Virus record (IMG/VR): IMGVR_UViG_3300037471_001733
Location: 22,201-86,200 of that record
Source of the DNA: a virus
Taxonomy: Duplodnaviria > Heunggongvirae > Uroviricota > Caudoviricetes
Length of the DNA stretch: 64,000 nucleotides
Reading direction: 5' to 3' (one strand)
Part shown: in pieces, positions 1 through 64,000 of the stretch
Layout of the letters: every line of letters begins with the position of its first letter
How positions within the stretch are numbered: the first letter of the stretch is position 1
Translations under genes and position numbers: made by a program
The notes under the pieces: generated by a model
Databases searched by the model: none
What the model was told of the DNA's origin: nothing
What the model saw: only the letters and a program-made list of their open reading frames with translations

Positions 1-110
1 ACGCCGCCGGCAGGAACTGCCCACGACATGACAGGGAAAAGCACCTGCGCGGGGGCATCGCCGGCACCCTCAATGGATACAGGGCCGACAACAACGGCTT
101 GAAGGGTCAT
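1..110 (-). CDS. hypothetical phage structural protein, N-terminal part only (gene continues left of window)
   Basis: ATG at 110 on minus strand directly downstream of the 117..650 gene, open to window edge; co-oriented with morphogenesis operon. Confidence 0.3.
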   Translation of the reverse strand, partial: MTLQAVVVGPVSIEGAGDAPAQVLFPVMSWAVPAGG

Positions 111-116
111 GGCTGC

Positions 117-650
117 TCAGCTAATTGATGCGACCGTGCCGTCGCTGTTGTAGGTCCACGTCTGCAGCGTCACGCTGCCGCTCGTGACGGTGGAGACTTT
201 CTTTTTGCCGTTAACGGTGGTGTAGTTGACCGTGTAGGTCACGCCGTTGACGGTGTACGTCGCAACGGATTTGTCCGAGTTGTACGTATAGGTTGCGCCG
301 CTATTGATGATCCCCAGCAGCTTCAAATCGGCGGCATTGGTCGTCACCGAGAACCGCTTGGTGCCAGCTGAGAAATTGACCGGCAGCGTGGCGCTGCTAC
401 CGGACTGAGGCGATGTGCGCTCAAACGTATCGCCGCCGAGATACGTTCCCTCGCCGGTCTCCCACTGTCCGGTCGGCTGGTAGTTGGCATCCACGGCCTC
501 ATAGCGGTACGGGATGCGCGCGTTTACCGCAGCAACCGATTGCAGCGTGCGACGGCCCGGGAAAGGCGTCGTGGGGGACAGCGTGACGTTGCCAGTGCCG
601 GTACTTGTGCTCGTCTGAGCCACCGCGTCATGGAATTCCTTGATCGGCAT
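117..650 (-). CDS. Thr/Ser/Gly-rich structural protein (neck/tail-proximal component)
   Basis: 177 aa ORF immediately after head-closure gene; beta-rich T/S/N/G composition typical of virion proteins. Confidence 0.45.
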   Translation of the reverse strand: MPIKEFHDAVAQTSTSTGTGNVTLSPTTPFPGRRTLQSVAAVNARIPYRYEAVDANYQPTGQWETGEGTYLGGDTFERTSPQSGSSATLPVNFSAGTKRFSVTTNAADLKLLGIINSGATYTYNSDKSVATYTVNGVTYTVNYTTVNGKKKVSTVTSGSVTLQTWTYNSDGTVASIS

Positions 651-654
651 GTGT

Positions 655-1017
655 TCAGCTCTTCAGGTTCGTGTTCTCACAAGCCAGGTCGATGAACGCC
701 CTGTCGGAAGTCGGCATGACGGCGCGGATGTCGTAAGGCCTGCCGTCAATGAGCAATCGCATCCCGGCGTCAATACCGGTGCGATGTCGGATGCGCACGG
801 ACGCGCGCACCGTGGAGAGATCTGCGCCGCCCTTCACAGCCTCAAGGCCGTTGACGTGACGCACGTCAGCCCAAAGCCGCGCGATCTCGGTCCAATCGCC
901 GACGACCTCCTGGCCGAAGTCGTCCTTTCCGCTGGGACGCTGTTGCAACGTCACCCGGAAGTTGAAGGCGCCGGCACCCATTAGCCGTAGACCTTGAATG
1001 GTTCCAGCAGTCCGCAC
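655..1017 (-). CDS. head closure / head-tail joining protein (Phage_H_T_join-like)
   Basis: 120 aa; size, position after connector and motif pattern (W..I..LWA.V....G.E.......ST....R.R.R) resemble HK97 gp7/SPP1 gp16-type head-tail joining proteins. Confidence 0.55.
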   Translation of the reverse strand: MRTAGTIQGLRLMGAGAFNFRVTLQQRPSGKDDFGQEVVGDWTEIARLWADVRHVNGLEAVKGGADLSTVRASVRIRHRTGIDAGMRLLIDGRPYDIRAVMPTSDRAFIDLACENTNLKS

Positions 1018-1550
1018 AGATACGGCAGCGCCGTCATCTGCTTGCCTGCAACAGCCTCACGGTTCGCATAGAAGGCGCCGACGTGCAGCAAGATCCACTG
1101 TCGAATGGACTGCGGCACATCTGCGGGGCTGGACCCGAAACCGGCGACGTAGCGCACGCGCACCGTGTTGATTTCGGCGCGCGTCGTCGGCCATGCCTTC
1201 TCGAAGGCTGGCACTAGGTATGCCGGCGACACGTCGTTGCTGTTGTCTAGAACGTAGTCCGCAGGGTCCAGCGTGGCTAGCACGCCGTCCTCATCCACGT
1301 ACTGCAGCGACTCGACGCCCAGCACCCTGGGCCACTCCAGGCGCAGCGCCTCGCCGAATGCGTCCGTCGTCATCTGCCACGTTGTGCTGATGAGCGTGCG
1401 CTGCATCTGGCCTTCGGCAAGTTGCCGAGCGGCGGTTATGAGGCCGCCTATCAGCAAGTCCTCTTCGTCGTGATCGACTCGAAGGTGCAGCTTTGCCTCT
1501 GCGACGCTCACCGGTTCGGTGGTCGCATCCACGAGCTTTACGGTTGACAT
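981..1550 (-). CDS. gp6-like head-tail connector (Phage_connect_1 family)
   Basis: 189 aa; N-terminal 'AEAKLHLRVDHDEEDLLIGGLITAARQLAEGQMQRTLI' is the hallmark of HK97 gp6-like connector proteins. Confidence 0.6.
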   Translation of the reverse strand: MSTVKLVDATTEPVSVAEAKLHLRVDHDEEDLLIGGLITAARQLAEGQMQRTLISTTWQMTTDAFGEALRLEWPRVLGVESLQYVDEDGVLATLDPADYVLDNSNDVSPAYLVPAFEKAWPTTRAEINTVRVRYVAGFGSSPADVPQSIRQWILLHVGAFYANREAVAGKQMTALPYLCGLLEPFKVYG

Positions 1551-1553
1551 GCG

Positions 1554-3239
1554 CTACCTTCTTGGACGCTTCGTGTCGTTCAGACGTGGCGCGAAGCCGC
1601 TGCCGCTCGGAGCGCGGCGATATACCTGCGTCGTGTAGACATAAGCCGACAGTGCCGACTGCTGCGTCGCAGCACGCACTACCACTGCACTCAGAGGCGC
1701 CGAGGCAGAGGCTGCATTGACCACGACGGCCGTGACCGGAACGCTGGCGTTCTGAGCAACCTGCACGATCGTGCTCAGGTCTATCGACGTGCTCACGGGG
1801 TGGCTGGCGTCGATGTAGGCGCTCAGGCCAGAAACAGCCTCTGGCTGGCTCAGAACCCCGACACTGAGACCCGCGCTGCGGGTCATGGTGTCAAGCACCG
1901 CAGCACTGACATCAGCAGCCGCCGTGACGCTGACGGCCTCCATGACCATCAGCGACAAGCCGGCCTGCGTCGACTGTGCCGCCGCGATCACGACGTCAAG
2001 CGCCGTCTCCACCGCCTGCTCAACACTCAGTGCCGCACTCAGCGCGGCCTCGACGGCTTGGGTGACCGATACAGGAACTGACAGCTCTGCCTGGAGCAGC
2101 ATCGGCACGTTGATGCAGACATCCAGCGCTGCCGACGTGACCGGCTGATCAAGAACCGCTACCGAGACCTCGGCAAAAGCTTCAACGGGCGTTTCAATCG
2201 CCGCCGACATCTCCACCGTCAACTCGGGGATGGAGTGGATCTGCAGCGACAGATCGGCCGCTAGGGTGTTGCTGAAGAGCACACCGACGCTGAAGGGGAA
2301 ACTTACCTCCGCGTTGGACACCCGGCTGAAAACCGGCATGCCAACCTGCTCGTGCGCGTAAGTCGCCGCCCAGCCGATGTCGGCCGACCAGGCCAGCGGC
2401 AGCCCTTCGTCATAGAACGGGGTGCCAGGCGTCTGCGGCGGCACCGCACCGAGGCCGCCGAGTTCCAGCACTGCGAGACTGCGGAAGCCGGCGTCCTGTC
2501 GGATGTAGACGCTCAGCCCAGTGTTGGCTGAACGCGCCTCCAGCACTGCTGCGGACAACAGCACCTCTGCCGAGCGCGGCTCGTACACGCTGACCGACAG
2601 CGCTGCATCCAGCGAGGCGCTGCGCTGGTTGAACGCCGGCTGCACACCAAGGGGCTGGTATGCATAGATCGCCGACCAGCCGATGTCCGAGGCCCACGCT
2701 TGCGGAAGGCCCTCATCGTTGGCCGGAACCCGCGGCGTCTGCGGCGGCGCTGCTGAGATGCCGCCGGCTTCAAGTAGCGCCAGGCCGCGGAAACCGCTGG
2801 CCGTGGTGACGATCTGCGCGCTCAGTTCGGCGCTGTTCGTGCGCGCGGCCTGCACCGGCGCCGACAGCGGCGCCGACACAGAGCCGGCCTGCTGGACCGC
2901 TACGGACAGCGCCGCATCAGCCTTGGAGACCGGGACGCTGATTGCGCTAAGGCCGCCAGCCTCCAGCAACGCCAGGCCACGGAAACCGCCTTGCCGAATG
3001 TAGACGCTCAGCGGCGCGCTGAGGGTCACGCCCGTGCGCGGCGCGCTGATGCCGCCCAGCTCCAACAGCGCAACACTGCGCCAGCCGCCGTCCAGACGTA
3101 CCAGCGCGCTCAGCGGCGCGCTGGCCGTGGGCTTTGTGCTGACGGCTACCGAGAGCCCAGCCGAGGTGGTGCGCCCGGGGCCGAGCGCACTGACGCCACC
3201 CAGCTCTGGTAGCGCCAGCGAGCGAAAACCGCCCGCCAC
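1554..3239 (-). CDS. 561-aa tandem-repeat protein (repeat unit F-R-x-L-A-L-L-E-x-G-G-x-S-A ... DEGLPxAW..DIGW), unknown function
   Basis: continuous ORF with at least 5 copies of the FRxLALLExGG motif and two longer ~110-aa repeats; Ala/Ser/Val/Gly-rich. Confidence 0.5.
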   Translation of the reverse strand: MAGGFRSLALPELGGVSALGPGRTTSAGLSVAVSTKPTASAPLSALVRLDGGWRSVALLELGGISAPRTGVTLSAPLSVYIRQGGFRGLALLEAGGLSAISVPVSKADAALSVAVQQAGSVSAPLSAPVQAARTNSAELSAQIVTTASGFRGLALLEAGGISAAPPQTPRVPANDEGLPQAWASDIGWSAIYAYQPLGVQPAFNQRSASLDAALSVSVYEPRSAEVLLSAAVLEARSANTGLSVYIRQDAGFRSLAVLELGGLGAVPPQTPGTPFYDEGLPLAWSADIGWAATYAHEQVGMPVFSRVSNAEVSFPFSVGVLFSNTLAADLSLQIHSIPELTVEMSAAIETPVEAFAEVSVAVLDQPVTSAALDVCINVPMLLQAELSVPVSVTQAVEAALSAALSVEQAVETALDVVIAAAQSTQAGLSLMVMEAVSVTAAADVSAAVLDTMTRSAGLSVGVLSQPEAVSGLSAYIDASHPVSTSIDLSTIVQVAQNASVPVTAVVVNAASASAPLSAVVVRAATQQSALSAYVYTTQVYRRAPSGSGFAPRLNDTKRPRR

Positions 3240-3250
3240 AGTGGGCTACC

Positions 3251-3727
3251 TCAGGCGGCGCCGACGATGGGCACGGCCGCCGCGTCGGTGGTCAACGTCT
3301 GGGTGTACTGAGTCGTGGAGCCATCGGTCTTCTTGACCGTCAGCGTCGCGCCGGAAATGCTGAAGTCAGCGCGCAGGCCGGTGGTCTCAAGCCACTCGGT
3401 GCCTCCCACCAAGCTCTCGTACACGTTCGACGGAACGACCATGTAGTCATGCCACACGGGCAGCGCACCGGTTTCGTTCACTGCCACGCGCAAGCGGCCG
3501 AGAGTACCGGTGTCGGTGGCATTGATGGCCACGCTGTAGTAGCCGTTCTCCATGTGCGTTGCGGTAGTCGTTTCCGACTTTTGCGCGAAGGCTGCGGCGT
3601 TCTTGGACAGGCGGATCTTTGCTTGAGTCAGCGACAGAGCAGTCTCGGCCGTGAAACCATCGGTGCTGTCAACAAACGGACCGAGCACCAGCGTGGCGGC
3701 CGTGGATTGCTTGAGAAGAGTGCTCAT
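3251..3727 (-). CDS. hypothetical virion-associated protein
   Basis: 158 aa ORF, 4-nt overlap with upstream gene, T/A/S-rich. Confidence 0.4.
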   Translation of the reverse strand: MSTLLKQSTAATLVLGPFVDSTDGFTAETALSLTQAKIRLSKNAAAFAQKSETTTATHMENGYYSVAINATDTGTLGRLRVAVNETGALPVWHDYMVVPSNVYESLVGGTEWLETTGLRADFSISGATLTVKKTDGSTTQYTQTLTTDAAAVPIVGAA

Positions 3728-4455
3728 TGCGCGGACCTCAGTCGGAATTGATGCATGGAACGAGGGGCCTGTGACTGGCTGCTGCCGGAGCCGAGAACTT
3801 CGATGGCGGCCAGCGTCCAGGTCTGTGAAGCGGGGGCCGTCATGCCAATCGCGTAGGTGCCAGTGGCGCCTGAATCGGCGTGGTAGCCGTGGTACACGCA
3901 GTACTCGTTGGCCAGTGTGTCGTTGTTCTGCGCAACGGCAGCAGTGCGCTGCGTGAACGTCCCGGCATTGCTGCGGTATGTCTGCGATGTCAACGCAGTG
4001 GCCGCACGGTCGCCGATGAACATCACCGCCGCCGAGTTGGCCCCGGTGGTCGTCAAGTTGACGGACGGAGCCGTGCCGGTACCGGAGCCAGAGACAACGG
4101 CACCGACGCCGCCAGCACTGCGGAACTGGTACGCCGTCGCGCCGAACACGATGCCATCGTCTCCTTCAGTGCCAGCGCCGCGCGAGACCGAGATCGTCAC
4201 GGACGCTGCCGTGGACGCAGTGGCGGTCCAGATGTAGAGCTCAGCGTGCGACGAGTCGACCGCGACGTCCGCGCGTTGCGTGTACGTGTTCGTCGCGCTG
4301 TCGCTAACGACTAGGCCGTCAATGTGCGATTTCAGGGTGCCAATGACGACGATCAGGTCGCCAACCTGCGTCGTGAGCGACATGGTCAGCGCGCTGCCGA
4401 AGGCCTGGGCCCATGTGCTCGTGTTTACGCTGGTGACAAAGGTTGGTGCTGCCAT
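3724..4455 (-). CDS. hypothetical Thr/Ser/Ala-rich protein
   Basis: 243 aa ORF tightly packed in operon. Confidence 0.45.
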   Translation of the reverse strand: MAAPTFVTSVNTSTWAQAFGSALTMSLTTQVGDLIVVIGTLKSHIDGLVVSDSATNTYTQRADVAVDSSHAELYIWTATASTAASVTISVSRGAGTEGDDGIVFGATAYQFRSAGGVGAVVSGSGTGTAPSVNLTTTGANSAAVMFIGDRAATALTSQTYRSNAGTFTQRTAAVAQNNDTLANEYCVYHGYHADSGATGTYAIGMTAPASQTWTLAAIEVLGSGSSQSQAPRSMHQFRLRSAQ

Positions 4456-4457
4456 GG

Positions 4458-5933
4458 TCAGGTTCTCTGGTAAGCGCCGCGGGTCCAGTTGCCAGCCACG
4501 CGCGGGACGCCATCCATGTCGATGTCGTACGGCGCCGCCAAGTCGATGCCGGCCGCAAAGCTGGCGGTGCTGGCGATGTGGTAATCGGCGCCGGCGTAGT
4601 TCTTGAAGATGGACGTCGGCACGCTGAAAATTGCGTTCGTTCCGGAGCCGCTGTAACTCGTGTTCGAAAACGCGTTATGCGACACCACTGAACCGCTTCC
4701 GGCCGTGATGGAGCCGCCGCTACCGATCCAGAGGTTGTTGCGCACGGTGTTGCCGCTGCCGTCCGGGAACTGGATGCCGGCGTTTCCTTCGAGGCCGCGG
4801 ATGAACGTGTTGTTGACGATCACGCAGCCAGTGCCGTTGCCGCCGTTGGTCGGGTTGCCCAGGAAGCCGATGGCGGCATCGCCGACATAGAACGTGTCGA
4901 AGACATTGCCGTACACGAAGATCGCGGGCTTGCGGCTCTGCGAGCGGTTGACGGCCACGGCGATGAGCGCGGTGCCGCCGAGCCCAGACTGGTAGCTGTT
5001 GCGCCAGACGTTGTGCCGAATGACGGTGTCGAACACCGAGAAATACACGTTGACGATTTCGCCGTGGTGCGTGCCGTTGCTCCACGCGTTCTCGCAGGCG
5101 TTGTATTCGATCACGCAGCCATCGGTCTGACGGATGAAGAAGACGTTGCTGCTGCGGTTTATGTAGTTGCGACTGAAGACGATTCCCGTACCCTGAATGT
5201 CGTTCGAGTCTGTATCGAACGTGTACGGCCGGTAGTTGCTGTCGGTCTGCGGGCCAATGCCGTAGCAGTAGCAGCGCGTGATGGTGACGTTGTTGACGGC
5301 TGTGCCGCCGAAGCGGATGTTCTGGCCGCGGGCGTTGCCGCCGGGGCCGGTGGTCGTTCCGTTGCCGCCGGACGTCGAGTGGTCGATGCGGATGCCGTAG
5401 CTGTCGCCGTCGAACCAGTTCAACTCGTTGCGCGTGCCGCCGTCAATGATCCAGTTGCTCGTGTTGATGGTGATCGGTTCGAGCTGGCTGGTGAAGTACG
5501 CCTGGCCGGTGCCGAAGGAATCTGACCAGCCCTGGTTGGTGCCGTGATCCGAGATAGTGGCCTTCTTGATCGTGATGTAGAGCGATCCGTTCGTGGCCGT
5601 GCTCAGCGTGCGCGTGGTGTAGGTACCAGACTTCAGGTAGTACGTGAATCCGCGCTGAAAATTGACTGTGCTCCAGGGCGCCACGTTGTTCCAGTCATCC
5701 CCGGATTGGTCACCAGAGGGCAGCGGACCAACGTACTTGGCATTCGTCGGCGCCTGCGCCTGCTGATCGATCTGCATTGACAGGCCGGCAGATAGAAGCC
5801 GCTGGTACCGCAATGCGAGGGAAAGCGGGCCCGACGCAATGGCGGACGCCGGCTGCGCAAACGACTCCGATGGTCGCTTGCGCTGCGGTCGCCCCATGCC
5901 GGCGCGCACTGCAATGGGCCTGCTGTACGCCAT
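4458..5933 (-). CDS. right-handed parallel beta-helix (pectate-lyase fold) protein, tailspike/depolymerase-like
   Basis: 491 aa; repeated N-x-x-I/V-x-x-N and NNxF/NNxW coils (GNVFDT.., CVIVNNTFIRG.., GNTVRNNLWIG.., VVSHNAFSN..) characteristic of pectin-lyase-fold beta-helix repeats. Confidence 0.6.
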   Translation of the reverse strand: MAYSRPIAVRAGMGRPQRKRPSESFAQPASAIASGPLSLALRYQRLLSAGLSMQIDQQAQAPTNAKYVGPLPSGDQSGDDWNNVAPWSTVNFQRGFTYYLKSGTYTTRTLSTATNGSLYITIKKATISDHGTNQGWSDSFGTGQAYFTSQLEPITINTSNWIIDGGTRNELNWFDGDSYGIRIDHSTSGGNGTTTGPGGNARGQNIRFGGTAVNNVTITRCYCYGIGPQTDSNYRPYTFDTDSNDIQGTGIVFSRNYINRSSNVFFIRQTDGCVIEYNACENAWSNGTHHGEIVNVYFSVFDTVIRHNVWRNSYQSGLGGTALIAVAVNRSQSRKPAIFVYGNVFDTFYVGDAAIGFLGNPTNGGNGTGCVIVNNTFIRGLEGNAGIQFPDGSGNTVRNNLWIGSGGSITAGSGSVVSHNAFSNTSYSGSGTNAIFSVPTSIFKNYAGADYHIASTASFAAGIDLAAPYDIDMDGVPRVAGNWTRGAYQRT

Positions 5934-5936
5934 GAC

Positions 5937-6380
5937 TCAGCCGTCGATCTCTTCGATCGCCAGGTTGATCGTCACGTTGCCCGTGCCGCTGGCACTGCGG
6001 ATGCTGACCTGGCCGCTGACAGGCACCGGGAACTCCCAGCCGGGCGCGGCGACGTACTTGTCGATGCCGCCGTTGGCGTTGGGGCCCATGCGCCACAGGA
6101 TTGCGCCGTCCAGCGTCGGGGCTGCGGCCCAGGTCGTATAGACGCTGAAGGACGCCGCTGCGCTGGACGGGTTCAGCTTGCTGGGCGTGATCGCGCCGCC
6201 GGGCGTCGTGCCTCCGGAACTGCGCTGCACCAGGATTTCGTTGACGGCCGATGCCGTGTCCATCCCTTTGATGTCGATGACGGTGATGCGCAACGGCTTG
6301 GTGGAACTGGCGACGATGGTGAGCAGGTCGGCCGTCGTGCTGAGCGTGGTGCGGGCACGCGAAACTGAGAAGAGAGGCAT
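5937..6380 (-). CDS. hypothetical structural protein
   Basis: 147 aa ORF, 4-nt overlap with the beta-helix gene, S/T/G-rich. Confidence 0.45.
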   Translation of the reverse strand: MPLFSVSRARTTLSTTADLLTIVASSTKPLRITVIDIKGMDTASAVNEILVQRSSGGTTPGGAITPSKLNPSSAAASFSVYTTWAAAPTLDGAILWRMGPNANGGIDKYVAAPGWEFPVPVSGQVSIRSASGTGNVTINLAIEEIDG

Positions 6381-6398
6381 TGCAGGTTCTCCAGAAGA

Positions 6399-6650
6399 TC
6401 AGGGCTGCAGGTCCTGGCGAGACACCACGACCGCCCCGCTTGCGCTATCCACGTAGACACGCACGCCGGCCAGTTCGACCACGACCCACTCGACGTTCGA
6501 CTGAGCCTCCGTCCCGACATCCCTGATGCCGCGGCGGCGGAAGATCGCGCCTTCGGTGTCATGGAGCGCGACACGGACGGAGCCGTTGGACGCTGCGCGC
6601 ATGCCGCTCTGTGCGTCTGCGTCGATTTCGAAGGGGATGGGCTGGGTCAT
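6399..6650 (-). CDS. small hypothetical protein
   Basis: 83 aa ORF between terminator hairpin and the 147 aa gene. Confidence 0.35.
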   Translation of the reverse strand: MTQPIPFEIDADAQSGMRAASNGSVRVALHDTEGAIFRRRGIRDVGTEAQSNVEWVVVELAGVRVYVDSASGAVVVSRQDLQP

Positions 6651-6663
6651 GAGGTGTTGGCGC

Positions 6664-6686
6664 GAAAAAGCCGCCTCGTGGGCGGC
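6664..6686 (-). terminator. rho-independent terminator-like hairpin (GCCGCC-CACGA-GGCGGC + U-run) after the 162-aa gene
   Basis: perfect 6-bp GC stem, T-run on minus strand (A-run 6665-6669 on plus). Confidence 0.5.
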
Positions 6687-6727
6687 TTGTTAGGTGATCC
6701 GTATCTGAGAGCGCTATTAGTTGCGCC

Positions 6728-7216
6728 TCAGACTTCATCCCAGGAAAAGTAGACGCTGTCACCTTGCGCGAGGCCGCCCGTCGCAGTCGACTGCACTTCG
6801 CACATCAGGACCAAGTGGTCGCCCTTTTCGCCAGTGCTCGTGTACGGGCCGGCGCCAAGACTCAGCGCGGAGCCGGACGTGTAGCCAAAGAAGTTGTTGT
6901 AGCCGGTGGTAGCCGTGGCCTCGGCCGGCGTGGCGTAGGTGGTCACGGCCTTTGCCCACAGCAGAACACCGGTGCCCAGGCTGTTGGTGCCGTCGGAGTA
7001 CGCCTTGATGCCGGTGATCTGCGAGTACGTGCCGCCGGTCACCTCCAGGCGCAACCACTTCTCATACGAGAAATCGCTGCCGCTGGTCGGCTTGACCATC
7101 GGGTTGTTCAGATCGACGGCGCTGTTGTCCGCATTTTTGAACCGGATGCCACTGGCCGCGTCCGTCGCGGTTGCACCGGCCCCATTTTTTTGCACGATGC
7201 GAGTCGTTGCGGCCAT
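6728..7216 (-). CDS. hypothetical structural protein (possible decoration/fibre subunit)
   Basis: 162 aa ORF with GAGGAGG RBS, bracketed by two terminator hairpins, T/G/A-rich. Confidence 0.5.
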   Translation of the reverse strand: MAATTRIVQKNGAGATATDAASGIRFKNADNSAVDLNNPMVKPTSGSDFSYEKWLRLEVTGGTYSQITGIKAYSDGTNSLGTGVLLWAKAVTTYATPAEATATTGYNNFFGYTSGSALSLGAGPYTSTGEKGDHLVLMCEVQSTATGGLAQGDSVYFSWDEV

Positions 7217-7226
7217 GTGGCCTCCT

Positions 7227-7252
7227 CAAAAAGAAAAGCCGCCCGAAGGCGG
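7227..7252 (-). terminator. rho-independent terminator (GCCGCC-TTCG-GGCGGC + UUUUCUUUUU) after the 145-aa gene
   Basis: GC stem with tetraloop followed by T-rich run on the minus strand. Confidence 0.55.
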
Positions 7253-7276
7253 CTTGATGGTTGCAAGTGAAGCGGC

Positions 7277-7714
7277 TTAGGCCGGCGTGCTAGCCGGGTG
7301 GCCCTTGATCACGTTCACGGCGATGGGCGTGCCAGCGCCGTGGGTGCCGCTGAAATCAGCGGTGACCTTCAGGTAACGGCGTTCGCCGATGTAGGCCACC
7401 TTGGCGACGGTGGCCGCAGCGTGAGCAGCGGTCAGCGAGCGCACGATGCCGCCGGTGCCCACGCTGGAGTCAGCGTTGGTCAGAAGGCGCACGTCATCAC
7501 TGGTCACGGCGGTGTACGTGGTGTCGTCCTTCGAGTGAGTCAGCAGGAACTCGATCTTGTTGGACGTGGTGAACGTGATGCCGCCGACGCCGACACCGAT
7601 GGAGACAACGGCGCTGTCGAAGCCCTTGAGATCAATGGCAGAGGAGGTCGTGTCGCTGGACAGCGTGGCGTTGAGCGCCGGCACGATGGAGATGTTGTTA
7701 GCGAGGTCTCGCAT
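7277..7714 (-). CDS. hypothetical major structural/decoration-like protein
   Basis: 145 aa ORF directly after the major capsid gene and followed by a strong terminator (pattern of a highly expressed gene). Confidence 0.5.
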   Translation of the reverse strand: MRDLANNISIVPALNATLSSDTTSSAIDLKGFDSAVVSIGVGVGGITFTTSNKIEFLLTHSKDDTTYTAVTSDDVRLLTNADSSVGTGGIVRSLTAAHAAATVAKVAYIGERRYLKVTADFSGTHGAGTPIAVNVIKGHPASTPA

Positions 7715-7785
7715 GACAATTCCTTTGGAAGCCTGGGTGAAGAAAGGCCTGTCAGTGCAGGCCTTTTTCAGTGGTCAGTCGTGGA

Positions 7786-9033
7786 TCAGGACGCGGAAAT
7801 TTTGAGCTTCTTCATCGCGTCGCTCTGACGCACGCCGCCACCGACGCGCTTGCGGGCGCGGTACACCACGAGGCCGTTGTCGGCTTCGGTGATGTAATCG
7901 GCCTGGAAGCCCAGGCCGATGCGATCAACGATGGTGTATGCGCGCTTGAAGTCACCCCACAGCACCGGGTAGGCGCTGGCCGCGATGTCCGGAAGGTCAG
8001 GGAACTCAACGTACGGAGCGCCCAAGATCGTGTTCGCCACGGCGTTGGCGAAGCCAGGGGTCCAGAGGTAGTTGCCTTGGCCGTCCTTAAGCTTGCGGAT
8101 GTCACGGATGGTCTTGCGGTTCAGCGCGAACATCGCGTTGGCAGCGTAGGCCGTCTTCAGCTCGAACTGCAGGTTGATCAGGCCGTCAGACGTGATCTTG
8201 GTAGCGTCGCCGCTGACCACCTCACCGATGCCAGAGGCCACCAGCAGGCCCTCCATTTGCTGAGCGGCGGAGCCAACGCCGTTGATGGACTCGGCGCCTT
8301 CCTTCACGGCCATCTGCTCGGCGACTTCCATGCGCAGCTCGCCAAGGAGGTCGTAGTCCGAATCCTCCAACATCTGTTGCGACACGCGGTTGCGCGCGAA
8401 CATTTCCGGGGCCGTGATCTCGCCCATCCCATACTTGGGATCGGTCGTGTCCGTACGGGTCTCGATTTCACCGACGCGCTTGGCGCTGCCGGTGCCGACA
8501 CGCTTGGGCCACTTGTACGAGTGGCCGCCGATAATGCGCACGGTGGCGAGTCGACGGATGGGCGACTGCTCCACGATGTCCTTGAGGATCGCGCGCTCCA
8601 GATCCGGCGGGGCAAGCAGGTAGCCGGCGGACTGGTCGTCGCCCTTCACCAGAGACGCCATGTGCGTCTTGATGACCTGCATGTCCTCCAGCGAGCGGGC
8701 CTCATGGCGGGTGCGCATCACGCGGTTGAACGCGGCTTGCAGCTTGGCGTTCTCGGCGGCGGAGTCGGCAGCGGTGGAGCCGGGGCGCTGCAGCATGGTC
8801 TGGACTTGATCCAGTTGCTCCTGCATGGCCTTCGCAGCATTCTGCTGGGCCAGCAGTTGCTGGTTCATGTTCTCGTAGCGATCCAGCGTATCGCTGATCG
8901 CCTCGACCTTGGCAGTCAGGTCGCCAACGGCCTTGCCGTCAGCCTTGGCCGAGATGAGCTTGTCGTTGTGCTCACGCAGTTGCGTGACGGCTTCCATTAC
9001 TTCCTGGATGCCATCATTGGTGATGTTGGGCAT
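7786..9033 (-). CDS. major capsid protein, HK97 family
   Basis: 415 aa; N-terminal coiled-coil delta-domain then 'SAGYLLAPPDLERAILKDIVEQSPIRRLATV' HK97-fold signature; position after portal/protease. Confidence 0.85.
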   Translation of the reverse strand: MPNITNDGIQEVMEAVTQLREHNDKLISAKADGKAVGDLTAKVEAISDTLDRYENMNQQLLAQQNAAKAMQEQLDQVQTMLQRPGSTAADSAAENAKLQAAFNRVMRTRHEARSLEDMQVIKTHMASLVKGDDQSAGYLLAPPDLERAILKDIVEQSPIRRLATVRIIGGHSYKWPKRVGTGSAKRVGEIETRTDTTDPKYGMGEITAPEMFARNRVSQQMLEDSDYDLLGELRMEVAEQMAVKEGAESINGVGSAAQQMEGLLVASGIGEVVSGDATKITSDGLINLQFELKTAYAANAMFALNRKTIRDIRKLKDGQGNYLWTPGFANAVANTILGAPYVEFPDLPDIAASAYPVLWGDFKRAYTIVDRIGLGFQADYITEADNGLVVYRARKRVGGGVRQSDAMKKLKISAS

Positions 9034-9051
9034 TTGGATTCCTACAGACGT

Positions 9052-9074
9052 AAAAAAGCCCGCTCGGGGCGGGC
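9052..9074 (-). other. stable stem-loop (GCCCGC-UCGGG-GCGGGC + U6) between protease and capsid genes, immediately upstream of capsid RBS
   Basis: seen in sequence; attenuator/processing hairpin candidate. Confidence 0.35.
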
Positions 9075-9099
9075 TTCGTTGGGCTTGGGGACGGTTTGG

Positions 9100-10182
9100 C
9101 TACTTGCTGATGAGGCTCAGGATGTGGGCCTTCAGGTTCGCCAGCTCGGTTGCGCTTTGCTCGTCACGAGCAGGCGCGGCCGGAGCCGCAGGTGCGGCAG
9201 CGGCGGGTTCCCGAGACTCGTCGCGAGGCCCGGTGTGCAGCGCGGCCTTGGCCAGTGCGATGACGCACTTGGCCTCGGCCGCAGAAAGGCCAACCGCATC
9301 ACGCAGTTGGCGCTCAAGGATGCGGACCTCAGGCGTGCCGTCGTCGTCGCCGGCAGGCACGAGGTCTTGCGGGGTGTTCTTGAAGAAGGGCAGCATGGCC
9401 GAGCGCGCATGCGTCAGCGCGGCCTTCTTCTCCTTCTTCTTGGCCGGCACCATCGTGTCGGCGAATCCTTTGTCCACGGCGTCCTGGCCGCGGAACCACG
9501 TTTCGGCGTCAACCCACGAGGCGATTTCGGCGCGGTCGCCACCGGTGCGCGCGACGTAGATGTCGATGAGGCCGGCTTCCAGCGTGTCCAGCACGTCGGC
9601 TTCCTTGCGCAGGGCCTTGGCGTTGCCGGCGAGAATCGTCCACGGCGCGTGGATCATGAAGTTCGCGCCTTCAGCGATGCGGATCTCGTCGCCGGCCATC
9701 GCAATTACGGAAGCGATGCTGGCGGCAATGCCATCGACGTGCACGATGATCTTGGCCTTGTGCGTGGCCAGCGCGTTGTAGATGCTGACGCCGTCGAACA
9801 CGGACCCGCCTGGCGAGTTGATGTGTACGTGCAGCTCATCAGCATCCAGCGCGGCGAGTTCGCGCACTGTGTCCTCGGCATTAACGCCGCCGTCCCAGTA
9901 GCCGCCGATGTCGCCGTATACAAACAGCTTCGGCGCTTCGCCTTCGTCGGCGGCCAAGCGCAGGTGGCCAGGGCCCAGCGCGCGCGGCGCCAGATTCATT
10001 GCCCGCTCGGGCAGGCCGGCGAGATTGATGACGGGTTTGGTCATTGCGGCCGTCCCTTCCTCATTGCTTTCTTGTTCCTCGCCCAACTCGGAGAGGACTG
10101 CGGCCAGCGACACCTGAGCGTCGCGGATGCGAGATTCGTTGCGGGCGCTCAGCACGCGCCCGGCGTTCAGACGTTGGCCCAT
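9100..10182 (-). CDS. prohead protease (ClpP/S14-like) fused to C-terminal scaffold-like domain
   Basis: 360 aa; 'INSPGGSVFDGVSIYNAL...HVDGIAASIASVIAMAGDEIRIAEGANFMIHAPW' ClpP-type serine protease core; Ala/Pro/Glu-rich C-terminus. Confidence 0.8.
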   Translation of the reverse strand: MGQRLNAGRVLSARNESRIRDAQVSLAAVLSELGEEQESNEEGTAAMTKPVINLAGLPERAMNLAPRALGPGHLRLAADEGEAPKLFVYGDIGGYWDGGVNAEDTVRELAALDADELHVHINSPGGSVFDGVSIYNALATHKAKIIVHVDGIAASIASVIAMAGDEIRIAEGANFMIHAPWTILAGNAKALRKEADVLDTLEAGLIDIYVARTGGDRAEIASWVDAETWFRGQDAVDKGFADTMVPAKKKEKKAALTHARSAMLPFFKNTPQDLVPAGDDDGTPEVRILERQLRDAVGLSAAEAKCVIALAKAALHTGPRDESREPAAAAPAAPAAPARDEQSATELANLKAHILSLISK

Positions 10183-10185
10183 GGG

Positions 10186-11481
10186 CTACCCTTGGTTGCG
10201 CGCTGAAAGCGCTTGACTGGATGCCGCCAAGTCGTTGTTGTCTTGCTGTGCCGGGGCCGCGCCAGCGGGGTTGCTTGGCATGCCTAATTCCGGATCAGAG
10301 GCGTCGCCCATGTTCACGGGCGCGCGGTAGATTTCGCCGCCCTCGTACGGGTTCTGCTCCTCGTAGGCGCGGATCTCGTTCGCGTTGAGCGCGCCCATCT
10401 GCCAGAGGCGGAAGTAGTACTCGGCGCGGTCACGCGCGGCGCCGCGCATCAAGGCATTGGCGTTGAACTTCGCGTAGATACCGTCGTCCAGGTCACGCTC
10501 GCTAAGCAGGTTGCAGTCGATGCTCTGCTCGATGCGTTCGTACCAAGGCGCCAGGCAGTGCACCACGTGCGCCAGGAACATCTGCTCCGCGCTGGCGTAA
10601 GTGGCCGTCTTGTCGCTGTAGCCGACCATCAGTGGCGCGCACCTAAAAATTCTGCACACCTCTTCGATCTGGTGACGTCTCGTTTCGAGATGCTGGCTAT
10701 CAACGCCCGTCATCGACGTCGGCACAAACTTGGCGCCGCGGTCAAGAATCATCGGGCGGAATCTCGCTTCGCCTGTCATGTTCTTCTCGACCCAGTTGCG
10801 CAGAGCAAGGAACTGGTCCGGAAGCAGCTTGTCGTCCACGCTGTAGATGCCAGTGGACTGCGCGCCATTGGCATGCATCAGCGCATGCGCCTCTTCGGTC
10901 GCCATCGCAAGGCCTATGGCCTCGCGAGCCAACTGCAACGGCTTTAGGCCGTCATAGCCGTTCCAACTCAGCCCTTTGACGTGCCAGATCGCCTCAGCCG
11001 GGAAGTCCTGCGACTGCCCAGTGATCTCGCTGCTTACGCGGTACACCGGCCGGCGGAACTGGTCCACATCCACGCACACCTCGTGCGGGAGAAACGGGAT
11101 CAACTCGCGGATCTTGCCGTTGACGACGTTCTTGAACGCCACGAAACGACCGGCCAAGCACACATGCGCGGCCAGCATCTCGCGGAACTCGAAGGACGTC
11201 TGCCAAGGGTTCGGCCGGCGGTACAGCACGCGATACAGCGGGTGGTCCTTCGCCGGATCGCTGCCGCCGTCGTCACGCTCCTTGTAGAGCTTCAAGGGCA
11301 CCTGCGCGATGCCCTCGGCAATCACGCGCACGCACGCCAGGACCGTCGTCACCTGCAGCGCGGTTTCCACCGTGACGTTCTGACCCGAACGCGACGCAGG
11401 AAACCAGCCGCTCCAGAAAGGCTCAGTGAACGCCTGCGCCCGGCGCTGCCGCGGCGCCATCATCTTCGACAGGAAACTCAC
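10186..11481 (-). CDS. portal protein, HK97 family
   Basis: 431 aa; Phage_portal pattern, located between large terminase and protease. Confidence 0.85.
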   Translation of the reverse strand: MSFLSKMMAPRQRRAQAFTEPFWSGWFPASRSGQNVTVETALQVTTVLACVRVIAEGIAQVPLKLYKERDDGGSDPAKDHPLYRVLYRRPNPWQTSFEFREMLAAHVCLAGRFVAFKNVVNGKIRELIPFLPHEVCVDVDQFRRPVYRVSSEITGQSQDFPAEAIWHVKGLSWNGYDGLKPLQLAREAIGLAMATEEAHALMHANGAQSTGIYSVDDKLLPDQFLALRNWVEKNMTGEARFRPMILDRGAKFVPTSMTGVDSQHLETRRHQIEEVCRIFRCAPLMVGYSDKTATYASAEQMFLAHVVHCLAPWYERIEQSIDCNLLSERDLDDGIYAKFNANALMRGAARDRAEYYFRLWQMGALNANEIRAYEEQNPYEGGEIYRAPVNMGDASDPELGMPSNPAGAAPAQQDNNDLAASSQALSARNQG

Positions 11482-11756
11482 TCGGCAGCCTTCCCGTCAC
11501 CGGCACGCGCGCGGATGCCCATCAGGCCCAGGCCCAGCGCCAGCAAGCCGCCGACGATGAAGCCAGCCGGCAGGGAGTACAGGCCGGTGCCATAGGCAAC
11601 AGCCCCGGCGCCGCCCAGCGCCAGCATGTCCGGCATCAGAAAGGCCAACAGTTCGCCGCCGGCCGCAATCAGGCCCAGCATGGCGCGGCCAAGGGTCAAC
11701 ATTCGGCGGGCCAGAAATGTCCTGGCACCGGCGATCTTCGTTCGCAGGTTTTTCAC
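11478..11756 (-). CDS. small membrane protein (hypothetical)
   Basis: 92 aa ORF with two hydrophobic helices between terminase and portal; overlaps both neighbours by 4 nt. Confidence 0.35.
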   Translation of the reverse strand: MKNLRTKIAGARTFLARRMLTLGRAMLGLIAAGGELLAFLMPDMLALGGAGAVAYGTGLYSLPAGFIVGGLLALGLGLMGIRARAGDGKAAE

Positions 11757-13513
11757 GGCGTCAGGACTTCCCAGAATGACTTTCCAGTGGACTCGGTGGT
11801 TCTGGACATCAAGCCCACGGCCATCACAGCCGCCACGATGAGGTCGATGCGGCCCGTGGCCTTTTCCTTGCTGAGCTTGCGGTTCTCGGCGTCATCCATC
11901 ACCGTCACCGCGTTGCTCGCACACCAGTTGAAAACTGGGTGGTCGTTGTGCGCCAACTCGTTGTTGAGCAGCATTCGCTCGAACTCTTCAACGGCTGGCG
12001 AAGCCTCTTTGTAACCTTGCCCGAACGCGACCATGGGCGGTAGGCTGATGCCTTCGTCGTCGGCAAGCGCCAGCAAGTCTTCGATGCGCCAGCGGTCGTA
12101 TGCGACGCCCTGGATCTCGAATGCCTCGGACAGCGCGGACAGCCGCTGCAGCACGTTGCGCTTGCTGATCGCGCGCCCCGGCGTGGTGTCCAAGTGCCCG
12201 GCAGCTTTCCACTGCACGTAGGGCACTCGATCGGTTTCGGCCTTCTTCTGCAGCCCCTCATCAGGCAGCCAGGCGAACGGCACTAGGTGCCACGGCTCGC
12301 CTTCCTCTTGCGGCTCAACCAGCAGCACCAGCCCCGTAAGGTCGGTGGTGGACGACAGGTCCAGCCCGGCCCAGGCTCGCCGGCCGCGCAGGTCTTGCCA
12401 GTTGAAGGTGCGAATCGCACTCTTCCAAACGTCGGCCGACAGCCACGGCGAATCGGCATCCGTCCACTGGCAGAAATTCAGCCGGCGGACGATCGCCTCC
12501 TTAGACGGCATGCCGCGCGCTTCGGTCACCTGCTCGCGCAGGTACTTCATGCCCGGCAGATCGGCGTCCTGCAGCGAAGGGTTGGCCTTCACCCAGCACG
12601 ACTCGTCCGAGAAAGGATCCTCGCCTTCATCTAGGGCGCACACGAAACTGAAGAACGCATCGTCCTCCAGCGTCCCCGCTGCGACCTTTGCGCCGTACTC
12701 GTGGTACGCCCAGCACGGCCCCCGTTTGTCGGAGCCGCTGTTGGTGATCATGAAGATCAGCGCCTGCCGCCGGCTCTTGGTGCCGGCGCGCATCATCTCC
12801 ACGACCGTGTTGGTCTTGTGCTCGTGCAGCTCGTCGATGAGCGCAATGTGCGGCCGCGGGCCGGACTGCCCATCGTCCGAGCTGATCGGGCGGAAGAAGC
12901 TGCCGGCCTGCAGGTAGGCCAGGTTCCACACCCGCTCGCCCGTGCCGCTCTTGGTCAGCCGCTTAGCGAGTTCCGGCGACTGGTCCACCATGGCCACCGC
13001 GTCGCGGAAGAGGATCATGGCCTGATCCTTCTTCGTCGCCGCAGCGTAGACCTCTGCGCGCGCCTCGCTGTCGGCGGTCAGGCCAAGAAGCCCAATGCCC
13101 GCCGAAAGGGGCGACTTCCCGGAGCCCTTGGCCGTCTCGACGTAGGCAACACGGAACCGCCGCCAGCCGTCAGAACCCTTCCAGCCGAACAGACTGCCGA
13201 TGACGAATTTCTGCCACGGCAGAAGCTCGAAGGGCTTTCCCTCAAAGTCGCCGCCGTTGAGCTTCAGGACGTTGCGGTAGTACCGCAGCGCCTTCAGGGC
13301 GGTCTCCAGGTCCCAATTCAGGCCGCGTGCCGGGCCTTTCTCCAGGTCGCGCAGGTGGCGCGCGCATGCCGCGCGCACATGCGGGCCGGCGATGCGTTTG
13401 CCGTCAACGACGGATTGGGCGTACTCGGTGACCGGATCGTCACCAGTCGGGACGTCAGCCGAAGAATTCCTGTAAGTGGTCTTCCTTTTGGTCGTCGTCG
13501 GCGTTTTGGACAT
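11753..13513 (-). CDS. terminase large subunit (Terminase_1 family)
   Basis: 586 aa; Walker A 'VETAKGSGKS', 'ALIDELHEH' and C-terminal nuclease region. Confidence 0.85.
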   Translation of the reverse strand: MSKTPTTTKRKTTYRNSSADVPTGDDPVTEYAQSVVDGKRIAGPHVRAACARHLRDLEKGPARGLNWDLETALKALRYYRNVLKLNGGDFEGKPFELLPWQKFVIGSLFGWKGSDGWRRFRVAYVETAKGSGKSPLSAGIGLLGLTADSEARAEVYAAATKKDQAMILFRDAVAMVDQSPELAKRLTKSGTGERVWNLAYLQAGSFFRPISSDDGQSGPRPHIALIDELHEHKTNTVVEMMRAGTKSRRQALIFMITNSGSDKRGPCWAYHEYGAKVAAGTLEDDAFFSFVCALDEGEDPFSDESCWVKANPSLQDADLPGMKYLREQVTEARGMPSKEAIVRRLNFCQWTDADSPWLSADVWKSAIRTFNWQDLRGRRAWAGLDLSSTTDLTGLVLLVEPQEEGEPWHLVPFAWLPDEGLQKKAETDRVPYVQWKAAGHLDTTPGRAISKRNVLQRLSALSEAFEIQGVAYDRWRIEDLLALADDEGISLPPMVAFGQGYKEASPAVEEFERMLLNNELAHNDHPVFNWCASNAVTVMDDAENRKLSKEKATGRIDLIVAAVMAVGLMSRTTESTGKSFWEVLTP

Positions 13514-13955
13514 GAACCTTGGACCTCGCGGCCGGCGTCAGCCCGAACTCGACCAGCCACGCCTTGAAGCGCCGGTCGGCATCGGCCAGCATGGCCACCG
13601 CCGGGTTCGCTTTGATGCTGCGGTCGCCCTGCGTGTTCGTTGTTTCGTAGGTAGGGCCGTCCTGGTTCACCAGTTCCTGATACCGCAGGATCTCGGCGTA
13701 CACGGCGCAGCCTCTCTCAAGGGCGTAGGCATCGGCCTCGGTTAGCACGCCCATCCGATCCAGCAGCACAGACATGCGGCCCCAGGCAACCTTGGCCTCG
13801 TCGGACAAGTGGCTGGGGCAACTAGGTATCTCGCGGCGTGGTTTGGGCTCGCTCTTGTTGAGCGCGCGCCTTCCCGGGTTGCCTGTAACTATTTTTAAGT
13901 GGCTCGGTTTTGGCCTGCGCCCCGCCATATCTCTATTCCTTGACTGGCCAGCCAT
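13455..13955 (-). CDS. terminase small subunit, P27 family
   Basis: 166 aa; 'KPSHLKIVTGNPGRRALN' N-terminus typical of P27-family TerS; precedes TerL. Confidence 0.7.
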   Translation of the reverse strand: MAGQSRNRDMAGRRPKPSHLKIVTGNPGRRALNKSEPKPRREIPSCPSHLSDEAKVAWGRMSVLLDRMGVLTEADAYALERGCAVYAEILRYQELVNQDGPTYETTNTQGDRSIKANPAVAMLADADRRFKAWLVEFGLTPAARSKVHVQNADDDQKEDHLQEFFG

Positions 13956-14214
13956 CCACCCCGATCACCGGCCGAACTCGATGACCTAGATCTCGCGCCG
14001 TTTTGTCACGGTGACAGGGGGTACATAGCCCCTGAGCCTGGCCCGGGTCTTCGTGGAAGTCCTTGCCGCCGTTGACTAGCGCGACTTTGTGGTCCAACTG
14101 AGTTGCGGCAGCAAGTCGGCCATGGCGTGAGCACTCAGCACAAAGCGGGTTCAGCCGCAAGTAGTAGTCGCGGAACCGCTGCAGCGGGCGGCCACGCAAG
14201 CGATCAGTGGCCAT
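13933..14214 (-). CDS. HNH endonuclease (terminase-associated)
   Basis: 93 aa; CxxC ... DHKVAL..GG ... CxxCH HNH motif; directly upstream of TerS. Confidence 0.7.
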   Translation of the reverse strand: MATDRLRGRPLQRFRDYYLRLNPLCAECSRHGRLAAATQLDHKVALVNGGKDFHEDPGQAQGLCTPCHRDKTARDLGHRVRPVIGVDGWPVKE

Positions 14215-14272
14215 GCGCGCCTCGGGAAAGAAAAGGCCCGCCTGCCGGAGAGCCGGGGCGAGCAGAAACCTG

Positions 14273-14359
14273 TGGCGCGGACGGCTGGGCTCGAACCAGC
14301 GACCTGCAGCGCTGGTCTTTGCGAACCCGCTGCTTCTCTACCGGCTGAGATACGCCCGC
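14273..14359 (-). tRNA. tRNA-like gene, 87 nt with encoded CCA; canonical acceptor, D and T arms but aberrant extended anticodon arm (loop CGCAAA) - possible pseudo/unusual phage tRNA
   Basis: minus strand GCGGGCG-TA-TCTCAGCCGGTAGAGA-...-GCTGGTTCGAGCCCAGC-CGTCCGC-G-CCA; no 5bp/7nt anticodon arm can be folded. Confidence 0.4.
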
Positions 14360-14370
14360 GTCGGAAACGA

Positions 14371-14394
14371 AAAAGCCCGCGCGAGGCGGGCTTT
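14371..14394. terminator. bidirectional terminator-like hairpin (GCCCGC-GCGAG-GCGGGC flanked by A-run and T-run)
   Basis: seen in sequence between tRNA-like gene and Zn-ribbon/HNH gene. Confidence 0.5.
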
Positions 14395-14552
14395 GAGAAA
14401 TCTGCAGAGACACCTATCCCACGGACCTGTCGGAATTGGGATAGATTCACCGGGAGGCCGTAAGCGTAGCCGGCGTGGGCCAATTGTACGGCTTGTTGTC
14501 TTGCACACGCAACAGGGGCTGTCAAGGGCTCGCGAGCGACGCCCACATATCT

Positions 14553-15449
14553 CTATAACCCCAACTGCAGTTGACCAAGAGACTTGCTTCCCTTGGACCG
14601 GTTGCACCCAAAGCACTCGCACTGCGTGTTGCTATAGCTGTGTGGACCTCCATCGCGCAGGCTGACAACGTGACCAAGCTCCGGTGCGCCCTCAATCCTC
14701 TTGCCCATCTTCGACCTCGGCGTCTTAATGCCGCAAATCTTGCAGCGCCAGCCGTCGCGCTCAAAGACAGACAGCTTGTCCACCTTCTCGTACTCGCAGC
14801 CGAACTTTCTGGCGCGACGCCGATGCGTGGTGCCGCTAGTGGCTCTGTAACGGTAGCTCAGCTGACAGGCTATCGAGCAGTACTTTTGGCGCAGGTCGCC
14901 ATAGTCCGGCGTGAACGCAACTTCGCAGAAGCCGCACTTGCGAGGCGACCGGTCGCGGCTACGCTCTTGCTTCTTCCGATTGTAAACCTTGCTCCTGCAT
15001 TTGCTGCTACAGAAGTTCGCATCCGGCATCTTGGCCATGAAGTCGCGCCCGCAGGACGGGCTGGCGCAGACCCTGGCATAGCGCAGCTTATTCTGGCCGC
15101 GCTCCTTTTTCTCCGGCGCTGGAACGCACTCATAGCAGAACTTGCGCGGCTTGCCGTTCTTAAATAGTGGCTTTGGGTGGCGGCAGCCGTTTTCATTCCG
15201 GGTCCTGCACTCGTCGGAGCAATGACTGCGGCGCAGCTTCGTCGGCTTGAAGGGCATTCCACAGTAGGCGCATAACCGCGGCGGTTTCGGAGGCACGGGC
15301 GGATTCTTCCGTGGTCGTCCAGCGCCAGGACGGCGGCCGCCAGAGTTTGGACGCGGGCCACCGCGCTTTGAACGCGACGCCTCGACCAGTGCGCATAGCG
15401 CGCCTTTGCAGCCGCCAACAGACAGCCGCCTATACTCGCCTTCAACCAT
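14553..15449 (-). CDS. multi-zinc-ribbon protein with C-terminal HNH endonuclease domain
   Basis: 298 aa; at least 6 CxxC pairs, C-terminal 'ELGHVVSLRDGG...CECFGCNRSKGSK' HNH motif; AGGAAG RBS. Confidence 0.65.
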   Translation of the reverse strand: MVEGEYRRLSVGGCKGALCALVEASRSKRGGPRPNSGGRRPGAGRPRKNPPVPPKPPRLCAYCGMPFKPTKLRRSHCSDECRTRNENGCRHPKPLFKNGKPRKFCYECVPAPEKKERGQNKLRYARVCASPSCGRDFMAKMPDANFCSSKCRSKVYNRKKQERSRDRSPRKCGFCEVAFTPDYGDLRQKYCSIACQLSYRYRATSGTTHRRRARKFGCEYEKVDKLSVFERDGWRCKICGIKTPRSKMGKRIEGAPELGHVVSLRDGGPHSYSNTQCECFGCNRSKGSKSLGQLQLGL

Positions 15450-15649
15450 GCTGACTTCCTATACAAGTTGGTATGGCCAGAGACCCGGTCGTGTTGCAAG
15501 CGCGACTGGGTTTCGCCATTTTGGCCTAGAACCAACAAATCTGCTGGACAAAACCACAGTTCCCAGGGCGCCAAGAATTTCCTCTCAAAACGCGCCTCTG
15601 AACAGCAAGGTCAACCGATGGTTTACAAGCCGAGGGCTGGGAAGAACTG

Positions 15650-16190
15650 ATTGGGGTATTGGGGGGTGCGCCTCGACTCTCCCCACGCCCAGCCGCGCCA
15701 GCTGTCAGCGCACGAGCTGCCGCTCAGCACGAGCTGCGCCGCTCGATCCCTGCTGGTGCTGGTGCTGCGCGTTGTCACGAGGGGTGCGGCGCCGCCTGGC
15801 TGTCGAGTGCCTGCGGTTATGTGGCGAGGGTCTGCCGCTGCGCCAGTGCACCCGGGCCGCTGCGCGGCCGTGCTCCTGGTGGTGGCGTGCTGGAGCTCCG
15901 ACCGATCGGCGCAGGCAAGCGCCATGGTGCGAACGGTGCACGAGGGAATGCGGCGCAGTGCTGGTGCCTGCGGCTTAGTGGAGTGCTGCGGCTTTGTGGA
16001 GTGGCGCAACTAGTGGAGTGCGCCGTGCTGCAGGGCATGGCGCCATGGACAGGGGTGCAGCGCTGCTGCGCCGCTGGTGCTGTCTCACCCGTGCCGATCG
16101 GCTTCCGCTGCAGGGGCGCTGGTGCTGGAATGCAGGCACCAAAGCAAAAGGGCCGCACGAGGCGGCCCATGGCGTGGAGTGCTTTGGTCT
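15650..16190. repeat. GC-rich non-coding stretch with short tandem motifs (GCACGAGCTGC x2, GCTGGTGCTG xn, TAGTGGAGTGC/TGTGGAGTGG x3)
   Basis: no convincing ORF/RBS; repeats seen directly in sequence. Confidence 0.3.
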
Positions 16191-16440
16191 AGGTGCTGGC
16201 GGCTTTCCGCTCCCGTCCTATACGGATGGCATGGGCAAGCGCGGCCATCTCCCGACCGTTGTCGTAAGGGCCGCGCGCCACCGGCTTTTTGCTGATGCCT
16301 GCGGCTGGCAGCAGGCCAACGAAGCCGGCTTCGTCCACGAAGTCTAGATATGTCATGGCGCCGATGGTCTTGACTGCGATGACACAAGCAACGCTGCCGC
16401 CGCCGATGGTGGGGCGCATGAAAAGGTCCCCGGCTTGCAT
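16189..16440 (-). CDS. small hypothetical protein (leftward operon, gene 8)
   Basis: 83 aa; start ATG preceded by CTGAGGAGGGGACGCC (stop-in-RBS coupling). Confidence 0.4.
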   Translation of the reverse strand: MQAGDLFMRPTIGGGSVACVIAVKTIGAMTYLDFVDEAGFVGLLPAAGISKKPVARGPYDNGREMAALAHAIRIGRERKAAST

Positions 16441-16452
16441 GGCGTCCCCTCC

Positions 16453-16746
16453 TCAGTGGGCCAGCAGATGCCGCACGCTGGCGCCATCCGGTATCCGCAG
16501 CATTGCCGCCACTGCATCCACGTATTCCGGTGCAGGCCGGCGCAATTTGTACTGCTGGTCTCCATACGAGTTGGGAATGGTGCGCGATTCAATCAAGCCG
16601 CGTTCCCTAAGCGCGCGGAATGCCCGGGTGTCATCTTCTGGCGCCACCTCAGCAGCGGCGGCAATGTCATGCCATGAGGGGAGACGGATAGTCCCGTCTG
16701 CATTGGTACGGGAAGCGAGCAGGGCATACAGACGATTGAGGTTCAT
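16453..16746 (-). CDS. winged-helix/HTH_36-like small DNA-binding protein
   Basis: 97 aa from internal ATG with GAGGGG RBS; 'LYALLASRTNADGTIRLPSWHDIAAAAEV...RALRERGLIE' wHTH pattern. Confidence 0.5.
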   Translation of the reverse strand: MNLNRLYALLASRTNADGTIRLPSWHDIAAAAEVAPEDDTRAFRALRERGLIESRTIPNSYGDQQYKLRRPAPEYVDAVAAMLRIPDGASVRHLLAH

Positions 16747-16757
16747 GGCGCGGCCCC

Positions 16758-17132
16758 TCAGATGTCCCAGACGCCATCCACGGTCGCGCCGTGCGCCGCC
16801 TCGTGGGCGTGCGCCGCGATGGCCGCCACGAGGCGCCCGCCGGGCGTTGCTTCCAACGTATCGCCCTCGCTGCACTGGTACTGCAGGCACCGCGCCAGCG
16901 AATGGAACCATGCGGCGGTCTGATTTGGCATGGGGCGCGCCAGCAGTGCACGCAGGCCCTGCAGCGGCTGCCGATCCTCCGGGTAACGCCCCTCATAGCG
17001 GGTTGCGTGGGCGTAGTTGTTGGCTGCACGCAGCGAGATAGCCGCCTGCGCCGCATCGTCGGCGATGCCCTGGGAAACGGCCCATTGCGCCACGGTGGCC
17101 ACGTGCAGATCAGAGCAGATAAAGCAAGACAT
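16758..17132 (-). CDS. hypothetical protein (leftward operon, gene 6)
   Basis: 124 aa; AGGAG RBS 8 nt upstream. Confidence 0.5.
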   Translation of the reverse strand: MSCFICSDLHVATVAQWAVSQGIADDAAQAAISLRAANNYAHATRYEGRYPEDRQPLQGLRALLARPMPNQTAAWFHSLARCLQYQCSEGDTLEATPGGRLVAAIAAHAHEAAHGATVDGVWDI

Positions 17133-17182
17133 GGTGTGATCTCCTATTGCCGCTCATGCTGGCGGCGCAGCGGGTTGAAGGG

Positions 17183-17452
17183 TTAGTCCTCGCGCGGTGT
17201 CTCAATTTGATGCGGCAGGGGTCGCCCCATGCCGTCGGCGCAGTAAAGGGACGTAGAAGCACCGCACGGCAGGTATGCCGGCGCGTCAATTGGCCCGCCT
17301 GCCGTCACATCCATACATGCCCCGTACCGAAATTGCCGCCGGTCTTGATGCAGATGGATCAATTCGACCGTCTGCCGTTGGACTTGCCCGCCGGTCACAT
17401 TGTGGAAAGCGCCAGCAGCAGCGCGGCGGATGGTTTCTGATTGCATGGACAT
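17183..17452 (-). CDS. hypothetical protein (leftward operon, gene 5)
   Basis: 89 aa from ATG at 17452 preceded by conserved CTGAGGAGCGAACC cassette. Confidence 0.5.
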   Translation of the reverse strand: MSMQSETIRRAAAGAFHNVTGGQVQRQTVELIHLHQDRRQFRYGACMDVTAGGPIDAPAYLPCGASTSLYCADGMGRPLPHQIETPRED

Positions 17453-17466
17453 GGTTCGCTCCTCAG
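17450..17466 (-). promoter_or_regulatory. translational-coupling cassette CTGAGGAGCGAACCATG (copy 3 of 3 identical)
   Basis: identical 17-mer (stop TGA + GGAG RBS + 6 nt + ATG) at 17450-17466, 17679-17695, 18174-18190. Confidence 0.5.
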
Positions 17467-17681
17467 TTGAAGCCCTTGTCCGCCTCGATCTGGCGCAGGA
17501 TCTCGACTGCCTCAGCGATCGGCACGAAGTCAGACAGGGGGTCAACAATCGTTTTCTTGCCCACGGTCACCAGCACGACGCGAAACTTTCCGCGCGCCGC
17601 CTCAGTGCTGATTCCGGGCATGCCGGTGGCGGCGCGCGCGGCAAGGGTGGCGGCTCGCAATTGCTTGAGTTGCTCAAACAT
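17463..17681 (-). CDS. hypothetical protein (leftward operon, gene 4)
   Basis: 72 aa; start inside cassette copy 2. Confidence 0.5.
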   Translation of the reverse strand: MFEQLKQLRAATLAARAATGMPGISTEAARGKFRVVLVTVGKKTIVDPLSDFVPIAEAVEILRQIEADKGFN

Positions 17682-17695
17682 GGTTCGCTCCTCAG
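17679..17695 (-). promoter_or_regulatory. translational-coupling cassette CTGAGGAGCGAACCATG (copy 2)
   Basis: identical 17-mer. Confidence 0.5.
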
Positions 17696-17931
17696 ATACC
17701 GAAAACTTGATTGATCGCAGCGCGGCGCAGTGCCTCGCAGTGCATCTGCGCCACGGGTTGATTGATCTCGTCCACCACGTCAAGTGCATCGTTAACGGCA
17801 TCCATGAGATGCGCCATGGCGATATCTTCCGGGTTTGCTTCTACGTGATTGCGCAACTGCAGGCGGGCGCTCAGCAGGTTTTCGACGATCACGTCGAATT
17901 GCTTGACATGCATGGTCACAGGGGTGGGCAT
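17692..17931 (-). CDS. hypothetical protein (leftward operon, gene 3)
   Basis: 79 aa from ATG 17931 (TGA-AAGGTCGAGCC-ATG junction). Confidence 0.5.
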   Translation of the reverse strand: MPTPVTMHVKQFDVIVENLLSARLQLRNHVEANPEDIAMAHLMDAVNDALDVVDEINQPVAQMHCEALRRAAINQVFGI

Positions 17932-17942
17932 GGCTCGACCTT

Positions 17943-18176
17943 TCAGCGCATGTTGATGTAACCCGGCATGCCGAGTGCGCGCGCCAGCACGTTTGCCGCG
18001 TGGCGGTCTGCAAGGTTGCATATCAGGTACTTGGCCTGCGCGACCGCTTCGAAGTGCGCGCTCTGCGCCTCTTCGTATTCCTGATGGGTTCGATTGCTGT
18101 CGCCGATCATGTGCACGTGGCCACCGATGGCGGGCCGCAATTCCTTGGCGATGCTGATGGCAGTTCGGATATTCAT
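17943..18176 (-). CDS. hypothetical protein (leftward operon, gene 2)
   Basis: 77 aa from ATG 18176 inside cassette copy 1. Confidence 0.5.
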   Translation of the reverse strand: MNIRTAISIAKELRPAIGGHVHMIGDSNRTHQEYEEAQSAHFEAVAQAKYLICNLADRHAANVLARALGMPGYINMR

Positions 18177-18190
18177 GGTTCGCTCCTCAG
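18174..18190 (-). promoter_or_regulatory. translational-coupling cassette CTGAGGAGCGAACCATG (copy 1)
   Basis: identical 17-mer. Confidence 0.5.
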
Positions 18191-18318
18191 TGCGCCGCAC
18201 GAATGGCGGCAATGTCTGCATGGATCAGCGCGCGGACTTGCAGGCGGCGCACGAGGGATTGATCGTTGCGCATGGGTAGCAGAACCCGCAGCGCATACAT
18301 AAGAGAGAAACGAGACAT
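18187..18318 (-). CDS. 43-aa leader ORF (first gene of leftward operon)
   Basis: MSRFSLMYALRVLLPMRNDQSLVRRLQVRALIHADIAAIRAAH; GGGGTTGAG RBS; its TGA sits in cassette copy 1; just downstream of leftward promoter. Confidence 0.3.
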   Translation of the reverse strand: MSRFSLMYALRVLLPMRNDQSLVRRLQVRALIHADIAAIRAAH

Positions 18319-18366
18319 CTCAACCCCTTGCCACTGATTACGCGCGGCGCCGTTTGGTATGTCTCT

Positions 18367-18395
18367 AATGTAGGCGATACGACTACATGATGCAA
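18367..18395 (-). promoter_or_regulatory. leftward promoter (-35 TTGCAT, 17-nt spacer, -10 TACATT) with embedded palindromic operator O1 ATGTAGGCGATACGACTACAT (TGTAG-N9-CTACA)
   Basis: seen in sequence; operator occupies the spacer. Confidence 0.55.
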
Positions 18396-18667
18396 GCCCT
18401 TGCGCAAACTTTTTTCATGCGCCATGGCGGCGCGGCTGCACGTATATTGATAGTGCTGCGCCGCATAGGTGCGGCTTTGCTTTGCCTGCTCGCTTTTGCC
18501 TGCTGGTGCTGCAGCATGGGCACGAGTGCCTGCGCCATGGATGCGCCGCACTGGTCTGCGCGCCGTGCGCCGCCTCGTGCTGATCAGCTGCGCCGCCGGT
18601 CGAGCTGGTGCGCGACGTTGAGCGGCTGCCTCGTGCTGGCAATCGAGCGAGTGCGCGACCTGGCGCA

Positions 18668-18766
18668 CCCCCTCTGATGGAAACACAGGCAACCCCCTGG
18701 AGTGGAAACACAGGCCAGGCGCACCCTCTCCACGGGAATTACGGAACCCCCTGAGATGGAAACAGG
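18668..18766. repeat. iteron cluster A: 3 direct repeats plus 1 degenerate copy of CCCCCT-N4-GTGGAAACA(CA)GG
   Basis: 18668-18689, 18693-18714, 18747-18766; degenerate 18724-18744. Confidence 0.6.
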
Positions 18767-18784
18767 AATTCACAAATAAACTAC

Positions 18785-18813
18785 TTGCGTTCTGTAGTCG
18801 TTGCGCCTACATT
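18785..18813 (+). promoter_or_regulatory. rightward promoter (-35 TTGCGT, 17-nt spacer, -10 TACATT) with operator O2 TGTAGTCGTTGCGCCTACA
   Basis: mirror-image twin of the leftward promoter/O1, about 430 bp away; GGAG RBS and ATG 18873 downstream. Confidence 0.55.
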
Positions 18814-18872
18814 GGACACATCGCAGCACTGCTGCAGCGGCGCCACCCGCGACGAGTGGCACTGGAGTTGAT

Positions 18873-19547
18873 ATGTTTGGAAAATACGGCAAGCGGATTA
18901 CCGATCCTGCGGAACTGCGCGAGTATCGTTTGAGCTATGTCCCGGCCGCGCTGCGCGACCAGTGCCAGCACGTGAAGTGCAAAACCGGCGATGCTGAGGC
19001 GTGGATCTGGAGCGACAAGGGCCGCGCCTACGCGGTGGGTTTCTCCGGTCGCGGCAAACACCCGTGGTCGCGCAATGGTGGCCAGGGAGCGGCCTACTAC
19101 TTCAAAACCCCGGAAGCGCGCCGCTCCTGGGTTGCGGAACTGTTTGCAGACGCCATGGCCGACGCAAAGCGCGCCGAGGAGCGCAAGGCGCAAAAGGCCG
19201 CAGCGCGTGCAAAGCCGCACGCCTTGCAGGTGGGAGATGTGTTGCGCTCCTCCTGGGGGTACGACCAAACCAATATCGACTATTACGAGGTCACGAAGCT
19301 TGTCGGCTCACAGATGGTCGAGGTTCGGCGCATTGCCTGCCAGTCTGAGGAAACCGCGCACATGCAAGGCGTGAGCGTTCCCGCCCCTGGCCACTACATC
19401 GGCGAGCCGAAGCGTTGCAAGGTCTCCGACTACGGCAACCGCGACTCGGTCAAGGTGTCCGAGGTGGCGCACGCCTACAAGATGACCCCGCGCATCGTCG
19501 GCGGCGTCAAGGTTTTCAACTCGTCTAGCTGGACGGCCTACGCCTGA
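18873..19547 (+). CDS. hypothetical protein (first rightward gene of module)
   Basis: 224 aa from ATG with GGAG RBS at -8. Confidence 0.5.
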   Translation: MFGKYGKRITDPAELREYRLSYVPAALRDQCQHVKCKTGDAEAWIWSDKGRAYAVGFSGRGKHPWSRNGGQGAAYYFKTPEARRSWVAELFADAMADAKRAEERKAQKAAARAKPHALQVGDVLRSSWGYDQTNIDYYEVTKLVGSQMVEVRRIACQSEETAHMQGVSVPAPGHYIGEPKRCKVSDYGNRDSVKVSEVAHAYKMTPRIVGGVKVFNSSSWTAYA

Positions 19548-19605
19548 TCAACCAGGGCCGCTCATGCGGCGGCCCCCTTACGTGAATTTCACAGGAGCAC
19601 CGACC

Positions 19606-19908
19606 ATGGGCACCACGACCGGCCGACTCTTCCGCACGATCCGCAGCACGGGACGTGGAAGCGACTACTTCGGCACCTGCGACCAGTGCGGCAAGCACAT
19701 GAGCGAATGCCACGTGAGCCAAGTTCAGCGCGAATATCGGCGCGACGATGGCACCACGTACACCGGGCCCGTGACCGGCGGCGCCTATGGGCATCGTGAG
19801 TGCTTGGTCAAGCACTTCGGCGAACCCGTCCCAGCGGTGACGCGCGAATCCGTGCGAGTTTCGCCCTTTACTGATCCGGCGCGCTTCCCCAAAACGCTGC
19901 GCGCCTGA
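19606..19908 (+). CDS. small zinc-binding protein (CDQC...H...C)
   Basis: 100 aa from ATG with AGGAG RBS; stop lies in TGACCCCTTCC motif. Confidence 0.5.
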   Translation: MGTTTGRLFRTIRSTGRGSDYFGTCDQCGKHMSECHVSQVQREYRRDDGTTYTGPVTGGAYGHRECLVKHFGEPVPAVTRESVRVSPFTDPARFPKTLRA

Positions 19909-19916
19909 CCCCTTCC
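19906..19916 (+). promoter_or_regulatory. conserved post-gene motif TGACCCCTTCC (copy 1 of 3; stop codon is first triplet)
   Basis: identical 11-mer at 19906, 20338, 21883, each time ending a gene. Confidence 0.4.
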
Positions 19917-19944
19917 GTAGATTGCACAGCAGGAGCACCACACC

Positions 19945-20340
19945 ATGGGAGCAGCAGCAGAACACCGGGGCAATGCCCTGATCCGCAGGCAGGCCGGCGC
20001 AGCGCATGCCGCGCGCCAAGCCATCGAGGACGCAGCGCGCGCCGCGCAGGTGGCCGAGGACTGCAACGAGTTTGCCCGCCAAGCGTGGGCGTATCTGCTC
20101 GACCCTTCCGGCCTGCGGCAACCCGCAGTGGAGCGCGCAAAGACTCGGCGCGGCTGGGCTAAGCGCCATGCGGAACTCAGTGCCGCGCATTGCGCATGGG
20201 TTGATGCGGACCATCGCAACGCCATGGCCTACCTTAGCGCCTGCATCCGCCGCGCGAAAGCCGCGCATGCGCTACTCACATTTGCGCTGGGCGGCTGGAC
20301 GATCCCGGATCACATTGAAGTGCCGCGCGCTGCGGCTTGA
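19945..20340 (+). CDS. hypothetical protein
   Basis: 131 aa, AGGAG RBS; ends in TGACCCCTTCC copy 2 (20338-20348). Confidence 0.5.
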   Translation: MGAAAEHRGNALIRRQAGAAHAARQAIEDAARAAQVAEDCNEFARQAWAYLLDPSGLRQPAVERAKTRRGWAKRHAELSAAHCAWVDADHRNAMAYLSACIRRAKAAHALLTFALGGWTIPDHIEVPRAAA

Positions 20341-20453
20341 CCCCTTCCGGCGCACTCGCAAGGGTGCGCATTGCGATGCAGCCACGCGGAAGCATCGCAA
20401 TGCGCCAGCGCGCATAACGGCGCCGTCCCGGCTTGAGGCGGCAGGAGATTCAG

Positions 20454-22262
20454 ATGTCAGCACAAGACTTGATTGTTAGGATCAACGCAGCCGCCCAGGT
20501 GGCCCCGGAGCAACTGCCCAAAGGGGCGCAGCCGCGCGACCACATGATTGCCTTTGAGTACACCGACGCCCACGGCACGCGCGGCTGCATGCGCATCCTG
20601 AACACCCGGGCGCGGCTGCTGGCCTTCGCTGAGCAGGTGCGGAAGAACGCGGCAGCATTCGACGGCAAGCCGCGCAGCAAGCCCGCCGGGCCGCGCAAGA
20701 TTGCCGGCGCATCCCCGCTTTCCACGGCGCGCGCACTGCTCAAGGATGGCGCGCGGGTTGAAGCCCTCGCAGCGCTTGAGGCGCGCGGCGGGGAGGTGTT
20801 TTTCGGCGCCGCTGGCGTGCCTGTGCTGCATCAGGTTGCACAGCGCGTGGAGCACGAGGGCCGCCGCTGGGTTGTCACGCGCTGCGCCGTTGATGGTCTC
20901 ATCTACCTCATTCACGAGGCGTCCGGGCTGTCAGCAGGCGGCAAGGGCTTGCCTGAGATGCGCAGCATTGCGGATGCCCTGGCGCGGCTTGAGCTCGTGC
21001 ACCGGGACGAGGCGGAAAACGGCTACCGGCAGCGAATGATTGCTGCGATCGAGCAAGCGGCGGATTACGACCAGCAGGCGGCGCGCGCGGCTTTCGAGGC
21101 GTGCGATGGTCTCAAGAGCAAGGATGCCGCGCCGGTGGCTCAGGAAGCGTACCAGCAGGCGCGCGCGCTGTCGGCGGCGCAGGTGGCGCCCGATGTCGAG
21201 CCGGCAGTAGATGCAGACCCCTCCCCGGTGGAAAGCGAAGCCGAGGCGGCACCCCCTGTAGCGGAAACGCCTGCGGCAGCTGACACCCCTGCAGCGGAAA
21301 TCGAGTCCAGCGCGCCGGCGGTTGCGCCAGCATCCCCTCCGGCGGATTCACAGGCAGGCGCTGCACCCCCTGCGATGGAAAGCGCGCAGCCTGCGCCGCT
21401 TGCCACCGCGCCAGGCCGATCGGATGCGCTCATCGCGCGGGCCATCGCTTGGGTTGCCGTAGTCTGGGGAACCGCCAGCGTGCCGAGCGTTGCGGACTAC
21501 CGCGCCGGCCGGTGCGATGACACATTCCCGTGGGCGGGCGGCAGCCGCGCCGCCGGCTATCTGACATGGGCCGACCTCATTGGCGAGTGCATGGCCGCGC
21601 TGGAGCGCGACGACAGCGCCGACCAGGCGGCACGAGACGCCGCACTGCAACCACCGACCCCCATCCGTAGGAAAGGCCCGCGACAACATGAGCAGCACAC
21701 CCCATCCCGTGCAACCCGCAGTGCCAACCGGCCGCGAGTGGTGGACCCGCGGGCTGCTCGACTGGCACGCCGAGGCGCTGCACGCCGCCCAGGAGATCGC
21801 CGCGCTGCGCGAATCACTGGCTGCGGAGCGCGCAATGGTCCGCGAGCTGCAGGAGGCGCTCGCTGCCCGCCGGCAGGCCGCTTGACCCCTTCCCGGGGAA
21901 TCACGGCGCCACAAGCTTGCCGCCCCTGGCGCGACGCCAGCGAAACCCGAGACTGCACCCATAAAAACCTGGAGCACAGCATGACCTACACCGAAGCCAT
22001 CCAAGCCCTGCGCGACGCTATTGCGCAGGCCCCGAAGGGTGAAAAGCTGCAAGCCTTCCAAGCCAAGCGGGAGAAGATAATAGGGGCAATGCCCAAGGTG
22101 GAAATCTGTGGCGGCGAGCAGTGCATCCGCTATCCCAAGGGCTACCGCTTTGACTGCGGTCGCGAGGTCCACACGGACTGGATGTGGCAACCGTTTGCCA
22201 GCGAGGAAATCGCCATGCGGCCTGGCAACCTGCCGTACATCCTGCGCATGCCGGCTGCCTGA
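20454..22262 (+). CDS. iteron-containing ORF (candidate replication-initiator-like protein); 3' third is probably read-through overlapping two separately translated small genes
   Basis: ATG 20454 with AGGAG RBS; no in-frame stop until 22262; central P/A/E-rich linker encoded by iterons; Arg-rich junk-like translation 21650-21980. Confidence 0.4.
   Translation: MSAQDLIVRINAAAQVAPEQLPKGAQPRDHMIAFEYTDAHGTRGCMRILNTRARLLAFAEQVRKNAAAFDGKPRSKPAGPRKIAGASPLSTARALLKDGARVEALAALEARGGEVFFGAAGVPVLHQVAQRVEHEGRRWVVTRCAVDGLIYLIHEASGLSAGGKGLPEMRSIADALARLELVHRDEAENGYRQRMIAAIEQAADYDQQAARAAFEACDGLKSKDAAPVAQEAYQQARALSAAQVAPDVEPAVDADPSPVESEAEAAPPVAETPAAADTPAAEIESSAPAVAPASPPADSQAGAAPPAMESAQPAPLATAPGRSDALIARAIAWVAVVWGTASVPSVADYRAGRCDDTFPWAGGSRAAGYLTWADLIGECMAALERDDSADQAARDAALQPPTPIRRKGPRQHEQHTPSRATRSANRPRVVDPRAARLARRGAARRPGDRRAARITGCGARNGPRAAGGARCPPAGRLTPSRGITAPQACRPWRDASETRDCTHKNLEHSMTYTEAIQALRDAIAQAPKGEKLQAFQAKREKIIGAMPKVEICGGEQCIRYPKGYRFDCGREVHTDWMWQPFASEEIAMRPGNLPYILRMPAA
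21218..21385. repeat. iteron cluster B inside coding sequence: 4 repeats plus 1 degenerate copy (CCCCTCCCCGGTGGAAAGCG, CCCCCTGTAGCGGAAACGCC, CCCCTGCAGCGGAAATCG, CCCCCTGCGATGGAAAGCGC)
   Basis: 21218-21237, 21252-21270, 21286-21303, 21366-21385; degenerate 21334-21354; each encodes P-P/A-V/A-E-S/T. Confidence 0.6.
21688..21885 (+). CDS. small coiled-coil protein (65 aa), overlaps the long ORF in another frame
   Basis: AGGAAAGG RBS; ends in TGACCCCTTCC copy 3 (21883-21893). Confidence 0.45.
   Translation: MSSTPHPVQPAVPTGREWWTRGLLDWHAEALHAAQEIAALRESLAAERAMVRELQEALAARRQAA
21980..22262 (+). CDS. small Cys-containing protein (94 aa)
   Basis: internal ATG with GGAG RBS, same frame as long ORF, clean stop. 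Confidence 0.45.
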
Positions 22263-22345
22263 CGCATTGTCCGGTGGCGCAGCCTTTGGCGTTCAGCGCT
22301 ATTTGAACAAGGTGCGCGGTTTAGTTCAGGCGTACTTGAATAGCG

Positions 22346-22395
22346 CCCCCCCATGTAGTGAAAACAGGGCATCAACCCCATCCAGCGGATACAGG
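22346..22395. repeat. iteron cluster C (2 copies: CCCCCCCATGTAGTGAAAACAGGG, CCCCATCCAGCGGATACAGG)
   Basis: second copy overlaps RBS of next gene. Confidence 0.5.
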
Positions 22396-22404
22396 AGTCA
22401 AACC

Positions 22405-22695
22405 ATGGGAAGTATCAACCTCGGCCGCCACCACGTCGCCATCAGCGATCAATGGACGATCTACACCCCTGGCCTACCTGGCTGGCAGATGCTGGGCGTG
22501 ATCACCCGCAGCAAGGGTGGCGAGCAGATCACGAAGGCGCTGGCCCGCAGCCCGAAGGGCGAGCTCTGCGCGGTGCGTGGGCTGTCAGCCGAGCCGCTTG
22601 TCCAGCGAAAGGCTGAAGCGGCGCTGGCGGCTGCGATGCGCGAGGCCCATCCGGTGGAAACAGATGGCACCCATTCCGAGGGAAACAGGGCTTGA
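22405..22695 (+). CDS. hypothetical protein (96 aa) with C-terminal iteron-encoded tail
   Basis: AGGAG RBS; last 15 codons are iteron cluster D. Confidence 0.5.
   Translation: MGSINLGRHHVAISDQWTIYTPGLPGWQMLGVITRSKGGEQITKALARSPKGELCAVRGLSAEPLVQRKAEAALAAAMREAHPVETDGTHSEGNRA
22646..22690. repeat. iteron cluster D (2 copies: CCCATCCGGTGGAAACAG, CCCATTCCGAGGGAAACAGGG)
   Basis: seen in sequence. Confidence 0.5.
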
Positions 22696-22719
22696 ATATG
22701 TAGGTTAAGCGCCTACACT
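22692..22719 (+). promoter_or_regulatory. promoter/operator O3 (-35 TTGAAT, 16-nt spacer containing TGTAGGTTAAGCGCCTACA, -10 TACACT); predicted leaderless start at ATG 22726
   Basis: third TGTAG-N9-CTACA palindrome with same architecture as O1/O2; -10 ends 6 nt before ATG, no RBS. Confidence 0.5.
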
Positions 22720-22725
22720 GGCATC

Positions 22726-22956
22726 ATGAGCACCTTACCGCCGCGCACGCCAGAGAACATCAAAGCCTTCCGCCAGCGTGCCGGCTGGACGCAGGAGAAG
22801 GCATGCGAGATGGCGTGCATCCACGACCGCCAAACCTGGCGTAAGTACGAAAACGGCACGCTCAAGATGAGCGAAGAGCGCTGGCGGCTGGCGCACTTTA
22901 TGGCCAACCTGCACCCCGACTTCGACGTTCGGCCGCGTACCAAGGCTGCGGCCTAG
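22726..22956 (+). CDS. XRE-family helix-turn-helix regulator (candidate repressor of the TGTAG-N9-CTACA operators)
   Basis: 76 aa; 'IKAFRQRAGWTQEKACEMACIHDRQTWRKYENG' HTH_XRE signature. Confidence 0.7.
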   Translation: MSTLPPRTPENIKAFRQRAGWTQEKACEMACIHDRQTWRKYENGTLKMSEERWRLAHFMANLHPDFDVRPRTKAAA

Positions 22957-22989
22957 CCTTCGCCCTCTGAGTACCGCCGGGAGGCGGCG

Positions 22990-23334
22990 TCAACCGTTTG
23001 GGTTCTGTGCCAGCCAAGCCCGGATCATCGCCTTGACCGCGGCGTGCAGGCCGTGTGGCGCGTAGACGCCACGCACTTCCTCGATACCTCTTTCCTTGAG
23101 CAGGGCCCTTCTTGCTCGATTCCTCTCTGTCGAGCTCTTCCCCGAAGGGGCTTTCGCGGTGGCGTTCATGAGCAGTTCCGTGCCATCGATTTTCTTCTCA
23201 GGCAAGGAGCAGGGGGCCAGTTCGCACTCTGCGGGAGCATTTGAGGGGGGCGGTTTGTTCTCGACCATTTGGCATTGACCCGTCGCGCGCGACGGTCCAT
23301 CATTCTTCGCTTTTCGACGATCAGAAGCCGCCAT
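22990..23334 (-). CDS. ribbon-helix-helix-like small DNA-binding protein (start possibly internal at ~23166)
   Basis: 'KSSTERNRARRALLKERGIEEVRGVYAP' resembles RHH/antitoxin-like S.AER.R.YR.R....G...V.VW.P motif. Confidence 0.45.
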   Translation of the reverse strand: MAASDRRKAKNDGPSRATGQCQMVENKPPPSNAPAECELAPCSLPEKKIDGTELLMNATAKAPSGKSSTERNRARRALLKERGIEEVRGVYAPHGLHAAVKAMIRAWLAQNPNG

Positions 23335-23433
23335 AAGTTGTGATGCGGCCGGAGTGCGCTAGTTGCAAGAACTATCAATTGGCATTCTCAAGGCGCAAGC
23401 GTGTCTTGCCAAGACTTTGTTGCACAGAGAGCG

Positions 23434-23449
23434 GCATGGATGCCGCTTT
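23434..23449. promoter_or_regulatory. perfect 16-bp palindrome GCGGCAT-GG-ATGCCGC in divergent intergenic region
   Basis: seen in sequence. Confidence 0.35.
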
Positions 23450-23568
23450 TGCGTTTGTGCAATCACCTCGAAAGGTTCCTGCCAGAGGATGCCGCCGATT
23501 GCCCACTATGGGGCAGGAACCAGTTCCACAATCGAAGCGCCACGCACTACGAAGAGTGGAGTTGCGCC

Positions 23569-24279
23569 ATGGACTGCGGCAAGAGAAGAACATGGGAGTG
23601 TGGCGTGACAACGAACTCTAAGAGGCTTTCTGGTAGACCATCTTTTAATTGGTCTATACCTGAGCCAGAAGAAGTTAAAGAAGTTAGATTGAAAGCCAAT
23701 TTGTCTCAGAGAGAAGCTTGTAATCTTTCTGGGATTAAAGAAGTAATGACTTGGAGTAATTGCGAAACTAGGAGAGCCGATGGCACTCCTAAGGCCCGCA
23801 TGGACCCAATTAGATGGGAATATTTCCTTCTAATAGTTGGACAACATTCCAAATTCGTTATTCTTCCGAGACTCGGGGTTGAACAGCCAAGAGAGGCGGC
23901 AGCTTTAACTAGGAAAGGTCCGTCTCTGCCTGGGGAGAACATTACTTTCGCAGTCGAGAGCCGAACTAGTGAAGACGAGTGGCGCTTGGTAGAAGGCGGA
24001 CAGTTCACAGCTCTGACTGCGGCATGTGTGGCCATAGACACGATGGTTGCCTGCAGGAACCTAAATGAACTAAGGGTGTCGCGTTACTCAGGTGGCGACT
24101 TCGTGATGGCAGTGCATGGGCCTGGTGTCTCTATGGACGAAGGCCCGAAGCGTTTTACCCATGCAAAGGCTGCGCCATCTCGAAGGACTGGGACTGACAG
24201 GAACGGAGCAGACCCAGGAGACCCAGATAATGATGGAAATGGAAGCAGAAATTCCAATGGTTTCGACCCTCAGGATTGA
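23569..24279 (+). CDS. HTH_XRE-domain protein with uncharacterised approx. 150-aa C-terminal domain, encoded in a low-GC island
   Basis: GGAG RBS; 'VKEVRLKANLSQREACNLSGIKEVMTWSNCE' HTH; AGA/AGG/TCT/AAT-rich codon usage unlike the rest of the window. Confidence 0.6.
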   Translation: MDCGKRRTWECGVTTNSKRLSGRPSFNWSIPEPEEVKEVRLKANLSQREACNLSGIKEVMTWSNCETRRADGTPKARMDPIRWEYFLLIVGQHSKFVILPRLGVEQPREAAALTRKGPSLPGENITFAVESRTSEDEWRLVEGGQFTALTAACVAIDTMVACRNLNELRVSRYSGGDFVMAVHGPGVSMDEGPKRFTHAKAAPSRRTGTDRNGADPGDPDNDGNGSRNSNGFDPQD

Positions 24280-24306
24280 CATTCCCCGAAATAGGGAAGC
24301 CCAGGA

Positions 24307-25227
24307 TCAGCCACCTTGGGCATGCAGGAACCTTCGCATTTCTCGCTCCACCTCGCCGAGCATCTCGCTCATGCGGTCAAGCATGTGGCCCGCAAAGCGG
24401 CGCTGGACATCGGTCTCGCCAAGCGACTCACGAACCAGGCCGGTGCCTCGGCAGAAGCGGCACTTCATCTGCAGCGCAGAGCCGTAGGCACCCTGGGTAT
24501 CCTTCCCTCCTTTCTTGCCGACGCGCGGCTGCGATTGAAGTACCGATCCGACGCCGCAGCACGGACCACAACGGGGATTGAGCCAACTGCGCAGCACGCG
24601 GCCTGTGATCGCCGCCACAGCCTTGTCGGACAGGCTGCTTTGCTGGGCTGCCTTGGTGACCCGTCGATGCCATTCTTGATGCCGAGCTCGCAACTGCTCG
24701 TCGGTCTCGCCCTGCCGCCGTCTCGGTTCGGCCGGCAGCCGGAGTCCCTGCAGCGGGAACTTTGAGGCTTCGATGGTTGCCCAGCGGAACAGCGCGTCGC
24801 GCGCCGACTCCAGCGTCCTCAGCTTCGACAACATCAGCGCTTGCTCGGAGATCGCCTCGCGCTTAGCTTGGTCGCGCAGCGCTTCAAGGTCGGCGATCTT
24901 CTGCTCAAGCACCTCCTTGTCCTGCGCCGCCTGGCTCAGCATCAGCCGCGAAACCTCCTTCGCTGCCGACTTGATCGCCTCCTCCAGTTGGATCTGACGC
25001 CTCAAGGCCAGCGCGTGATCGCCTTTCACGCCGTCCCACTCGACGTGCAGTCTGAGCAGCAGTGGCGCAAGCGCACGCTCGGCATTGCCGCGATACCGGC
25101 TCTCGACGCAGCCGGCGGCGATGAGCAAGTCGACGTCCGTGATGCGTAGTCTGTTGACTTTCAAGCGCTTGGCAGTGATGGCCTGGCCGTACCGCTCTTC
25201 AATGGTGATAGGGGCGTCGGAAGTCAC
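24307..25227 (-). CDS. DnaJ-type zinc-finger (2x CxxCxGxG) protein with coiled-coil, at the lambdoid Q position
   Basis: 306 aa; 'CGPCCGVG' and 'CRFCRGTG' motifs; last gene of early-right operon. Confidence 0.55.
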   Translation of the reverse strand: MTSDAPITIEERYGQAITAKRLKVNRLRITDVDLLIAAGCVESRYRGNAERALAPLLLRLHVEWDGVKGDHALALRRQIQLEEAIKSAAKEVSRLMLSQAAQDKEVLEQKIADLEALRDQAKREAISEQALMLSKLRTLESARDALFRWATIEASKFPLQGLRLPAEPRRRQGETDEQLRARHQEWHRRVTKAAQQSSLSDKAVAAITGRVLRSWLNPRCGPCCGVGSVLQSQPRVGKKGGKDTQGAYGSALQMKCRFCRGTGLVRESLGETDVQRRFAGHMLDRMSEMLGEVEREMRRFLHAQGG

Positions 25228-25278
25228 AGCGAATCCTCTCGGTCCTGCTTCAAATTTCCAGATTGACGGAGACGCCGG

Positions 25279-25749
25279 TCACGGCTTTTTGGCGGATTGC
25301 ACGGCTTCTTGGTAGATGGACTCGTAGATGCCGCGCAGCCAGGTGGTCACGATGGTCTTGGCCAGGAGCAGCACGTCACCAATGACGTTGCTGGCCATGC
25401 TGATGGGCCACACGATCATCCAGTGCACGATACGGCCAGCTTGGCGCGCGGGAGACAGGTGGGCGTAGCTTTCCCGTCCGGGGTTGTTGTCCACAGCATC
25501 GCGCACGAAGCGGCGGTAGCGCCAGATGCTCCAAACCACGCCGATCAGCACATAGCCTATGGCCCCGTAGAGCACGTGTTGCGGCGGCACCTGGAAGAAC
25601 AGATAGGCCACGAAGCCGGCGATCACCGCGAAGAAAAGCGCAAAGCCGGTGGACTCCATGGCCTCGCAGAAGATGGCCACGAGGACCAGCGCAGAGAGGG
25701 CGATCCAGTTGAGCAGGTAGCCTGTGACCAGGCCCATCACAAATTCCAT
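25279..25749 (-). CDS. 4-TM inner-membrane protein
   Basis: 156 aa; four hydrophobic helices; GGAAGGAA RBS; preceded by 320-bp intergenic region with hairpin. Confidence 0.5.
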   Translation of the reverse strand: MEFVMGLVTGYLLNWIALSALVLVAIFCEAMESTGFALFFAVIAGFVAYLFFQVPPQHVLYGAIGYVLIGVVWSIWRYRRFVRDAVDNNPGRESYAHLSPARQAGRIVHWMIVWPISMASNVIGDVLLLAKTIVTTWLRGIYESIYQEAVQSAKKP

Positions 25750-26070
25750 GTCGATTCCTTCCAGAGTTTTCGATCAGGGCATGGCCCTGCTGATATTCGG
25801 CACGATCAGGCGTATTCGCTTCCGATTTGGCCCGGAGCGTCCGAGGCTGAACATTGATTTTTGTGATTGCTAGCCGAGGGACATCTAGCGAACCCGCAGT
25901 GTCCGCAAAGGTTCCTGCGCAGCACCGTGATGCCAGGCGGCAGCCACGAGATCGGTCCCGGGCCGGCAAGCCTAGCTTTGAGCCGCCGCGCCTCGTCGAC
26001 ATCGCATTGGCGGCACCAGCACGCCCCGAACTGCTTGCGCATGGGGCTGCCTCGGCCTGAATTCGGGCGC

Positions 26071-26421
26071 TTACCGCGGGGCATCAGCCCTCCCTGCATC
26101 GAGGCGCAGCAGGTGATGGGCGCCGCGCGGCTCGCTTGATCTGGGCACGTCGTCTTGCCGCTGGAGATGGCGCACGATGCGCTCGGCCCAGGGCTCCATC
26201 AGGATGACGACCGTGCCGTAGAGCGTCTCGCGCAGCGGCTCCCGCGTCTTGAGGTCGACAACAAATCTGCCGGCGCTGTCAGCGACATAGCGCACCAACT
26301 CACGCCGCTCCTCGTCGGCCGTCAACACGTAGCTGCGTTCTATGCCGTCAAGCAGCACCCTCACCTTTCCTGGGCAGCCGCCGATGTATGCAGGGTCCGT
26401 GGGGTCTAGGCTCAGTCGCAC
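26071..26421 (-). CDS. hypothetical protein
   Basis: 116 aa ORF. Confidence 0.4.
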   Translation of the reverse strand: MRLSLDPTDPAYIGGCPGKVRVLLDGIERSYVLTADEERRELVRYVADSAGRFVVDLKTREPLRETLYGTVVILMEPWAERIVRHLQRQDDVPRSSEPRGAHHLLRLDAGRADAPR

Positions 26422-27008
26422 GCGTCACCCTCTCCGTCGCTGTCCAGATTGCGCTGCCACTTGGCCAGCCGTGCTTCGAGCTCCAGCGTTCCGGACAGGT
26501 TGCTCCAGCCTGGGTGTGACAGCTCCAACTCGGGCCCGCCCTCACCCACTAGGCGCCAGCCTCCCTCGTGAACGCCTCCTCGCTCCCAAAGTGCCACGCT
26601 GGTTATGTCGTCTCCGCCTGCGCCGTCGATGCCGACCTTGTACGGGTACGGCTCGCCCAGGTGATGCCGCTGAAACGCCTTCATGTGGCCCACCTCGCCG
26701 GGCGCACCGGTGATAGCGGCGATGTAGGCATCCACCAGCTCCTGCACTCGCAGCGGTTCGCCCACCTTCAGCGTGCCTGCTGGGACCGTGCCCAGCACCA
26801 TCGTGCATGGCCCATCGGGCACCGGCACCCACTTCTTGACCACCTCCACAGGCTCGCCGTTGACCCGTACCGAGAAGATGGTCCGCTTGGCCGGCGCGCG
26901 TTCGGGTTCTGACTCAGGCGCCAGCATCGGCGCCGGGGGCAGCGGGTGGCGCAGCACGGTGGCCCTGAGGGTGTGCTGCCACAGCAGGCGCTTGATGGTC
27001 TTGCTCAT
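26412..27008 (-). CDS. hypothetical protein
   Basis: 198 aa ORF. Confidence 0.45.
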   Translation of the reverse strand: MSKTIKRLLWQHTLRATVLRHPLPPAPMLAPESEPERAPAKRTIFSVRVNGEPVEVVKKWVPVPDGPCTMVLGTVPAGTLKVGEPLRVQELVDAYIAAITGAPGEVGHMKAFQRHHLGEPYPYKVGIDGAGGDDITSVALWERGGVHEGGWRLVGEGGPELELSHPGWSNLSGTLELEARLAKWQRNLDSDGEGDACD

Positions 27009-27271
27009 GCTGCGACACCTTTCTGGACAAAAGGCTTCTGAGCCTGGACTTCCTCCACGTAGAAGCGTCTGAATTCCGTCTCATCCGGGGAGAGATAGCG
27101 GACTCGGACCGTCGCCGCAGCGTCTTGCTTGGCGATGTTCTCCCGATAGCGGTCCCACTCTTTGGCGATGGCAATGTTTTCGAGGAACTGCTTGTCAAAG
27201 CTCCAACTGAGCACATCAAAGGTGCCCCAGTTCTCGCCCACCTCGCACAACAGGTAAATCGTTTCCATCAC
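27005..27271 (-). CDS. hypothetical protein
   Basis: 88 aa, 4-nt overlaps both sides. Confidence 0.45.
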   Translation of the reverse strand: MMETIYLLCEVGENWGTFDVLSWSFDKQFLENIAIAKEWDRYRENIAKQDAAATVRVRYLSPDETEFRRFYVEEVQAQKPFVQKGVAA

Positions 27272-27564
27272 CAGTTTCCTTCCTCGCTGCCTCGCGCGTC
27301 CGCCTGGATCACCTGCAGCGACTCCCTATTGCTGAGAATCAGTGTGCGGATACCCGGCGGCAGGTGCTCTGCGAGCCACTTCTTTGCGCCGTTGTGCATG
27401 TCGGCGGACAGGGTGGGCGTGTTGATGCGCAGCACAAGCACGTCACCAGGCTTCAGCGTGAGCTTTGCTGCCTCGGTGATGAGTGGGAACGTCGGCTCTG
27501 GCTCGATACGGCGCCGCTCCCACAAAACTTCCGGGTTCTGGTTCAGGGTGGCCGGCATGGTCAA
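27268..27564 (-). CDS. hypothetical protein
   Basis: 98 aa. Confidence 0.45.
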   Translation of the reverse strand: MTMPATLNQNPEVLWERRRIEPEPTFPLITEAAKLTLKPGDVLVLRINTPTLSADMHNGAKKWLAEHLPPGIRTLILSNRESLQVIQADARGSEEGNW

Positions 27565-28172
27565 GCCTCCACAGGACGGCGCTGCAGGCTTGGCAAAGCC
27601 AGCGCGCCACGGTTGCGCTTGATGATCCAGTACGTCAGCAGCACACCACCCAGCACGGACGCCAGTACCAGGCCGATGGCCAGCAAAGCAAGCGCCGCCT
27701 TCGGGTCGTCAATATCGAGGTCCAAGTCCTTGAACAAGCTGCCGGCGCCATCGAGCGCGCCGCCCATGTTCTGGAATGCGTCGTATGTGTTCTTGAGGTT
27801 GGCGAACGTGTTCCAAGACGTGATGGCGAGATTGGTCAAGGACCGCTCGCGCCACAACTCAATCCACGAATGGATCATGATCACCCAACCGCTCATGAGC
27901 GCCGGGATGATGACGAGGACGTACCAAAGCCCCGACATCTGCTTTGCGTACTCCTTGGGCAGACAGCCGGCGGCTATTGCTATGCCGGACAGCATCAGCA
28001 TGAGTACGGCCGAGAAGCCCACTGCAGACTGCACTGCGCCGCTCCAGACAACGAGGCGCATCCAGCCGCCGAGGGCTTTTACCTCATCCCAGACTTTGCC
28101 GCAGACGCGAGCGTTCCAGTACGAGATGCCTATGGTCAGCAGGATCAGGCCGACAAGAAGAAGTGTGTTCAA
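27561..28172 (-). CDS. polytopic membrane protein (4-5 TM)
   Basis: 203 aa with multiple hydrophobic helices. Confidence 0.5.
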   Translation of the reverse strand: MNTLLLVGLILLTIGISYWNARVCGKVWDEVKALGGWMRLVVWSGAVQSAVGFSAVLMLMLSGIAIAAGCLPKEYAKQMSGLWYVLVIIPALMSGWVIMIHSWIELWRERSLTNLAITSWNTFANLKNTYDAFQNMGGALDGAGSLFKDLDLDIDDPKAALALLAIGLVLASVLGGVLLTYWIIKRNRGALALPSLQRRPVEA

Positions 28173-28414
28173 GCAAAGACTCCGAAAGTGAGACGAGACA
28201 GAAGGGACGCTTTGGGGCGGGCCGGCGGCGTCACCGCTTCCTTGATGAGCCGCGCAATCTCTTCAGGTGACTCGCGCACATGCACATACTTGCCATGCGT
28301 CAGGTAGACGGCGGTCAATGTGCTAGAGCTGCGATGGACGTGCGTTATGTGCTCGGCGATGAGCCATTCATCTAGGCCGCAGTCACTGGTGAACTTTATG
28401 GGGTGCATGTTCAA
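28169..28414 (-). CDS. hypothetical protein
   Basis: 81 aa. Confidence 0.4.
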   Translation of the reverse strand: MNMHPIKFTSDCGLDEWLIAEHITHVHRSSSTLTAVYLTHGKYVHVRESPEEIARLIKEAVTPPARPKASLLSRLTFGVFA

Positions 28415-28461
28415 ACTCCTATTTGAGAAGGTCTACTCGGCCGGTGAGCACAAATTGCGCT

Positions 28462-28791
28462 TCATCCATACAGCTTCCTGATGGTTTCGTTGAGCACCGA
28501 CAGTTCGGTGGCCTTGTAGACGGCCCACATGCGCTTCTCCCCATGCCAGCCATTCCGACTACCTTGATGGCAGTCTTTGCACAGCGGCAGAACCAAAAAA
28601 TGTCGGCCTTGCTCGATGTGATGGGCGTCACTTGGGCCGGGATGACCGCACACGCCGCAGGACAACTCCTTCACGCGCGCGATGTGATCAGACTCAGAAG
28701 CCGTGATCGCCTTGGCGTTCTTGGTCCTCACCTCTGCTTTTCCTTCCACGCCATAAAGGGCTGCCGAAAGCGCTTGTTGAAGCACTCCCAA
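28462..28791 (-). CDS. HNH-type zinc-binding nuclease-like protein (Ref/HNH-like)
   Basis: 109 aa; 'SCGVCGH...HHIEQG...LCKDCHQGSRNGWHG'. Confidence 0.5.
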   Translation of the reverse strand: MGVLQQALSAALYGVEGKAEVRTKNAKAITASESDHIARVKELSCGVCGHPGPSDAHHIEQGRHFLVLPLCKDCHQGSRNGWHGEKRMWAVYKATELSVLNETIRKLYG

Positions 28792-29372
28792 GCGGTGGAG
28801 TCGACGTCAAGGTGCGATCTAGATTCGACCCCGCAGATTTCACGCACCACCATGGCGGACAGTTCCGCCCGACTCTTGGAACCCGGTCCGGATTGGTCTA
28901 ACGCCCAGAGCCAAACGGTCTCCGTGGTTGGCTCGCGTTGGAGCCACTGCTGGAACTGCTCGTCGTTGCACCACTGCGCCGCGAGCGCTGCCTTGCTGCC
29001 GCCGCGGGCCTCCATGCGCTGCTTGGCTTCGCGCTCGCGCATCGGCATGGTCTTGAGCGCAGCCAAGGCCAGTGCTGCGCCAGGTGTGCCGAACTGCTTG
29101 AAAGCCGCTCGGGCGAAGCGCGGGTCGATGTCGACACTGAGCCTCAACGCGCCTTTGGCCATGGTCTGCACCGGGCCGCTTGCGCCTTCGATGGCCTCGG
29201 CTTCGTCCTTGCTGCGGAGTGCGATCAACGCCATGGGCGTGCCCCTACTGCCGAACAGATCGAAGGCCGCCTGTGCGAGCTCTGCCGCGATATTCACGGG
29301 CAGTCGCAGAGTTCCGTCGCCCATCGTGCGCCCTGCTCCGCTGGTGGCCTCGATGATCCCTTCTTCGCTCAC
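28728..29372 (-). CDS. hypothetical protein with internal approx. 40-aa duplication
   Basis: GTG start with GGGGAGG RBS overlapping upstream stop (GTGA); repeats GDGTLRLPVNIAAELAQAAFDLFGSRGTP / AKGALRLSVDIDPRFARAAFKQFGTPG. Confidence 0.45.
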   Translation of the reverse strand: MSEEGIIEATSGAGRTMGDGTLRLPVNIAAELAQAAFDLFGSRGTPMALIALRSKDEAEAIEGASGPVQTMAKGALRLSVDIDPRFARAAFKQFGTPGAALALAALKTMPMREREAKQRMEARGGSKAALAAQWCNDEQFQQWLQREPTTETVWLWALDQSGPGSKSRAELSAMVVREICGVESRSHLDVDSTAWECFNKRFRQPFMAWKEKQR

Positions 29373-29554
29373 AGCACCTCCCCGAATGCGCCAGCCAGCG
29401 CCCAGCCCAGGCCGGCGCCGGACGCCGCCGCAAAGTCGCGCGTCAGTTGGCTCCACGCGGACGGGTCCAACTGCCAAGCGGAGAACGCTGCCACGAGATA
29501 GCTGATGCCGGCGCCAATAGCGAACCCGGCTGTGGCCTTGATCGCGGTTTTCAT
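29369..29554 (-). CDS. small 2-TM membrane protein (61 aa)
   Basis: GAGGGG RBS; MKTAIKATAGFAIGAGISYLVAAF... Confidence 0.4.
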   Translation of the reverse strand: MKTAIKATAGFAIGAGISYLVAAFSAWQLDPSAWSQLTRDFAAASGAGLGWALAGAFGEVL

Positions 29555-29796
29555 GCGGCACCCCTCGTCGCGCAGCTGCGCCCGGCATAGACCTGCTCCA
29601 GCGCGTCGTTGGGCTTGGCGTCGCGCCACTCGGTGCTCGTGCTGATCACGCGCGGCTCCCGGTCGGGCAGCAGCGAGACAAGGTCCATGCGCTCGCACAG
29701 CACTTCGACCTGGAGCACCACACGCCCGTACCAAGTGCGGCGCGGGCGGACGCGGCCGGTCAGCGAGCGGTGGTATATGGGAGGCAGCGCGGCCAT
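29551..29796 (-). CDS. hypothetical protein
   Basis: 81 aa, ATGA overlap. Confidence 0.4.
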   Translation of the reverse strand: MAALPPIYHRSLTGRVRPRRTWYGRVVLQVEVLCERMDLVSLLPDREPRVISTSTEWRDAKPNDALEQVYAGRSCATRGAA

Positions 29797-29798
29797 GG

Positions 29799-30161
29799 TC
29801 AGGCGCCCTCCTGCACGCCGTAGAAGGCTGCCAAGATCAGTCGATGGATGTAGGCGTCTGCTACCCCGATATCGACCTCCTCAACGCCACCATCCGCGTA
29901 CAACGTCCCGGGGATGAAGCCGGCCGCGATCAGTGGCTGGTAGAGGTCGTAGCACCAGTCGCTGTTGCCGAACGGGCGCTTGCCGCTGAACCCATCCTGC
30001 TCGTCCCACAGCGTCTGCAGCAACTTGCACAGGTAGTCGCGCACGCGCAAGTTTGCGCCCGCGTCAGAGTCGAAGCGCAGATCCAGCGCGGCCAACAGCC
30101 CCTTGTCGGCCTGCTGCTCCGGCATTGGCACGTACTGCACACCGTCGATCACAACCGTCAT
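29799..30161 (-). CDS. hypothetical protein
   Basis: 120 aa. Confidence 0.45.
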   Translation of the reverse strand: MTVVIDGVQYVPMPEQQADKGLLAALDLRFDSDAGANLRVRDYLCKLLQTLWDEQDGFSGKRPFGNSDWCYDLYQPLIAAGFIPGTLYADGGVEEVDIGVADAYIHRLILAAFYGVQEGA

Positions 30162-30361
30162 ACCTCCTCCACCTCATGCAGGAAAGACAGCGAATGGACA
30201 GCCACGTCCGCCACCCCGTACTGCTTCGCAATCTGCTGCTTCAGGTCGTCGAAGTGCTGCTGCGAGTCGATGCGCAGCCGGGCGACGAAGATGCCGTCCA
30301 GATCTATCGTGCGGCTGCGGCCCATGTCGGCCACGGCGTGGTAGTGATACGCATACGCCAT
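30158..30361 (-). CDS. hypothetical protein (67 aa)
   Basis: internal ATG giving ATGA overlap with upstream gene. Confidence 0.35.
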   Translation of the reverse strand: MAYAYHYHAVADMGRSRTIDLDGIFVARLRIDSQQHFDDLKQQIAKQYGVADVAVHSLSFLHEVEEV

Positions 30362-30579
30362 CACTCGGCTCCCTTGTCGGCCTGCTTCGACTTGTCCAAG
30401 TAATCGGCCCACTGGATGAGTTGCAGGCCCAAGAATCTGGCGCATTCCGTGGTCATGAACACAGCGCTTTGGGATGTGCCGCCAGTACTCAGCAGCACCT
30501 TCTCGTCCTTGCCCTCGCAGACGCCAATGCCGACAGAGACGGCTCCCTTGTTTTGCGGCGGGTGGAAACCGTGGCTCAT
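30361..30579 (-). CDS. hypothetical protein
   Basis: 72 aa. Confidence 0.4.
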   Translation of the reverse strand: MSHGFHPPQNKGAVSVGIGVCEGKDEKVLLSTGGTSQSAVFMTTECARFLGLQLIQWADYLDKSKQADKGAE

Positions 30580-30761
30580 TCGTTAGCTCCTTTGTTGGCC
30601 TTCTGCGCCTCGTACTCCGCCCGCGTCACCGGCTCGGGCAGCCGCTTGCACACAGGCGCACCGCGCACGCGCTCGTGGGTGAGCTCGACGCCGTAGCGGA
30701 TGACCAGCTTGCCGCCGCAGTGACGGCAGACCTGGCCGTTGTTGTCGGGGCCGCTGCTCAC
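30576..30761 (-). CDS. zinc-ribbon protein (CRHCGG...C)
   Basis: 61 aa. Confidence 0.45.
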   Translation of the reverse strand: MSSGPDNNGQVCRHCGGKLVIRYGVELTHERVRGAPVCKRLPEPVTRAEYEAQKANKGANE

Positions 30762-31447
30762 TGGTTGGGCCCTTTGATGCTTGCCGGTAGGCTGTAGAGC
30801 TGCAGTTCCTGCGCGTTCTCAACCATGAGATCCAGTGCGGCCGACTGCGCTGGCGTCGGGCCGGGCGCCTCACCGTTGAGGATTTGGTCGATGGCCTCGC
30901 CGTAGTACGAGCCCTTGTATGGCTGGTTATCGCGCTGGCGCTGCGGGTTGCGCCGCGGCGGCACTTGGCCGCTGCGCCTTTGAGACAGCGCCTCGCGCAA
31001 CTGCGTCGGCGTCATCATGCTGGCGCTGAGCACAGGTTTGTCGCCGCACCGGCTGCCGTCGCACTCCCCGCAGCACTCGCCATTTGCATCGGCCGCCTCC
31101 TTGGCCCTCCGCTCCTGCAGCGCCTTGAACGCAGCCTCGCCCGCAATGACATATGGCGTGAACACTCCGTACCCATGACGCTCTTCGGCTGGCGGCACCT
31201 GCGCGGTATGCAGCGGTCGCTGCACTGGGTTGGACGATGCCGGCCACTGGCGAGGCGGGACCATGCCTTGCGGCCTTGGGATCGGATGCGGCGGCACATG
31301 GCCGCGGTAGTCCATCAAGGCCATTGAGTCCTGCAGATCGAGCCACGCGCGAAGCGCCAGGACGATGGCCGCGAAGGCCAGAGCAACCACCGCGACAAGG
31401 ATGTACGGCGCGGCCGGCGATGTAGCGAAGTCGATGAACCAGCCCAT
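30758..31447 (-). CDS. single-pass membrane protein with Cys-rich (CCGECDGSRCGD) soluble domain
   Basis: 229 aa; N-terminal TM helix; follows SPFH gene. Confidence 0.5.
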   Translation of the reverse strand: MGWFIDFATSPAAPYILVAVVALAFAAIVLALRAWLDLQDSMALMDYRGHVPPHPIPRPQGMVPPRQWPASSNPVQRPLHTAQVPPAEERHGYGVFTPYVIAGEAAFKALQERRAKEAADANGECCGECDGSRCGDKPVLSASMMTPTQLREALSQRRSGQVPPRRNPQRQRDNQPYKGSYYGEAIDQILNGEAPGPTPAQSAALDLMVENAQELQLYSLPASIKGPNQ

Positions 31448-31456
31448 GGCGCACCC

Positions 31457-32305
31457 TTACCTGACGGACACCAGAGGCTGCGCGCCGTACGGGACCATGA
31501 TCGTGGTGTTGCCGTCCTTCGCGGCAATCGCGCGCTGGGCCTCGATCTCACGCATCTTCAGCACCTGCGGCGTGATGCTGGCAGCAAGGATCTCGTTGGC
31601 TTTGGCAGTGGCCTGCGCGCGCAATACATCAGCCTTGGCGATGCGCTCCACTACCTCCATCTGCCGTGCCGTCTCAGCCTTCTCCAGCGCCAGTTCCTTC
31701 TGCTTGGCCTCGATTTCCTTGTCCTTGGCTGCGGCGTTGCGGATGGCCTGCTCAATGGCAGGGTCCGTCACCATGTTGCGCACGTTGATGTTGGTGATGA
31801 CGAAGGCCTCCTTGTCGGTGTCGTCCAGCGCCTTTTGCAGTGCCTTCTGGATCGCTTGGCCGACCTCGTTGCGCTTGGTGTGCATCGTGGTGGCATCGAA
31901 GTCCGCAAACGCCTTGTAGATGGCTTCGCGCCCCTCGCGGCTCACGCGGTTGAATCCGACGACCGAATCTCCGTTGTCAAGCTTGCGGACATCGCCCTGG
32001 TACTTGATGAACAGGGCCGCGACCTTGGCCGGGTTGACGCGGAAGTAGATGTCGAGGTCCACGTCCTGCATGGAGAGGTTGTCCTTCGACTTCGGCGCCA
32101 TGTTGTCGAACGACACGGCGATTTCCTTGGTCGTGAACTCGTCCACCGTCTTGAACATCGTGAAGTACACGCCCTGAGGAAGTGTCTCGGGGCTGACCTT
32201 GCCGATGGTCCGCTCGACGCCCACGTTGCCGGTGTCGATCTGCGTGCAGGCGCCCAGCAGCATGACGATGCCCATCAGGGCCAGGGAGAACAGTCGCTTG
32301 ATCAC
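31457..32305 (-). CDS. SPFH/band-7 (prohibitin/HflC-like) lipoprotein
   Basis: GTG 32305 (alt ATG 32275); lipobox 'LLGAC'; SPFH core 'GVERTIGKV...LDIYFRVNP...' and long C-terminal coiled coil. Confidence 0.7.
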   Translation of the reverse strand: MIKRLFSLALMGIVMLLGACTQIDTGNVGVERTIGKVSPETLPQGVYFTMFKTVDEFTTKEIAVSFDNMAPKSKDNLSMQDVDLDIYFRVNPAKVAALFIKYQGDVRKLDNGDSVVGFNRVSREGREAIYKAFADFDATTMHTKRNEVGQAIQKALQKALDDTDKEAFVITNINVRNMVTDPAIEQAIRNAAAKDKEIEAKQKELALEKAETARQMEVVERIAKADVLRAQATAKANEILAASITPQVLKMREIEAQRAIAAKDGNTTIMVPYGAQPLVSVR

Positions 32306-32316
32306 AGGTTCTTCTT

Positions 32317-32508
32317 TCAAAGCAGGTTGGTGGACGGGAGGTAATAGGCCGACGCAACGAGCGCCAGCAGGACGAGCACGAGCGCGCCGAGACGCAGACC
32401 GTGCCGGGTGACAAGGCGCGCGGCTTGGCTGCGCTCCTTGTGGTCGAAGAACTGCCAGGCGCCGTAGCCGAGCACCAGCAGCACGATGAGCAGGAGCAGG
32501 TGTTTCAC
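32317..32508 (-). CDS. 2-TM small membrane protein (63 aa), candidate partner of SPFH protein
   Basis: MKHLLLLIVLLVLGYGAWQFF...LGALVLVLLALVASAYY. Confidence 0.45.
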   Translation of the reverse strand: MKHLLLLIVLLVLGYGAWQFFDHKERSQAARLVTRHGLRLGALVLVLLALVASAYYLPSTNLL

Positions 32509-32696
32509 TGGACCATCTCCGGTGCAAGGTGAAGGTTTGCGGTCAGTGCGGGCCGCATCTCGACCTCGTGTTCTGACTCAGTGGCGCATGCAGTGGCGCC
32601 GCCCACCGCGCGCAGCACGAGGCACGCGCCGACAGCGCCGCTGGCCACGCCGACAAGGGCGAACAGGCTGACAGCGAACAAGACGGGATGCTTCAT
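32505..32696 (-). CDS. small secreted/lipoprotein-like protein (63 aa)
   Basis: signal-peptide-like N-terminus MKHPVLFAVSLFALVGVASGAVGAC. Confidence 0.4.
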   Translation of the reverse strand: MKHPVLFAVSLFALVGVASGAVGACLVLRAVGGATACATESEHEVEMRPALTANLHLAPEMVQ

Positions 32697-32931
32697 TGCT
32701 GCACCTGCACAAAGACCGAACAAACGGCCCGCAGTTGGTCCGAAACCACCCCCGCCGGATCTAGCTTTTCCTCCTGCCCAGCCGGCTGTTCCTTGGCTTG
32801 GACCCCCTTGCAAAACCTGTCACGCGCAGGCCGGCGGTCCAGTTGAATGAGGTCGCGGGGAAGGACGTAGAAGGGAGGGACGATTGGGAACTTCAACATC
32901 GGGGGGCCTCTTGGGAACGAATCGGACGCAG

Positions 32932-33255
32932 TTACTTCAGTTTCGAAGCGCCGGACAGATGCCGGAACTTGGCCGCGATCAGCAGGCACTGCTGCTCAAC
33001 CCAGCCCATGAATCGCCACATGCGCGACGGCGCGAAAAGCTTTGCCTCTGGACCGCAAGGTCCGTCGGATGCACGCATCTCGCCCACCCGCATGGCCCAC
33101 GCATTGCCCTGCTGGTACTTGCTGCGCGACTTCAGATGGAAAGTGCCTGTGTACTGGTCCATGACATGGTCAAAGCCGTCCCAGTGCTCCTGGCAGTACG
33201 CGGCGCCATTGCGGCGACTGATGTGCAGGTGCTTGCAGCCGGTGCAGGGCTTCAT
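32932..33255 (-). CDS. zinc-finger protein (CTGC...C..H)
   Basis: 107 aa. Confidence 0.45.
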   Translation of the reverse strand: MKPCTGCKHLHISRRNGAAYCQEHWDGFDHVMDQYTGTFHLKSRSKYQQGNAWAMRVGEMRASDGPCGPEAKLFAPSRMWRFMGWVEQQCLLIAAKFRHLSGASKLK

Positions 33256-33728
33256 CAGACGTCCTCCTCAATCCAGCCGCCACCATCCTTCTTGGGGCGC
33301 GGGAAGATCACCTTGAACACAAGCGGATAGGCGTCAGCCGCAACACGCATCTTCACTTTCGCGTCGTCCTGATAGACAGCCTTGGCGCCCTTCACGTCGC
33401 GGAGCTCAAGCCTCCCATCGGCAGCCAACACCGCGAAGTCGGGCGTGAGGAATGTGTTGTCCGCGAGACGCAGCTTCACACCCTCAAAGCGGAACCACAG
33501 CACGCGGCCGGCGACGCGCTCAGCCTCAAGGTACTTGGCGTACTTGGCCTCAAGCGGGTTCATCTCGCCGGTCTTGAGCCTGCCAAGCGCGTACAGCCCG
33601 GCCTTTGTGCTGGCCGGCTTGGCTGGCGCTGGCGGCGCCTTAGCGGCCGGCGTCGACACGGGCTTGCCCTGCTTGGCCTTGTGCTCAGCCAACTGCTCCT
33701 CTGACCAGCGAAGCATCGTGCCCATCAC
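33255..33728 (-). CDS. DUF1064/VRR-NUC-like PD-(D/E)XK nuclease
   Basis: 157 aa; 'NPLEAKYAKYLEAERVAGRVLWFRFEGVKLRLADNTFLTPDFAVL...LRDVKG'. Confidence 0.55.
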   Translation of the reverse strand: MMGTMLRWSEEQLAEHKAKQGKPVSTPAAKAPPAPAKPASTKAGLYALGRLKTGEMNPLEAKYAKYLEAERVAGRVLWFRFEGVKLRLADNTFLTPDFAVLAADGRLELRDVKGAKAVYQDDAKVKMRVAADAYPLVFKVIFPRPKKDGGGWIEEDV

Positions 33729-33955
33729 GCACCGCCTTTCGGATCAGCGGCGAGACCACGCCAAGGGGCGTTCTGCCAGCCGCTGAGGGCCCGGCGGAAC
33801 TCGACGGCCTCGGCTTTGTCGGGCCCGGAGAAATTCCATTGGCGGCCGTCCCACCATCCCCAATACAAATCGCCCTCGATGTCGCGCTGGTACAGGCCAG
33901 GGCGCACCGGCTGGACGTCTGCCGAATACCACGGCGTGAGCTTCTGATTACTCAA
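33725..33955 (-). CDS. hypothetical protein
   Basis: 76 aa. Confidence 0.4.
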   Translation of the reverse strand: MSNQKLTPWYSADVQPVRPGLYQRDIEGDLYWGWWDGRQWNFSGPDKAEAVEFRRALSGWQNAPWRGLAADPKGGA

Positions 33956-34149
33956 TCGCCCTCTCCTTCGCTTTCGTCGTCCGGTTCAAAACCAAGCGGC
34001 ATCACGCCCGCCTCAAGGCACATCACGACATCGCATTCGTCGCACCTGGCCGTGCCGTCAAACTCGTCGTTCGTATGCATCTCGATCAGCGTCAGAGGGC
34101 GACCGCATGACTTGCAGTTCGGCTCCATGTGCAGGGCTTCGGCGGTCAT
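33952..34149 (-). CDS. zinc-ribbon protein
   Basis: 65 aa, CKSCG...CDEC. Confidence 0.4.
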   Translation of the reverse strand: MTAEALHMEPNCKSCGRPLTLIEMHTNDEFDGTARCDECDVVMCLEAGVMPLGFEPDDESEGEGD

Positions 34150-34373
34150 GCGTGACCGCCTTCCTTGTCGAGTTCCACGACCGCCGCGGCCACGTCATAG
34201 GCCCCGCCGTCCTGGTTCATTGCGCGCCGGCCGGTGGCCACATCAATCAGCGTCCAACCGCGCATGGTCGATGTGACCCGCAGCAGGCGCCCGTCGCGCA
34301 GCTTCACGCGCACGCCGTCTGCGATGTGGCCGCGCATCGGGTGGAATGCCGCGGACTCCACAAAGTCGCTCAT
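34146..34373 (-). CDS. hypothetical protein (75 aa)
   Basis: internal ATG with ATGA overlap. Confidence 0.35.
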   Translation of the reverse strand: MSDFVESAAFHPMRGHIADGVRVKLRDGRLLRVTSTMRGWTLIDVATGRRAMNQDGGAYDVAAAVVELDKEGGHA

Positions 34374-34606
34374 GCCGGCGCCCTCCATTGCACCCAGGCA
34401 CCCCGGGCGTAGACCACCGAGTACGCCGTGGCCAACGGGATCAGGCCCCATGCCTCAACCTGCCATGCGAAAACCATCCAGAAGGGCTGGCCTGCCAAGC
34501 CGATCAGCGGCGCCCACTTCCGGCCGCGTGCGCTGTGCCCCATCGAGAGCCACATCGCCGTAAGGCCGAACAGAGCCAGTGCGGACTGGATCAGCGCACT
34601 GCTCAC
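34370..34606 (-). CDS. small 2-TM membrane protein
   Basis: GTG start in GTGA overlap with upstream stop. Confidence 0.4.
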   Translation of the reverse strand: MSSALIQSALALFGLTAMWLSMGHSARGRKWAPLIGLAGQPFWMVFAWQVEAWGLIPLATAYSVVYARGAWVQWRAPA

Positions 34607-34815
34607 GTCGCCGACCTCGCCGCCTGCAGGGCAACCATCAGCGCGTCCAGTTCTTCCCACCGCGCCGACACCGCGAAGCGCAAGGCCAGATCCTTGCCGG
34701 TCGCGATGACGTTGGCGCCTTCGAGGTTGCTCCACTGCATCACCGACACCGTGAAGCCGTCGCGGCCCTCAAGGAATACCTCGGTGGTCGGGTTCTTGAG
34801 CGTCTCCAGCTTCAT
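34603..34815 (-). CDS. hypothetical protein
   Basis: 70 aa. Confidence 0.4.
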   Translation of the reverse strand: MKLETLKNPTTEVFLEGRDGFTVSVMQWSNLEGANVIATGKDLALRFAVSARWEELDALMVALQAARSAT

Positions 34816-35015
34816 GCGGCGGTCCTCACAGGCTCAGGCGCCAGGTCAGCTTCCGGGATGAGCCCTTCGCAGACCGTGCCGCCGATCACCACGACCCACC
34901 AAAAGCGCTGGGCGCCGTCCAATAGGTCGATGAGCCGGCAGCGCTTGCCGGCGTTGCCGAGCTCGCTGCGCAGAATGATTGCGGTGTCGCCCGGTTTCAC
35001 GCCGTCACCTCGCAA
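34812..35015 (-). CDS. hypothetical protein (paralog of next gene)
   Basis: 67 aa; VKPGDTAIILRSELG...RFWWVV vs CKPNDIAIIVRTDPG...TCWWLK. Confidence 0.4.
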   Translation of the reverse strand: MRGDGVKPGDTAIILRSELGNAGKRCRLIDLLDGAQRFWWVVVIGGTVCEGLIPEADLAPEPVRTAA

Positions 35016-35323
35016 GGTTTGCTGGTGTCGCGCAGCACCTCGTCCTGGCCATCCGAGTCGCGCAGCGGGCGCAGCCAGTCATCTGGCACGGCGCCGATCT
35101 TCACTGTCCGCCCAGCCTCGTAGAGCTTGCCGTTCTGCTGAGCCGTCACCGGCAGCACGACCGGGATGTGTTCCTTGAGCCACCAGCAGGTCTTGCTGCG
35201 GTACTCCATGGTCCGGTCCACTTGGACGACCTTGCCGAGAAGCGCCGTCATGCCCGGGTCCGTCCGCACGATGATGGCAATGTCATTGGGCTTGCAGTTG
35301 AGCGCCACAGCTTCGCTCCTCAC
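34997..35323 (-). CDS. hypothetical protein (paralog of previous gene)
   Basis: 108 aa. Confidence 0.4.
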   Translation of the reverse strand: MRSEAVALNCKPNDIAIIVRTDPGMTALLGKVVQVDRTMEYRSKTCWWLKEHIPVVLPVTAQQNGKLYEAGRTVKIGAVPDDWLRPLRDSDGQDEVLRDTSKPCEVTA

Positions 35324-35456
35324 GCACGCGCCAGCGCAGCCTTGCGCGCGTCAGCCCACTGTGTGGCGTCCCGGTGCATACCGAGACCCCAGCAGGTCAG
35401 CGACACCAATGCCCGCTCGATCAGGCCCCACAAGAAATCGAACAGCGGCCAGCGCA

Positions 35457-36125
35457 TCACGCGCCTCTCGTGGCGTCGATGCCGTGGGGCGGCGGGGCGC
35501 CTACACCGTCGCGTATCGCCGCATCAACAGCCGCATCGAACGCTGCACCCTCTGGGACATGCTGGCCGGGCCAGTACGCCGCCTCCATCTCGTCCAGATC
35601 AGCATGGCGCAGCCAGCGATACCGGGCTGCATCCAGGGCATCCTGTTGCGCCGGCTGCGCGGCGCTCAGAAGCAGCGGCTGCAGGCTGGCGAACTGATCC
35701 TCGTCCAGCAGTGCCGCCAGGCGCGCGCCCAGCTTGCGCAGCGGCTCCGGACTACTGGCGATCATGTGCTGAACCACGCACTCCGCCTGCTCGATCACCT
35801 GCGGTGAAGGCTCGCCGTCGTCGTTGGGCTCGCTGCGCTTTGCGGGCTGCCACGCCTGCGCGCCTGCTTGATCCGGCGCGACGCACACCAGCACAACCCG
35901 GGCAGCGCCGCCGCAGTGCGCGGCTTGGGCCTCTGCCTCCTCGTGCGTCAGCAGGTGCTGGCCGTAGGTATCTGGGCCGTAGGCCACGACATAGCCGATG
36001 GGCTTGCCCCACAGGCTGCGCCGCGGCGGGGCCGCAGGCACAGGCGGCCTCTGGCTGGGGGCGTCAGGATTCACGTTGGAGAACTTGCGGTGGTCCATAG
36101 CTATTAATCCAGGTTCGGTACTCAT
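35457..36125 (-). CDS. hypothetical protein
   Basis: 222 aa. Confidence 0.4.
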   Translation of the reverse strand: MSTEPGLIAMDHRKFSNVNPDAPSQRPPVPAAPPRRSLWGKPIGYVVAYGPDTYGQHLLTHEEAEAQAAHCGGAARVVLVCVAPDQAGAQAWQPAKRSEPNDDGEPSPQVIEQAECVVQHMIASSPEPLRKLGARLAALLDEDQFASLQPLLLSAAQPAQQDALDAARYRWLRHADLDEMEAAYWPGQHVPEGAAFDAAVDAAIRDGVGAPPPHGIDATRGA

Positions 36126-36295
36126 TGCGTCAGCCCAATCTCGGCACGCGGATAGCGCAAGTTGTGCTTCTTGGCCGCATGAATCTCAGGTTCATCACAG
36201 CCCTCCCAGTACAGGCACGCCCAGCGTGACGAGCGTTATGGCCGCCAGCAGCGCAGAAGCGGCGACAACGGCCACGGCGTGGATTGCTGCGCGTG

Positions 36296-36583
36296 TCATT
36301 GATCGCTCCACGCAGCCGCCCGCAGATCGCGTATCGCAGCGTCCTTGGCTTTGTCCAGGCCGACGTAGCAGCGGTCGGTGGAGTCCACCACGTATAAGTC
36401 CGCATCGACGCCGGGCTCCCTCGCGTAGCCCTTGAAGCGCAGCGACAGCAGCACCAGCACCTCTCCGTCATCTGTGGCCACCAACGCATAGGAGCCAAAG
36501 CCGTAGTCGTGCCATGCGGCGTCATCTATGCGCGCCAGGCGCTCCTGCGTGGCGCAGGATTGATCCAGAACCGGGGTGTTCAA
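36296..36583 (-). CDS. hypothetical protein
   Basis: 95 aa. Confidence 0.4.
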   Translation of the reverse strand: MNTPVLDQSCATQERLARIDDAAWHDYGFGSYALVATDDGEVLVLLSLRFKGYAREPGVDADLYVVDSTDRCYVGLDKAKDAAIRDLRAAAWSDQ

Positions 36584-37467
36584 GCAGGGACTCCTTCCGC
36601 TTCCGCCGCAGCCTTCGCGGCCTCGTTAGCAACCATCTCCGCGCACTCGCGCACGAGCTGCGCGGGGCTCTGCGACAAGACGGCTTCGGCAACAGAGCAG
36701 TACGTCTCCAGCGTCGCCACCACCAGATCCAGTTCGCTGTTGTCGTCGGGCTTGGTCAGGTCGCGCAGCCGGCGCAAAGTGGCGGCCACCATGCGGCCGA
36801 CGCCATGCATCTGCGCCTTGAGCACCGTCTTGCCACTCGCGTCCTTCACGCCATCCGGCTTCGGGCTCGCCGCAGTGACGACGTTCTTGTCCATGTAGAC
36901 CCGGCGCAGCACCTCCTGCTCTGCGCGCACCAGCACGCCGCGGGTGCAGTTCGGGTGCTCGCGCTGCGCGTCGTGCACGAGCAGTAGCCCGGCCACAGCT
37001 TCCAGGCCCAGGCGGTCCAGCGGGCACACACCGGGCTTGCCCAGCGGCGCCAGCGGATCAACCTGCTTGCCGGGCTTGGGCTTCGGGCAGAACCGCTTCA
37101 GTTCTTCGAGCACGCGCTGCGCGGTGACGACGGCGAATTCGTGTTCGGCGCCCAGCCCCCAGTTGCAGAGCACGACAGCGATGTTCGCGGCGCCAGCAAG
37201 GATCTGGGCATGGCGCACTTGGCCGTTGCCGGCAGCAATGGCAGACAGAGCACCGTGCTGGCGCAGCGACACCTCAACGAGCTTGCGCTGCTGCAGCGGC
37301 CAGTTCCCCATCTGCAGTCGGACGATGGGCTCGCGGCGCAGGCATCGGGCCCGCAGCGCCAGCGGCTGGCGCCACAGCACAGGCCGCGGCTTGGGCACGA
37401 GATGCAGTTGCGGAACAGGCCGGGCCTTCGGCTGCTCGGTGCGCTTGTTCATTGCGGCAGACCTCAT
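36580..37467 (-). CDS. hypothetical phage protein (~295 aa)
   Basis: ATG 37467 gives ATGA overlap with upstream gene. Confidence 0.45.
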   Translation of the reverse strand: MRSAAMNKRTEQPKARPVPQLHLVPKPRPVLWRQPLALRARCLRREPIVRLQMGNWPLQQRKLVEVSLRQHGALSAIAAGNGQVRHAQILAGAANIAVVLCNWGLGAEHEFAVVTAQRVLEELKRFCPKPKPGKQVDPLAPLGKPGVCPLDRLGLEAVAGLLLVHDAQREHPNCTRGVLVRAEQEVLRRVYMDKNVVTAASPKPDGVKDASGKTVLKAQMHGVGRMVAATLRRLRDLTKPDDNSELDLVVATLETYCSVAEAVLSQSPAQLVRECAEMVANEAAKAAAEAEGVPA

Positions 37468-37940
37468 TCCCCGCCCTCCACTCGGAACATCCAGCGCGAC
37501 GCATCGACACAGGCCATGTCGCCACACGTCCCATCCGACTGGCGCGCGCAGTTGCTGCACGACTTCTCATCCGCCGGCACATCCTCGGCGCGCATTTCCT
37601 GCCAGCGCTGCAGGGTGTCGATGGCCTCGGCTACGTCCTTGGCCTGATCCTTGGCGCCGCGTAGGCCAGCGCACAGCAGCTTCTTAATGCTGTGCTGCAG
37701 GCAAGGCGACGTGACGCCGAACAACTCCAAGACCCGGTACACATCGACCGTCTGGAGCTTCGAAACGTCCTTGAAGTAGTGCGGGTGCTTCCGCAGCGAG
37801 ATCGGCGCTCCTGCGGGCTCCTGAGCGGCCGCAGGGGTATCGGCGCGTGGCTCATGATCGTCGCACCACCAGATTTCAGGCCCGCGCATTTGGCAATTGG
37901 CCTTCTGGCACGTCGCGCAGTTGCGTTGCGTCGCGCTCAT
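37464..37940 (-). CDS. Cys-rich zinc-binding protein
   Basis: 158 aa from ATG 37940 (ATGA overlap); CATCQKANC...CSNCARQSDGTCGDMAC. Confidence 0.45.
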   Translation of the reverse strand: MSATQRNCATCQKANCQMRGPEIWWCDDHEPRADTPAAAQEPAGAPISLRKHPHYFKDVSKLQTVDVYRVLELFGVTSPCLQHSIKKLLCAGLRGAKDQAKDVAEAIDTLQRWQEMRAEDVPADEKSCSNCARQSDGTCGDMACVDASRWMFRVEGGE

Positions 37941-38482
37941 GCGGCGATACCTCCCCAGGAAAACACGGACGCGCCGTTCATGGCTTCTGCCCAGTTGTGC
38001 CCGCGGCAAATTTGCGTCACCGACGAATACGGCATGCCGGTCCGCTCAGCGATGCTCTTCAACGACATTCCGGCGCTCCTCAGTTCGCGCAGCTCTCGCG
38101 CCTTCTCCATGGAGTACCGCTTGGCTTTCGCGCGCACTCCTGCCGTCTTGGCAGCCCTTACGGCGGGAGTTCTGTACACACCGCGCTTCGCGTGCTCGGC
38201 GTTGCACTCGGCGCGCGTCGCCAGCTTCAGATGACACAGGCACCGCTGGTGGAAACAGCCCGGCATTACCAGAAAGCCATCAGGGATCGGTCCTTTGGTT
38301 TTCTGCCAGAGCCACCTGCGGACGTTCGTGCCACGCAAGCCCTGCACCGACGCTTGAGGGACCCCCATGCGCATTGATCCCTTCCAGAGGCGGCACTCAC
38401 CCTCTTCGACCGTGCGCGCGTCCAGCCACGCGCCAATCCACGCCTGAACGTGCGCGTCATGAGGTTTCTTTGGCTTGGTCAT
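37937..38482 (-). CDS. HNH endonuclease (HNH_3-like) with C-terminal sigma-70 region-4-like HTH
   Basis: 181 aa; 'GECRLWKG...GFLVMPGCFHQRCLCHLKL' plus 'LRSAGMSLKSIAERTGMPYSSVTQICRG'. Confidence 0.5.
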   Translation of the reverse strand: MTKPKKPHDAHVQAWIGAWLDARTVEEGECRLWKGSMRMGVPQASVQGLRGTNVRRWLWQKTKGPIPDGFLVMPGCFHQRCLCHLKLATRAECNAEHAKRGVYRTPAVRAAKTAGVRAKAKRYSMEKARELRELRSAGMSLKSIAERTGMPYSSVTQICRGHNWAEAMNGASVFSWGGIAA

Positions 38483-38727
38483 GCCGCGACCACCGCGCGC
38501 ACCAGCGCCTTGAAATGCTTCACGTGCGCGTCGTGCTTGACCACCTTGGCGGCAGCAGTGCACTCCGGGCAGTGCAGGAGCACCCTGCGGTAGCGGCTGC
38601 AGCCTTCGATGCTGCTGAGCTGCTTGTGGCAGCCGTCGCAGCGCGCCGTGACAGCGTGACCGGGGCCGGCGGGCTTGTAGCGGACGTCCTGCGCGCCGCG
38701 CACGGACTCATAGCGGGTGGCGGTCAT
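38479..38727 (-). CDS. zinc-ribbon protein
   Basis: 82 aa; CDGCHK...CPEC. Confidence 0.4.
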   Translation of the reverse strand: MTATRYESVRGAQDVRYKPAGPGHAVTARCDGCHKQLSSIEGCSRYRRVLLHCPECTAAAKVVKHDAHVKHFKALVRAVVAA

Positions 38728-39125
38728 GCGGCACCCCCAGTCGCCTTGGCAATGACGGCTCGGGCGTTCGCCTCAGCCTTGGAAGCCGCCAGCATGGCGC
38801 GCTCGTGTGCAACACGTTCCCGGCCAGCGTCGCCGAAGTTCTCGTGCGCCACCGTGTACGCCATGGCGGCCTTCGCCTCGGCGTTGCGCGTCGTCAGCAC
38901 GTCTTGGAGCGCCGCCAGCAACTCAGGCGCGGCAGCGAACAAGTCCGGCCCGTAGCTGCCGAAGTAGCCGGAGAAGTTGACGTAGAAGTCATTCCACGAC
39001 TGGCTGCCATCGGTGTTGGAGAAGCTGCTGGCGTTCTCGATTCGGAACTGGTCGCGGGTCTCGCCCTCTGGCGCGCAGGAGGTGACACGCAATGGCCCTG
39101 GCGTGAGTTTTGGTTTTGCGGTCAT
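38724..39125 (-). CDS. hypothetical protein; paralog of 46401..46769
   Basis: 133 aa from ATG 39125; shared '...ELLAALQDVL...AIAKATGG' with plus-arm gene. Confidence 0.4.
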   Translation of the reverse strand: MTAKPKLTPGPLRVTSCAPEGETRDQFRIENASSFSNTDGSQSWNDFYVNFSGYFGSYGPDLFAAAPELLAALQDVLTTRNAEAKAAMAYTVAHENFGDAGRERVAHERAMLAASKAEANARAVIAKATGGAA

Positions 39126-39967
39126 GCAGAGGCTCCCTTGGCACCGGCCGCGCTCATGGCGGCGTCGATGGCCTCGCGCGAGAGTCCGTTGCCGGCAACG
39201 ATCCCCTCGCGCCGCAGCCCGGCCCAGTCGCCAACCCGACGGATCAGCCAGTCCAGGCGCGTGGCGTCGGGATGGGGCTGCACCAGCGGAGGTGCGAACT
39301 GCCGCTCCGCATAGAGGCGGATCACCTCGTTCTGCTGGTCGATCTCGTTGCGCAGGCGCTTGTTCTCGGCGATCACCTGAGCCAGCAGCCGCTGCTGGCA
39401 CTCCTCGACTCCGCTGCTGTCGCAGGTGTCGCAGTCATCGCACGGCTTGGCCGGCTCGGGCTGCGCCACCGAGGCGCCAGCCGGCTTCAGCAGCGCGTCA
39501 TCAAGCAGCACGAGGGCGTCGCCAATGGCCGGAACGTACTCCGCCGCAGGCACGACGAGCGTTTGCCGCGTGCGACGCAGAGCGACACGCAGCCGCTCAA
39601 GATCCGCCTCACGCTGATTCAGCGCAGCCCACAGCGCCCGCACCTCAGCGTTGTTGTGGTCCCGCTCGCAGTTGAGGCAGGCATCGCCAGGGATGCGCGT
39701 TTTCCAGCCGCAGACCTCGCATGCCTCCAGCGCCTGTTGGTCGTAGGTCTCAGCCTGCTGACCATCGTCAGCCGCACCGCGTGCCCGGATGGCAGCCTCA
39801 AGATCAACCGGCCCACCGTACATCGCCACCAGATCAATGCACGCCTCGCGCTCGGCTTCCGTCACCAGCGCAGCGAAGCGCTCCAGAACCGGCACGACAT
39901 CGGGACTAGGCTCCAGGCGCTCGGGATGAGCCTCGCGGGCCAGCTTCACAACCTCCTCGCGCGTCAT
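39122..39967 (-). CDS. hypothetical protein with CxxC pairs and coiled coil
   Basis: 281 aa. Confidence 0.45.
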   Translation of the reverse strand: MTREEVVKLAREAHPERLEPSPDVVPVLERFAALVTEAEREACIDLVAMYGGPVDLEAAIRARGAADDGQQAETYDQQALEACEVCGWKTRIPGDACLNCERDHNNAEVRALWAALNQREADLERLRVALRRTRQTLVVPAAEYVPAIGDALVLLDDALLKPAGASVAQPEPAKPCDDCDTCDSSGVEECQQRLLAQVIAENKRLRNEIDQQNEVIRLYAERQFAPPLVQPHPDATRLDWLIRRVGDWAGLRREGIVAGNGLSREAIDAAMSAAGAKGASA

Positions 39968-40302
39968 GCCTTCGCTCCTTCGTCATCGCCACACATGCGC
40001 AGCCAGTCAGCCATGGCAATGAACCGCGGCCCCCAATCGTCAGCCGGCAGGTCAGGCTCATGCTCGTCGTCGTGCCAGTAGATCCAGCCGCCGATGGCCG
40101 CCGACAGTTCACGCAGCCGCTGCAGCGACTCCTCAGGCACCACGTCTTGGCCGTAGCTGCGATCCGGCGCGGTCTCCGTCGCCATGGCCCACAGCGAGAA
40201 CTCGTTGCCCATGATCCATCCAGCGCAATAGCAGTCCTCGCTGATGTCGCTCATCAGCTCGTAGAGCTCGTTCTGCTGAGGGGTCAGGTTTTGCTCGCTC
40301 AT
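39964..40302 (-). CDS. hypothetical protein
   Basis: 112 aa. Confidence 0.4.
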   Translation of the reverse strand: MSEQNLTPQQNELYELMSDISEDCYCAGWIMGNEFSLWAMATETAPDRSYGQDVVPEESLQRLRELSAAIGGWIYWHDDEHEPDLPADDWGPRFIAMADWLRMCGDDEGAKA

Positions 40303-40880
40303 GCCTTGGCTCCTTCAGCGGGCTCGTCTTTTCGGCGTTGGTCAGCTTCGCCAGCCAAGTGCAGGCCATGAATCGCTAGCGCCTCACGAATCCTGGCGAT
40401 GGATGTGGGTCCAATGCCGCCGAACCGGCGCCGAGTCAGGTCCGCAGGAGTGAGCCTCGTCAGGGCGCCAATCGTTCGCACGCCATTGCGGTCCAAGGAG
40501 CCGGTCACCCTGGGCGTGAGGCCATCAAGCGCGGCGGGCGAGAAGGCCAGGAAGCCGACGTCATCAGGGTGCGGGCCCTGCTCGTGGCGCGGCTCGATGA
40601 GCGGCGGACGGGCCGGAGACGGCGCAGGAGCGGGCTCGGGCGCCGGCACAGGGATCGTGAAGCTCACCGGCTTCAGGCGCACCTTCAGCATCTCGTCGGC
40701 CACCATGTACGACACGATGGCAACCTGCTCCGGGCTGATGTCGCCGCCGTAGGCGCCCAGCAGGGACTGCATGGCACCCTCAGCGAGCTTGTCGCGCAGC
40801 TTGGTCAATTGCTTGCTCATGCTCCAGCCCTCCGCGCAGTCGGCCGGTAACTCTCCCAAGGAAACGGCACCCAGCGACAC
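40299..40880 (-). CDS. protein with C-terminal RNA-polymerase alpha-subunit CTD-like helix-hairpin-helix domain
   Basis: 193 aa; 'IGALTRLTPADLTRRRFGGIGPTSIARIREALAIHGLHL' matches alpha-CTD HhH pattern ([27 protein letters not shown]). Confidence 0.5.
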   Translation of the reverse strand: MSLGAVSLGELPADCAEGWSMSKQLTKLRDKLAEGAMQSLLGAYGGDISPEQVAIVSYMVADEMLKVRLKPVSFTIPVPAPEPAPAPSPARPPLIEPRHEQGPHPDDVGFLAFSPAALDGLTPRVTGSLDRNGVRTIGALTRLTPADLTRRRFGGIGPTSIARIREALAIHGLHLAGEADQRRKDEPAEGAKA

Positions 40881-41650
40881 GTCTCGGCCAGTCGATCAAA
40901 GGTGCGCTCACCAACGAACTGCTTGAAGCCCGCCGAGTTCTGGTTCGTGAGCAGGATGGTCGGCTTGACATCGCGGTAACGGCCGTCCAGCACGTCGAAG
41001 ACGATGTTCTGCTCGCTATCGGTGCCGTACTGCACGCCAACCTCGTCGATGACCAGCAGGTCCAGGTCCGTCAGGTAGCGCAGCACCTGCGTCTCGCTCT
41101 TCTCGCTGTCGCGCCGCCACGTCTCGCGGATCATGCGGATCAGGTCCATGCAGGTCACGTAGCGCACATCCGGCGAAAGCAGCGACTGCAGGACAGCGCC
41201 AGCGAGGTGGCTTTTGCCGGTGCCCGGCTTGCCGGCCAAGATCAGCCCGGAGCCCTTGCGCGAGTGCTCGGCAAAGTTCTCCGCGAAATCGCGCGTCACC
41301 GTCAGCGCATGGCGCTTCTCGTCGGTGTCGGCCACGAAGTTGTCGAACGTGCGGCCGATGAAGCGCGTCGGGATCATGGCGCTGGCCAGCATCCGGCTAT
41401 GGCGCTCTTCAGCGTCGCGGCGCTTTTGCTCAGCCTCGGCCGCGCGGTCCTCCTTGGCCTTGGCCTCTTCGCAGGCAGGACAGCGCGACCAGATGCGGCC
41501 GAAGATGTTGCGGCTCGTGTAGTCCCCGTGCTCGAGGCAAGAGGCTGCGCGCTCTTCCACCTGGCGCCTCACGGTGTCAGACAAGCGATCCATCGTCATC
41601 CACGCCTTCGCGGTAGTCCTTGGAGTCAAAACCAGCGTGCTTGCTGGCAC
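40817..41650 (-). CDS. DnaC/IstB-like AAA+ helicase loader
   Basis: 277 aa; Walker A 'GKPGTGKSHLAGAV', Walker B 'LLVIDEVG'. Confidence 0.7.
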   Translation of the reverse strand: MPASTLVLTPRTTAKAWMTMDRLSDTVRRQVEERAASCLEHGDYTSRNIFGRIWSRCPACEEAKAKEDRAAEAEQKRRDAEERHSRMLASAMIPTRFIGRTFDNFVADTDEKRHALTVTRDFAENFAEHSRKGSGLILAGKPGTGKSHLAGAVLQSLLSPDVRYVTCMDLIRMIRETWRRDSEKSETQVLRYLTDLDLLVIDEVGVQYGTDSEQNIVFDVLDGRYRDVKPTILLTNQNSAGFKQFVGERTFDRLAETCRWVPFPWESYRPTARRAGA

Positions 41651-42734
41651 CTTGGCTGCCGGCGACCGGCAGTTCGTCCATCCAGCGCCCCTGGTTCAAC
41701 CAAGTAGACGGATGCGGGATGTACTTGCCGCCATCGCGCGTCCAGTCAGTGGACTGCTTCTGCACCTTGATGGCATTCAGCATCGTGGCCAGCAGCTCAA
41801 CTCCAACTTGGCGCTTTTCAAAGGCGCGACGTGCCGCGTCAATGCCGACCTTCCTCGGGTATGCGCTCCAGAAATCCTCGAATCGACCGTCACCCCCAGG
41901 GGGGTTAGGGGGGTATTGGTTCCCTTGACGGTTAATTGACGGTTCTCCGTACCGTTTTTGGGACTGCTTCTCGGGAAAAACGGTACCGCTTCCACGGAAA
42001 AACGGTACTGCTTCACCATCCTCCGAAGCTGTACCGTTTTTGGCATAGCTTCCCAGACGTCGAGTCCGCTCCGCGATTGTTGCCGCGCGCAACTTGCTGG
42101 GAGTGCCTTCGTTCTTGCACAGCGGGTCCAAGTCGTACTGGCGGAACAGCCTCATTTCTGCCGCGCTGGCCTCCTCCGGCGTTTCAAACACCTCCAACAC
42201 CTCGCGCACCAGCAGGCGGCCGGCAGCGATCTGCTCGCGCGGCCACTTGCCGCTTCCACGATAGGCGTCTGCCTCGGGGTCTCCGCAAAAAGAGCGCTTA
42301 CCCAGGTAGAAATTGCCCGTCTCCGGGTCTGTCACTCGGTACGTGTAGTGCGTGGCTGACGCCGTAGGCAGGCCAAGCAGCCGATAGACCGGGATGGAGC
42401 CGGTCACACCAACGCGCTTGCCCGTGTCCATAAGCAGACCGGCGTCTTGCAAGTTCTTGATGTTCTTGATGAGAGTCTTGCGGTCGCAGCAGGTGTCCTG
42501 CTCCAGCCGCAGGATGCTCGGGTAACAGAACCCGAACTCGTCGGCGTAGTTGGCAAGGCAGACCATCAAGAACTTTTCGCTGGACTTCGGCATGTCCAGC
42601 TTGAAGGCGTAGGCGAGGGCTGGGATGCTCACAGCGGACCTCCCCGCACGTTCCATTGCCGCGCAGCCTCTACTGCAGCCTCCATGGCGTCTTCCAGCAC
42701 CACATCGGGCCCGTGCGACTCGCACTGCCAGCAC
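41577..42734 (-). CDS. phage replication initiation/replisome-organiser protein (N-terminal HTH_36 domain)
   Basis: 385 aa; 'FLMVCLANYADEFGFCYPSILRLEQDTCCDRKTLIKNIKNLQDAGLL' plus conserved C-terminal 'FEDFWSAYPRKVG...YIPHPSTWLNQGRW'. Confidence 0.65.
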   Translation of the reverse strand: MLAVRVARARCGAGRRHGGCSRGCAAMERAGRSAVSIPALAYAFKLDMPKSSEKFLMVCLANYADEFGFCYPSILRLEQDTCCDRKTLIKNIKNLQDAGLLMDTGKRVGVTGSIPVYRLLGLPTASATHYTYRVTDPETGNFYLGKRSFCGDPEADAYRGSGKWPREQIAAGRLLVREVLEVFETPEEASAAEMRLFRQYDLDPLCKNEGTPSKLRAATIAERTRRLGSYAKNGTASEDGEAVPFFRGSGTVFPEKQSQKRYGEPSINRQGNQYPPNPPGGDGRFEDFWSAYPRKVGIDAARRAFEKRQVGVELLATMLNAIKVQKQSTDWTRDGGKYIPHPSTWLNQGRWMDELPVAGSQGASKHAGFDSKDYREGVDDDGSLV

Positions 42735-42895
42735 TCGACCTTGGCGTTGAATGCCAGGTCGCCGTTGTTGTCCGTGGTCGGGCTGACCTCAGCGCATGCG
42801 TTGCCGTCGTTGCAGAACGGGCACGGCTTCAGGCCGGCGTTGATTTTTTCCAGCTCAGCGTTGAACCGTTTGCTGTTGAAACGGGGGTTGCTCAT
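42629..42895 (-). CDS. lar: Lar-family restriction-alleviation protein
   Basis: 88 aa; 'LKPCPFCNDGN...VECWQCESHGP...AVEAARQWNVR' zinc-ribbon pattern of Lar family. Confidence 0.6.
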   Translation of the reverse strand: MSNPRFNSKRFNAELEKINAGLKPCPFCNDGNACAEVSPTTDNNGDLAFNAKVECWQCESHGPDVVLEDAMEAAVEAARQWNVRGGPL

Positions 42896-43092
42896 GCGCG
42901 CCCCCTTTGCTCTACACTTCTCTCCACAGCTTCCTCTGCGTGATAGAGGTTGCGAAATGAGGCCTCGGCTGTTGGCGCAGTCGAGGCCTCGCCACTTGCA
43001 GCGCTGCTTTTGATGCAGCCGCCATCGGCACGGCGAGCGAAGTCGCCATGTCCGAGGTCAGCGTGAGCAGCGCGCAAAAACATGGAATTCCT

Positions 43093-43368
43093 TCAGCCGG
43101 CGCGGCGCCATCCAAGCGCCACAGCCAACTCGCGGAAGAAGGACGGGCGCTCAGGCTTGGCGCGGGGCGTTTGGGGCTCTTGCGGGGCCTGGCGCTTGGC
43201 TTCGCGGGCCTTCCTCTCGGCGTCTTGCTCGGCCCACTGCTTGCGCAGGTACTCGGCCTGCCAGTTGGCAAAAGCAACGTGTGCCTGCGCCGCGCGGAAC
43301 TCTTCGAGACGCTCCGCGCGCTGCGCGAGCCGGGCCTTGTAGGCGGGGACGGGGCGGCTGGGCTTCAT
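43093..43368 (-). CDS. hypothetical coiled-coil protein
   Basis: 91 aa. Confidence 0.4.
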   Translation of the reverse strand: MKPSRPVPAYKARLAQRAERLEEFRAAQAHVAFANWQAEYLRKQWAEQDAERKAREAKRQAPQEPQTPRAKPERPSFFRELAVALGWRRAG

Positions 43369-43970
43369 AGGAGGGGCTGACCAAAGTGACGGGCGAGGTA
43401 GTCATTCAGGGCCGCACTCCAGTAGTGCGCGTCCTTTACCTTGTCCTTTTCCTGCTCACACAACTCGCAGGGCACCGGCGGCGGCGCACCGTAGGCTTCA
43501 AACGGGTGCGGGAAGACTCCCGGGCCGCGCCGGAGATTGCAGGCACGGCAGACGGGCTGGACGAAGAGCAGATGGTTGTAGTCGCGGTGCTCGTAGTCCT
43601 GGGCCTGCTCACCACAGTCGACACACTTCAGGGTATGGACCCTCGGGAGCAGGCCCTTCCTCACCGCGCAGCTCACCGTGGCGTGGGCCCTGGTCAAGAT
43701 GGCTTGCTTGATGTTGAAGCGCAGGCTGCGGCACTTGTCACATCGCTGCGGTCGCAGCCAACCGCCCATGCCCTTCAGATAGCCGGGCGCAGCAACATCG
43801 GTCGACTGAAACGTTGCCAAGCAGTCTCTGCAGCACTGATGCTTGGGCTCGCTCGCGGCCACTCGCCTCTTCGGCGGCGGGCAGTTCCCGCAGAACTTGG
43901 CCGAGTAGTGCCGGTTGATGATCTTTCCGGAGCAGCGCGGACACAGGCGGTCGTTGGGGTCGAGCCTCAT
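43365..43970 (-). CDS. Cys-rich multi-zinc-finger protein
   Basis: 201 aa; at least 8 CxxC pairs. Confidence 0.5.
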   Translation of the reverse strand: MRLDPNDRLCPRCSGKIINRHYSAKFCGNCPPPKRRVAASEPKHQCCRDCLATFQSTDVAAPGYLKGMGGWLRPQRCDKCRSLRFNIKQAILTRAHATVSCAVRKGLLPRVHTLKCVDCGEQAQDYEHRDYNHLLFVQPVCRACNLRRGPGVFPHPFEAYGAPPPVPCELCEQEKDKVKDAHYWSAALNDYLARHFGQPLL

Positions 43971-44287
43971 GACTGCCCCCTTTTGGTGGTGTTACCGCAG
44001 TGTTCAAAGACCTGAACGCGGCCTTCTACGGGGTGTGCTTTGCAAGAAACTGTTGCGGTGCAGCACGGTGCTGCTGGAGCGAAATGCTCCGTGCTTCGGT
44101 TGGTGCGGTGCGAGGGGAAATGCGCCCTCTGGATGACAGGCCCGGCGATCTTCGACCATTCGGTCGAGTCGTTGCAGATTTGTACACTTAATGGTTTAAG
44201 GACATTGGCCCATGTACATGACGCGGTGTACCTTTGCCCCATGGAAACGCAGCAATTCGTGACGCGCATCACAGGGAGCGGGTTCAT
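43967..44287 (-). CDS. hypothetical protein (weak)
   Basis: 106 aa ORF overlapping antisense ORF. Confidence 0.25.
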   Translation of the reverse strand: MNPLPVMRVTNCCVSMGQRYTASCTWANVLKPLSVQICNDSTEWSKIAGPVIQRAHFPSHRTNRSTEHFAPAAPCCTATVSCKAHPVEGRVQVFEHCGNTTKRGQS

Positions 44288-44652
44288 TACACCGGCTCCG
44301 TTGCATCTGCGGGCACAGCAGATGCGCCTTGGCCATCAGTCCAAATCTCTTTCCCGTCGTCAGGATGCAAATGGAATCGCGTGACCTTGCCGCCGGTATT
44401 CCGCTCAATCAGTACAGACAATTTCGGGTTGCTGGGACTCAGCCCGTACATGACGTTGCGGAGGCGACCGAGGGAGACACCACAGCTGGCAGCGAACTCT
44501 TTCCTAGCTTTCGCGTTGGGCAAAGCTTTGACGAAGTCGTACAGCGGGGTGATGTACAGACTGCGGTCGCGTCCATTGACCTTCGTAGCGGTGTAGGTTC
44601 CGGTGCACATAACACCGAATCCTACACTGATGAATGCATACCTAGCAAACAC
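44287..44652 (-). CDS. Cro/YdaS-like HTH regulator (first gene of early-right operon; start may be internal)
   Basis: 'LYDFVKALPNAKARKEFAASCGVSLGRLRNVMYG...LIERNTGGKVTRFHLHPDD' matches Cro/YdaS-type pattern. Confidence 0.55.
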   Translation of the reverse strand: MFARYAFISVGFGVMCTGTYTATKVNGRDRSLYITPLYDFVKALPNAKARKEFAASCGVSLGRLRNVMYGLSPSNPKLSVLIERNTGGKVTRFHLHPDDGKEIWTDGQGASAVPADATEPV

Positions 44653-44685
44653 CGTTCGTGGCCTGCCGCGCAGTCCACTACTGGT

Positions 44686-45180
44686 GTGAGTGACGACCGC
44701 TTAATCCGTATCAGCAATCTGCGCAGGGTGTGCGCCGAGCGCAGGCTCAAGACCGCCGATCTACACCGGCTCCTGCCCTATGCCCGCTACACCTACTGGC
44801 GTGACGTACTGGAGGGCGACAAGCCCTTTGGAGAGAAGGCAGCGCGCAAGGTAGAAGCCAAGCTCGGCCTGCCCGACCGGTGGCTGGACACGCCGCGGGA
44901 CCCTGTTGAGTTCCGCGAGGTGTTACCCAGCGTGCCCGACGACGACGAAGACGAGCACCCAGATGAAGGGGGCCATGAATCGCACTGGCGCCACATCGCG
45001 GAGCTGTTTGCCGATATCTGCACGGAGCAGGACATCAAGATGCTGCCGTCCACCTTCTTGCTGATCGTTGATGCCGGCGTCCAGCGCGTGAATGAAGCGG
45101 CCGACAAGCGCAAGGCTTCCGAGGTTTTCAGCAAGCTTCTTCGCGTACTACAGCACGGCAAAGACCAAAATAGGGGCTAA
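44686..45180 (+). CDS. HTH DNA-binding regulator (candidate CI-like repressor, no peptidase S24 domain); start uncertain (GTG 44686 or 44728)
   Basis: divergent from Cro-like gene; 'RRLKTADLHRLLPYARYTYWRDVLEGDKPFGEKAARKVEAKLGLPDRWLD'. Confidence 0.45.
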   Translation: MSDDRLIRISNLRRVCAERRLKTADLHRLLPYARYTYWRDVLEGDKPFGEKAARKVEAKLGLPDRWLDTPRDPVEFREVLPSVPDDDEDEHPDEGGHESHWRHIAELFADICTEQDIKMLPSTFLLIVDAGVQRVNEAADKRKASEVFSKLLRVLQHGKDQNRG

Positions 45181-45281
45181 TACCTCTTTTCGTAAAACCG
45201 CACCCCCGGGCTTTGCCTTGGCGTAACGAATTACGGAACCTGTAGTTCTTGCAGTAGTCTTCACCACTATGAACCGCACGG

Positions 45282-45596
45282 GTGTTGCGGTTTGGAGCAG
45301 TGGTGGGATCGGTCTGGAACGAAGAAAAGCACGGCAGCCGCCTTCTCGTGGCCGCTAACGAGGGACATGCCCCGGCGCCGACGGAACCCCCGTCGATCAC
45401 GGCGGGGCTGCTGCAGCAGAGATTGCGCAGCAACGCTCCAATCAAGGCCATGAGCAACGCCGCGGCTGATGCCCTGGTCGGGCTGCTCGCTGGCGACACC
45501 GACGCCGCTACGGTGCGCGCGTGGATCGCTGATCTTGACGCCATGGTGCGCAAGGAGATCGTCTTGCCCTCCCAGGGGCCCGTCGGGCTCGCCTAA
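45282..45596 (+). CDS. hypothetical protein
   Basis: 104 aa (GTG start). Confidence 0.4.
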   Translation: MLRFGAVVGSVWNEEKHGSRLLVAANEGHAPAPTEPPSITAGLLQQRLRSNAPIKAMSNAAADALVGLLAGDTDAATVRAWIADLDAMVRKEIVLPSQGPVGLA

Positions 45597-45618
45597 CCAA
45601 CCCCTTTAAGCAAGCAAG

Positions 45619-45643
45619 AAGCCGCCTTCGGGCGGTTTTCTTG
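45619..45643 (+). terminator. rho-independent terminator (AGCCGCC-TTCG-GGCGGTT + TTTCTT)
   Basis: seen in sequence after 45282..45596. Confidence 0.5.
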
Positions 45644-45769
45644 GCACACCGTACTGTGTATTTTATCAGTACGTATTTACTTAGGTAATCGAAAAGCACA
45701 CCGTTTTGTGTTGACCGTCGCCGGGCTGCGGTGTTGTAATGACTCCAACGCGCTACACCAAAAAGCGCA

Positions 45770-46111
45770 ATGGAGACGGCAATGAACACCAGTGGCAGCG
45801 GCTACTCCTTCCAGAGTTTTCTGGGGGCGATCCCGGTAACTGTCTTCTATTGGGTAGAAGACGGTTTCGTGACGCCGATGACCTGCGATGTCGGCGGGAA
45901 GGTTGCATCGCTGCTGGATGACGGAGACCACTTCTCTCCGGTGCAGCTTCGCGTTTGGCAGCGCGCCGCCGAAGCCGACTACAGCCGCCGCACTGGCGCC
46001 GACTTCGAGCCCGATCCCACCGACTTCTTCAGCGACCCCGCAGGATGCGCCACGCGCTCGCTGGCCAGCTACTTCGACCGCGTTGATGCGGCTGCTCGGT
46101 GGGGTGCGTGA
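45770..46111 (+). CDS. hypothetical protein
   Basis: 113 aa. Confidence 0.4.
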   Translation: METAMNTSGSGYSFQSFLGAIPVTVFYWVEDGFVTPMTCDVGGKVASLLDDGDHFSPVQLRVWQRAAEADYSRRTGADFEPDPTDFFSDPAGCATRSLASYFDRVDAAARWGA

Positions 46112-46404
46112 TGACCACCCTCTACGCCGAATTCTCTGCCTTCGCCGCAGAGTTCAAAGCCGCCCGCCCCGAGCGCTTCGGCCGCCGTTCTGAACGCGCT
46201 AAACGCTCTGAAGCACCGTTCCGTGGCGTTCCTGCGCGCCTGGACGTTGATGCTGCGCGCGCTGAGCTGAGGGAACTGGTTGCGCGTCACGACGCGCGCT
46301 ATGAGTACAGCGACGACTACTCCGTCTGGGCTCGCGGTCAGGCTGAAGCCCAGCGGATCGCGGATCTGCGGTCGGCGATCGCCAAGGCTGGGGCAGCGGC
46401 ATGA
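46099..46404 (+). CDS. hypothetical protein
   Basis: 101 aa. Confidence 0.4.
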   Translation: MGCVMTTLYAEFSAFAAEFKAARPERFGRRSERAKRSEAPFRGVPARLDVDAARAELRELVARHDARYEYSDDYSVWARGQAEAQRIADLRSAIAKAGAAA

Positions 46405-46769
46405 ACGGCGCACATCTGACTAGCCAGCGGGCCATCAATGGGCCGTCGAAGCCGACAGCCGATGCTCCTGAAGGCGGCGACTACGCCATCGTTGTTGACG
46501 GACAGATCATCGCTGAGGTGTTCTACCGGTCATCGCCCACGCACACGCATGACGCGTGCGCCACTGCCCGCCTGTTCTCTGCCGCGCAGGACCTTCTGGA
46601 CGCCCTGCAAGACCTCCTGCGCGCCAACACCGAGGCGGCGAACTTCTCGATGAGCATGGTCACCGACCGCGAGGAGTTCGATGGCTTCCTGCGCGAGTGC
46701 GAGGCCAAGGTGGATGCGGCTGAGACGAAGGCTCGGGCTGCGATTGCAAAAGCGACTGGAGGCGTGTGA
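46401..46769 (+). CDS. hypothetical protein; paralog of 38724..39125
   Basis: 122 aa. Confidence 0.4.
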   Translation: MNGAHLTSQRAINGPSKPTADAPEGGDYAIVVDGQIIAEVFYRSSPTHTHDACATARLFSAAQDLLDALQDLLRANTEAANFSMSMVTDREEFDGFLRECEAKVDAAETKARAAIAKATGGV

Positions 46770-47251
46770 TGCGCGGCGTGTTTGCCGACCTGCGTGACCG
46801 AGTGTTTGGCCGCCTGGTAGTTGTGGACATGCATGACAAGCTGCCCACCGGCCAAGTGCTGTGGCTGTGCCTGTGCGAGTGCGGTGAAACGAAGGCTGTT
46901 CAGAGCGGCCACTTGACAAGCGGCCGCATCAGTTCCTGCGGCTGCCTGAAGCGCGAGAGTCAGCCTGCGCACCTGTGGACCGCCGAGAACATCGCCAAGT
47001 CCAGTGCTGCCCGCCTGACCAAGCGCGCAGCACGCTTTGAGCAGGCCCGCCGCCGTGTATGGGGGCTTCTCACTCCTGTTGAGAGCATCGACCGCCAAGG
47101 TGAGGAGTTCTGGCGTTGCGCGTGTGTGTGTGGTGGAGAAAGAACTGCCTGGGCAGCCGACATACGCCGCGGCAAGACCATCTCTTGCGGCTGCAGTCGG
47201 CGTGGCTTGTCCTACGGCAAGGCTCATGACGGAGTCGCGACATGCGCGTGA
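46766..47251 (+). CDS. tandem zinc-ribbon protein (2x WxCxCxCG...SCGC)
   Basis: 161 aa. Confidence 0.45.
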   Translation: MMRGVFADLRDRVFGRLVVVDMHDKLPTGQVLWLCLCECGETKAVQSGHLTSGRISSCGCLKRESQPAHLWTAENIAKSSAARLTKRAARFEQARRRVWGLLTPVESIDRQGEEFWRCACVCGGERTAWAADIRRGKTISCGCSRRGLSYGKAHDGVATCA

Positions 47252-47649
47252 TGCTCATCGCCTGCTCGAAGGCCAAGCGCCCGCACGAAGCGGTTGCGGC
47301 CGAGCTCTACCAGGGCGACCTGTTCAAGAAGGCTCGCGCACTGGCCGAGAATCGCGGGGCCCGCTGGTTTGTGCTTTCGGCCAAGCATGGAGTGGTTTCG
47401 CCCGACCGCGTGCTGCACCCCTACGACGACACACTGGCGCATGCCACGCGGGACCGCCTCGCCGCCTGGAATGCGCTGGTGCTGTCTCAACTGGTCGAGG
47501 CCAAGCTGCTGGCTGAGCCGCTGGAGATCCTGGCTGGCCGCTGCTACCGCGGCTGGGCTTCATGCCTGGATGCGACTGTTCCGATGCGCGGTATGGGCAT
47601 CGGCAAGCAGAAGGCGTGGCTTGCCGAGCAACTGCGGAGGGCTGCGTGA
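47242..47649 (+). CDS. hypothetical protein
   Basis: 135 aa. Confidence 0.45.
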   Translation: MRVMLIACSKAKRPHEAVAAELYQGDLFKKARALAENRGARWFVLSAKHGVVSPDRVLHPYDDTLAHATRDRLAAWNALVLSQLVEAKLLAEPLEILAGRCYRGWASCLDATVPMRGMGIGKQKAWLAEQLRRAA

Positions 47650-47822
47650 TGGCCCGCCGAGACGGTTTAGCACGCGGCTCCAAGTGGCTACTGCCCAGCG
47701 GCCGCGTGGCAACGGTGGATGTCCTGAAGGGCTACCACGTCACGCTGCGGTACGCGGACGACACGGACGAGTCTGTGGAACTGCTGCTGTCGTTCCTGAC
47801 GCAACACGGCATCGAAGTATGA
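47649..47822 (+). CDS. small hypothetical protein (57 aa)
   Basis: ATG overlapping upstream TGA. Confidence 0.3.
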   Translation: MARRDGLARGSKWLLPSGRVATVDVLKGYHVTLRYADDTDESVELLLSFLTQHGIEV

Positions 47823-48043
47823 GCAGCCTCACCGAAGCCACGCTGGCCGAAGGCGACTTCACTGCCCGCGAGCGCGCACTGTTGCAGGCGCTCCAGCCGT
47901 TCGCTTACTACGGAAGCCTCGACGGCACCGTGCATCACTTTGCCGCGCTGTTCCCTGTGCACGAGCGCGAGCGGATCAAGGAAGAGTTTGCGCGGGCAAC
48001 CCGCGTGTACCGGAAGGCGACTTCCGCCAAGGAGGAATCGTGA
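47819..48043 (+). CDS. small hypothetical protein (74 aa)
   Basis: ATGA overlap. Confidence 0.35.
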   Translation: MSSLTEATLAEGDFTARERALLQALQPFAYYGSLDGTVHHFAALFPVHERERIKEEFARATRVYRKATSAKEES

Positions 48044-48456
48044 ATGCTGTCATCGAATCTTGGTTCCCATCGAGGGCGAAGAAGCCCGCGAAGCCACAGC
48101 AAACCCGCCTAGGCCGTCGCCGGATGCTAGACCTCAACACCATCGCGCCGGCTGCGGTCCCCGGCCCGTACATCAAGCGCGCTGGCGACCGCTGCCTGTA
48201 CGCCGAAGTCGGCGGTGAGATGGTGCTGCTGGGCATGGCGTTCCAAGGTCTGCACCCGACGATCACCCCGGCGATGAGCGAAGCGACTGCGCAGCAGTTC
48301 AAGGCGGCCCCGGACCTGTTTGCGGTGACGCTGGAGCTGGCGCGGCTGGCCGACCAGGCGCACGAGCTTGATGAGCAGGCGCTGCGCCAGCGCGTTGCTG
48401 CGCTGTTCGACCCGGCTGAGGTTGCGCTGGCCCGTGCGACTGGCCTGCTGGGGTGA
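48040..48456 (+). CDS. hypothetical protein
   Basis: 138 aa. Confidence 0.4.
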   Translation: MNAVIESWFPSRAKKPAKPQQTRLGRRRMLDLNTIAPAAVPGPYIKRAGDRCLYAEVGGEMVLLGMAFQGLHPTITPAMSEATAQQFKAAPDLFAVTLELARLADQAHELDEQALRQRVAALFDPAEVALARATGLLG

Positions 48457-48459
48457 GTC

Positions 48460-48675
48460 ATGAGCGCGCAACTCCACCAATCTGCGATCCGCATCCTGTT
48501 TGCGGCCCGACAAGCTGACCCGCTGCAGGTTGATGCGCTGATCGCTCGGCACGAGCGTGAGTGCGTCGCCGAGATGGCCGAAGAGGCAGCGGCTGGCCAA
48601 CTGACGTGCCCGCCGTGCACGAGAAATTGCAGCCAGGGCCTCACCTGTCCTGCCCGTCAACAGAAAAATGGTTAA
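48460..48675 (+). CDS. small Cys-containing protein
   Basis: 71 aa. Confidence 0.35.
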   Translation: MSAQLHQSAIRILFAARQADPLQVDALIARHERECVAEMAEEAAAGQLTCPPCTRNCSQGLTCPARQQKNG

Positions 48676-48943
48676 GGAGCCGACCATGGACCAGAACAGC
48701 GCCATCCTTTATCGCCGCGCCCGCGAAGAAGACTTTGTGGACACGGAGCCGGCAGCGTTCGACGGCCACATCCCGCTGTCCGAGTGCAGCGAGGAAACGC
48801 AGTCCCTCTGGGCCGAGCACCAGATAGCGGCCTGCGCGCGCTGCCGGTATGGCTGCAACCCGCCGCTGCCGAGTTGTACTGGCGGCATCGGCATCAAGGA
48901 GATCTTGGGATTTCTGTTCTATCCCCTGGCGCGGAGGGCTTGA
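48668..48943 (+). CDS. Cys-rich small protein
   Basis: 91 aa. Confidence 0.35.
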   Translation: MVKEPTMDQNSAILYRRAREEDFVDTEPAAFDGHIPLSECSEETQSLWAEHQIAACARCRYGCNPPLPSCTGGIGIKEILGFLFYPLARRA

Positions 48944-48944
48944 A

Positions 48945-49103
48945 ATGCTGGATCACTACTTCCTGGCCGGCGACGGCCCCAAGGAACTGATCGACCGTGA
49001 GTTTGTGCGCACGCGCAACGACCGGGCACGGTCGCTGGTGTGGGACGTGCTCGCCTTTGTCGGCGGCATCGGCCTGTTCGTGCTGTCTTACCTCAGCCGC
49101 TGA
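48945..49103 (+). CDS. small membrane protein (52 aa)
   Basis: C-terminal TM helix. Confidence 0.3.
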   Translation: MLDHYFLAGDGPKELIDREFVRTRNDRARSLVWDVLAFVGGIGLFVLSYLSR

Positions 49104-49112
49104 AAGCAAACC

Positions 49113-49604
49113 ATGACCGAAAAACAAACAATCACCGAAGAGTCCGGTATCCACAATGAGTGGTACGAAGAGGCCAAGAAAGTCACGCTGGAAACTCTGC
49201 CGGCCTTCGTCACCAAGCTGTGCAACGACTACTCGCACGACTACGGGACCATCTGCCACGCCATGGCTGCCGCGATGACGGCGGCCATGAACGCAGTGGA
49301 CAGTTCGCCTACCGGTGGCATCACCGGATTCCAGGCCGGCTGCGTCATGTGGATGGTGCTGAAGCACGCATTCCACAAGGATGGGCCGATGTCTCTCGTG
49401 GACTGGACGAACCTGCTTTATCCGCAGTACGCCGATCGCTTCACCACGATTCCCAAGCAATCCTGGGAACGAGTTCGCGAGATAGCGCAGAAGAAACTCA
49501 GTGAAGACGACAAGCGTTACTGGTCGCTAGGCGTGCTGTCTCACATGCAGTCCATCGCTGAACACGGTATCCCGCCCTTCGGGCTGAAGGTTGCCGCCAA
49601 CTGA
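49113..49604 (+). CDS. hypothetical protein
   Basis: 163 aa. Confidence 0.45.
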   Translation: MTEKQTITEESGIHNEWYEEAKKVTLETLPAFVTKLCNDYSHDYGTICHAMAAAMTAAMNAVDSSPTGGITGFQAGCVMWMVLKHAFHKDGPMSLVDWTNLLYPQYADRFTTIPKQSWERVREIAQKKLSEDDKRYWSLGVLSHMQSIAEHGIPPFGLKVAAN

Positions 49605-49658
49605 GCTACGGGCGCACCGGCTGCCCTGACGCCGGCATCCAACCTCTCGGAGACCGCC

Positions 49659-50366
49659 ATGACGTATCGTGCAGTTGACCCTTTGACCGGCAAGTCCATA
49701 GGCCTCGGCAACTACAAGCCGCGGCCTGAACTGGAGAAGCGCTTGGCCGAGCAGGTGCAGCGCAAGACCAGCGAAGGCACGTTCAAGACCGGCGCCGATG
49801 GGCGCACAACGTTCGTGCCCAAGTTCATTGAGGAGGCAGCTGCGCATGCGGTCACCGCCGCACCGTTGACGCAGTTCAAGCCGGGCGACCGCGCGCGAGT
49901 CATCGCCTCTGCTGCTGAGCTGCACGAGGCCGGCTTCAGCGCGGGCTTCTCCGCATTTCTTGCTGGGCGCGAAGTTGTGATTGAGGAAGAGGCCCGGTGC
50001 GGGTTTGGTCAGGCCCGTCACCTCGTGAGCTTTACCTACACAGATAGTTGGGGCGACTCGGCCAGCGTCAGGGCGGTGTTCCTGAGTCGCATCCATGAAG
50101 CCGAGGGCGACGACGAGCGAGAAGCCATGGGCCTGACCTCGGCTGAGGCTGGCGTGCTGTCGCCTAGCGAGGCCGCTCGGGAATTTGATCCGTTCGCGGA
50201 GCCGTTGGGCATTGGCGACTACGTGGAATGCGTACGCGAAGACAGCATGCTCTTTGGCTGTCGCGGAGAGGTTGACCAAATCGACGGCACATGGGTGCAC
50301 GTGCTTGGGCTTGGCGGGTGGGATGCCGACCATCGCCACTTCCTGAAGCTCATCGCCAAGGCCTGA
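49659..50366 (+). CDS. hypothetical protein
   Basis: 235 aa. Confidence 0.45.
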   Translation: MTYRAVDPLTGKSIGLGNYKPRPELEKRLAEQVQRKTSEGTFKTGADGRTTFVPKFIEEAAAHAVTAAPLTQFKPGDRARVIASAAELHEAGFSAGFSAFLAGREVVIEEEARCGFGQARHLVSFTYTDSWGDSASVRAVFLSRIHEAEGDDEREAMGLTSAEAGVLSPSEAAREFDPFAEPLGIGDYVECVREDSMLFGCRGEVDQIDGTWVHVLGLGGWDADHRHFLKLIAKA

Positions 50367-50432
50367 CCATCTAACTGATCCATGCCCGGCGCGGGCTGCG
50401 CGCCAATTCCACAGAAGACGGAGACGGAAACC

Positions 50433-51374
50433 ATGACTACTGCACTCGCTCTCATGAGCAACCGCCTGGCGCAACGCTTCGGCATGGTCGAAGACGCCGA
50501 GTTGATTCCTGTGCTCAAGGCAACTGCGTTCAAAGGTCAGGTCAGTGACGCGCAGATGACGGCGCTGCTGATCGTTGCCGATCAATACGGCCTGAATCCG
50601 TGGACCAAGGAAATCTACGCTTTCCCAGACCCGCAGAACGGCATCGTGCCGGTGGTCAGCGTTGACGGCTGGAGCCGCATCATCAATGAGCACCCCGCCT
50701 TCGACGGCATTGAGTTCGAGTTGTCCGGCAAGGGCGATGACATGGAGATGCTGTGCCGCATCTTCCGCAAGGACCGCAGCCGCCCGATCGCAGTGACGGA
50801 GTACTTGACCGAGTGCAAGCGTGAAACGAAGCCTTGGAAGTCTCACCCGCGACGCATGCTGCGTCACAAGGCTGAGATCCAATGCGCCCGATTGGCCTTC
50901 GGCTTCGCTGGGCTCCACGACCACGACGAGGCGGAGCGCATTGTGGAAGCATCGTCTGGCGCACCGAAGAACATGGGGGCAGCCCAGGTGGTCGAGGCCG
51001 CCGCAGCTGCGGAAATGCCGCTCGGCCTGCTGGAGTCAGCCGAGAGCGCTGCGACCGAAGGGGTGGCCATCTATCAGGAATTCTGGAAGTCAACCGGCCC
51101 GGAAAACCGCAAGGCGCTGGCTGGCCACCATGCGCGGCTGAAGCAAGCAGCCATTGACGCCGACGCGGCGCGCACGGTGGAGATGCCCACGACCGGCGGC
51201 CAAGCCGAGCAGCCCACGCTGGACCTGGTGGCGCTGGAGCGGCGCATCGGCAGCTGCAACGACGCTCAGGTGTTGCTGCTCATTGCCGACGACGTGGCCA
51301 CGCTGCCCGAGGGTGAGGATCGCGCGCGGCTGGAGAAGTTGATCGCGGTGCGCGGCGAAGCGCTGGAGGGCTGA
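50433..51374 (+). CDS. Bet/Red-beta-RecT superfamily single-strand annealing protein
   Basis: 'LNPWTKEIYAFPDPQNGIVPVVSVDGWSRIINEHPAFDGIEFE' strongly resembles lambda Bet/RecT core. Confidence 0.7.
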   Translation: MTTALALMSNRLAQRFGMVEDAELIPVLKATAFKGQVSDAQMTALLIVADQYGLNPWTKEIYAFPDPQNGIVPVVSVDGWSRIINEHPAFDGIEFELSGKGDDMEMLCRIFRKDRSRPIAVTEYLTECKRETKPWKSHPRRMLRHKAEIQCARLAFGFAGLHDHDEAERIVEASSGAPKNMGAAQVVEAAAAAEMPLGLLESAESAATEGVAIYQEFWKSTGPENRKALAGHHARLKQAAIDADAARTVEMPTTGGQAEQPTLDLVALERRIGSCNDAQVLLLIADDVATLPEGEDRARLEKLIAVRGEALEG

Positions 51375-51377
51375 TCT

Positions 51378-52064
51378 ATGGCGCTAATCGTCCACACCGA
51401 CCCGCAGGGTAGTGAGGCGTGGCTCGCGGCACGCCGCGGCATCCCGACCGGCAGCCGTTTCAAGGATTGCCGTGACTACCTAAAGCCCACGGCAGCCGAG
51501 GTCAAGGCCGGCGCCACGCGCGGCAAGCCCTCCGCGAAGCTGCTGGGCTATGCGATGGATCTGGCGCGCGAGCGGGTCGGTGGCCATGTGCCTCCCGTGT
51601 TCCAGACCGCCGCGATGCGTACCGGCCATATCGAGGAGCCAAAAGCACGACTCGCCTACGAGGAAGAGACCGGCAACATCGTGATCGAAGCCGGCTTCAT
51701 CACGACGGAAGACCGGCGCTGGGGCGTGTCGGTGGACGGCCTCGTGAAGCCCAAGGGTGGAATCGAGGTGAAGACTATGGTGAGCAGCGCCACGCTGTTC
51801 AAGGCCGTGGTCGAAGGCGACATCAGTGAGTACATCGACCAGATCAACGGCGCGATCCTGCTGCTTGAACTGGACTGGCTCGACCTTGTGCTCTGGGCGC
51901 CCGACCTGGCGCACCTGGGGCGCGGGCTCACCATCCGCCGCATCTGGCGTGACGAAGCTGCGATCCGAGCACTGGAAGCGGACCTGCTGACCTTCGTGGC
52001 GCTGGTCAATGACTTCGAGGCCGCGCTGCGTGCGCCGGCAGTGGAAACCGAAGGAGCCTTCTGA
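51378..52064 (+). CDS. YqaJ-type viral recombinase exonuclease (PD-(D/E)XK)
   Basis: 'QGSEAWLAARRGIPTGSRF' N-terminal YqaJ motif; paired with SSAP. Confidence 0.65.
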   Translation: MALIVHTDPQGSEAWLAARRGIPTGSRFKDCRDYLKPTAAEVKAGATRGKPSAKLLGYAMDLARERVGGHVPPVFQTAAMRTGHIEEPKARLAYEEETGNIVIEAGFITTEDRRWGVSVDGLVKPKGGIEVKTMVSSATLFKAVVEGDISEYIDQINGAILLLELDWLDLVLWAPDLAHLGRGLTIRRIWRDEAAIRALEADLLTFVALVNDFEAALRAPAVETEGAF

Positions 52065-52321
52065 TGGCAATCGACAAGTCCCTGCGCGGCGGCCAGTTCG
52101 AGACCGTCTACAGGAAGGACACGATTTCGCTCGAATGGGTGCAGCCGGGTCCAGACAGGAAGTCGCTAGTGCTCGCAACCGTCGATACGCAATTGTGCGA
52201 CGAAGATTTTGCGCTTGAGCAGGCGTTTGCGGAGTTTCAGCGGCACCTGATGTCTTCGTTCCTCAAGCACAGGCTGGGCTTTGTCTCGGTTAGGCCGGGA
52301 GACGGGCCGGACACGCACTAG
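52064..52321 (+). CDS. hypothetical protein
   Basis: 85 aa. Confidence 0.35.
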   Translation: MAIDKSLRGGQFETVYRKDTISLEWVQPGPDRKSLVLATVDTQLCDEDFALEQAFAEFQRHLMSSFLKHRLGFVSVRPGDGPDTH

Positions 52322-52484
52322 ACACTTTTCGGGCGATCCCAGCGTGATGAGCTTTTTCCAATCTTCGTCTCCTCCCTAGCGGGCTTGCTCATCACGCGCA
52401 GCTTCGGCTGCCGCCTTTCTTCTTTCTGCGGCGAACAACAGCACGACGGGGTCTGCTTCCTCCCTGTACTCCTCCTTACCCGTC

Positions 52485-53357
52485 GTGCGGCGGCGTGTGC
52501 TGCCAGCCGCTCTTTCTTTTGATGGCAACTGCGAAAACCCCGGGGCTACGAGCGCGGCCAGCAGAGCCGCGCCGCCAGCCCCACCAACCAACTACAGCGA
52601 GATTCACGTGATCCACTACCACGGACTGCCGATTACGCCGGACACGGCAGCAGAGCGTGCTATTGCTGGCGGCCATGCGTTTGTGTCATTCGCGCACCCT
52701 GAGCAATTGGGTCTCGCTGCGGCTGTGGCGCAATCATTCGCCATTGATAACGGCGCGTTCTCGGCTTGGCGGGCCGGCCGTCCGGTAACGGACTGGACGC
52801 CTTTCTACGAATGGGCTGCCGCAGCCAAGCGCATCCCTGGCTGCGACTTCGCCGTCATACCTGATGTCATTGACGGCACTGAGGCTGACAACGATGCGTT
52901 GCTTGCCGAGTGGCCGCTGCCCAACTGGTTCGGGGCGCCCGTGTGGCACATGAACGAGGGCCTGGATCGCCTGGAGCGCTTGGCCACCGTCTTCCCTCGC
53001 GTGTGCATCGGCAGTTCTGGCGAGTTCGCAATGGTGGGAACGCCGACGTGGTGGGGCCAGATCGCCCGCGCCATGCGTGTTGTGTGCGACGACGATGGGC
53101 GCCCGATGTGCAGGCTCCATGGCCTGCGCATGCTGGACCCGGAAGTGTTCAAGCATCTCCCGTTTTCCAGCGCAGACAGCACGAATATCGGCCGCAACAT
53201 TGGCATCGATCAAGCTTGGCGCGGCACCTATACGCCGCCGACGAAAGAGGCGCGGGCAGCTGTCATGCGCTCGCGCATTGAGGCTGAGAACGCGCCAGCA
53301 CGCTGGGCGTTTCGCATCCCCGAGTTCCATCCTGAAGACCAAGGGAGCCTGCTGTGA
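52485..53357 (+). CDS. candidate DpdA-like DNA (7-deazaguanine) transglycosylase (TGT-like); start uncertain
   Basis: directly upstream of queC-queE-queD with 4-nt overlap; 'IDNGAFS' resembles TGT catalytic 'DSGGFQ' motif. Confidence 0.45.
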   Translation: MRRRVLPAALSFDGNCENPGATSAASRAAPPAPPTNYSEIHVIHYHGLPITPDTAAERAIAGGHAFVSFAHPEQLGLAAAVAQSFAIDNGAFSAWRAGRPVTDWTPFYEWAAAAKRIPGCDFAVIPDVIDGTEADNDALLAEWPLPNWFGAPVWHMNEGLDRLERLATVFPRVCIGSSGEFAMVGTPTWWGQIARAMRVVCDDDGRPMCRLHGLRMLDPEVFKHLPFSSADSTNIGRNIGIDQAWRGTYTPPTKEARAAVMRSRIEAENAPARWAFRIPEFHPEDQGSLL

Positions 53358-53890
53358 GCAAAGTTATCCTGTTGTCCGGCGGCCTGGATTCCGCCCTGTG
53401 CTTGGCTCGCTACGGCGCCGACTTGGCCATTGGCTTCAATTACGGACAGCCGCATGCGATTGAGTTGGCCCATGCCGAGCGCATTGCAAGGCAGCACGGC
53501 GTGCCTTTCGAGATCCATGCGCTGCCGACCATGCCGCGCGTCAACGACGTCGTCTTCGCCGGCCGCAATGCGGTGATGCTGACGGCAGCCGCAGCCATTG
53601 CTCAGGCGCGCGGCCACGACGCGGTGTTGATCGGCTGCAACTTCTCGGATGCCACCCGGTTTCCTGACTGCCGGCCGGAATTCATTCGCAACATCAGCAA
53701 GGCGCTTGAGTCGGCATATGGCGTAAGCGTCTGCGCGCCGCTGCTGTTGTCCACCAAGACGCAGATAGTGGCAGAGGCCAAGCAACGCGGCATCACGGAC
53801 ACCTGGACCTGTTACGCGCCCACAACTGATGGTCAGCAGTGCGGCCAGTGCTACTCCTGCCAGGGCATCGCCTCAGCGAGCGCGTCATGA
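53354..53890 (+). CDS. queC: 7-cyano-7-deazaguanine synthase QueC (short form)
   Basis: PP-loop 'LLSGGLDS', C-terminal Cys cluster CGQCYSCQ. Confidence 0.75.
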   Translation: MSKVILLSGGLDSALCLARYGADLAIGFNYGQPHAIELAHAERIARQHGVPFEIHALPTMPRVNDVVFAGRNAVMLTAAAAIAQARGHDAVLIGCNFSDATRFPDCRPEFIRNISKALESAYGVSVCAPLLLSTKTQIVAEAKQRGITDTWTCYAPTTDGQQCGQCYSCQGIASASAS

Positions 53891-54507
53891 CCTATACCGT
53901 CAAGGAGATCTTCTACACGCTGCAGGGCGAGGGCTTGCACGCCGGGCGCCCAGCGGTGTTCTGCCGCTTCGCCGGGTGCAACCTGTGGAGCGGGCGTGAG
54001 CAGGACAGGAGCAAGGCGGCATGCCGTTTCTGCGACACCGAGTTCCGCGGCGGCACGAAGTACCGCACGCCCGAGGATTTGGCTGATGCCATTGAGCAGG
54101 CGTGGGCGCCGCAGGTGGTGGCCCGACGCATGGTGGTGCTCACCGGCGGCGAGCCGGCGCTGCAGGTGGATCAGGCGCTTGTGCACTTGCTGCAGGCCCG
54201 CGGGTTCTATGTCGCCATCGAGACGAACGGCACCAAGGAACTGCCGCAGGGTCTGGATTGGGTGTGCGTGAGCCCCAAGGGCGATGAGCCGCTGCGTGTG
54301 GTGCATGGCAACGAGCTGAAGCTGGTGTACCCGCAGATGCTGGCACTGCCGCAGCGGTTTGAGGAGTTGGCCTTCGACCACTTCCTTCTGCAGCCCATGG
54401 ACGGCCCGTTCCTTGAGGCCAACACCCAGGCTGCCATCGAGTTCTGCATGGGCAACCCAAAGTGGCGGCTCTCGGTGCAGACCCACAAGTACATCGGAGT
54501 GCGCTGA
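53887..54507 (+). CDS. queE: 7-carboxy-7-deazaguanine synthase QueE (radical SAM)
   Basis: 'IFYTLQGEGLHAGRPAVFCRFAGCNLW' QueE N-terminal signature. Confidence 0.8.
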   Translation: MTYTVKEIFYTLQGEGLHAGRPAVFCRFAGCNLWSGREQDRSKAACRFCDTEFRGGTKYRTPEDLADAIEQAWAPQVVARRMVVLTGGEPALQVDQALVHLLQARGFYVAIETNGTKELPQGLDWVCVSPKGDEPLRVVHGNELKLVYPQMLALPQRFEELAFDHFLLQPMDGPFLEANTQAAIEFCMGNPKWRLSVQTHKYIGVR

Positions 54508-54509
54508 CC

Positions 54510-54965
54510 ATGCCCACCACCATCATGAAACGCCTGGAGTTCGACGCCGGGCACCGCATCCCCAACCACGCCAGCAAGTGCCGCAACCTGCACGGCCACA
54601 GGTACGCGCTGGAAATCACGCTGGTGGGCGAGCCCATCGACGCCCCCGGCACCAGCAGCCACGGGATGCTGGAGGACTTCAGCGACGTGAAGCGCTTGGC
54701 GATGGAGCACCTCGTGGAGCCCTGGGACCACGCTTTCCTGGTGTACGAGGGCGACACGCAGGTGCTGGCGCTGCTGGCCGCGCTGCCCGGCCACAAGACC
54801 GTGGTGCTGCCGCGCGTGCCCACGGCCGAGAACCTCGTGGCGCTGGCCTTTGAAACGCTGGCGCCGATCTACACCGACCGCTTCGGCAACGGGCTGCGCC
54901 TGGAGCGCGTGCGCCTGTGGGAAACGCCGACGTGCTGGGCGGACTTCAGTTCCACAACCAACTGA
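54510..54965 (+). CDS. queD: 6-carboxy-5,6,7,8-tetrahydropterin synthase QueD
   Basis: 'RLEFDAGHRIPNHASKCRNLHGHRYALEI' QueD/PTPS signature. Confidence 0.75.
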   Translation: MPTTIMKRLEFDAGHRIPNHASKCRNLHGHRYALEITLVGEPIDAPGTSSHGMLEDFSDVKRLAMEHLVEPWDHAFLVYEGDTQVLALLAALPGHKTVVLPRVPTAENLVALAFETLAPIYTDRFGNGLRLERVRLWETPTCWADFSSTTN

Positions 54966-54973
54966 CGAGCACC

Positions 54974-56038
54974 ATGTTCAAAAACTTGACCTTGTTGCGC
55001 ATCAGCAGCGACTGGCTGCCCGATGCCATCGCTGCCGAGGACCAGCTGGCGCGCGAGCCCTTCACCGCCTGCGGTGCGACACAACCCGCGAGTGCTGGCT
55101 GGGTGCCGCCGCGAGGTGTGCCGCATGCGCCGCTGCTGGAGGTCATCGGCGGCCATTGGATTCTGTCGTTGATGTCAGAGCGCCGGCTGCTGCCCGGATC
55201 TGTCATCAAGGACCGCGTTGCCGAGATGACTGCCGAGTTCGAGAAGGCCAACGGCTACAAGGTCGGCAAGCGCCAGCGCAAGGAACTGGTGGCGCAGGCC
55301 GAGCAGGAGTTGCTGCCGAAGGCATTCACGAAACGCTCGCTGACCAAGGTGTGGCTCGACCCCCGCGCCCGCCTCCTAGCGGTCGACACCGGCAGCGCCA
55401 GCGCGGCCGAGTCTGTGGTTTCGATGCTGGTCAAGAGCCTGGACGGCTTTGGTGTGCAGCCTGTGACGACTTGGCTGGCGCCGGCCGGCGCGATGGCGGC
55501 TTGGATCAGCGAAGGCTGCGCGCCAAGCGGCTTCAGCCTGGACCGCGAGTGCGAGCTCAAGTCCACGGACGAGATGAAGAGCGTCGTCCGCTACGCCCGC
55601 CACTCGCTGGACAACGATGACGTGCGCCGCCACATCGCATCCGGCAAGCGCCCGACGCGCCTGGCGCTGTCCTGGGGCGACCGCGTGGCGTTCACCTTGA
55701 CCGATGGGCTTGTGCTCAAGCGCATCGAGTTTCTTGACGTCGCCATGGAAGGCCGCTCCGAAGTGGACGCGGCAGAGGCCTTTGACGCTGATGCTGCTAT
55801 CGCCTGCGGCGAGCTCAGCCGCCTGATACCGGATCTGCTGGCGGCGCTTGGTAACGAGGCTGAGCAGTCGCGCATCCACGAGGAAGAATCCAGCCCCAAG
55901 GCTGCGCTACAGGACCCCGCAGTGCCGAATTTGGACCACATCAGTACATCAGCGCTCTACTTGGCAGCGCAGGTGGAGCAGCAGATGGCTCCGATACGCG
56001 CGGCCCTGTCCGAGACTGCAGGAGCCGCCAAGGCATGA
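54974..56038 (+). CDS. rdgC: recombination-associated protein RdgC
   Basis: 'MFKNLTLLRIS...GWVPP...VIKDRVAEM...' collinear with RdgC. Confidence 0.75.
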   Translation: MFKNLTLLRISSDWLPDAIAAEDQLAREPFTACGATQPASAGWVPPRGVPHAPLLEVIGGHWILSLMSERRLLPGSVIKDRVAEMTAEFEKANGYKVGKRQRKELVAQAEQELLPKAFTKRSLTKVWLDPRARLLAVDTGSASAAESVVSMLVKSLDGFGVQPVTTWLAPAGAMAAWISEGCAPSGFSLDRECELKSTDEMKSVVRYARHSLDNDDVRRHIASGKRPTRLALSWGDRVAFTLTDGLVLKRIEFLDVAMEGRSEVDAAEAFDADAAIACGELSRLIPDLLAALGNEAEQSRIHEEESSPKAALQDPAVPNLDHISTSALYLAAQVEQQMAPIRAALSETAGAAKA

Positions 56039-56616
56039 GCCTGCACATCGTCCCGATCACGCTTGAGCAGGCCAAGAGGTTCGTGCGCCGGCACCACCGC
56101 CACAACAAGCCGCCCACGGGCTGGAAGTTCGGCGTGGGCCTGTGCCACAGCGCCGGGCCGCTAGTGGGAGTGGCGACCGCTGGGCGCCCGGTGTCGCGCG
56201 AGATCCAGGAGCGCGAGCCGCTGACGCTGGAGGTCAACCGCACGTGCACGGACGGCACGCGCAACGCCAACTCGATGCTCTACGGCGCGATCTGGCGCGC
56301 GGCCAAGGCCCTGGGCTACACGCGCGCCATCACCTACATCCAAGGCAACGAGACGGGCGCCTCGCTCAAGGCTGCGGGCTGGGTGAAGGTGCGCGACCTA
56401 GATGCGCGCGGCTCCTGGAAGGAGTCGAGCAAGAAGTTGGCGCACCTGCGCGACGACGAGGGCACGGGCGGCGTGGCGCGGCAGCTGTGGGAAATCCGCG
56501 CTGCGACCGCCGGCCCAGTGGTGCTGCCCGACCTGGGCGCCGACGACGATCTGACAGACGACACAGAAGACCCCACGGGCGACTTGTTCGCCGAAGCTGA
56601 AGGAGAGCCCGCATGA
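56035..56616 (+). CDS. hypothetical protein
   Basis: 193 aa. Confidence 0.4.
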   Translation: MSLHIVPITLEQAKRFVRRHHRHNKPPTGWKFGVGLCHSAGPLVGVATAGRPVSREIQEREPLTLEVNRTCTDGTRNANSMLYGAIWRAAKALGYTRAITYIQGNETGASLKAAGWVKVRDLDARGSWKESSKKLAHLRDDEGTGGVARQLWEIRAATAGPVVLPDLGADDDLTDDTEDPTGDLFAEAEGEPA

Positions 56617-56774
56617 CCATCGTCGCCCGCCAACCCATCCGCCAAGCCTTCAAGGCCGCCCTCAAGATCGACCCGCACAAGACGCTGGAGCAGTGCATCG
56701 AGGACGCCATCCAGACCGTCGCCAAGGAGCGACGCCTGCCGGCCGAGTTGGTGCGGCAGGCCATTGAGGACTGA
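56613..56774 (+). CDS. small hypothetical protein
   Basis: 53 aa. Confidence 0.3.
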   Translation: MTIVARQPIRQAFKAALKIDPHKTLEQCIEDAIQTVAKERRLPAELVRQAIED

Positions 56775-56778
56775 CACC

Positions 56779-57249
56779 ATGAGCACGAATCCCATTGCCT
56801 CCATCACCGAGTGGATGGATGGAGCAGGCCACGGACCCGAGAGCCTGCCGCTGTACTTCGCTCTGACGCTGGAAGAAGGCGGGCAGGAGATGCTGGACCC
56901 GGTGTCGCTGCTGCACCCCAACGACAGGGTTGAGCCCACCGAAAGGCTTGGACTGATGCTGAAGAACCTGAGCCGAATGATCCGCAACGGCGATGTGCGC
57001 TTGGATGTGGCCAACCGCGCGGAGCTACTGGATGCAGCGCTGGACACCGCCTGGGTTGCCCTGTGCCTGGCGCGCACGCTCACCGGCGACAGGCTGGGAG
57101 AGGCTTGGGCGGAACTGCATCGCAGCAACGTGACGGACAAGCAGCAGGACGGCGTGTTCGTCAAGGACGCATCAGGCAAGGTCTGCAAGCCGAATGGCTA
57201 CAGAGGCCCGAACTTCGCGCAGTTCCTATTAGCGGCAAAGACTAGTTGA
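56779..57249 (+). CDS. possible MazG-like NTP pyrophosphohydrolase
   Basis: 156 aa, GAGGA RBS; all-helical with acidic motifs; assignment tentative. Confidence 0.35.
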   Translation: MSTNPIASITEWMDGAGHGPESLPLYFALTLEEGGQEMLDPVSLLHPNDRVEPTERLGLMLKNLSRMIRNGDVRLDVANRAELLDAALDTAWVALCLARTLTGDRLGEAWAELHRSNVTDKQQDGVFVKDASGKVCKPNGYRGPNFAQFLLAAKTS

Positions 57250-57335
57250 TTTGTGTGACTATGCGTCGAGAAATGCCTTATCCACAGGCTTTTTAATACA
57301 CTCAGTCAGTGCCGCGTTGACCCAGGAGCCTGCCC

Positions 57336-57665
57336 TTGAACCAAGACGACAAGCCAATCCGAGAAGCCCGTGCGGCGCTTCTGGAACTGCGCGGCCTCGG
57401 CATCGAAAAGCCTGCGCGTGCACAGCAACTGTTCGCGCGCATCGGGCTGGCGCTGGATGCCGTTGCTGCGGACCAGCACATGAGCCTGTTCCTCGCCGCC
57501 TATGCCGTGCTTCAGCAGCGCCAGCACGGAGGCGTCACGCCGCACGGATGGGAGCAGTTGTGGAATGCGGCTGACGCGCTGCTGGGGCACTACGGGATCA
57601 CCGGACCGGCAGACGTGGATGCGCTGCAGGAGCAACTTGACGAACGAATGGAGCAGCCGGCTTGA
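57336..57665 (+). CDS. hypothetical protein (TTG start)
   Basis: 109 aa after an 86-bp AT-richer gap. Confidence 0.35.
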   Translation: MNQDDKPIREARAALLELRGLGIEKPARAQQLFARIGLALDAVAADQHMSLFLAAYAVLQQRQHGGVTPHGWEQLWNAADALLGHYGITGPADVDALQEQLDERMEQPA

Positions 57666-58108
57666 ACTACATGATCGACCAGCCCTCTTGGGCGGATGCG
57701 CCAGCGTGGGCCACGCATCTGCTGCGCCATGACACCAATTTTCCGCACGAGGTCTACGCCTGGGCATGCGATGGCGGTGACAGACGCCTTTATGCCGGCC
57801 CGGCTGGGCATGTCAATGCGCGACTGCAGCTTGTTGTTGGCGAGCACGACGACCTGTGGAAGATGATCGAAACGCGGCCGGCAGCGCCAGCCGCCGACAT
57901 AGGGCACTGCGGCCAGTGCCACTTCGCCGGCCCCGTGGAGATGAGGATGTGCCTATGCCGGCGCCACGCCCCAACAGGCGTGCGCAATCCGCCGCATGTA
58001 GTTGACATTCGGAGCGGCTGCCTGTCGTCGGCGGCGCCAGCGTTTCCGCTCATGGCCGCAGAGCGCGACTGGTGCGGCGACTTTCGGCGCCGGGAGGCTG
58101 GAGCATGA
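57662..58108 (+). CDS. Cys/His-rich hypothetical protein
   Basis: 148 aa. Confidence 0.4.
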   Translation: MNYMIDQPSWADAPAWATHLLRHDTNFPHEVYAWACDGGDRRLYAGPAGHVNARLQLVVGEHDDLWKMIETRPAAPAADIGHCGQCHFAGPVEMRMCLCRRHAPTGVRNPPHVVDIRSGCLSSAAPAFPLMAAERDWCGDFRRREAGA

Positions 58109-58461
58109 GCAACGACACCTATCTGACCATCGTGTACCGCGGCATCCAGGCCGGCGACGAAGCCCGCGCACTGACCGAGCACCCGAAAGCCTCGGTGCTC
58201 GCATGGGGGCATCAACTGCTCAAGCGCGACATCCTGCAGGAGACGGTGGACTGCCAAGCCGCCGAGATCGCGTCGCTCAAAGCCGCGCTGGAGCACTCGC
58301 AGCGTGCCGGCGGAACGCAGCAGCAACCTGGCGATCAGATGGCAAGGCTGCGCGAACTGTCAGCACTGGATGATCGGATCAACGCGCTGCGCGACAAGCG
58401 CGACACGCTGCTGCGCTTGATTGCGGAAAGCCACGCGGGCACCACCGGGAGCGCGGCATGA
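58105..58461 (+). CDS. hypothetical coiled-coil protein
   Basis: 118 aa, ATGA overlap. Confidence 0.4.
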   Translation: MSNDTYLTIVYRGIQAGDEARALTEHPKASVLAWGHQLLKRDILQETVDCQAAEIASLKAALEHSQRAGGTQQQPGDQMARLRELSALDDRINALRDKRDTLLRLIAESHAGTTGSAA

Positions 58462-59000
58462 GAAACGAGAACGCTAATCCCGCGCCGGCCATCCAAGTCG
58501 CCGAAATCGTGGAGATACTGCCCACACGCATCTGGATCGAGTCCGATTTTTTGGGCGGGCGCCATGTCGTGCTGCAGCACCAGGACTGCGAGCAGTTCAC
58601 CTACGCGAGCTTTGGCTACGACTGGCGCTACACCAGCAACGCCGGCACGTATGAAGCCGCGCGGCAGATTGCGCTGGCGCTCGGAGCGCAAGAACCGATT
58701 GAGGAGCGCACGCGCGGCCTGGAGCCGCCTGACTCGACGGCGATGCAGTACCTGGCGCTCACGGACGCCATGCACTACGAGGCCGGCCCGCAACTGCTGT
58801 CGCCGGAGGAATACGCCGCCGCGCTGTACGCCGATGCCGCACGCTACCGCTGGCTCATGGGCGACTGCGACGGCGACGCGCAGGACGACGTGATTCAGTG
58901 GCTCGCCAAGACGGTAGCCAGCAAGGGCTGCATTGATGCGCTCATCGACAACGCCAGGATGGACCCGGCCACAGGCGCCATTGAGGGAGCGCAGCCATGA
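58458..59000 (+). CDS. hypothetical protein
   Basis: 180 aa. Confidence 0.4.
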   Translation: MRNENANPAPAIQVAEIVEILPTRIWIESDFLGGRHVVLQHQDCEQFTYASFGYDWRYTSNAGTYEAARQIALALGAQEPIEERTRGLEPPDSTAMQYLALTDAMHYEAGPQLLSPEEYAAALYADAARYRWLMGDCDGDAQDDVIQWLAKTVASKGCIDALIDNARMDPATGAIEGAQP

Positions 59001-59668
59001 GCACCGTCACCATCAGCCGCGCCACGCTAGAGCGCTGGGAGGGTTTGCTGTTCGCTGCCCACCAAGGCATTGCGCACAAGTCGGTAGTGCGTGATGTGCG
59101 CGGCGAGATGCAGACCACGTTGGCGGACGCGGACACCATCGCACACAGCGAGTGGAAGTGCGGCAACGAGTTCCTGCCATACCACCCGCAGGCATCACAC
59201 GCACCGCCCGACTACAGGGATGGCTGGAATGCCTGCTTTAAGGCGGCAATGGCGCTGCGCCAGCCCATCCCCGAATCCATGCTCACCGGTCCAGCGCTTG
59301 GCGAGGCCATCGAGGCAGCGCGCGCCAAGAAAGGCGTCACCAAGAAGGCCATGGCCGACCACTTCGGCGTTGAGCCGCCGTCGATTCAGGGCTGGGTCAA
59401 CTGCGGCACCATCAGCAAGGAAAAGCTGCCGAAGCTTTGGGCGTACTTCAGCGACGTGGTCGGCCCGGAGCATTGGGGGCTTAGCGCCTACGCGGCGCCG
59501 GTCTCGCGATTCAGCGACGCGGATGTCAAGCAAATCATGGCGCTGGTCCACGACGCCAAGAACGCCTCCGTGATGATTGGCAAGGGCTGCGACTACGCCG
59601 CCTGGTATCGCAAGGCAGAGAAAGCTACCGATGAAATTGAGGCGCTGCTGCGCGCTGCTGGAGGTTGA
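58997..59668 (+). CDS. XRE-family HTH regulator with N-terminal extension
   Basis: 'GVTKKAMADHFGVEPPSIQGWVNCGTISKEKLPKLWAYF'. Confidence 0.55.
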   Translation: MSTVTISRATLERWEGLLFAAHQGIAHKSVVRDVRGEMQTTLADADTIAHSEWKCGNEFLPYHPQASHAPPDYRDGWNACFKAAMALRQPIPESMLTGPALGEAIEAARAKKGVTKKAMADHFGVEPPSIQGWVNCGTISKEKLPKLWAYFSDVVGPEHWGLSAYAAPVSRFSDADVKQIMALVHDAKNASVMIGKGCDYAAWYRKAEKATDEIEALLRAAGG

Positions 59669-59669
59669 C

Positions 59670-59780
59670 ATGGACGAGACCCTGCACACCGGCCTGACGC
59701 TCGCTGCCCTCATCGGAGCCATCCTGTTTCTGGCGTGGGCCTGGACCCGCGAGGACCGGCGCGACGAGCGCGGGGACTGA
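59670..59780 (+). CDS. 36-aa single-TM peptide
   Basis: GGAGG RBS. Confidence 0.35.
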   Translation: MDETLHTGLTLAALIGAILFLAWAWTREDRRDERGD

Positions 59781-59782
59781 CG

Positions 59783-60076
59783 ATGCCCGATGCCCTGCTT
59801 TTCCTCGCAGACGTGCTCCTGCTGGCGCTGGTGATCGTCGGCATGTGCCTACTGCACAGCCAGCAGAAGAACCGCGAGAAGGTCGATGCTGCCGTGCGCG
59901 AACTCAACACAGCCGTGCAACGGGTGTTGGACGCGCGCGACAAGATCATTGAACTCGGCTACGAGCAGGACCGCAAGGCCGCCGAGCTGCGCCAGTACCT
60001 CAACGGCTTCGCGGGCTGGCTGTCGCTGCAGCGGGCCATTCACGATGCGGCCGAAGCCGCCACCAAGAAGGACTGA
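59783..60076 (+). CDS. membrane-anchored coiled-coil protein
   Basis: 97 aa, N-terminal TM. Confidence 0.4.
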   Translation: MPDALLFLADVLLLALVIVGMCLLHSQQKNREKVDAAVRELNTAVQRVLDARDKIIELGYEQDRKAAELRQYLNGFAGWLSLQRAIHDAAEAATKKD

Positions 60077-60078
60077 GC

Positions 60079-60519
60079 ATGGCCGTATCCGCGATTCAAC
60101 CGAAGCGCCCCAAAACCTCTGGCTGGGTTCCGGTGCCAGCATGGCAACAGCAGAAGCGGCACATTGAGCTGGTGTGCGACTTCCCTTCTGAGGCGTGGCT
60201 GCACCGCAGCAGCGGCATCTACGTGATCAGTTCTGTGGAAGTGGCTCACGACCCAGGGCAGCCCGACCTTGGGCCGGAATACCACCTGAGTATGAGCCGC
60301 AATGGTGGGCGCTGCACCAGCGGCGATGCGCTGTGGGTGCTGTCCTGCTTCGACGTGTCCGACGCGAAGGAAGACAACCATGTGCCCAACGGCATCGCCA
60401 GGAATTGGTGGCGCCCGGTGGCCGACAACCTCAGCGGCTACGAGTGCCCGTGCCAGGATGAAGAGCCGGCGATGCGAGAGGACAAGGGCGACTATGTTTG
60501 GCGCGGAGTGACGCGGTGA
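60079..60519 (+). CDS. hypothetical protein
   Basis: 146 aa. Confidence 0.4.
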   Translation: MAVSAIQPKRPKTSGWVPVPAWQQQKRHIELVCDFPSEAWLHRSSGIYVISSVEVAHDPGQPDLGPEYHLSMSRNGGRCTSGDALWVLSCFDVSDAKEDNHVPNGIARNWWRPVADNLSGYECPCQDEEPAMREDKGDYVWRGVTR

Positions 60520-60758
60520 GCCTGTTCACCGTTCTGACGCCCGCTGAGGCTGAGTTGATGCAGACCGAAATCCGCCTGCTGCGCGAAACCGTGAAAGGCC
60601 TATCCACCGTGCTCAACATCGCCCGCACGCATAAATGCGGCAGCGTGGGCGACTACATCCCGACAAATGCAGGCAGCCAAGTACGGTGTGCAGATGCGCT
60701 GGCCATGGCGCATACAGCGCTGCTACTTGGGACCAGGAAACCGCTGGAGAAAAACTGA
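60516..60758 (+). CDS. hypothetical protein (GTG start)
   Basis: 80 aa, GTGA overlap. Confidence 0.35.
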   Translation: MSLFTVLTPAEAELMQTEIRLLRETVKGLSTVLNIARTHKCGSVGDYIPTNAGSQVRCADALAMAHTALLLGTRKPLEKN

Positions 60759-61036
60759 TGACCACCACCCAGACACCCGAGATGCTGGACGAGCTGCTGC
60801 GCGTCACGACCCCGGCGCAACCTCGGATCGACTACGACACGCTGCGTGCGCGGTACGAGTGGCTGTGCAGCAACCTGGGCAAGCTCTACAGGGTTGAAGC
60901 CCTTCGACGCGCTGGTGCCGCAGACGGCGACCCCGTGGACGCCACGAGATTCGAGTTCAGGAAGTGGGATGGCTGCGTGTTTGACCCGGCCAGCGTGGAT
61001 GCATTGGTGGCGAAGGCTATGAAGGGGGAAGGCTGA
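60758..61036 (+). CDS. hypothetical protein
   Basis: 92 aa, ATGA-type overlap. Confidence 0.4.
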   Translation: MTTTQTPEMLDELLRVTTPAQPRIDYDTLRARYEWLCSNLGKLYRVEALRRAGAADGDPVDATRFEFRKWDGCVFDPASVDALVAKAMKGEG

Positions 61037-61227
61037 TGGCGAGCCCATACGCCAGATGCACCTGCCCCCTGGGAAGCACCTGCTCCTGTGGTGCCCTGAC
61101 CTACGGCGACCTACAGAACCACGAGGTCAAGATGCTGCGCGAGGCCGTGACGAAGCTGCGCAATAAGGCAAAGGCCGCGGCGCCGGCAGACACGCAGGCG
61201 GCGCTGGGGCTGGAGGGCAAGCCTTGA
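61036..61227 (+). CDS. small Cys-rich protein
   Basis: 63 aa. Confidence 0.35.
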   Translation: MASPYARCTCPLGSTCSCGALTYGDLQNHEVKMLREAVTKLRNKAKAAAPADTQAALGLEGKP

Positions 61228-61424
61228 ACAGCCGCAGCACCCGCTGGCACGCTCGCGTCGGCATGGCATGGCTTGCCGCCTCATTCCTCTGCGACTTCGG
61301 CCGCTTGGCCGTTGACAGGCTCAGCACTGTGGACAGCGTGCTCTTTGGCGCGCAATTGGTCTGCATCGCGGTATCGGCCGCTCATGCCGTCGCGTCGATC
61401 GCTACATGGAGGTCGCAACCTTGA
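61224..61424 (+). CDS. small membrane protein
   Basis: 66 aa. Confidence 0.35.
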   Translation: MNSRSTRWHARVGMAWLAASFLCDFGRLAVDRLSTVDSVLFGAQLVCIAVSAAHAVASIATWRSQP

Positions 61425-61738
61425 AGCTGCGTCAACTCAAGCGGAAGCACGTCGGGCGCCTGCGCCTGCGCATCGTCATGGCGCGCATGGCCGCGCTGAG
61501 GATCGAGTGGGACCGCGCCTTAGACGACATGGCCGGCGCGATGGCAAAGGCCATCCTTGGCTATGGCGAGGCGATCAAGCAGCGCCTGCTACTGGTCTTC
61601 AACAAGACCGGCGATCTCGTGGCCCACAGCGATACCGCTTGCCAACCGGACACGCCGATGACCATGGGCCTGATCCCCGCCAACACGCAAATCAAAGGCC
61701 ACATCGCCAGTGCGCCGCTGGAAATGCATGACCGATAG
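61406..61738 (+). CDS. hypothetical protein
   Basis: 110 aa. Confidence 0.35.
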   Translation: MEVATLKLRQLKRKHVGRLRLRIVMARMAALRIEWDRALDDMAGAMAKAILGYGEAIKQRLLLVFNKTGDLVAHSDTACQPDTPMTMGLIPANTQIKGHIASAPLEMHDR

Positions 61739-62237
61739 CAACTTCCCCGACACCCCTACCCTGCGCGACGAGTTCGCTCTGCACGCCCCCATTGATTTCA
61801 ACGCGGCGCTGCGCCTATGGGGCGATGCGGACGCTGACTTGGTCAACGACGCGAACCGGGTCACGTTCATGATGCTCTGGGCGATGCACCGGTACGACTA
61901 CGCCGACGCCATGCTGGCTCAGCGCGACGAGCCACAGCGTGAGCCCGGGCAGCCGTTGCCATCCGGTGAGGACCGGCGCCTGGACCGCAAGCTGGTGACG
62001 CTCGACTTCTGGGACTACCGCGTCACGAAGCCTCTGGCCACCGCCGGCATCGAGACCCTGCGACAGCTGCTGGCGCTGGACATCTACCAGCTCGACGCCA
62101 TCAAGGGCATCGGGCCGGACGGGCTGCGCGACATCATCGACCGGCTCAACCGCGAGGGGCTGCGCCTGGCGCCAAAGGCAGCGCCAGCATTCGTGGACGA
62201 TGCGCCTGGGATCGGCGAAGAGACGATTGGGGGCTGA
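61728..62237 (+). CDS. RNA-polymerase alpha-CTD-like (helix-hairpin-helix) domain protein
   Basis: 'LDFWDYRVTKPLATAGIETLRQLLALDIYQLDAIKGIGPDGLRDIIDRLNREGLRL' collinear with alpha-CTD ([55 protein letters not shown]). Confidence 0.55.
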   Translation: MTDSNFPDTPTLRDEFALHAPIDFNAALRLWGDADADLVNDANRVTFMMLWAMHRYDYADAMLAQRDEPQREPGQPLPSGEDRRLDRKLVTLDFWDYRVTKPLATAGIETLRQLLALDIYQLDAIKGIGPDGLRDIIDRLNREGLRLAPKAAPAFVDDAPGIGEETIGG

Positions 62238-62239
62238 TC

Positions 62240-62425
62240 ATGTTCTGGAATGCACTTCTGCTAGTAGTGTTCTGCGTCGCGCTGCCGATTTTCGCTGGCA
62301 TGCTGAGAGAGGGAGCATCCCCGAAAGAGCTTGGCCAATTCGTGACCTCGCAATGGGGCATGACCATCTTCTTCCCGATTGGGATGGTCCTGTTCGTGAT
62401 TTGGCTGCTTGAGTACAGGCCTTGA
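62240..62425 (+). CDS. 2-TM small membrane protein
   Basis: 61 aa. Confidence 0.4.
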   Translation: MFWNALLLVVFCVALPIFAGMLREGASPKELGQFVTSQWGMTIFFPIGMVLFVIWLLEYRP

Positions 62426-62555
62426 GTGCACCGACCACCGGCTGGCCGCCGCCCGCGCTGGCGCAGGACGACTGCTTTGAGCTTTTCCGGTGGTTCGCGT
62501 CCAAGCCTGACGCGCGGCGGCTGGTGCGCGAGCACTGCGCGCGCATCGCTGCGAA

Positions 62556-62957
62556 TCAGGGGCGCGCCTTGCGCTCAATGTCCTCAGCCGTTTCCGGCCG
62601 GCGCGCGATCCAGCCCTGCGGCTCGTCGTGCTCGCTGACAGTGGGTTTCGCGGGCAGGGATTCGCCCGGGGCGGTTGGGGCCGGCATCCAGTGCGTGACG
62701 TTGAACATTTCATAGCCGCAGCTCATCCACTGGCCGTCGATGTAGAGGCCCAGCAGCTTGCGCGTCGGGTTGCGCAGGTCGGGCGAATAGAAGATCACGT
62801 CCTCGCGGTCCACCGGCAGCCGCTCGCTGACCGGAATCCAAGGTTCCGGCTGCGTCTGCGGGGCGGCGGCCAGCACGCTTTCCGCCCAATCCAGCAGCTT
62901 CAGTTCGTCCGCGTAGAACAGTTCGACGGACAGCTTCGGAAGCGTCGGTGTAGTCAT
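62556..62957 (-). CDS. DUF551-like phage protein
   Basis: 'EPWIPVSERLP...GQWMSCGYEMFNVTHWMPAPTAP'. Confidence 0.5.
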   Translation of the reverse strand: MTTPTLPKLSVELFYADELKLLDWAESVLAAAPQTQPEPWIPVSERLPVDREDVIFYSPDLRNPTRKLLGLYIDGQWMSCGYEMFNVTHWMPAPTAPGESLPAKPTVSEHDEPQGWIARRPETAEDIERKARP

Positions 62958-62986
62958 TGGTACTCCAGAAAATCAGATTCGTGGGC

Positions 62987-63484
62987 TTATCTGATGGTTA
63001 TTTCCGCGCTTTTCAGCATGGCGCGCAGTTCTTCAACCTCGATCCGGCAGGTTTGCTCCGGCGGTCGGCCTTGCCCGGTTTCTCTGAAGTGAATGGCGCT
63101 CTCCATAGCGGTGAGGCACCGTTGAGCAAGGTCGTGCCAGCCTTGCGGCTCCGGCTGCGCCTGCGGGGCGGCGGCCAGGATTGCGATGGCGGCCTCCACC
63201 CGGTCGTCGGGGTACTGGGTGGTGTCACGCAGCTTGGCCTCCGCTTCCAGCGCACGGCGCTTCCAGTCCAGCAAATCCTCCCGGGCGCCTTCGTAGGCGT
63301 CGCGGAAGTCGTTGGGCTGCGCCTGCGGGGCGGCGTCCTCCAGTTCCCGTAGCGCCGAAATCATCGCGGCGCGGGCCTCGTTGGTGGCGGCGTCGGACCA
63401 CGCGCCGGCATTGCCTGCCCGCCACTTGGCTTCAGCGTAGGTGTCCAGCAGGGCAATCAGCTTGTTGGTGGTGGGTCGGTTCAT
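62987..63484 (-). CDS. hypothetical protein sharing AAPQAQPEP segment with neighbour
   Basis: 165 aa. Confidence 0.4.
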   Translation of the reverse strand: MNRPTTNKLIALLDTYAEAKWRAGNAGAWSDAATNEARAAMISALRELEDAAPQAQPNDFRDAYEGAREDLLDWKRRALEAEAKLRDTTQYPDDRVEAAIAILAAAPQAQPEPQGWHDLAQRCLTAMESAIHFRETGQGRPPEQTCRIEVEELRAMLKSAEITIR

Positions 63485-63559
63485 GGTTCGTAATCCAGAT
63501 AATTTGACGTAGGGCTAGGGTAGTTAAGGACCTCTTATCTCAAATAAGAAAAATCGTGT

Positions 63560-64000
63560 TCAAGTCGGGAAGGCGGTGTGCTCCACGCCATCCAGCAGGC
63601 GGCCGGCGGCCTTCTTGCCAACGTGGATTGCCGTGTCGCCGTCAGGCAGCGAGCGGCAGCGCACGGTCGGCCCGTAGACCTGGGCCAGCCGCTGCACTTC
63701 GCTCGCATCGCTGCCAGCACCCAGCCATTCTCCCCACTGCTTGAACAGGAACGGCACGCCGGCAGCTGCGCATTGGTCGCGCAGATCTCGGGCCCACTGC
63801 AGGTGCATCGGCCGCGCCTTCGGGCCGCTCTCGCCGCCGACGATGACCCAGCTGATGAGCGACAGCATCGCGGCGCTGGCACCGCTCTCCCCCCAGGGGC
63901 GCACTGTCCGCCGCAGGTCTACCGGTCCCAGCAGAGGCTCCATGGACAGGAACCGCACGCGCGCTGGCGTGGCCAGCAGCTTCGGCGCGTCGCGGTCGGC
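63560..64000 (-). CDS. Gp37/Gp68-like (DUF5131) phage protein, 5' partial (extends past window end)
   Basis: 'SMEPLLGPVDL...WVIVGGESGPKARPMHLQWARDLRDQCAAAGVPFLFKQWGEW'. Confidence 0.5.
   Translation of the reverse strand, partial: ADRDAPKLLATPARVRFLSMEPLLGPVDLRRTVRPWGESGASAAMLSLISWVIVGGESGPKARPMHLQWARDLRDQCAAAGVPFLFKQWGEWLGAGSDASEVQRLAQVYGPTVRCRSLPDGDTAIHVGKKAAGRLLDGVEHTAFPT

What the first reader, a model, noticed from the sequence alone, without database searches (positions are those of the whole stretch)
15450..24290. Self-contained approx. 9-kb module with its own operators, iterons and regulators, wedged between the early-right (Q-position) and late (terminase) operons
Between the last early-right gene (24307) and the HNH/TerS genes lies a block with divergent operons, three matching operator-promoters, an iteron family, an XRE repressor candidate and a low-GC moron. 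This is distinct from the Cro/CI-like switch at 44.65 kb. It may be a nested satellite-like element, a second replicon/immunity system, or evidence that two prophages are fused here.
Basis: inference. Interest (0 to 1): 0.75.

Follow-up and report, generated by a model that had tools for sequence, protein, structure and literature searches.

The report
Self-regulated accessory gene island in prophage
The 9-kb block is not a hidden satellite or a second prophage: it is a built-in but highly shuffled accessory island of this phage lineage, with its own repressor-and-operator switch, and one of its genes has relatives in the first-entering "leading regions" of over 2,000 conjugative plasmids, which suggests (unproven) a role in getting established in a new host.

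Summary
Window 15450-24290 lies between the last early-right gene (24307-25227, minus) and the HNH/TerS/TerL genes. It contains two divergent operons, three copies of one promoter type with a TGTAG-N9-CTACA palindrome in the spacer, a 76-aa XRE protein, a repeated CCCCT-N5-GGAAAC motif and a low-GC insert.

The interpretation mostly fails. The block has no integrase, replication initiator, structural gene or edge repeats. Its GC content (62.8%) matches the phage (63.9%).

A related prophage in Azohydromonas aeria (TerL 85% identical) carries a 16.5-kb block of the same design at the same place. It shares three genes, the promoter family and a junction motif. Two metagenomic relatives reshuffle the same gene pool.

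The first plus-operon gene (224 aa, no known function) recurs next to HNH/terminase genes in several other phages, often followed by an XRE76-type gene. Its C-terminal domain matches 2,501 plasmid records, 2,298 of them conjugative. In the IncL plasmid examined it sits in the leading region beside antirestriction and ssb genes.

Best reading: an integral, plastic accessory island under an Aca-like autorepressor, probably for establishment or anti-defence. That function is inferred, not shown.

The parts
15450..16188 (.). 740-bp non-coding gap between the minus operon and the 298-aa HNH gene. It holds a terminator-like hairpin (16150-16168, minus strand) directly after the 83-aa gene and an 18-nt tandem repeat (15968-16021). 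It may hold the late promoter or packaging signals.
   Evidence: No gene was called here in the Logan assembly. Terminator scan. Tandem repeat. Sequence. The promoter/packaging role is inferred.
16189..18318 (-). Leftward operon of eight small genes: 43 aa (18187-18318), 77 aa (17943-18176), 79 aa (17692-17931), 72 aa (17463-17681), 89 aa (17183-17452), 124 aa (16758-17132), 97 aa (16453-16746, weak winged-HTH) and 83 aa (16189-16440).
   Evidence: Gene calls. Three genes share the start context ACTGAGGAGCGAACCATG (D9). HTH_Crp_2 E=1.8e-5, below the curated cutoff. The 43-aa gene is homologous to the first gene behind the same promoter type in two relatives. No Pfam or PHROG family for the rest.
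18359..18396 (-). Leftward promoter P_L: -35 TTGCAT, 17-nt spacer, -10 TACATT. The operator TGTAG-N9-CTACA (18369-18387) lies in the spacer.
   Evidence: (I1).
18397..18783 (.). 387-bp spacer between the two divergent promoters. It holds three to four copies of ACCCCCT-N5-GGAAACA (18667-18769) just upstream of P_R.
   Evidence: (D1-D3). Function unknown; a regulator or UP-like site is inferred.
18784..18821 (+). Rightward promoter P_R: -35 TTGCGT, 17-nt spacer, -10 TACATT. The operator is at 18793-18811.
18873..19547 (+). 224-aa protein, first gene of the rightward operon. Member of a large uncharacterised phage/plasmid family (phrog_37844) with the invariant motif WGYDQTN.
   Evidence: PHROG E=1.2e-28. 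520 viral loci. 265 homologs, none named. AF2 model pLDDT 93 with no informative fold match. 2,501 plasmid records, 2,298 of them conjugative. Leading-region context in an IncL plasmid.
19606..20340 (+). 100-aa gene (19606-19908, Cys/His-rich) and 131-aa gene (19945-20340). The 131-aa gene is 76% identical to an Azohydromonas block gene.
20454..22262 (+). 602-aa ORF. The N-terminal ~400 aa is 57-62% identical to the 773-aa protein of the Azohydromonas block and has a Pro/Ala-rich linker. The 3' part probably hides two small genes (21688-21885 and 21981-22262).
   Evidence: homology. A segment is shared with the C-terminal part of the 275-aa Azohydromonas protein that has LPD29/LPD30 Pfam hits. 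Frame analysis.
22405..22695 (+). 96-aa gene. Its 3' end carries two degenerate CCCNT-N5-GGAAACAG copies that abut the third promoter.
22692..22719 (+). Third promoter P_xre: -35 TTGAAT, 16-nt spacer, -10 TACACT. The operator is at 22699-22717. The predicted transcript start coincides with the ATG at 22726, giving a leaderless mRNA, and there is no Shine-Dalgarno sequence.
   Evidence: The leaderless start is inferred from spacing.
22726..22956 (+). 76-aa XRE-family HTH protein, last gene of the rightward operon. It is the candidate repressor of all three operators.
   Evidence: HTH_31 E=1.1e-6. phrog_3 repressor E=2e-7. 36% identical to the HTH_31 protein of an equivalent module in L142. The same domain type is duplicated in the Azohydromonas block. 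XRE of this type sits directly downstream of the 224-aa homolog in 9 viral loci and within 1 kb in 2 more.
22957..24306 (.). Low-GC insert (53.8% GC) with a divergent gene pair: a 92-aa gene (22990-23268, minus) and a 236-aa gene with a weak N-terminal HTH (23569-24279, plus). The 236-aa gene converges on the 306-aa gene.
   Evidence: GC. Gene calls. Promoter-like sites at 23275-23303(+) and 23412-23384(-). The same 236-aa/306-aa junction occurs in relative L152, where the homolog is 72% identical and also low-GC.
19907..21893 (+). Junction motif TGACCCCTTCC at the stop codons of three plus-operon genes (19907, 20339, 21884). It is shared with the Azohydromonas block.
   Evidence: 3 matches in the window and 6 in L131, against 0.07 and 0.02 expected.

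Best explanation
The block is an integral, lineage-conserved but highly plastic accessory island of the prophage. It sits at the genome end next to the HNH/terminase genes.

Two divergent operons fire from a block-specific family of sigma-70-type promoters. Each promoter carries a TGTAG-N9-CTACA palindrome between the -35 and -10 elements. A third copy of the same promoter drives the last gene of the rightward operon, a 76-aa XRE protein, probably as a leaderless mRNA.

Inferred mechanism: XRE76 binds all three operators. The island would then fire strongly when the DNA enters a cell that lacks XRE76, and be shut down and kept silent once XRE76 accumulates. This is the logic of anti-CRISPR-associated (Aca) repressors and of plasmid leading-region control.

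Inferred function: the cargo serves establishment or counter-defence. The cargo includes the 224-aa family shared with conjugative-plasmid leading regions and a large protein sharing a segment with a protein that carries polyvalent-protein domains. A 1.35-kb low-GC gene pair is a separate, later acquisition.

Shown: the anatomy, the non-random repeats, and conservation of position, promoters and gene pool in relatives.
Inferred: who binds the operators, the timing, and the function.
For: (1) Promoter and operator triplet. It is exact, unique to the block and statistically unexpected. The six promoters from two phages align with invariant TTG / CGCCTA / T / CA.

(2) Same place, same design in Azohydromonas aeria. 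Between the 306-aa homolog and the HNH genes lies a 16.5-kb bidirectional block with three matching promoters. It shares the 43-aa, 131-aa (76%) and 602-aa (57%) genes, while TerL is 85% and TerS 83% identical.

(3) The gene pool recurs and is reshuffled. L148 has the promoter, then the 43-aa homolog, then the 224-aa homolog (70%), with a 602-aa homolog on the divergent strand. L152 has the 306-aa homolog (63%) converging on a low-GC 236-aa homolog.

(4) The 224-aa family lies beside the HNH/terminase genes in unrelated phages. Its orientation varies, and it often sits with RadC/JAB or DUF4942 genes (L141-L144, L149-L150).

(5) XRE76-type genes follow the 224-aa homolog within 12-124 nt in 9 viral loci and within 1 kb in 2 more. 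Those operons have consensus promoters with a palindrome in the spacer. L141 has a TCTAG-N9-CTAGA site of the same 5-N9-5 geometry.

(6) The C-terminal domain of the 224-aa protein matches 2,501 plasmid records, 2,298 of them conjugative. In the pOXA-48-type IncL plasmid examined it lies between DUF4942, JAB, an antirestriction gene, ssb and mobA. In the IncX1 plasmid examined it lies near the relaxase.

(7) The Azohydromonas block encodes an AcrVA2-like protein and a protein with LPD29/LPD30 domains.

(8) Literature. Leading regions are anti-defence hotspots (PMC11541004). Aca HTH proteins encoded at the end of acr operons repress the operon promoter through inverted repeats (PMC9410906, PMC8633003).

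(9) There are no mobility or replication genes, no edge repeats and no compositional break.
Against: - No protein in the window's block matches any known anti-defence, Acr or Aca family.
- XRE76 binding to the palindromes is untested. Other HTH candidates exist in the block: the 97-aa winged-HTH and the 236-aa protein.
- The CCCCT-N5-GGAAAC repeats are unexplained.
- The plasmid match covers only residues ~117-206 at 33-38% identity, and only two plasmid contexts were inspected.
- 'First DNA to enter' rests on analogy with lambda/HK97 packaging polarity; cos was not mapped.
- Only one full-length relative of the block exists in the collections searched.
Confidence: 0.6

Rival explanations
1. 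Prophage-encoded defence or toxin-antitoxin cassette. The 224-aa protein would be a toxin or effector and XRE76 its antitoxin and autorepressor. The island would be expressed from the lysogen to exclude other phages.
For: The 224-aa/XRE gene pair is conserved and often adjacent, with 12-nt spacing, and has a palindrome in the promoter. That is also the layout of toxin-first type II TA operons. The island is antisense to the flanking lytic operons, as lysogen-expressed morons often are. XRE76 has a weak hit to the MqsA-type antitoxin HTH.
Against: No PADLOC hit. In the window the two genes are 3.2 kb and several genes apart. In L143, L144, L149 and L150 no XRE gene is called next to the 224-aa homolog. 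In the IncL plasmid examined the domain stands alone in the leading region next to Hha. An unneutralised toxin would not be tolerated there.
Confidence: 0.13
2. Second immunity or antirepressor region of the P22 immI or 186 tum kind. A local repressor would hold back an antirepressor that inactivates the main CI-like repressor.
For: There is a separate repressor/operator circuit outside the main switch. The divergent promoters and small regulators recall Pant/Pmnt. The location near the genome end recalls tum of phage 186 (own knowledge).
Against: No Ant, Bro-N or KilA-C domain in any block protein. No TGTAG-N9-CTACA site lies at the main switch. No LexA-box-like sequence was seen in the promoters (read by eye). 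The cargo differs almost completely between relatives, which is unlike a dedicated induction device.
Confidence: 0.1
3. Part of the phage's own timing cascade. The leftward operon would be the head of the late operon reading into the HNH/terminase genes, and XRE76 a timing regulator.
For: The leftward operon is co-directional with the HNH/terminase genes in the window, in Azohydromonas and in L142. No late promoter or Q-like gene has been identified elsewhere.
Against: A terminator-like hairpin with a T-run follows the last leftward gene, and then comes a 740-bp gap. In L144, L149 and L150 the orientation is reversed, so the 224-aa operon is the one reading toward the HNH gene. The small genes are not conserved between relatives.
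Confidence: 0.08
4. Nested satellite, independent replicon or remnant of a second prophage fused here.
For: Own regulators, repeated motifs and divergent operons. The position is wedged between two phage operons. One low-GC segment is present.
Against: No integrase, Rep/primase, partition, capsid or packaging gene. No direct repeats at the edges. GC is 62.8% against 63.9%. An equivalent block sits at the same site in a related prophage, with homologous promoters. The repeats lie next to promoters, not next to an initiator gene.
Confidence: 0.03

Closest known systems
acr-aca operons (anti-CRISPR loci repressed by Aca HTH proteins; PMC9410906, PMC8633003, PMC13551039)
   Same: A small HTH protein is encoded last in the operon. 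Inverted repeats overlap a strong operon promoter. The upstream cargo is variable and mostly unannotated. An AcrVA2-like gene ends the equivalent operon in the Azohydromonas block.
   Different: No known Acr or Aca family was detected in the window. There are three promoter copies controlling two divergent operons plus the regulator's own leaderless promoter. The cargo is about 6 kb rather than one to three small genes. A conserved 224-aa partner gene is present.
Leading regions / anti-defence islands of conjugative plasmids (PMC11541004)
   Same: The 224-aa C-terminal domain is shared (2,298 conjugative plasmid records). In phages the 224-aa family keeps company with RadC/JAB and DUF4942 genes, as it does in the IncL leading region examined. 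The island probably lies on the first-entering DNA end (inferred).
   Different: It is a dsDNA phage, so there are no ssDNA (Frpo) promoters. There is no ssb, psiB, ardA or klcA in the window. Control is by an XRE/operator circuit.
Phage P22 immI region (ant, arc, mnt)
   Same: It is an extra repressor/operator unit with divergent promoters, located outside the main immunity region and close to late genes.
   Different: There is no antirepressor homolog and no recognisable Arc/Mnt-type ribbon-helix-helix pair. The content is hypervariable between relatives.
Moron / accessory hot spots between the late regulator and packaging genes of lambdoid phages (for example stx between Q and lysis; own knowledge)
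   Same: The genomic position is the same, the cargo is variable, and there is local compositional deviation (the low-GC 92/236-aa pair).
   Different: Here the hot spot has a conserved promoter family, a conserved junction motif and a dedicated regulator, rather than isolated self-contained morons.

Membership tests
Phage satellite (PICI / P4-like / PLE) | Own integrase and flanking att direct repeats | tested here: not met
   No integrase or recombinase domain in the block ORFs scanned. The longest word shared between the edges is 11 nt, with 0.57 expected by chance.
Phage satellite (PICI / P4-like / PLE) | Own replication initiator/primase and genes that hijack helper capsid or packaging | tested here: not met
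   Pfam, PHROGs and NCBIfam scans found none.
Iteron-type replicon | Rep initiator gene next to tandem iterons with an AT-rich unwinding region | tested here: not met
   The repeats CCCCT-N5-GGAAAC exist but lie upstream of promoters. There is no Rep gene. The spacer region is 60.8% GC. The phage's own DnaC-like loader is at 40817-41650.
Second (fused) prophage | A second set of structural, integration or replication modules, or a compositional break | tested here: not met
   None found. GC is 62.8% against 63.9%. A related prophage has the same layout.
acr-aca operon | HTH regulator encoded at the 3' end of the operon | tested here: met
   XRE76 (22726-22956) is the last gene of the rightward operon.
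acr-aca operon | Inverted-repeat operator overlapping the operon promoter | tested here: met
   TGTAG-N9-CTACA lies between -35 and -10 in P_R, P_L and P_xre. Only the sequence was examined; binding was not tested.
acr-aca operon | Homology to a known Acr or Aca family | tested here: not met
   There is no such Pfam or PADLOC hit in the window. An AcrVA2-like domain occurs only in the Azohydromonas block. Dedicated Aca HMMs were not available.
acr-aca operon | Repression of the promoter by the HTH protein; inhibition of CRISPR-Cas by the cargo | not testable with these tools
   Needs reporter assays, EMSA and phage plating.
Plasmid-leading-region-type anti-defence island | Gene families shared with leading regions | tested here: met
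   The 224-aa C-domain matches 2,298 conjugative plasmid records. The IncL context includes DUF4942, JAB, an antirestriction gene, ssb and mobA. Only one of the block's proteins meets this, and only two plasmid contexts were inspected.
Plasmid-leading-region-type anti-defence island | Location on the DNA that enters the recipient first | not testable with these tools
   Inferred from adjacency to the HNH/terminase genes (HNH genes lie next to cos, PMC3592412) and from lambda-type packaging polarity (own knowledge). Neither cos nor polarity was mapped.
P22 immI-type second immunity region | Antirepressor gene (ANT / Bro-N / KilA-C) under Mnt/Arc-type control | tested here: not met
   No such domains found.
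Type II toxin-antitoxin | Adjacent, co-translated toxin and antitoxin genes; the toxin never occurs alone | tested here: not met
   The two genes are 3.2 kb apart in the window. The 224-aa family occurs without a called adjacent XRE gene in L143, L144, L149 and L150 and in the IncL plasmid examined.

The most novel reading that the evidence does not exclude
cos-type temperate phages of this kind may carry a phage counterpart of the plasmid leading region. This would be a hypervariable island on the first-injected genome end, fired from a conserved promoter family and then shut off by a cognate XRE repressor. Its cargo would be a pool of still-unknown counter-defence or establishment proteins. 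That pool includes the 224-aa WGYDQTN family, which is shared with more than 2,000 conjugative plasmid records. Cassettes would be exchanged at a short conserved junction motif (TGACCCCTTCC).
Probability: 0.3. Interest if true: 0.7.

Novelty: new variant of a known kind. Interest (0 to 1): 0.45.

Why it matters
The anatomy gives a clean, testable regulatory circuit: three operators, one small repressor, and one leaderless autoregulated promoter. It controls about 15 genes, of which only the two HTH candidates have any family assignment.

The lead gene's family is abundant in phages. It also occurs in clinically important conjugative plasmids (IncL pOXA-48 type, IncX1) at the place where anti-defence genes concentrate.

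If the island does serve establishment or counter-defence, it offers a guilt-by-association handle for finding new anti-defence genes in both phages and plasmids. The handle would be the XRE76-type regulator, the 224-aa gene and the promoter family. It would also link how phages and plasmids protect their entering DNA.

If not, it remains an ordinary moron-type accessory region, although an unusually well organised one.

Tried and rejected
Searches that found nothing
- Megablast of the block against 50,697 phage records: no match.
- tblastn of the 306-aa protein against phages: no match.
- The closest TerL among isolates is only 66% identical, so no isolate comparison was possible.
- The 602-aa protein: no relative in viral contigs or plasmids.
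- A genome-contig scan with the 224-aa protein found only distant relatives, 48% at best. None carried other block genes.

Family and structure searches
- Pfam, PHROGs, PADLOC and NCBIfam left almost all block proteins unassigned.
- The afdb50 library was unavailable.
- PDB sequence searches were empty.

Other dead ends
- Rfam found only a weak symR-like hit at 15444-15517 (31 bits against a gathering score of 61). I treat it as chance.
- tblastx against the Azohydromonas locus was too noisy in this GC-rich DNA to use; I relied on blastn and tblastn instead.
- The junction motif does not form a conserved hairpin.
- I considered the 602-aa ORF as one polyvalent protein. The frame analysis suggests a ~405-aa gene followed by two small genes. 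This is unresolved.

Full report
**Context.** The window is a ~64% GC lambdoid, HK97-like prophage.
- The late genes run leftward: TerL 11753-13513, TerS 13455-13955, and HNH genes at 13933-14214 and 14553-15449.
- The early-right operon also runs leftward, from the switch near 44.65 kb down to a 306-aa gene at 24307-25227. It includes a DnaC/IstB-like loader at 40817-41650.
- The early-left arm encodes RecT, a YqaJ exonuclease and RdgC.
- The finding is the stretch between these, 15450-24290.

**Check of the observation.** Gene calls come from an independent Logan assembly that carries exactly the same HNH and 306-aa proteins and the same gene order. A GC3 analysis supports them.
- A leftward operon of eight small genes spans 18318->16189. 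A terminator-like hairpin with a T-run follows at 16168-16150, then a 740-bp non-coding gap.
- A rightward operon spans 18873->22956, with genes of 224, 100, 131, 602, 96 and 76 aa.
- A divergent 92-aa/236-aa pair sits in a low-GC segment: 22957-24306 is 53.8% GC and the 236-aa gene 49.2%, against 63.9% for the window.

**The three 'operator-promoters' are real.**
- TGTAG-N9-CTACA occurs exactly three times in 64 kb, at 18369, 18793 and 22699. No shuffle out of 100 reached the observed count.
- Each lies in the spacer of a sigma-70-like promoter: TTGCAT-17-TACATT (leftward), TTGCGT-17-TACATT (rightward) and TTGAAT-16-TACACT.
- The promoter skeleton TTG-N15/16-CGCCTA-N3-T is found nowhere else in the window.
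- The third promoter ends 7 nt before the ATG of the 76-aa XRE gene (HTH_31 E=1.1e-6), which has no Shine-Dalgarno sequence. A leaderless transcript is therefore likely; this is inferred from spacing.

**The 'iterons' are a real repeat but not replication iterons.** CCCCT-N5-GGAAAC gives 8 matches at up to 1 mismatch against 0.84 expected, all inside the block. Three to four copies lie just upstream of the rightward promoter, two degenerate copies abut the XRE promoter, and three fall inside the Pro/Ala-rich part of the 602-aa ORF. Nothing connects them to replication.

**Is it an independent element?** No.
- Pfam, PHROGs, PADLOC and NCBIfam scans of the block ORFs found no integrase, replication initiator, partition, capsid or packaging gene.
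- The two edges share no direct repeat beyond chance.
- The main block has the composition of the phage.

**The decisive evidence is comparative.**
- *Azohydromonas prophage.* Both the 306-aa and the 602-aa proteins have a homolog on one contig of Azohydromonas aeria. That contig carries a related prophage: TerL 85%, TerS 83%, small HNH 54%, 156-aa membrane protein 62% and 306-aa protein 40% identical.
- *Same site, same design.* Between its 306-aa homolog and its HNH genes lies a 16.5-kb block of the same design. It has leftward strings of small genes, and a long rightward operon that converges on the 306-aa homolog.
- *Shared features.* It shares the 43-aa gene, the 131-aa gene (76%) and the N-terminal ~330 aa of the 602-aa protein (57%). 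Gene order differs.
- *Promoters.* It has three copies of the same promoter type. These align with the window's three, with invariant TTG, CGCCTA, T and CA, but carry a different palindrome in the spacer.
- *Junction motif and regulator.* It shares the junction motif TGACCCCTTCC at gene ends, 6 copies against 3 in the window with none expected. It also encodes a protein made of two XRE76-type HTH domains.
- *Shorter relatives.* L152 has the 306-aa homolog (63%) converging on a low-GC 236-aa homolog (72%). L148 has a promoter of the same family, then a 47-aa homolog of the 43-aa gene, then a 224-aa homolog (70%), with a 602-aa homolog on the other strand and a second promoter copy carrying its own palindrome, GTTCATTGAAC.

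The block is a conserved feature of the lineage, with shuffled content.

**What might it do?** The first rightward gene (224 aa) belongs to a large unnamed family: phrog_37844, 520 viral loci and 265 close homologs. A confident AlphaFold model (pLDDT 93) has no informative neighbour in PDB or BFVD. Context is more telling.
- *In other phages.* The gene again lies between the end of the early genes and the HNH/terminase genes, in a small unit of variable orientation. This holds for L141/L142, L143, L144 and L149/L150. In L144, L149 and L150 it sits with RadC/JAB or DUF4942 genes.
- *With an XRE gene.* In nine viral loci an XRE76-type gene follows it within 12-124 nt, and in two more within 1 kb. 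Those operons have near-consensus promoters with a palindrome in the spacer. The XRE of L142 is 36% identical to XRE76, and a TCTAG-N9-CTAGA site of the same geometry lies in that module.
- *On plasmids.* The C-terminal domain matches 2,501 plasmid records, 2,298 of them conjugative. In the pOXA-48-type IncL plasmid examined it sits in the leading region, among DUF4942, JAB, an antirestriction gene, ssb and mobA. In the IncX1 plasmid examined it is near the relaxase.
- *Supporting hints.* Leading regions are known anti-defence hotspots (PMC11541004). The Azohydromonas block encodes an AcrVA2-like protein and a protein with LPD29/LPD30 domains whose C-terminal part resembles a segment of the 602-aa protein. 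Homologs of the 131-aa gene lie in other mobile contexts, next to an LPD1 protein and a resolvase, or next to a Wadjet-like cluster.

**Proposed mechanism.**
- *Shown:* three homologous promoters with one shared palindrome, and a small XRE protein encoded last and behind its own copy.
- *Inferred:* XRE76 represses all three, so the island is expressed as a pulse in a cell that lacks XRE76 and is then silenced. This is how Aca proteins control acr operons (PMC9410906, PMC8633003).
- *Inferred from lambda/HK97 knowledge:* HNH genes lie next to cos (PMC3592412) and the last-packaged end is injected first. If so, the island would be among the first DNA to enter.
- The function, establishment or counter-defence, rests on guilt by association only. 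No block protein matches a known anti-defence family.

**Rivals.**
- A defence/TA cassette is weakened because the 224-aa family occurs without an adjacent XRE gene in several phages and in the IncL plasmid examined.
- An immI-like antirepressor region lacks any Ant-type domain and any operator at the main switch.
- A late-operon head is weakened by the terminator after the leftward operon and by the reversed orientation in other phages.
- A satellite, replicon or fused prophage is essentially excluded.

**Verdict.** The 'independent element' interpretation is not supported. The 'own regulatory circuit' part is supported. This is a new variant of a known kind, a self-regulated accessory (probably anti-defence) island, of moderate interest. 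The main reasons are the clean circuit and the link between a widespread phage gene family and plasmid leading regions.

Noticed in passing
window 14276-14359 (-): Rfam tRNA match (48.7 bits, E=4e-8) in the 338-bp gap between the two HNH genes. ARAGORN calls nothing there. The 84-nt element has good acceptor, D and T arms but an over-long anticodon region. It could be a degenerate or intron-bearing phage tRNA, or a tRNA-like element near cos.
   Followed up: partly
window 20454-22262 (+); L131 10001-12322: The 602-aa ORF looks like three genes read as one. Third-position GC drops in frame 0 after about 21650. A 65-aa gene (21688-21885) with its own ribosome-binding site sits in frame +1, and a 93-aa gene starts at 21981. 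One extra C in the C5 run at 21656-21662 would create a TAG stop at 21667. The Azohydromonas homolog (773 aa) shows the same Arg-rich read-through, so it may be a conserved overlap or frameshift rather than an error.
   Followed up: partly
window 19907, 20339, 21884; L131 7115, 7201, 9211, 15113, 16350, 20716: The motif TGACCCCTTCC (stop codon plus 8 nt) marks gene ends on the plus strand of the island in both phages and occurs nowhere else in the window. It may be a recombination boundary for cassette shuffling. It does not form a conserved hairpin.
   Followed up: partly
window 20366-20407 (+): A perfect 14-bp stem (GCGCATTGCGATGC...GCATCGCAATGCGC) lies in the 113-nt spacer between the 131-aa and 602-aa genes. 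It may be an attenuator or processing site (z = -2.2).
   Followed up: no
window 15968-16021 and 15450-16188: An 18-nt tandem repeat (3.1 copies; CACTCCAC(T/A)A units on the minus strand) lies inside a 740-bp GC-rich non-coding gap upstream of the 298-aa HNH gene. The Azohydromonas prophage has a similar ~1-kb stretch, annotated there as a 265-aa ORF whose translation looks non-protein-like. These are candidate packaging or late-promoter signals.
   Followed up: no
window 24307-25227 (-): The 306-aa last early-right gene is a coiled-coil protein with two DnaJ-type CxxCxGxG zinc-finger motifs. It is conserved at the same position in three relatives at 40-63% identity. Given its position it could be the late regulator (Q-like), but no family matches.
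   Followed up: partly
window 18187-18318 (-); L131 8350-8499; L148 836-979: A 43-49-aa Arg-rich helical protein is always the first gene behind this promoter type, whichever operon follows (16 invariant residues). It may be a small regulator.
   Followed up: partly
window 62949-62967: A one-mismatch copy of the operator (TGTAGTCATTGGTACTCCA) lies far from the block, between two minus-strand ORFs near the right end of the window. It is probably chance.
   Followed up: no
window 31457-32527 (-): A 356-aa SPFH/Band-7 protein (E=7e-13) is encoded inside the long early-right operon, which is otherwise almost entirely without family assignments.
   Followed up: no
L141 9500-9518: In the unrelated phage L141 a one-mismatch copy of its module's TCTAG-N9-CTAGA site lies in front of the operon encoding ERF and YqaJ. 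In that phage the XRE may therefore also touch an early promoter.
   Followed up: no

Follow-up and report, generated by a model that had tools for sequence, protein, structure and literature searches.

An Aca10-like autorepressor proposed to act on its own leaderless promoter and on two divergent phage operons

Background

The closest described system is that of Aca10 from Pseudomonas citronellolis (PDB 7XI5), which is encoded in the operon acrIC7-acrIC6-aca10 (PMC9410881). Aca10 is a dimeric repressor with a minimal palindromic site of 19 bp, ATACGCTCATTGAGCGTAT, of the form ATACG-N9-CGTAT, which is situated inside the promoter TTGCAA-N16-TATTCT (PMC9410881). Control of several operons by a single Aca protein is also known: loci of Aca1 and Aca2 carry up to three motifs, the arrangements of Aca11 and Aca13 are bidirectional, and Aca14 is a further case (PMC13551039, PMC12282945).

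Among the baits for new anti-CRISPR and other anti-defence genes, which are recognised through guilt by association, Aca repressors and the operators they bind are the most productive. Two further types of autoregulated control gene are of relevance to the locus described here. The C proteins of restriction-modification (R-M) systems, such as C.PvuII, C.Esp1396I and C.Kpn2I, are dimers of a small XRE polypeptide, with target palindromes in the promoter of the C gene itself, and the mRNA often lacks a leader. The cI repressor of lambda is expressed from PRM, a promoter under its own control, as a leaderless mRNA with the AUG at its 5' end.

In the current analysis of a 64-kb stretch of DNA, referred to below as the window, a previously undescribed Aca10-like subgroup, known solely from metagenomes, has been defined together with its predicted operator.

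Operator palindromes and promoters

The pattern TGTAG-N9-CTACA has three exact matches in the 64-kb window, at 18369-18387, 18793-18811 and 22699-22717. Each lies in a promoter-like element, as follows.

18367..18395, minus strand: O1 promoter/operator; -35 TTGCAT (18395-18390), 17-nt spacer, -10 TACATT (18372-18367), operator 18369-18387
18785..18813, plus strand: O2 promoter/operator; -35 TTGCGT (18785-18790), 17-nt spacer, -10 TACATT (18808-18813), operator 18793-18811
22692..22719, plus strand: O3 promoter/operator; -35 TTGAAT (22692-22697), 16-nt spacer, -10 TACACT (22714-22719), operator 22699-22717

The sites are real and non-random. Dinucleotide-preserving shuffles yield no match in any of 100 trials. 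When every palindrome with 5+5 arms and a spacer of 2-14 nt is counted, the TGTAG family is the only one with at least three copies and AT-rich arms; the other recurrent palindromes have GC-rich arms, as is expected at the 64% GC of this genome. Allowing up to one mismatch adds a single site in the window, at 62949, where a start codon is overlapped and promoter hexamers are lacking; it has been set aside as a chance match. The same three sites are present in an independent assembly (Logan SRR35147325, L081) and are therefore not an assembly artefact.

All three promoters are of the sigma-70-like form TTGnnn-16/17-TACAyT and carry the palindrome at the same place. The left arm TGTAG lies outside both hexamers and is identical in O2 and O3 while every neighbouring base differs. 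The operators of O1 and O2 are 424 bp apart from start to start and belong to an inverted repeat of 38 nt with 82% complementarity; in alignment the likeness of the two runs for about 100 nt, from the -35 through the leader and the Shine-Dalgarno sequence to the ATG. The first-pass annotation of this DNA had pointed to the shared motif in three promoter spacers and to O1 and O2 as inverted copies about 430 bp apart, and both statements are borne out. The motif scan that it had proposed as a check, when run on the 64-kb window, returned the three exact sites and no others.

The hexamers of O1-O3 agree with the Escherichia coli consensus at 7-8 of 12 positions, and a generic promoter scan did not flag them. 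The promoter call hence rests on comparative evidence, namely the conservation of position, spacing and orientation of the downstream gene across 11 homologous promoters.

The regulator and its predicted leaderless mRNA

The gene that follows O3 encodes a small helix-turn-helix protein, referred to as XRE76, and is the last gene of the unit that begins at O2.

22726..22956, plus strand: XRE76, 76-aa HTH_31 protein; proposed dimeric repressor of O1, O2 and O3, most likely a distant Aca10-family regulator

XRE76 scores above the Pfam cut-off for HTH_31, comprises the HTH domain only and matches phrog_3, 'transcriptional repressor'. The AlphaFold model (pLDDT 83) has five helices and can be superposed on 7xi5_A over 58 aligned columns with a target-normalised TM of 0.87, alongside other XRE folds. 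A word-indexed protein search retrieved no relative other than the protein itself, peptide patterns retrieved none from viral contigs, a search of cultured phages gave none, and the window DNA matches nothing in collections of annotated phages or plasmids. The family is a rare one: of 1.84 billion representative clusters, 80 match at E <= 1e-3.

That O3 lies just upstream of a 76-aa HTH gene lacking a ribosome-binding site had been noticed earlier and holds: the -10 of O3 ends 6 nt before the ATG at 22726, and neither an in-frame start codon nor a Shine-Dalgarno sequence is found upstream of it. The preceding 96-aa gene stops 30 nt 5' of this ATG, inside the -35 of O3, which contains its stop codon TGA. 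In relatives of XRE76 the regulator is translationally coupled to the gene upstream by TGATG or ATGA overlaps. In all 11 aligned promoters a CAT follows 8-10 nt after CTACA, and transcription is expected to start there; in O3 the A of this conserved CAT is the A of the XRE76 ATG. The coincidence of CAT and ATG, with no Shine-Dalgarno sequence and no translational coupling, supports the prediction that the XRE76 mRNA from O3 is leaderless and starts at 22726. Among the papers searched, none connects leaderless mRNAs with Aca proteins.

The two operons and their leaders

The transcription units of O1 and O2 have been delimited by independent gene calls and by GC3 analysis.

16150..16168, minus strand: terminator-like hairpin with T-run, directly after the last gene of the O1 operon
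16189..18318, minus strand: O1 operon, eight small genes (43, 77, 79, 72, 89, 124, 97 and 83 aa) of no known function
18316..18360, minus strand: O1 leader, Shine-Dalgarno AAGGGG, ATG at 18318; homologous to the leaders of O2 and of contig L225
18820..18875, plus strand: O2 leader, Shine-Dalgarno GGAG, ATG at 18873
18873..22695, plus strand: cargo of the O2 operon (224, 100, 131, 602 and 96 aa), followed by the XRE76 gene

The 13 cargo proteins have no Pfam match, no informative PHROG match and no match to an Acr family. The 97-aa protein of the O1 operon shows a sub-threshold winged-helix match, a weak one to HTH_Crp_2. The 224-aa protein belongs to phrog_37844 and is modelled as SH3/Tudor-like beta-barrels; fold comparison of the model gave no functional clue and no resemblance to Rep proteins. 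Its family comprises more than 260 clusters and occurs beside RadC, DUF4942 and HNH-terminase genes in other phages. When 129 loci with distant homologues of this protein were scanned for the motif and for any locus-specific recurrent palindrome, none had the TGTAG motif and no architecture was shared among them. In Thiobacillus the same domain forms part of a 592-aa protein. The genes of the O1 and O2 operons are probably anti-defence cargo.

Transcription is predicted to start at A 18360 for O1 and at A 18820 for O2, both of which fall in the conserved CAT. The origin of the mirror twins may be read from contig L225, which encodes the closest homologue of the 224-aa protein (70% identity). 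There, one promoter drives two adjoining genes, the first homologous to the 43-aa gene that heads the O1 operon and the second encoding the 224-aa homologue; the leader of this promoter matches that of O1 (…GAGACAT…CAAACGGCGCCGC…), and a homologue of the 602-aa gene lies in divergent orientation. On the simplest reading, O1 and O2 would have arisen by inverted duplication of a single promoter-leader unit, which split an ancestral operon.

The 387-bp spacer between O1 and O2 was considered as the site of an RNA or of a small gene, and this was rejected: it has no Rfam match, its folding energy is unexceptional against shuffles (z -0.96), and no independent gene call falls in it.

Genome context

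The window is a prophage or a phage. Leftward terS, terL, portal, ClpP-type protease and capsid genes occupy 7.8-14 kb, preceded by two HNH genes. A leftward early arm encodes an HTH_36 initiator, a DnaC-like loader and Lar at 40.8-42.9 kb, and a rightward early arm encodes RecT, YqaJ, QueC, radical-SAM, RdgC and Mom-like genes. Where the two early arms meet, at about 44.3-45.2 kb, there is a divergent pair of CI-like and Cro-like genes, as read by eye. The O1-O3 region lies elsewhere, with the leftward early arm ending on one side of it and the late genes on the other, and the terminator at 16150-16168 separates the O1 operon from the HNH and terminase late genes.

This context bears on whether XRE76 could be the main lysogeny (immunity) repressor, with O1 and O2 as lytic promoters in the manner of lambda CI acting at PL and PR and supplied from a leaderless PRM. 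A small phage HTH protein with a 'transcriptional repressor' match, a leaderless autoregulated design and operators that overlap divergent promoters are all in keeping with such a role. The position of an immunity region between the replication and recombination arms is, however, already taken by the separate CI-like/Cro-like pair; the O1 operon terminates before the terminase and head genes, and the genes under control are small ones of no known function rather than genes of replication, lysis or structure. Further, XRE76 has neither an oligomerisation domain nor an S24 domain besides its HTH, and its relatives are encoded at the 3' end of cassettes of two or three genes, two of them with Acr-annotated cargo. 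We consider the immunity role unlikely.

Co-occurrence of regulator and operator in other contigs

As close relatives of the locus are absent from annotated collections, viral contigs were searched with the DNA pattern of the promoter/operator itself. The pattern of the twins retrieved contig L152 (60% GC), which has three such promoters, one of them driving a homologue of the 224-aa protein with 35% identity. No regulator homologue is encoded in the 6.4 kb of L152 that was examined, which begins at the contig start. Alignment of the promoters of L152 and the window gave a longer shared design, TTGnnn-N2-TGTAG-N9-CTACA-nT-N5-CAT, and a scan with this design retrieved contig L163 (66% GC), where TTGCAT-17-TACATT has the operator in the same position. 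The promoter of L163 drives an 80-aa gene and, translationally coupled to it, a 68-aa homologue of XRE76. L163 had been retrieved by the DNA pattern alone, and the regulator homologue was found in its operon afterwards; given the rarity of the regulator family, this co-occurrence is not attributable to chance.

The L163 regulator has seven relatives at 74-92% identity, of which six have been examined in their contigs. Five of these six contigs contain one perfect site and no more; it occupies the same place in the promoter and stands directly 5' of an operon that ends with the regulator, whereas 0.006 sites are expected over all seven contigs (L163 and the six). These operons consist of two or three genes with the regulator last; the cargo varies while promoter and regulator persist. 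XRE76 matches these regulators with E-values of 1e-12 to 5e-7. Contig L216 resembles a recombinant of the upstream region of L163 and the leader of L215, and the cargo of L218 is AcrIE3-like by precomputed annotation only. In the sixth contig, L219, the regulator is present and the TGTAG site is absent; a different perfect palindrome, TATCACGA/TCGTGATA, is found 5' of its cargo gene, which encodes an HTH-AcrF31 fusion (E 4.7e-12). The remaining cargo of these relatives carries no annotation.

The 96-aa gene of the O2 operon is homologous to the gene directly 5' of the regulator in L215 (E 4e-8), and the pair is syntenic; O3 is thus an additional copy of the promoter that has been inserted between the cargo gene and the regulator gene.

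Other palindromes are found in the equivalent promoters of L221 and L223, which encode further regulators of the family, and specificity thus appears to vary with the regulator. By eye, members associated with TGTAG share W21, D34 and R/K35, at which positions Aca10 and the L221 and L223 regulators differ. A metagenome scan with an alignment of the 'AGWTQ' subgroup returned mostly generic XRE proteins without the motif and was uninformative. A conserved hairpin of the 5' UTR, as proposed for aca10 operons, was also considered and rejected: it can be drawn in L163-type leaders and weakly in O2, where a small 5' hairpin (GCAGC-ACU-GCUGC) is not significant against shuffles, it is absent from O1 and L152, and it is never significant.

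These observations support a link between the XRE76 family and the TGTAG-N9-CTACA sites. Might some other factor bind the palindromes, be it a host regulator, the winged-helix 97-aa protein or a 236-aa HTH paralogue of XRE76, with XRE76 merely adjoining one copy? L152 and two further contigs, L153 and L141, share the promoter design while no member of the regulator family was detected in the DNA examined, a paralogous 236-aa HTH protein is encoded at 23569-24279 (E 8e-9), and the 97-aa protein has its weak HTH_Crp_2 match. Against this, the regulator family occurs together with an exact site directly 5' of its own operon in six independent contigs, far above the expected number, and regulator and site stay paired as the cargo changes between contigs. 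The 236-aa paralogue is encoded in a low-GC insert and has a different recognition helix, L163-type contigs encode no homologue of the 97-aa or the 236-aa protein, and the sequence of L152 ends at a contig end. That the palindromes belong to another factor is accordingly judged improbable to a high degree, and XRE76 is preferred as their ligand. The earlier proposal of a leaderless, autoregulated repressor over both operons is supported by the same pairing in independent contigs, together with the CAT that coincides with the ATG and the lack of a Shine-Dalgarno sequence.

The GGAAACA repeats

Three places carry copies of a direct repeat, ACCCCC-N6-GGAAACA(C)AGG, which is about 25 nt long.

18664..18769, plus strand: three clear copies and one degenerate copy, upstream of the -35 of O2
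22345..22398, plus strand: a degenerate pair before the 96-aa gene, with the second copy overlapping the Shine-Dalgarno sequence of that gene
22641..22692, plus strand: two copies 25 bp apart that end at the -35 of O3, inside the 3' end of the 96-aa gene

No copies are found at O1. The repeats are spaced by 25, 27 and 27 bp, which is out of helical phase. L221 and L222 each have one GGAAACA-type core in the corresponding intergenic region. The presence of the repeat also at O3 and before the 96-aa gene speaks against a replication origin and in favour of a cis element tied to these promoters, which might serve as a second input. The 'iteron cluster' that the first-pass annotation had placed between O1 and O2 is accordingly not an array of the replication type, as the same repeat stands directly 5' of O3. 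A model of the repeats as hairpins with covarying stems was rejected: by the same rules, inverted arms of 4 bp flank about 36% of all GGAAAC cores in the window, and the arms of the L221 and L222 repeats are homologous and not covarying.

It has nevertheless to be asked whether replication could start in the O1-O2 region, with an initiator encoded next to it, for example the 224-aa protein, binding the iterons and using the palindromes as its autoregulatory sites. The three or four direct repeats, which adjoin an AT-rich stretch and are set between divergent promoters, have the look of such an origin. The copies within coding sequence 5' of O3 and the degenerate pair 5' of the 96-aa gene, the spacing out of phase, the separate HTH_36 initiator and DnaC-like loader at 40.8-42.7 kb, the barrels of the 224-aa protein, which are unlike Rep proteins, and the single GGAAACA element in the related phages L221 and L222 all speak against it, and an origin at this place is very improbable.

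Kinship with Aca10

A family profile built from XRE76 and 20 family members matches 7xi5_A with an E-value of 2.6e-15 and Aca3 with 1.6e-6, and C proteins (about 4e-5) and MqsA more weakly. XRE76 alone matches Aca10 weakly (E 0.19, about 24-30% identity). A strong match of the profile and a weak one of the single sequence place XRE76 in a distant subgroup. Aca10 requires Q22, Q37 and the critical R44 for DNA binding and G49 for dimerisation. In the alignment, Q22 of Aca10 is conserved as Q23 of XRE76, while Q37 is replaced by R39, R44 by L46 (with K47 adjacent) and the dimer-interface G49 by E51. As Q37, R44 and G49 are not kept, XRE76 is not a close orthologue of Aca10, and a different DNA specificity is consistent with the replacements. 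XRE76 most likely belongs to the Aca10 family as a distant member that has a DNA specificity of its own. The first-pass reading as a repressor is thereby retained, and its generic repressor is narrowed by the profile match to a distant Aca10-family member.

That XRE76 is instead an R-M controller (C protein) or a type II antitoxin autoregulating its own module can hardly be credited: its best fold matches do include C.Kpn2I, C.Esp1396I, C.BclI, MqsA and HipB, and small size, autoregulation and, often, a leaderless mRNA are classical traits of C genes, but the neighbours include no endonuclease, methyltransferase or toxin family, there is no C-box of the GACT-N3-AGTC type, the 13 unrelated small genes are driven from three operators at scattered positions, and the sequence match to Aca10 is far stronger than that to C proteins.

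The proposed circuit

The locus is most likely controlled by an Aca10-like autorepressor that acts on its own leaderless promoter and on two divergent operons with eight and five cargo genes. A dimer of XRE76 would bind the 19-bp palindrome at O1, O2 and O3. The palindrome fills the spacer and overlaps the -10, so that the bound dimer is proposed to exclude RNA polymerase, by analogy with Aca10, Aca1 and Aca2. From O3, a leaderless XRE76 mRNA would provide negative autoregulation, and O1 and O2 would drive the divergent operons of unannotated genes. Upon infection, with the repressor absent, all three promoters would fire and then be shut down as the repressor builds up; in a lysogen, the autoregulated O3 would keep the O1 and O2 operons low. 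The sites, their geometry, the Aca10 homology and the co-occurrence of regulator and operator are observed in the DNA, from which we infer the binding, the repression, the transcription start, the timing and the function of the cargo.

A more extended reading takes the 6.8 kb from 16150 to 22990 as an Aca-controlled anti-defence island that encodes new inhibitors of CRISPR-Cas or other defences, phrog_37844 included. The GGAAACA repeats would then be sites of a second regulator in a two-input design, and the leaderless promoter would uncouple the supply of repressor from the expression of cargo; its placement between cargo and regulator is an arrangement not described for Aca systems. We offer this reading tentatively and hold it to be possible rather than probable.

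The logic of the circuit is already known, and the value of the locus is therefore practical and not conceptual. The operator design cTTGCnn-N2-…-C-TACAyT-N5-CAT around TGTAG-N9-CTACA is specific enough for the scanning of sequence collections. The motif flags about 13 candidate cargo genes here and more in L152, L163, L215-L218 and L220. The locus may also serve as an example of regulon growth, through an inverted promoter-leader duplication and a third copy that acts as a leaderless promoter before the regulator.

Comparison with known systems

The lambda PRM system resembles the present one in the leaderless, self-controlled repressor mRNA that is proposed here. Unlike for CI, there is no sign of positive autoregulation or of cooperative tetramers, and the locus is not the immunity region of the phage. 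The C proteins share their fold with XRE76, whereas R-M genes and a C-box are not found at this locus; the single site in the spacer of O1-O3 suggests pure repression, unlike the activate-then-repress logic of tandem C-boxes.

Aca10 and XRE76 are alike as small HTH_31 proteins with a site (predicted for XRE76) of 19 bp in a 5+9+5 layout, the geometry being that of the Aca10 site IR2. In both systems the site lies in the spacer (16 or 17 nt) of a TTGCnn promoter with the right arm overlapping the -10, and both proteins are autorepressors, XRE76 by proposal, encoded by the last gene of a small cargo operon. They differ in the half-site, which is ATACG for Aca10 and TGTAG here, and in the number of promoters under control, which is one for Aca10 and three, as proposed, for XRE76. 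Further, the XRE76 gene has its own predicted leaderless promoter whereas aca10 is expressed solely from the acr promoter, and the cargo is not recognisable as Acr here, unlike that of the Aca10 operon.

The regulons of Aca1, Aca2, Aca11, Aca13 and Aca14 are alike to the present one in having the motif 5' of their own and of neighbouring operons, mostly with unannotated genes presumed to be anti-defence genes, and in the conserved 5' UTR and start position of the cargo. The present regulon differs from them in that no conserved RNA hairpin is established, and in that it belongs to another Aca subgroup with another motif, its additional promoters being mirror duplicates that include the leader. 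Regulons of several operons under one Aca protein have thus been described before; what is new here is the subgroup and its operator.

Putative immunity region and possible DNA modification genes

Where the two early arms of the phage meet (window 44287-45180), the minus strand carries a Cro/YdaS-like ORF and the plus strand an ORF with a CI-like HTH (…FGEKAARKVEAKLGLPDRWLD…) in its C-terminal part. Both ORFs were recognised by eye only and neither has a match in Pfam. The genuine immunity region of the phage probably lies here. The rightward early arm also encodes QueC-like, radical-SAM, RdgC and Mom-like proteins (53354-56616), which suggests that the phage DNA carries a modification of the 7-deazaguanine type. 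Such a modification would be a second anti-restriction strategy within the same phage genome.

Genes near terS and the first cargo gene of the O2 operon

The following genes have been identified in the window.

13933-14214, HNH endonuclease gene upstream of terS
14553-15449, HNH endonuclease gene upstream of terS
18873-19547, gene of the 224-aa protein (phrog_37844)

A terminator-like hairpin (14394-14372) is situated between the two HNH endonuclease genes, and no convincing gene was found in the 740-bp stretch 15450-16188. The 224-aa protein is a member of a large family comprising more than 260 clusters, and its confident structural model (pLDDT 92) predicts a long helix connecting two SH3/Tudor-like beta domains. 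Genes of this family recur, across the contigs L222, L223 and L224, shortly upstream of HNH-terminase genes and adjoining RadC and DUF4942 genes.

A paralogue of the 76-aa regulator

23569-24279, plus strand, gene of a 236-aa HTH protein

The HTH region of this protein and the 76-aa regulator are paralogues (32% identity, E-value 8e-9), and the protein has a C-terminal domain with no function assigned. The gene lies inside an insert of 40-50% GC with foreign codon usage, the low-GC patch extending over about 23590-24290. A search for homology to the HTH-AcrF31 protein of the related contig L219 found none; the 236-aa protein resembles HTH-Acr fusion proteins such as this one. Between the fusion gene and a YdaS-like gene, L219 has a perfect 16-bp palindrome, TATCACGATCGTGATA (region 575-625), through which an Acr probably controls its own expression as at an operator.

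Promoter-associated elements in the window and in other contigs

A direct repeat of about 25 nt with a GGAAACA core is found upstream of O2 and O3, with the same 25-bp spacing at both, and is lacking upstream of O1.

18664-18769, GGAAACA-core repeat copies
22641-22692, GGAAACA-core repeat copies
22345-22398, GGAAACA-core repeat copies

A single related element is seen in the matching intergenic region of two related phages, L221 (1267-1285) and L222 (6463-6480). The repeat may serve as a site for a second regulator.

Tandem promoters that share the design of the window's promoters, in the form TTGACA-N2-TGTAG-N9-C-TACACT, are present in two unrelated viral contigs of 37% (L153) and 56% (L141) GC.

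L153 9330-9800, tandem promoters
L141 2950-3420, tandem promoters

No regulator of the 76-aa family was detected in the stretches of these contigs examined. The promoter design may have a wider distribution than the regulator subgroup identified in this analysis; alternatively, it may be convergent.

A degenerate operator-like site, TGTAAC-N7-GCTACT, lies 35-36 bp upstream of each primary operator in the contigs L152 and L163.

L152 1784-1802, degenerate distal site
L152 2216-2234, degenerate distal site
L163 about 3783-3801, degenerate distal site

This distal site is absent from the window's own promoters; in L152 and L163 it is comparable to the additional inverted repeat that a number of Aca promoters have been described as carrying.

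Follow-up and report, generated by a model that had tools for sequence, protein, structure and literature searches.

An AT-rich phage gene for a putative two-domain regulator with an Aca10-like HTH appears to belong to a conserved divergent promoter–operator cassette

How does a GC-rich phage come to carry one gene that is AT-rich and written in codons that its large genes rarely use? The original prediction for this locus was that of a low-GC moron, recently acquired by horizontal transfer and serving as single-gene defence, exclusion or regulatory cargo. We analysed the gene, referred to here as the target, within 64,000 nucleotides (64 kb) of viral DNA, hereafter called the window. Matches to terminase, portal and major head proteins confirm that the window is phage DNA. 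It also codes for an HNH endonuclease and contains genes for a DnaC-like loader, RecT, YqaJ, RdgC, Lar, QueC, QueD and a QueE-like protein; tRNA genes were not found in it. The nearest terminases come from phages of Ralstonia (66%), Halomonas (64%) and Klebsiella (58%) that are temperate or derive from prophages. Among 50,697 GenBank phages there is no near-identical DNA, and the target has no protein homologue of any degree there.

The composition of the gene is indeed exceptional. Positions 23569-24279 form the lowest-GC stretch of the 64-kb window: the open reading frame (ORF) has a GC content of 0.492 against a window mean of 0.638, and the value falls to 0.426 over 23610-23900. When 300-bp segments were scanned across the 64 kb (mean GC 0.638, standard deviation 0.039), the lowest of them all fell within 23426-23800, with a minimum of 0.427, which is more than five standard deviations below the mean. 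The claim of AT-rich DNA within high-GC sequence is therefore borne out by the scan. Its proposed length of about 700 bp is not, since the dip covers about 1 kb, beginning in upstream regulatory DNA near 23250 and ending sharply at the stop codon. GC at third codon positions (GC3) is 0.43 in the target, compared with 0.65-0.9 in neighbouring ORFs and a genomic value of about 0.8. AGA and AGG make up 17 of its 23 arginine codons (28 of 405 in 16 large window genes), AAT provides 9 of 13 asparagine codons (25 of 184 in the same 16 genes) and TCT 9 of 17 serine codons. The unusual use of these four codons is confirmed, and the composition is strikingly atypical.

The features on which the following argument depends are listed below, numbered from the first position of the window.

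11753-13513: terminase large subunit
22726..22956, plus strand: single-domain HTH paralogue of 76 aa (Pfam HTH_31, E 1.1e-6), which ends the upstream plus-strand block
22990..23268, minus strand: gene for a small basic protein (92-aa ORF), divergent from the target
23275..23303, plus strand: predicted sigma-70-type promoter P1 (TTGACC, 17 nt, CATCAT; consensus scan), pointing at the target
23280..23295, no strand: 16-bp perfect palindrome CCGTCGCGCGCGACGG, candidate operator, in the P1 spacer and unique in the window
23304..23604, plus strand: predicted untranslated leader of about 300 nt, from P1 to the start codon
23421..23461, plus strand: predicted stable stem-loop, U-rich on its 3' side; core AGCGGCAUGGAUGCCGCU at 23430-23447, followed by UUUGCGUUUG
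23594..23598, plus strand: ribosome-binding site (RBS) GGGAG, 6 nt before GTG 23605; GGAGTGTGGCGTGACAAC is identical in L004 and L015-19
23605..24279, plus strand: target gene; the ORF gives 224 aa from the conserved GTG, or 236 aa if ATG 23569 is used
24307..25227, minus strand: convergent 306-aa neighbour with two CxxC pairs, which marks the position of the cassette

The orientation of the neighbours agrees with what had been predicted, 22990-23268 (minus strand) being divergent and 24307-25227 (minus strand) convergent. The start of the gene had been described as that of a 236-aa product with its own GGAG RBS, and both the ORF and the GGAG exist; two in-frame starts are open, ATG 23569 (GGAG at 23558-23561, 7 nt upstream) and GTG 23605. 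In six sister contigs (L004 and L015-L019), however, an 8-nt indel places the ATG out of frame and leads to a stop. The GTG block is identical in this sister allele, and the RBS followed by GTGAC(A/T) recurs in the related loci L002, L006 and L008. Because the GTG block is kept where the ATG is lost, the conserved product is taken to be the 224-aa protein that starts at GTG 23605, although ATG 23569 may also be used in the window phage. An extension of the ORF to GTG 23401 (292 aa) was considered as well and is not conserved.

The palindrome that had been noticed in front of the gene is real, and lies at 23280-23295, outside the stretch delimited by the original prediction. Its length is not beyond chance, as 16-bp perfect palindromes number two in the window and 1.5 on average in shuffled sequences; what makes it significant is its conservation in related loci. 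We aligned seven loci, whose proteins are 40-50% identical, over the upstream region as far as the start codon, and P1 with the palindrome was the only near-invariant block. It consists of TTGACC, [C/T]GT[T/C]GCGCGC[A/G]AC[G/A], N3 and CAT[G/C]AT, so that the palindrome fills the 17-nt spacer between the two promoter elements. The promoter is conserved in 13 loci. In L015-L019, whose synonymous sites are saturated with differences, a 33-nt stretch of promoter and operator matches the window exactly, and the promoter is also present in L021. Two variants of the candidate operator can be distinguished: GTCGCGCGCGAC is found in the window, L004 (with one mismatch), L015-19 and L021, and GTTGCGCGCAAC in L002, L003, L005, L006 and L008. 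The single occurrence of the palindrome in the window fits local rather than global control. We also considered GCAGGAACC, present five times and always within 23474-25918, as an operator or cassette-border repeat; it is absent from the sister allele and probably reflects chance, clusters of four 9-mers per 900 bp having appeared in 8 of 40 simulations.

The conservation extends to the gene on the other side of the promoter. The small protein has a conserved 59-aa core starting at ATG 23169, and a 114-aa reading from 23334 is also open; it has no Pfam or PDB relative. Homologues occupy the same divergent position in L002, L005, L006/L012, L008/L013, L015-L019 and L021, and homology together with divergent orientation holds in six independent contexts. 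The outer flanks recur as well. The 76-aa paralogue is 32% identical to the target HTH (E 9e-8), is of the same Aca10-like subtype and has Aca10 (7xi5) as its best PDB sequence match (E 0.19); it has counterparts on the upstream side of the cassette in L006, L008, L012, L015 and L021. The 306-aa neighbour, for which no Pfam or PHROG family was found, corresponds to L008 9249-10175 (52% in a MAFFT alignment, 40% by tblastn) and also follows the target in L004 (71% over 48 aa) and in L021 (39%). This downstream neighbour is common to four phage lineages, and in the window, L008/L013, L004/L015 and L021 the cassette sits between an HTH paralogue block and the 306-aa gene.

A search with the small protein revealed one further copy of the cassette in the genome of Azohydromonas aeria (Burkholderiales), where it adjoins three tyrosine recombinase genes, DUF932 and ParB_N; DUF932, ParB_N and methyltransferase genes also lie upstream of the cassette in the relatives. 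On the best-supported reading, the cassette belongs to a set of phages and integrated elements with Burkholderiales-like hosts. Both the small gene and the operator are missing from L020, a distant member. No close relative lacking the cassette was recovered, in a small sample of which few members had long flanks, and scans with the 306-aa flank for cassette-less relatives returned only the L008 contig and a truncated one. Every close relative recovered has the same promoter, operator and small gene, which speaks against a moron inserted between phage genes. On this comparison of loci, the target appears to be part of a conserved promoter–operator cassette and not an insertion peculiar to the window phage.

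If the cassette is conserved, is its AT-richness nevertheless recent? Within the family, GC3 of the target is 0.43 in the window, 0.44 in L004, 0.48 in L015, 0.52 in L021 and 0.55 in L003, and reaches 0.71 in L008, 0.72 in L005, 0.79 in L006 and 0.84 in L002. A low-GC target within a high-GC background is also seen in L003, L015 and L021; in L015 the flanking genes have GC3 values of 0.72-0.86. The comparison of the window with L015 is decisive. Counting identical residues only, 38 of 69 four-fold sites differ between the two alleles (55%), which corresponds to a saturated Jukes–Cantor distance (d4) of about 1.0, and the GC content of these sites is still 0.36 in the window and 0.32 in L015. 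Such synonymous turnover without drift towards the genomic GC3 of about 0.8 argues against a recent, unameliorated import, and the predicted recent acquisition is not upheld. The deviation in composition is strong but old, and the data point to its maintenance, whether through selection or through ongoing exchange in a pool of low-GC alleles. L004 had been taken for a possible low-GC donor phage whose copy is a pseudogene; in longer sister contigs the flanks are high-GC and the gene is intact, with TTA in place of TAA.

The protein itself belongs to a very small family. No Pfam, PHROG, NCBIfam or PADLOC family matches it at useful thresholds. A collection of 5.8 billion clusters contains three non-self homologues, and a profile search of 1.84 billion cluster representatives added about eight full-length or fragmentary members; the family numbers about a dozen among the 1.84 billion representatives. 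The same profile matches about 100 short proteins at profile positions 21-96 only; most of ten that were sampled have sub-threshold to significant Pfam matches to HTH_31, HTH_3 or the MqsA C-terminal domain. A metagenome scan with the target found only a stand-alone HTH. An AlphaFold model built on a shallow alignment of nine sequences suggests the following architecture (a single-sequence AF2 model reached a pLDDT of 34).

23635..23844, plus strand: predicted N-terminal, Aca10-like HTH domain of four helices (residues 11-80 from GTG, pLDDT 71-91)
23845..23934, plus strand: conserved linker GQH..FV.LPR.GV..P......R.G, modelled with low confidence (pLDDT 44-54)
23935..24114, plus strand: predicted C-terminal orphan domain of about 60 aa, beta-beta-alpha-beta-beta (residues 111-170, pLDDT 80-86)
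24115..24276, plus strand: variable C-terminal tail, predicted to be disordered (pLDDT <50)

The N-terminal domain had been predicted to be of the HTH_XRE type, and profile and fold evidence support this assignment even though the window protein has no Pfam HTH match at E<=0.1 (HTH_31 gives E 0.57 and 11 bits, against a cut-off of 27). Gathering scores for HTH_3 and HTH_31 in Pfam are 23-27 bits; HTH_31 is matched by 3 of 12 family members, the best at E 7e-4 and still under the cut-off. The predicted fold has four helices with a helix-turn-helix, in keeping with lambda-repressor-like domains, which have four or five. Searched against the PDB, the family profile finds Aca10 (7XI5) at E 5e-4, Aca3 at 0.11 and C.Csp231I at 0.32, and Aca10 is also at the top in the fold and sequence search of the HTH, which lists Aca1, Aca2 and AcrIF24 as well. 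The G, H, P, R, P and R columns of the linker are nearly invariant, and GQHPxFVL also follows the HTH in stand-alone proteins of the same HTH subtype.

The C-terminal domain has invariant G, A, A, R and Y columns. HMMER found no relative outside the family among the 1.84 billion cluster representatives, the PDB gave no sequence match, and neither the PDB nor BFVD gave a significant fold match in searches with the two-domain model, which could mask weak matches to this domain. One apparent relative, P0086, is a repetitive protein and its match is spurious. The prediction of an uncharacterised C-terminal domain thus held, as structure prediction and searches by sequence and fold yielded no relative, routine regulators included; to judge from these searches and from a fold predicted on nine sequences, the domain would be a true orphan. 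The tail differs in length and sequence among relatives and has a 150-nt insertion in L004/L015. We found no signatures of defence proteins, toxins or enzymes. The family is defined by an Aca10-like HTH joined to a relative-less domain and accompanied by a promoter–operator pair and a partner protein.

The HTH resembles Aca10 of Pseudomonas citronellolis (PDB 7XI5) in both sequence and predicted structure. The Aca10 dimer binds a palindrome of 19-21 bp that overlaps its promoter (PMC9410881), and Aca operons typically pair a DNA motif that covers the promoter with an RNA motif in the 5' UTR (PMC13551039). An inverted repeat is present and conserved in the promoter spacer of the target, and its variant tracks the small protein rather than the target. 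Nevertheless, there are distinct differences between the two. The first is in size: Aca10 is a single domain of 65 aa, whereas the target has about 150 extra residues in its linker, orphan domain and tail. The second is in gene order, as Aca10 is encoded last in an acr operon and the target stands alone behind its promoter with the small gene diverging from it. No upstream acr gene was seen; there is no co-directional gene from P1 to the start codon, and the neighbouring proteins match no known family. The operator sequences are also unrelated, and Gly49 of the Aca10 dimer interface is replaced by Ile or Val in the target family. By analogy, the target would work like the Aca and controller autoregulators. 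Strictly speaking, however, it falls outside the Aca10 family, because it is neither single-domain nor part of an acr operon.

Two other groups of HTH proteins offer partial parallels. The anti-CRISPR/Aca fusion proteins AcrIIA1 and AcrIF24 are different in that their non-HTH parts have no sequence or fold similarity to the C-terminal domain of the target; the HTH of AcrIF24 is C-terminal, a domain order unlike that of the target. Controller proteins of restriction–modification systems (C.Kpn2I, C.AhdI, C.Csp231I and C.BclI) are single-domain and usually have two tandem operators upstream of the -35 element for activation and repression. The target, unlike these, has no adjacent restriction or modification genes.

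Which protein would read the palindrome? The HTH-CTD protein, with its N-terminal HTH and C-terminal domain (CTD), is the obvious candidate by its likeness to Aca10. The operator variant, however, tracks the clade of the small protein and not that of the target, whose recognition helix EVMTWSN does not differ between the two operator groups. L021 is instructive in this respect: its target stands equally far from the two groups (42-50%), but its small protein (57-70%) and its operator go with those of the window. Six positions that discriminate the small proteins of the two groups fall within a 10-residue basic N-terminal segment, TERNRARRAL versus TVRSRRLRDE. From this co-variation, the small protein may read the variable positions of the candidate operator, although the small gene and the operator could show the same pattern simply because they are physically linked. 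The leader and the small gene share an 11-nt match (at 23538 and 23067), which was considered for antisense pairing and is not conserved in L015.

The leader has no conserved ORF; in L015 there are stops in all three frames. Its stem-loop has a calculated dG of -21.8 kcal/mol (z -4.0), and its 28-nt core is 100% identical in L004 and L015-19. The terminator scan did not call it, and it may act as an attenuator or a stability element. A structured RNA family made up of the entire leader was rejected, as the whole-leader fold has a z of -1.07 and Rfam gave no match at E<=1 over 22900-24500.

The cassette thus runs from the small gene (minus strand) through P1 and the palindrome, a leader of about 300 nt with the stem-loop, and GGGAG with GTG to the HTH-CTD gene. 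We consider it somewhat better than an even bet (a probability of roughly 0.55) that the target encodes a two-domain regulator, with an Aca10-like HTH and a family-specific CTD, as the rightward arm of this conserved divergent cassette; its most likely role is that of an operator-controlled transcription regulator within a local switch. RNA polymerase would start at P1, near 23310, and a dimeric protein on the palindrome between the -35 and -10 elements would shut P1 off, placing the level of the regulator under feedback control. The binder could be the HTH-CTD protein, as in Aca and controller systems, its small divergent partner, or the two together. The C-terminal domain might add higher-order assembly or the binding of a partner or signal, and the rare AGA/AGG codons and structured leader might keep the dose low. 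What the analysis shows is the gene and its composition, the HTH fold, the conservation of the promoter and palindrome, of the partner gene and of synteny, and the age of the AT-richness; that P1 is active, which protein binds the palindrome, that it represses, and whatever the C-terminal domain does are inferred. Of the roles first proposed for the gene, the regulatory one fits best; defence or exclusion fares worse, as no defence-system model matches, and a PADLOC search at E<=0.01 assigned neither the target nor three homologues nor six proteins encoded nearby to a family.

A regulator in this position could also be part of an immunity switch, with the HTH-CTD protein as a CI-like repressor for maintenance or superinfection immunity and the small protein as its Cro-like or antirepressor-like counterpart. 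Phage immunity regions are commonly AT-rich and coded with rare codons, as the target is. We nevertheless regard it as unlikely when the cassette is compared with the CI/Cro switches of lambda, 434 and P22 and with CI–MOR of TP901-1. The target has no S24 peptidase or known oligomerisation domain: Peptidase_S24 matches none of the 12 family members, the predicted domain of about 60 aa is too small for it, and no PDB chain matches. The window contains one copy of the operator and no integrase at E<=1e-4 within its 64 kb, and the small partner is not an HTH protein. Located upstream of the HNH–terminase block, the cassette is far from where the replication (DnaC-like) and recombination (RecT, YqaJ, RdgC) arms diverge near 42-49 kb and a lambdoid switch would be expected; its position is therefore not that of a canonical immunity region.

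The Aca-like features of the local regulator could alternatively belong to a bifunctional anti-defence protein, in which an Aca10-like autorepressor is joined to an effector domain that inhibits a host defence, on the pattern of AcrIIA1 and AcrIF24, and is made in an early burst from a strong promoter before the palindrome shuts it off. That Aca10 is the best HTH match, with Aca1, Aca2 and AcrIF24 also listed, agrees with this possibility, as does a palindrome placed inside the promoter in the layout of an aca operon. The orphan domain and very narrow distribution would suit it too. The phage has further anti-restriction functions in Lar and the genes for 7-deazaguanine synthesis, and the DUF932, ParB_N and methyltransferase genes upstream in the relatives point the same way. 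However, the C-terminal domain is unlike the anti-CRISPR and anti-defence proteins known so far, and the rare codons speak against an expression burst. The retention of position and partner at 40-50% identity (52% for the flanking gene) also looks more like a backbone regulator than fast-moving cargo, which leaves this reading a rather improbable one.

We give similarly low odds to the C-terminal domain being an effector, for example a defence inhibitor or a host-takeover factor, carried on the Aca10-like autorepressor. Its dose would then be limited by AT-rich, AGA/AGG-rich codons that selection had preserved while synonymous sites turned over completely, by the structured leader and, in some relatives (L008 and L002), by a putative -1 ribosomal frameshift five codons after the start. 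If it were true, the principle of Acr–Aca fusion would extend beyond CRISPR-associated contexts, and a bifunctional phage protein under such tight dose control would be of a new kind.

The moron first proposed, a recently acquired low-GC gene giving single-gene defence or exclusion to the lysogen, resembles phage morons in its own promoter, its reading against the flow of the neighbours and its strongly deviant GC content. Within this genome its composition and codon usage stand out as extreme, and the same low-GC state in a high-GC background in L003, L015 and L021 would agree with such an origin. However, several lineages share the unit of target, partner gene and operator by descent, and synteny holds in each close relative that was recovered. 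The composition of the gene persists instead of decaying: synonymous sites have turned over about once since the split from L015, with no rise in GC. Morons would have their own promoter and terminator; here a conserved promoter was found, and the terminator scan detected neither a terminator-like site nor a canonical terminator after the gene. With no PADLOC match either, we judge this origin to be very improbable. Even less credible is an antitoxin-like HTH protein in the style of MqsA or HigA, whose C-terminal domain would neutralise a partner toxin, as the target has no co-directional partner, both neighbours lying on the opposite strand, and its sole conserved partner is divergent, small and basic, with no toxin family among the neighbours.

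For the regulator in a local switch that we prefer, the locus holds a caution for genome scans: a cargo-like signature in GC content and codon usage can mark part of an old syntenic regulatory cassette, in which the odd composition is itself conserved. It also raises the question of why a high-GC phage lineage keeps one regulator AT-rich and rich in rare arginine codons; dose limitation, silencing by H-NS-like proteins and signals at the DNA level are candidate reasons. As a minor observation at the other end of the low-GC stretch, a 5-bp hairpin can be seen by eye at 24283-24299, 3' of the target.

In two homologues of the Aca10-like HTH–C-terminal domain gene (the HTH-CTD gene), L008 and L002, rather than in the window itself, the sequence at the start of the gene suggests a candidate −1 programmed ribosomal frameshift, based in each case on a slippery-type heptamer, a spacer and a hairpin:

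L008:7987-8042, candidate frameshift site
L002:423-478, candidate frameshift site

At both sites, a strong ribosome-binding site and a GTG start are followed by C_CCA_AAA at nucleotides 12-18, and a 5-nt spacer separates this heptamer from a hairpin of −20.2 (L008) or −21.8 kcal/mol (L002), with z scores of −3.1 and −4.2, respectively, and one compensatory pair. The HTH-CTD reading frame lies at −1 relative to the GTG, and an in-frame start is absent upstream of the conserved PKR[FL]AGRA. The frameshifted product would start VT..PKR.AGRA, resembling VTTNSKRLSGRP of the window protein. Two independent assemblies (L013 and L014) carry exactly the L008 sequence.

On contig L004, codon 13 of the sister allele (374-376) is TAA; L015-L019, five sister contigs assembled from other metagenomes, read TTA (Leu) there. 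The L004 codon is either a nonsense variant confined to one contig or an assembly error; a pseudogene, which the TAA had made this allele appear to be, was rejected.

The HTH subtype of the gene is reused in larger, nucleoid-protein-like architectures, because three proteins from a profile search of 1.84 billion cluster representatives (P0012, P0013 and P0019) carry two such domains in tandem, with the motif MDPxRWxxFxLxxGxHP, and in P0012 these are followed at the end of the protein by an H-NS C-terminal domain.

Two features concern the surroundings of the cassette formed by the HTH-CTD gene, its promoter and leader, and the small divergent gene:

Window 24307-25227, (−), 306-aa neighbour, coiled-coil-like middle and two CxxCxGxG motifs
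L012:2081-5279, Azohydromonas aeria VIDQ01000056.1, three tyrosine-recombinase genes in tandem

The motifs of the 306-aa neighbour are DnaJ-like (CGPCCGVG and CRFCRGTG); the protein has no family match in Pfam or PHROG, and four phage lineages retain it beside the cassette. In A. aeria, the recombinase trio lies ~4 kb from the cassette, and a DUF932 gene and a 644-aa ParB_N protein lie on the opposite side; the cassette is here part of an integrated element whose phage type is not obviously that of the window.

The 9-mer GCAGGAACC occurs exactly five times in the window, always within 23474-25918; the copies at 23474/23512 form an inverted pair of 10 nt, and others lie at 24053 and 24324. This clustering is probably due to chance, because conservation was not found in the sister allele and equal clusters appeared in 8 of 40 simulations. 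An exact 11-nt repeat, CGCCACGCACT, is shared by the small gene (23067-23077) and the leader (23538-23548), and the RNAs of the two would therefore be complementary to each other; this length was attained in none of 200 shuffles, and the repeat is not conserved in L015.

Among the window ORFs, Pfam matches located to the 14.5-64 kb span, rather than to single ORFs, comprise QueC, PTPS (QueD-like) and radical SAM (QueE-like), as well as DUF6884, DUF5131 and Lar. A phage-encoded modification of its own DNA with a 7-deazaguanine is likely, as are restriction-alleviation functions. One repeat region falls within the same span:

Window 41949-42052, repeats GTACCGTTTTT and AAAAACGGTAC, direct and inverted orientation

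These repeats sit immediately past the DnaC-like loader gene (40817-41650) and may serve as a replication origin or as an array of operators.
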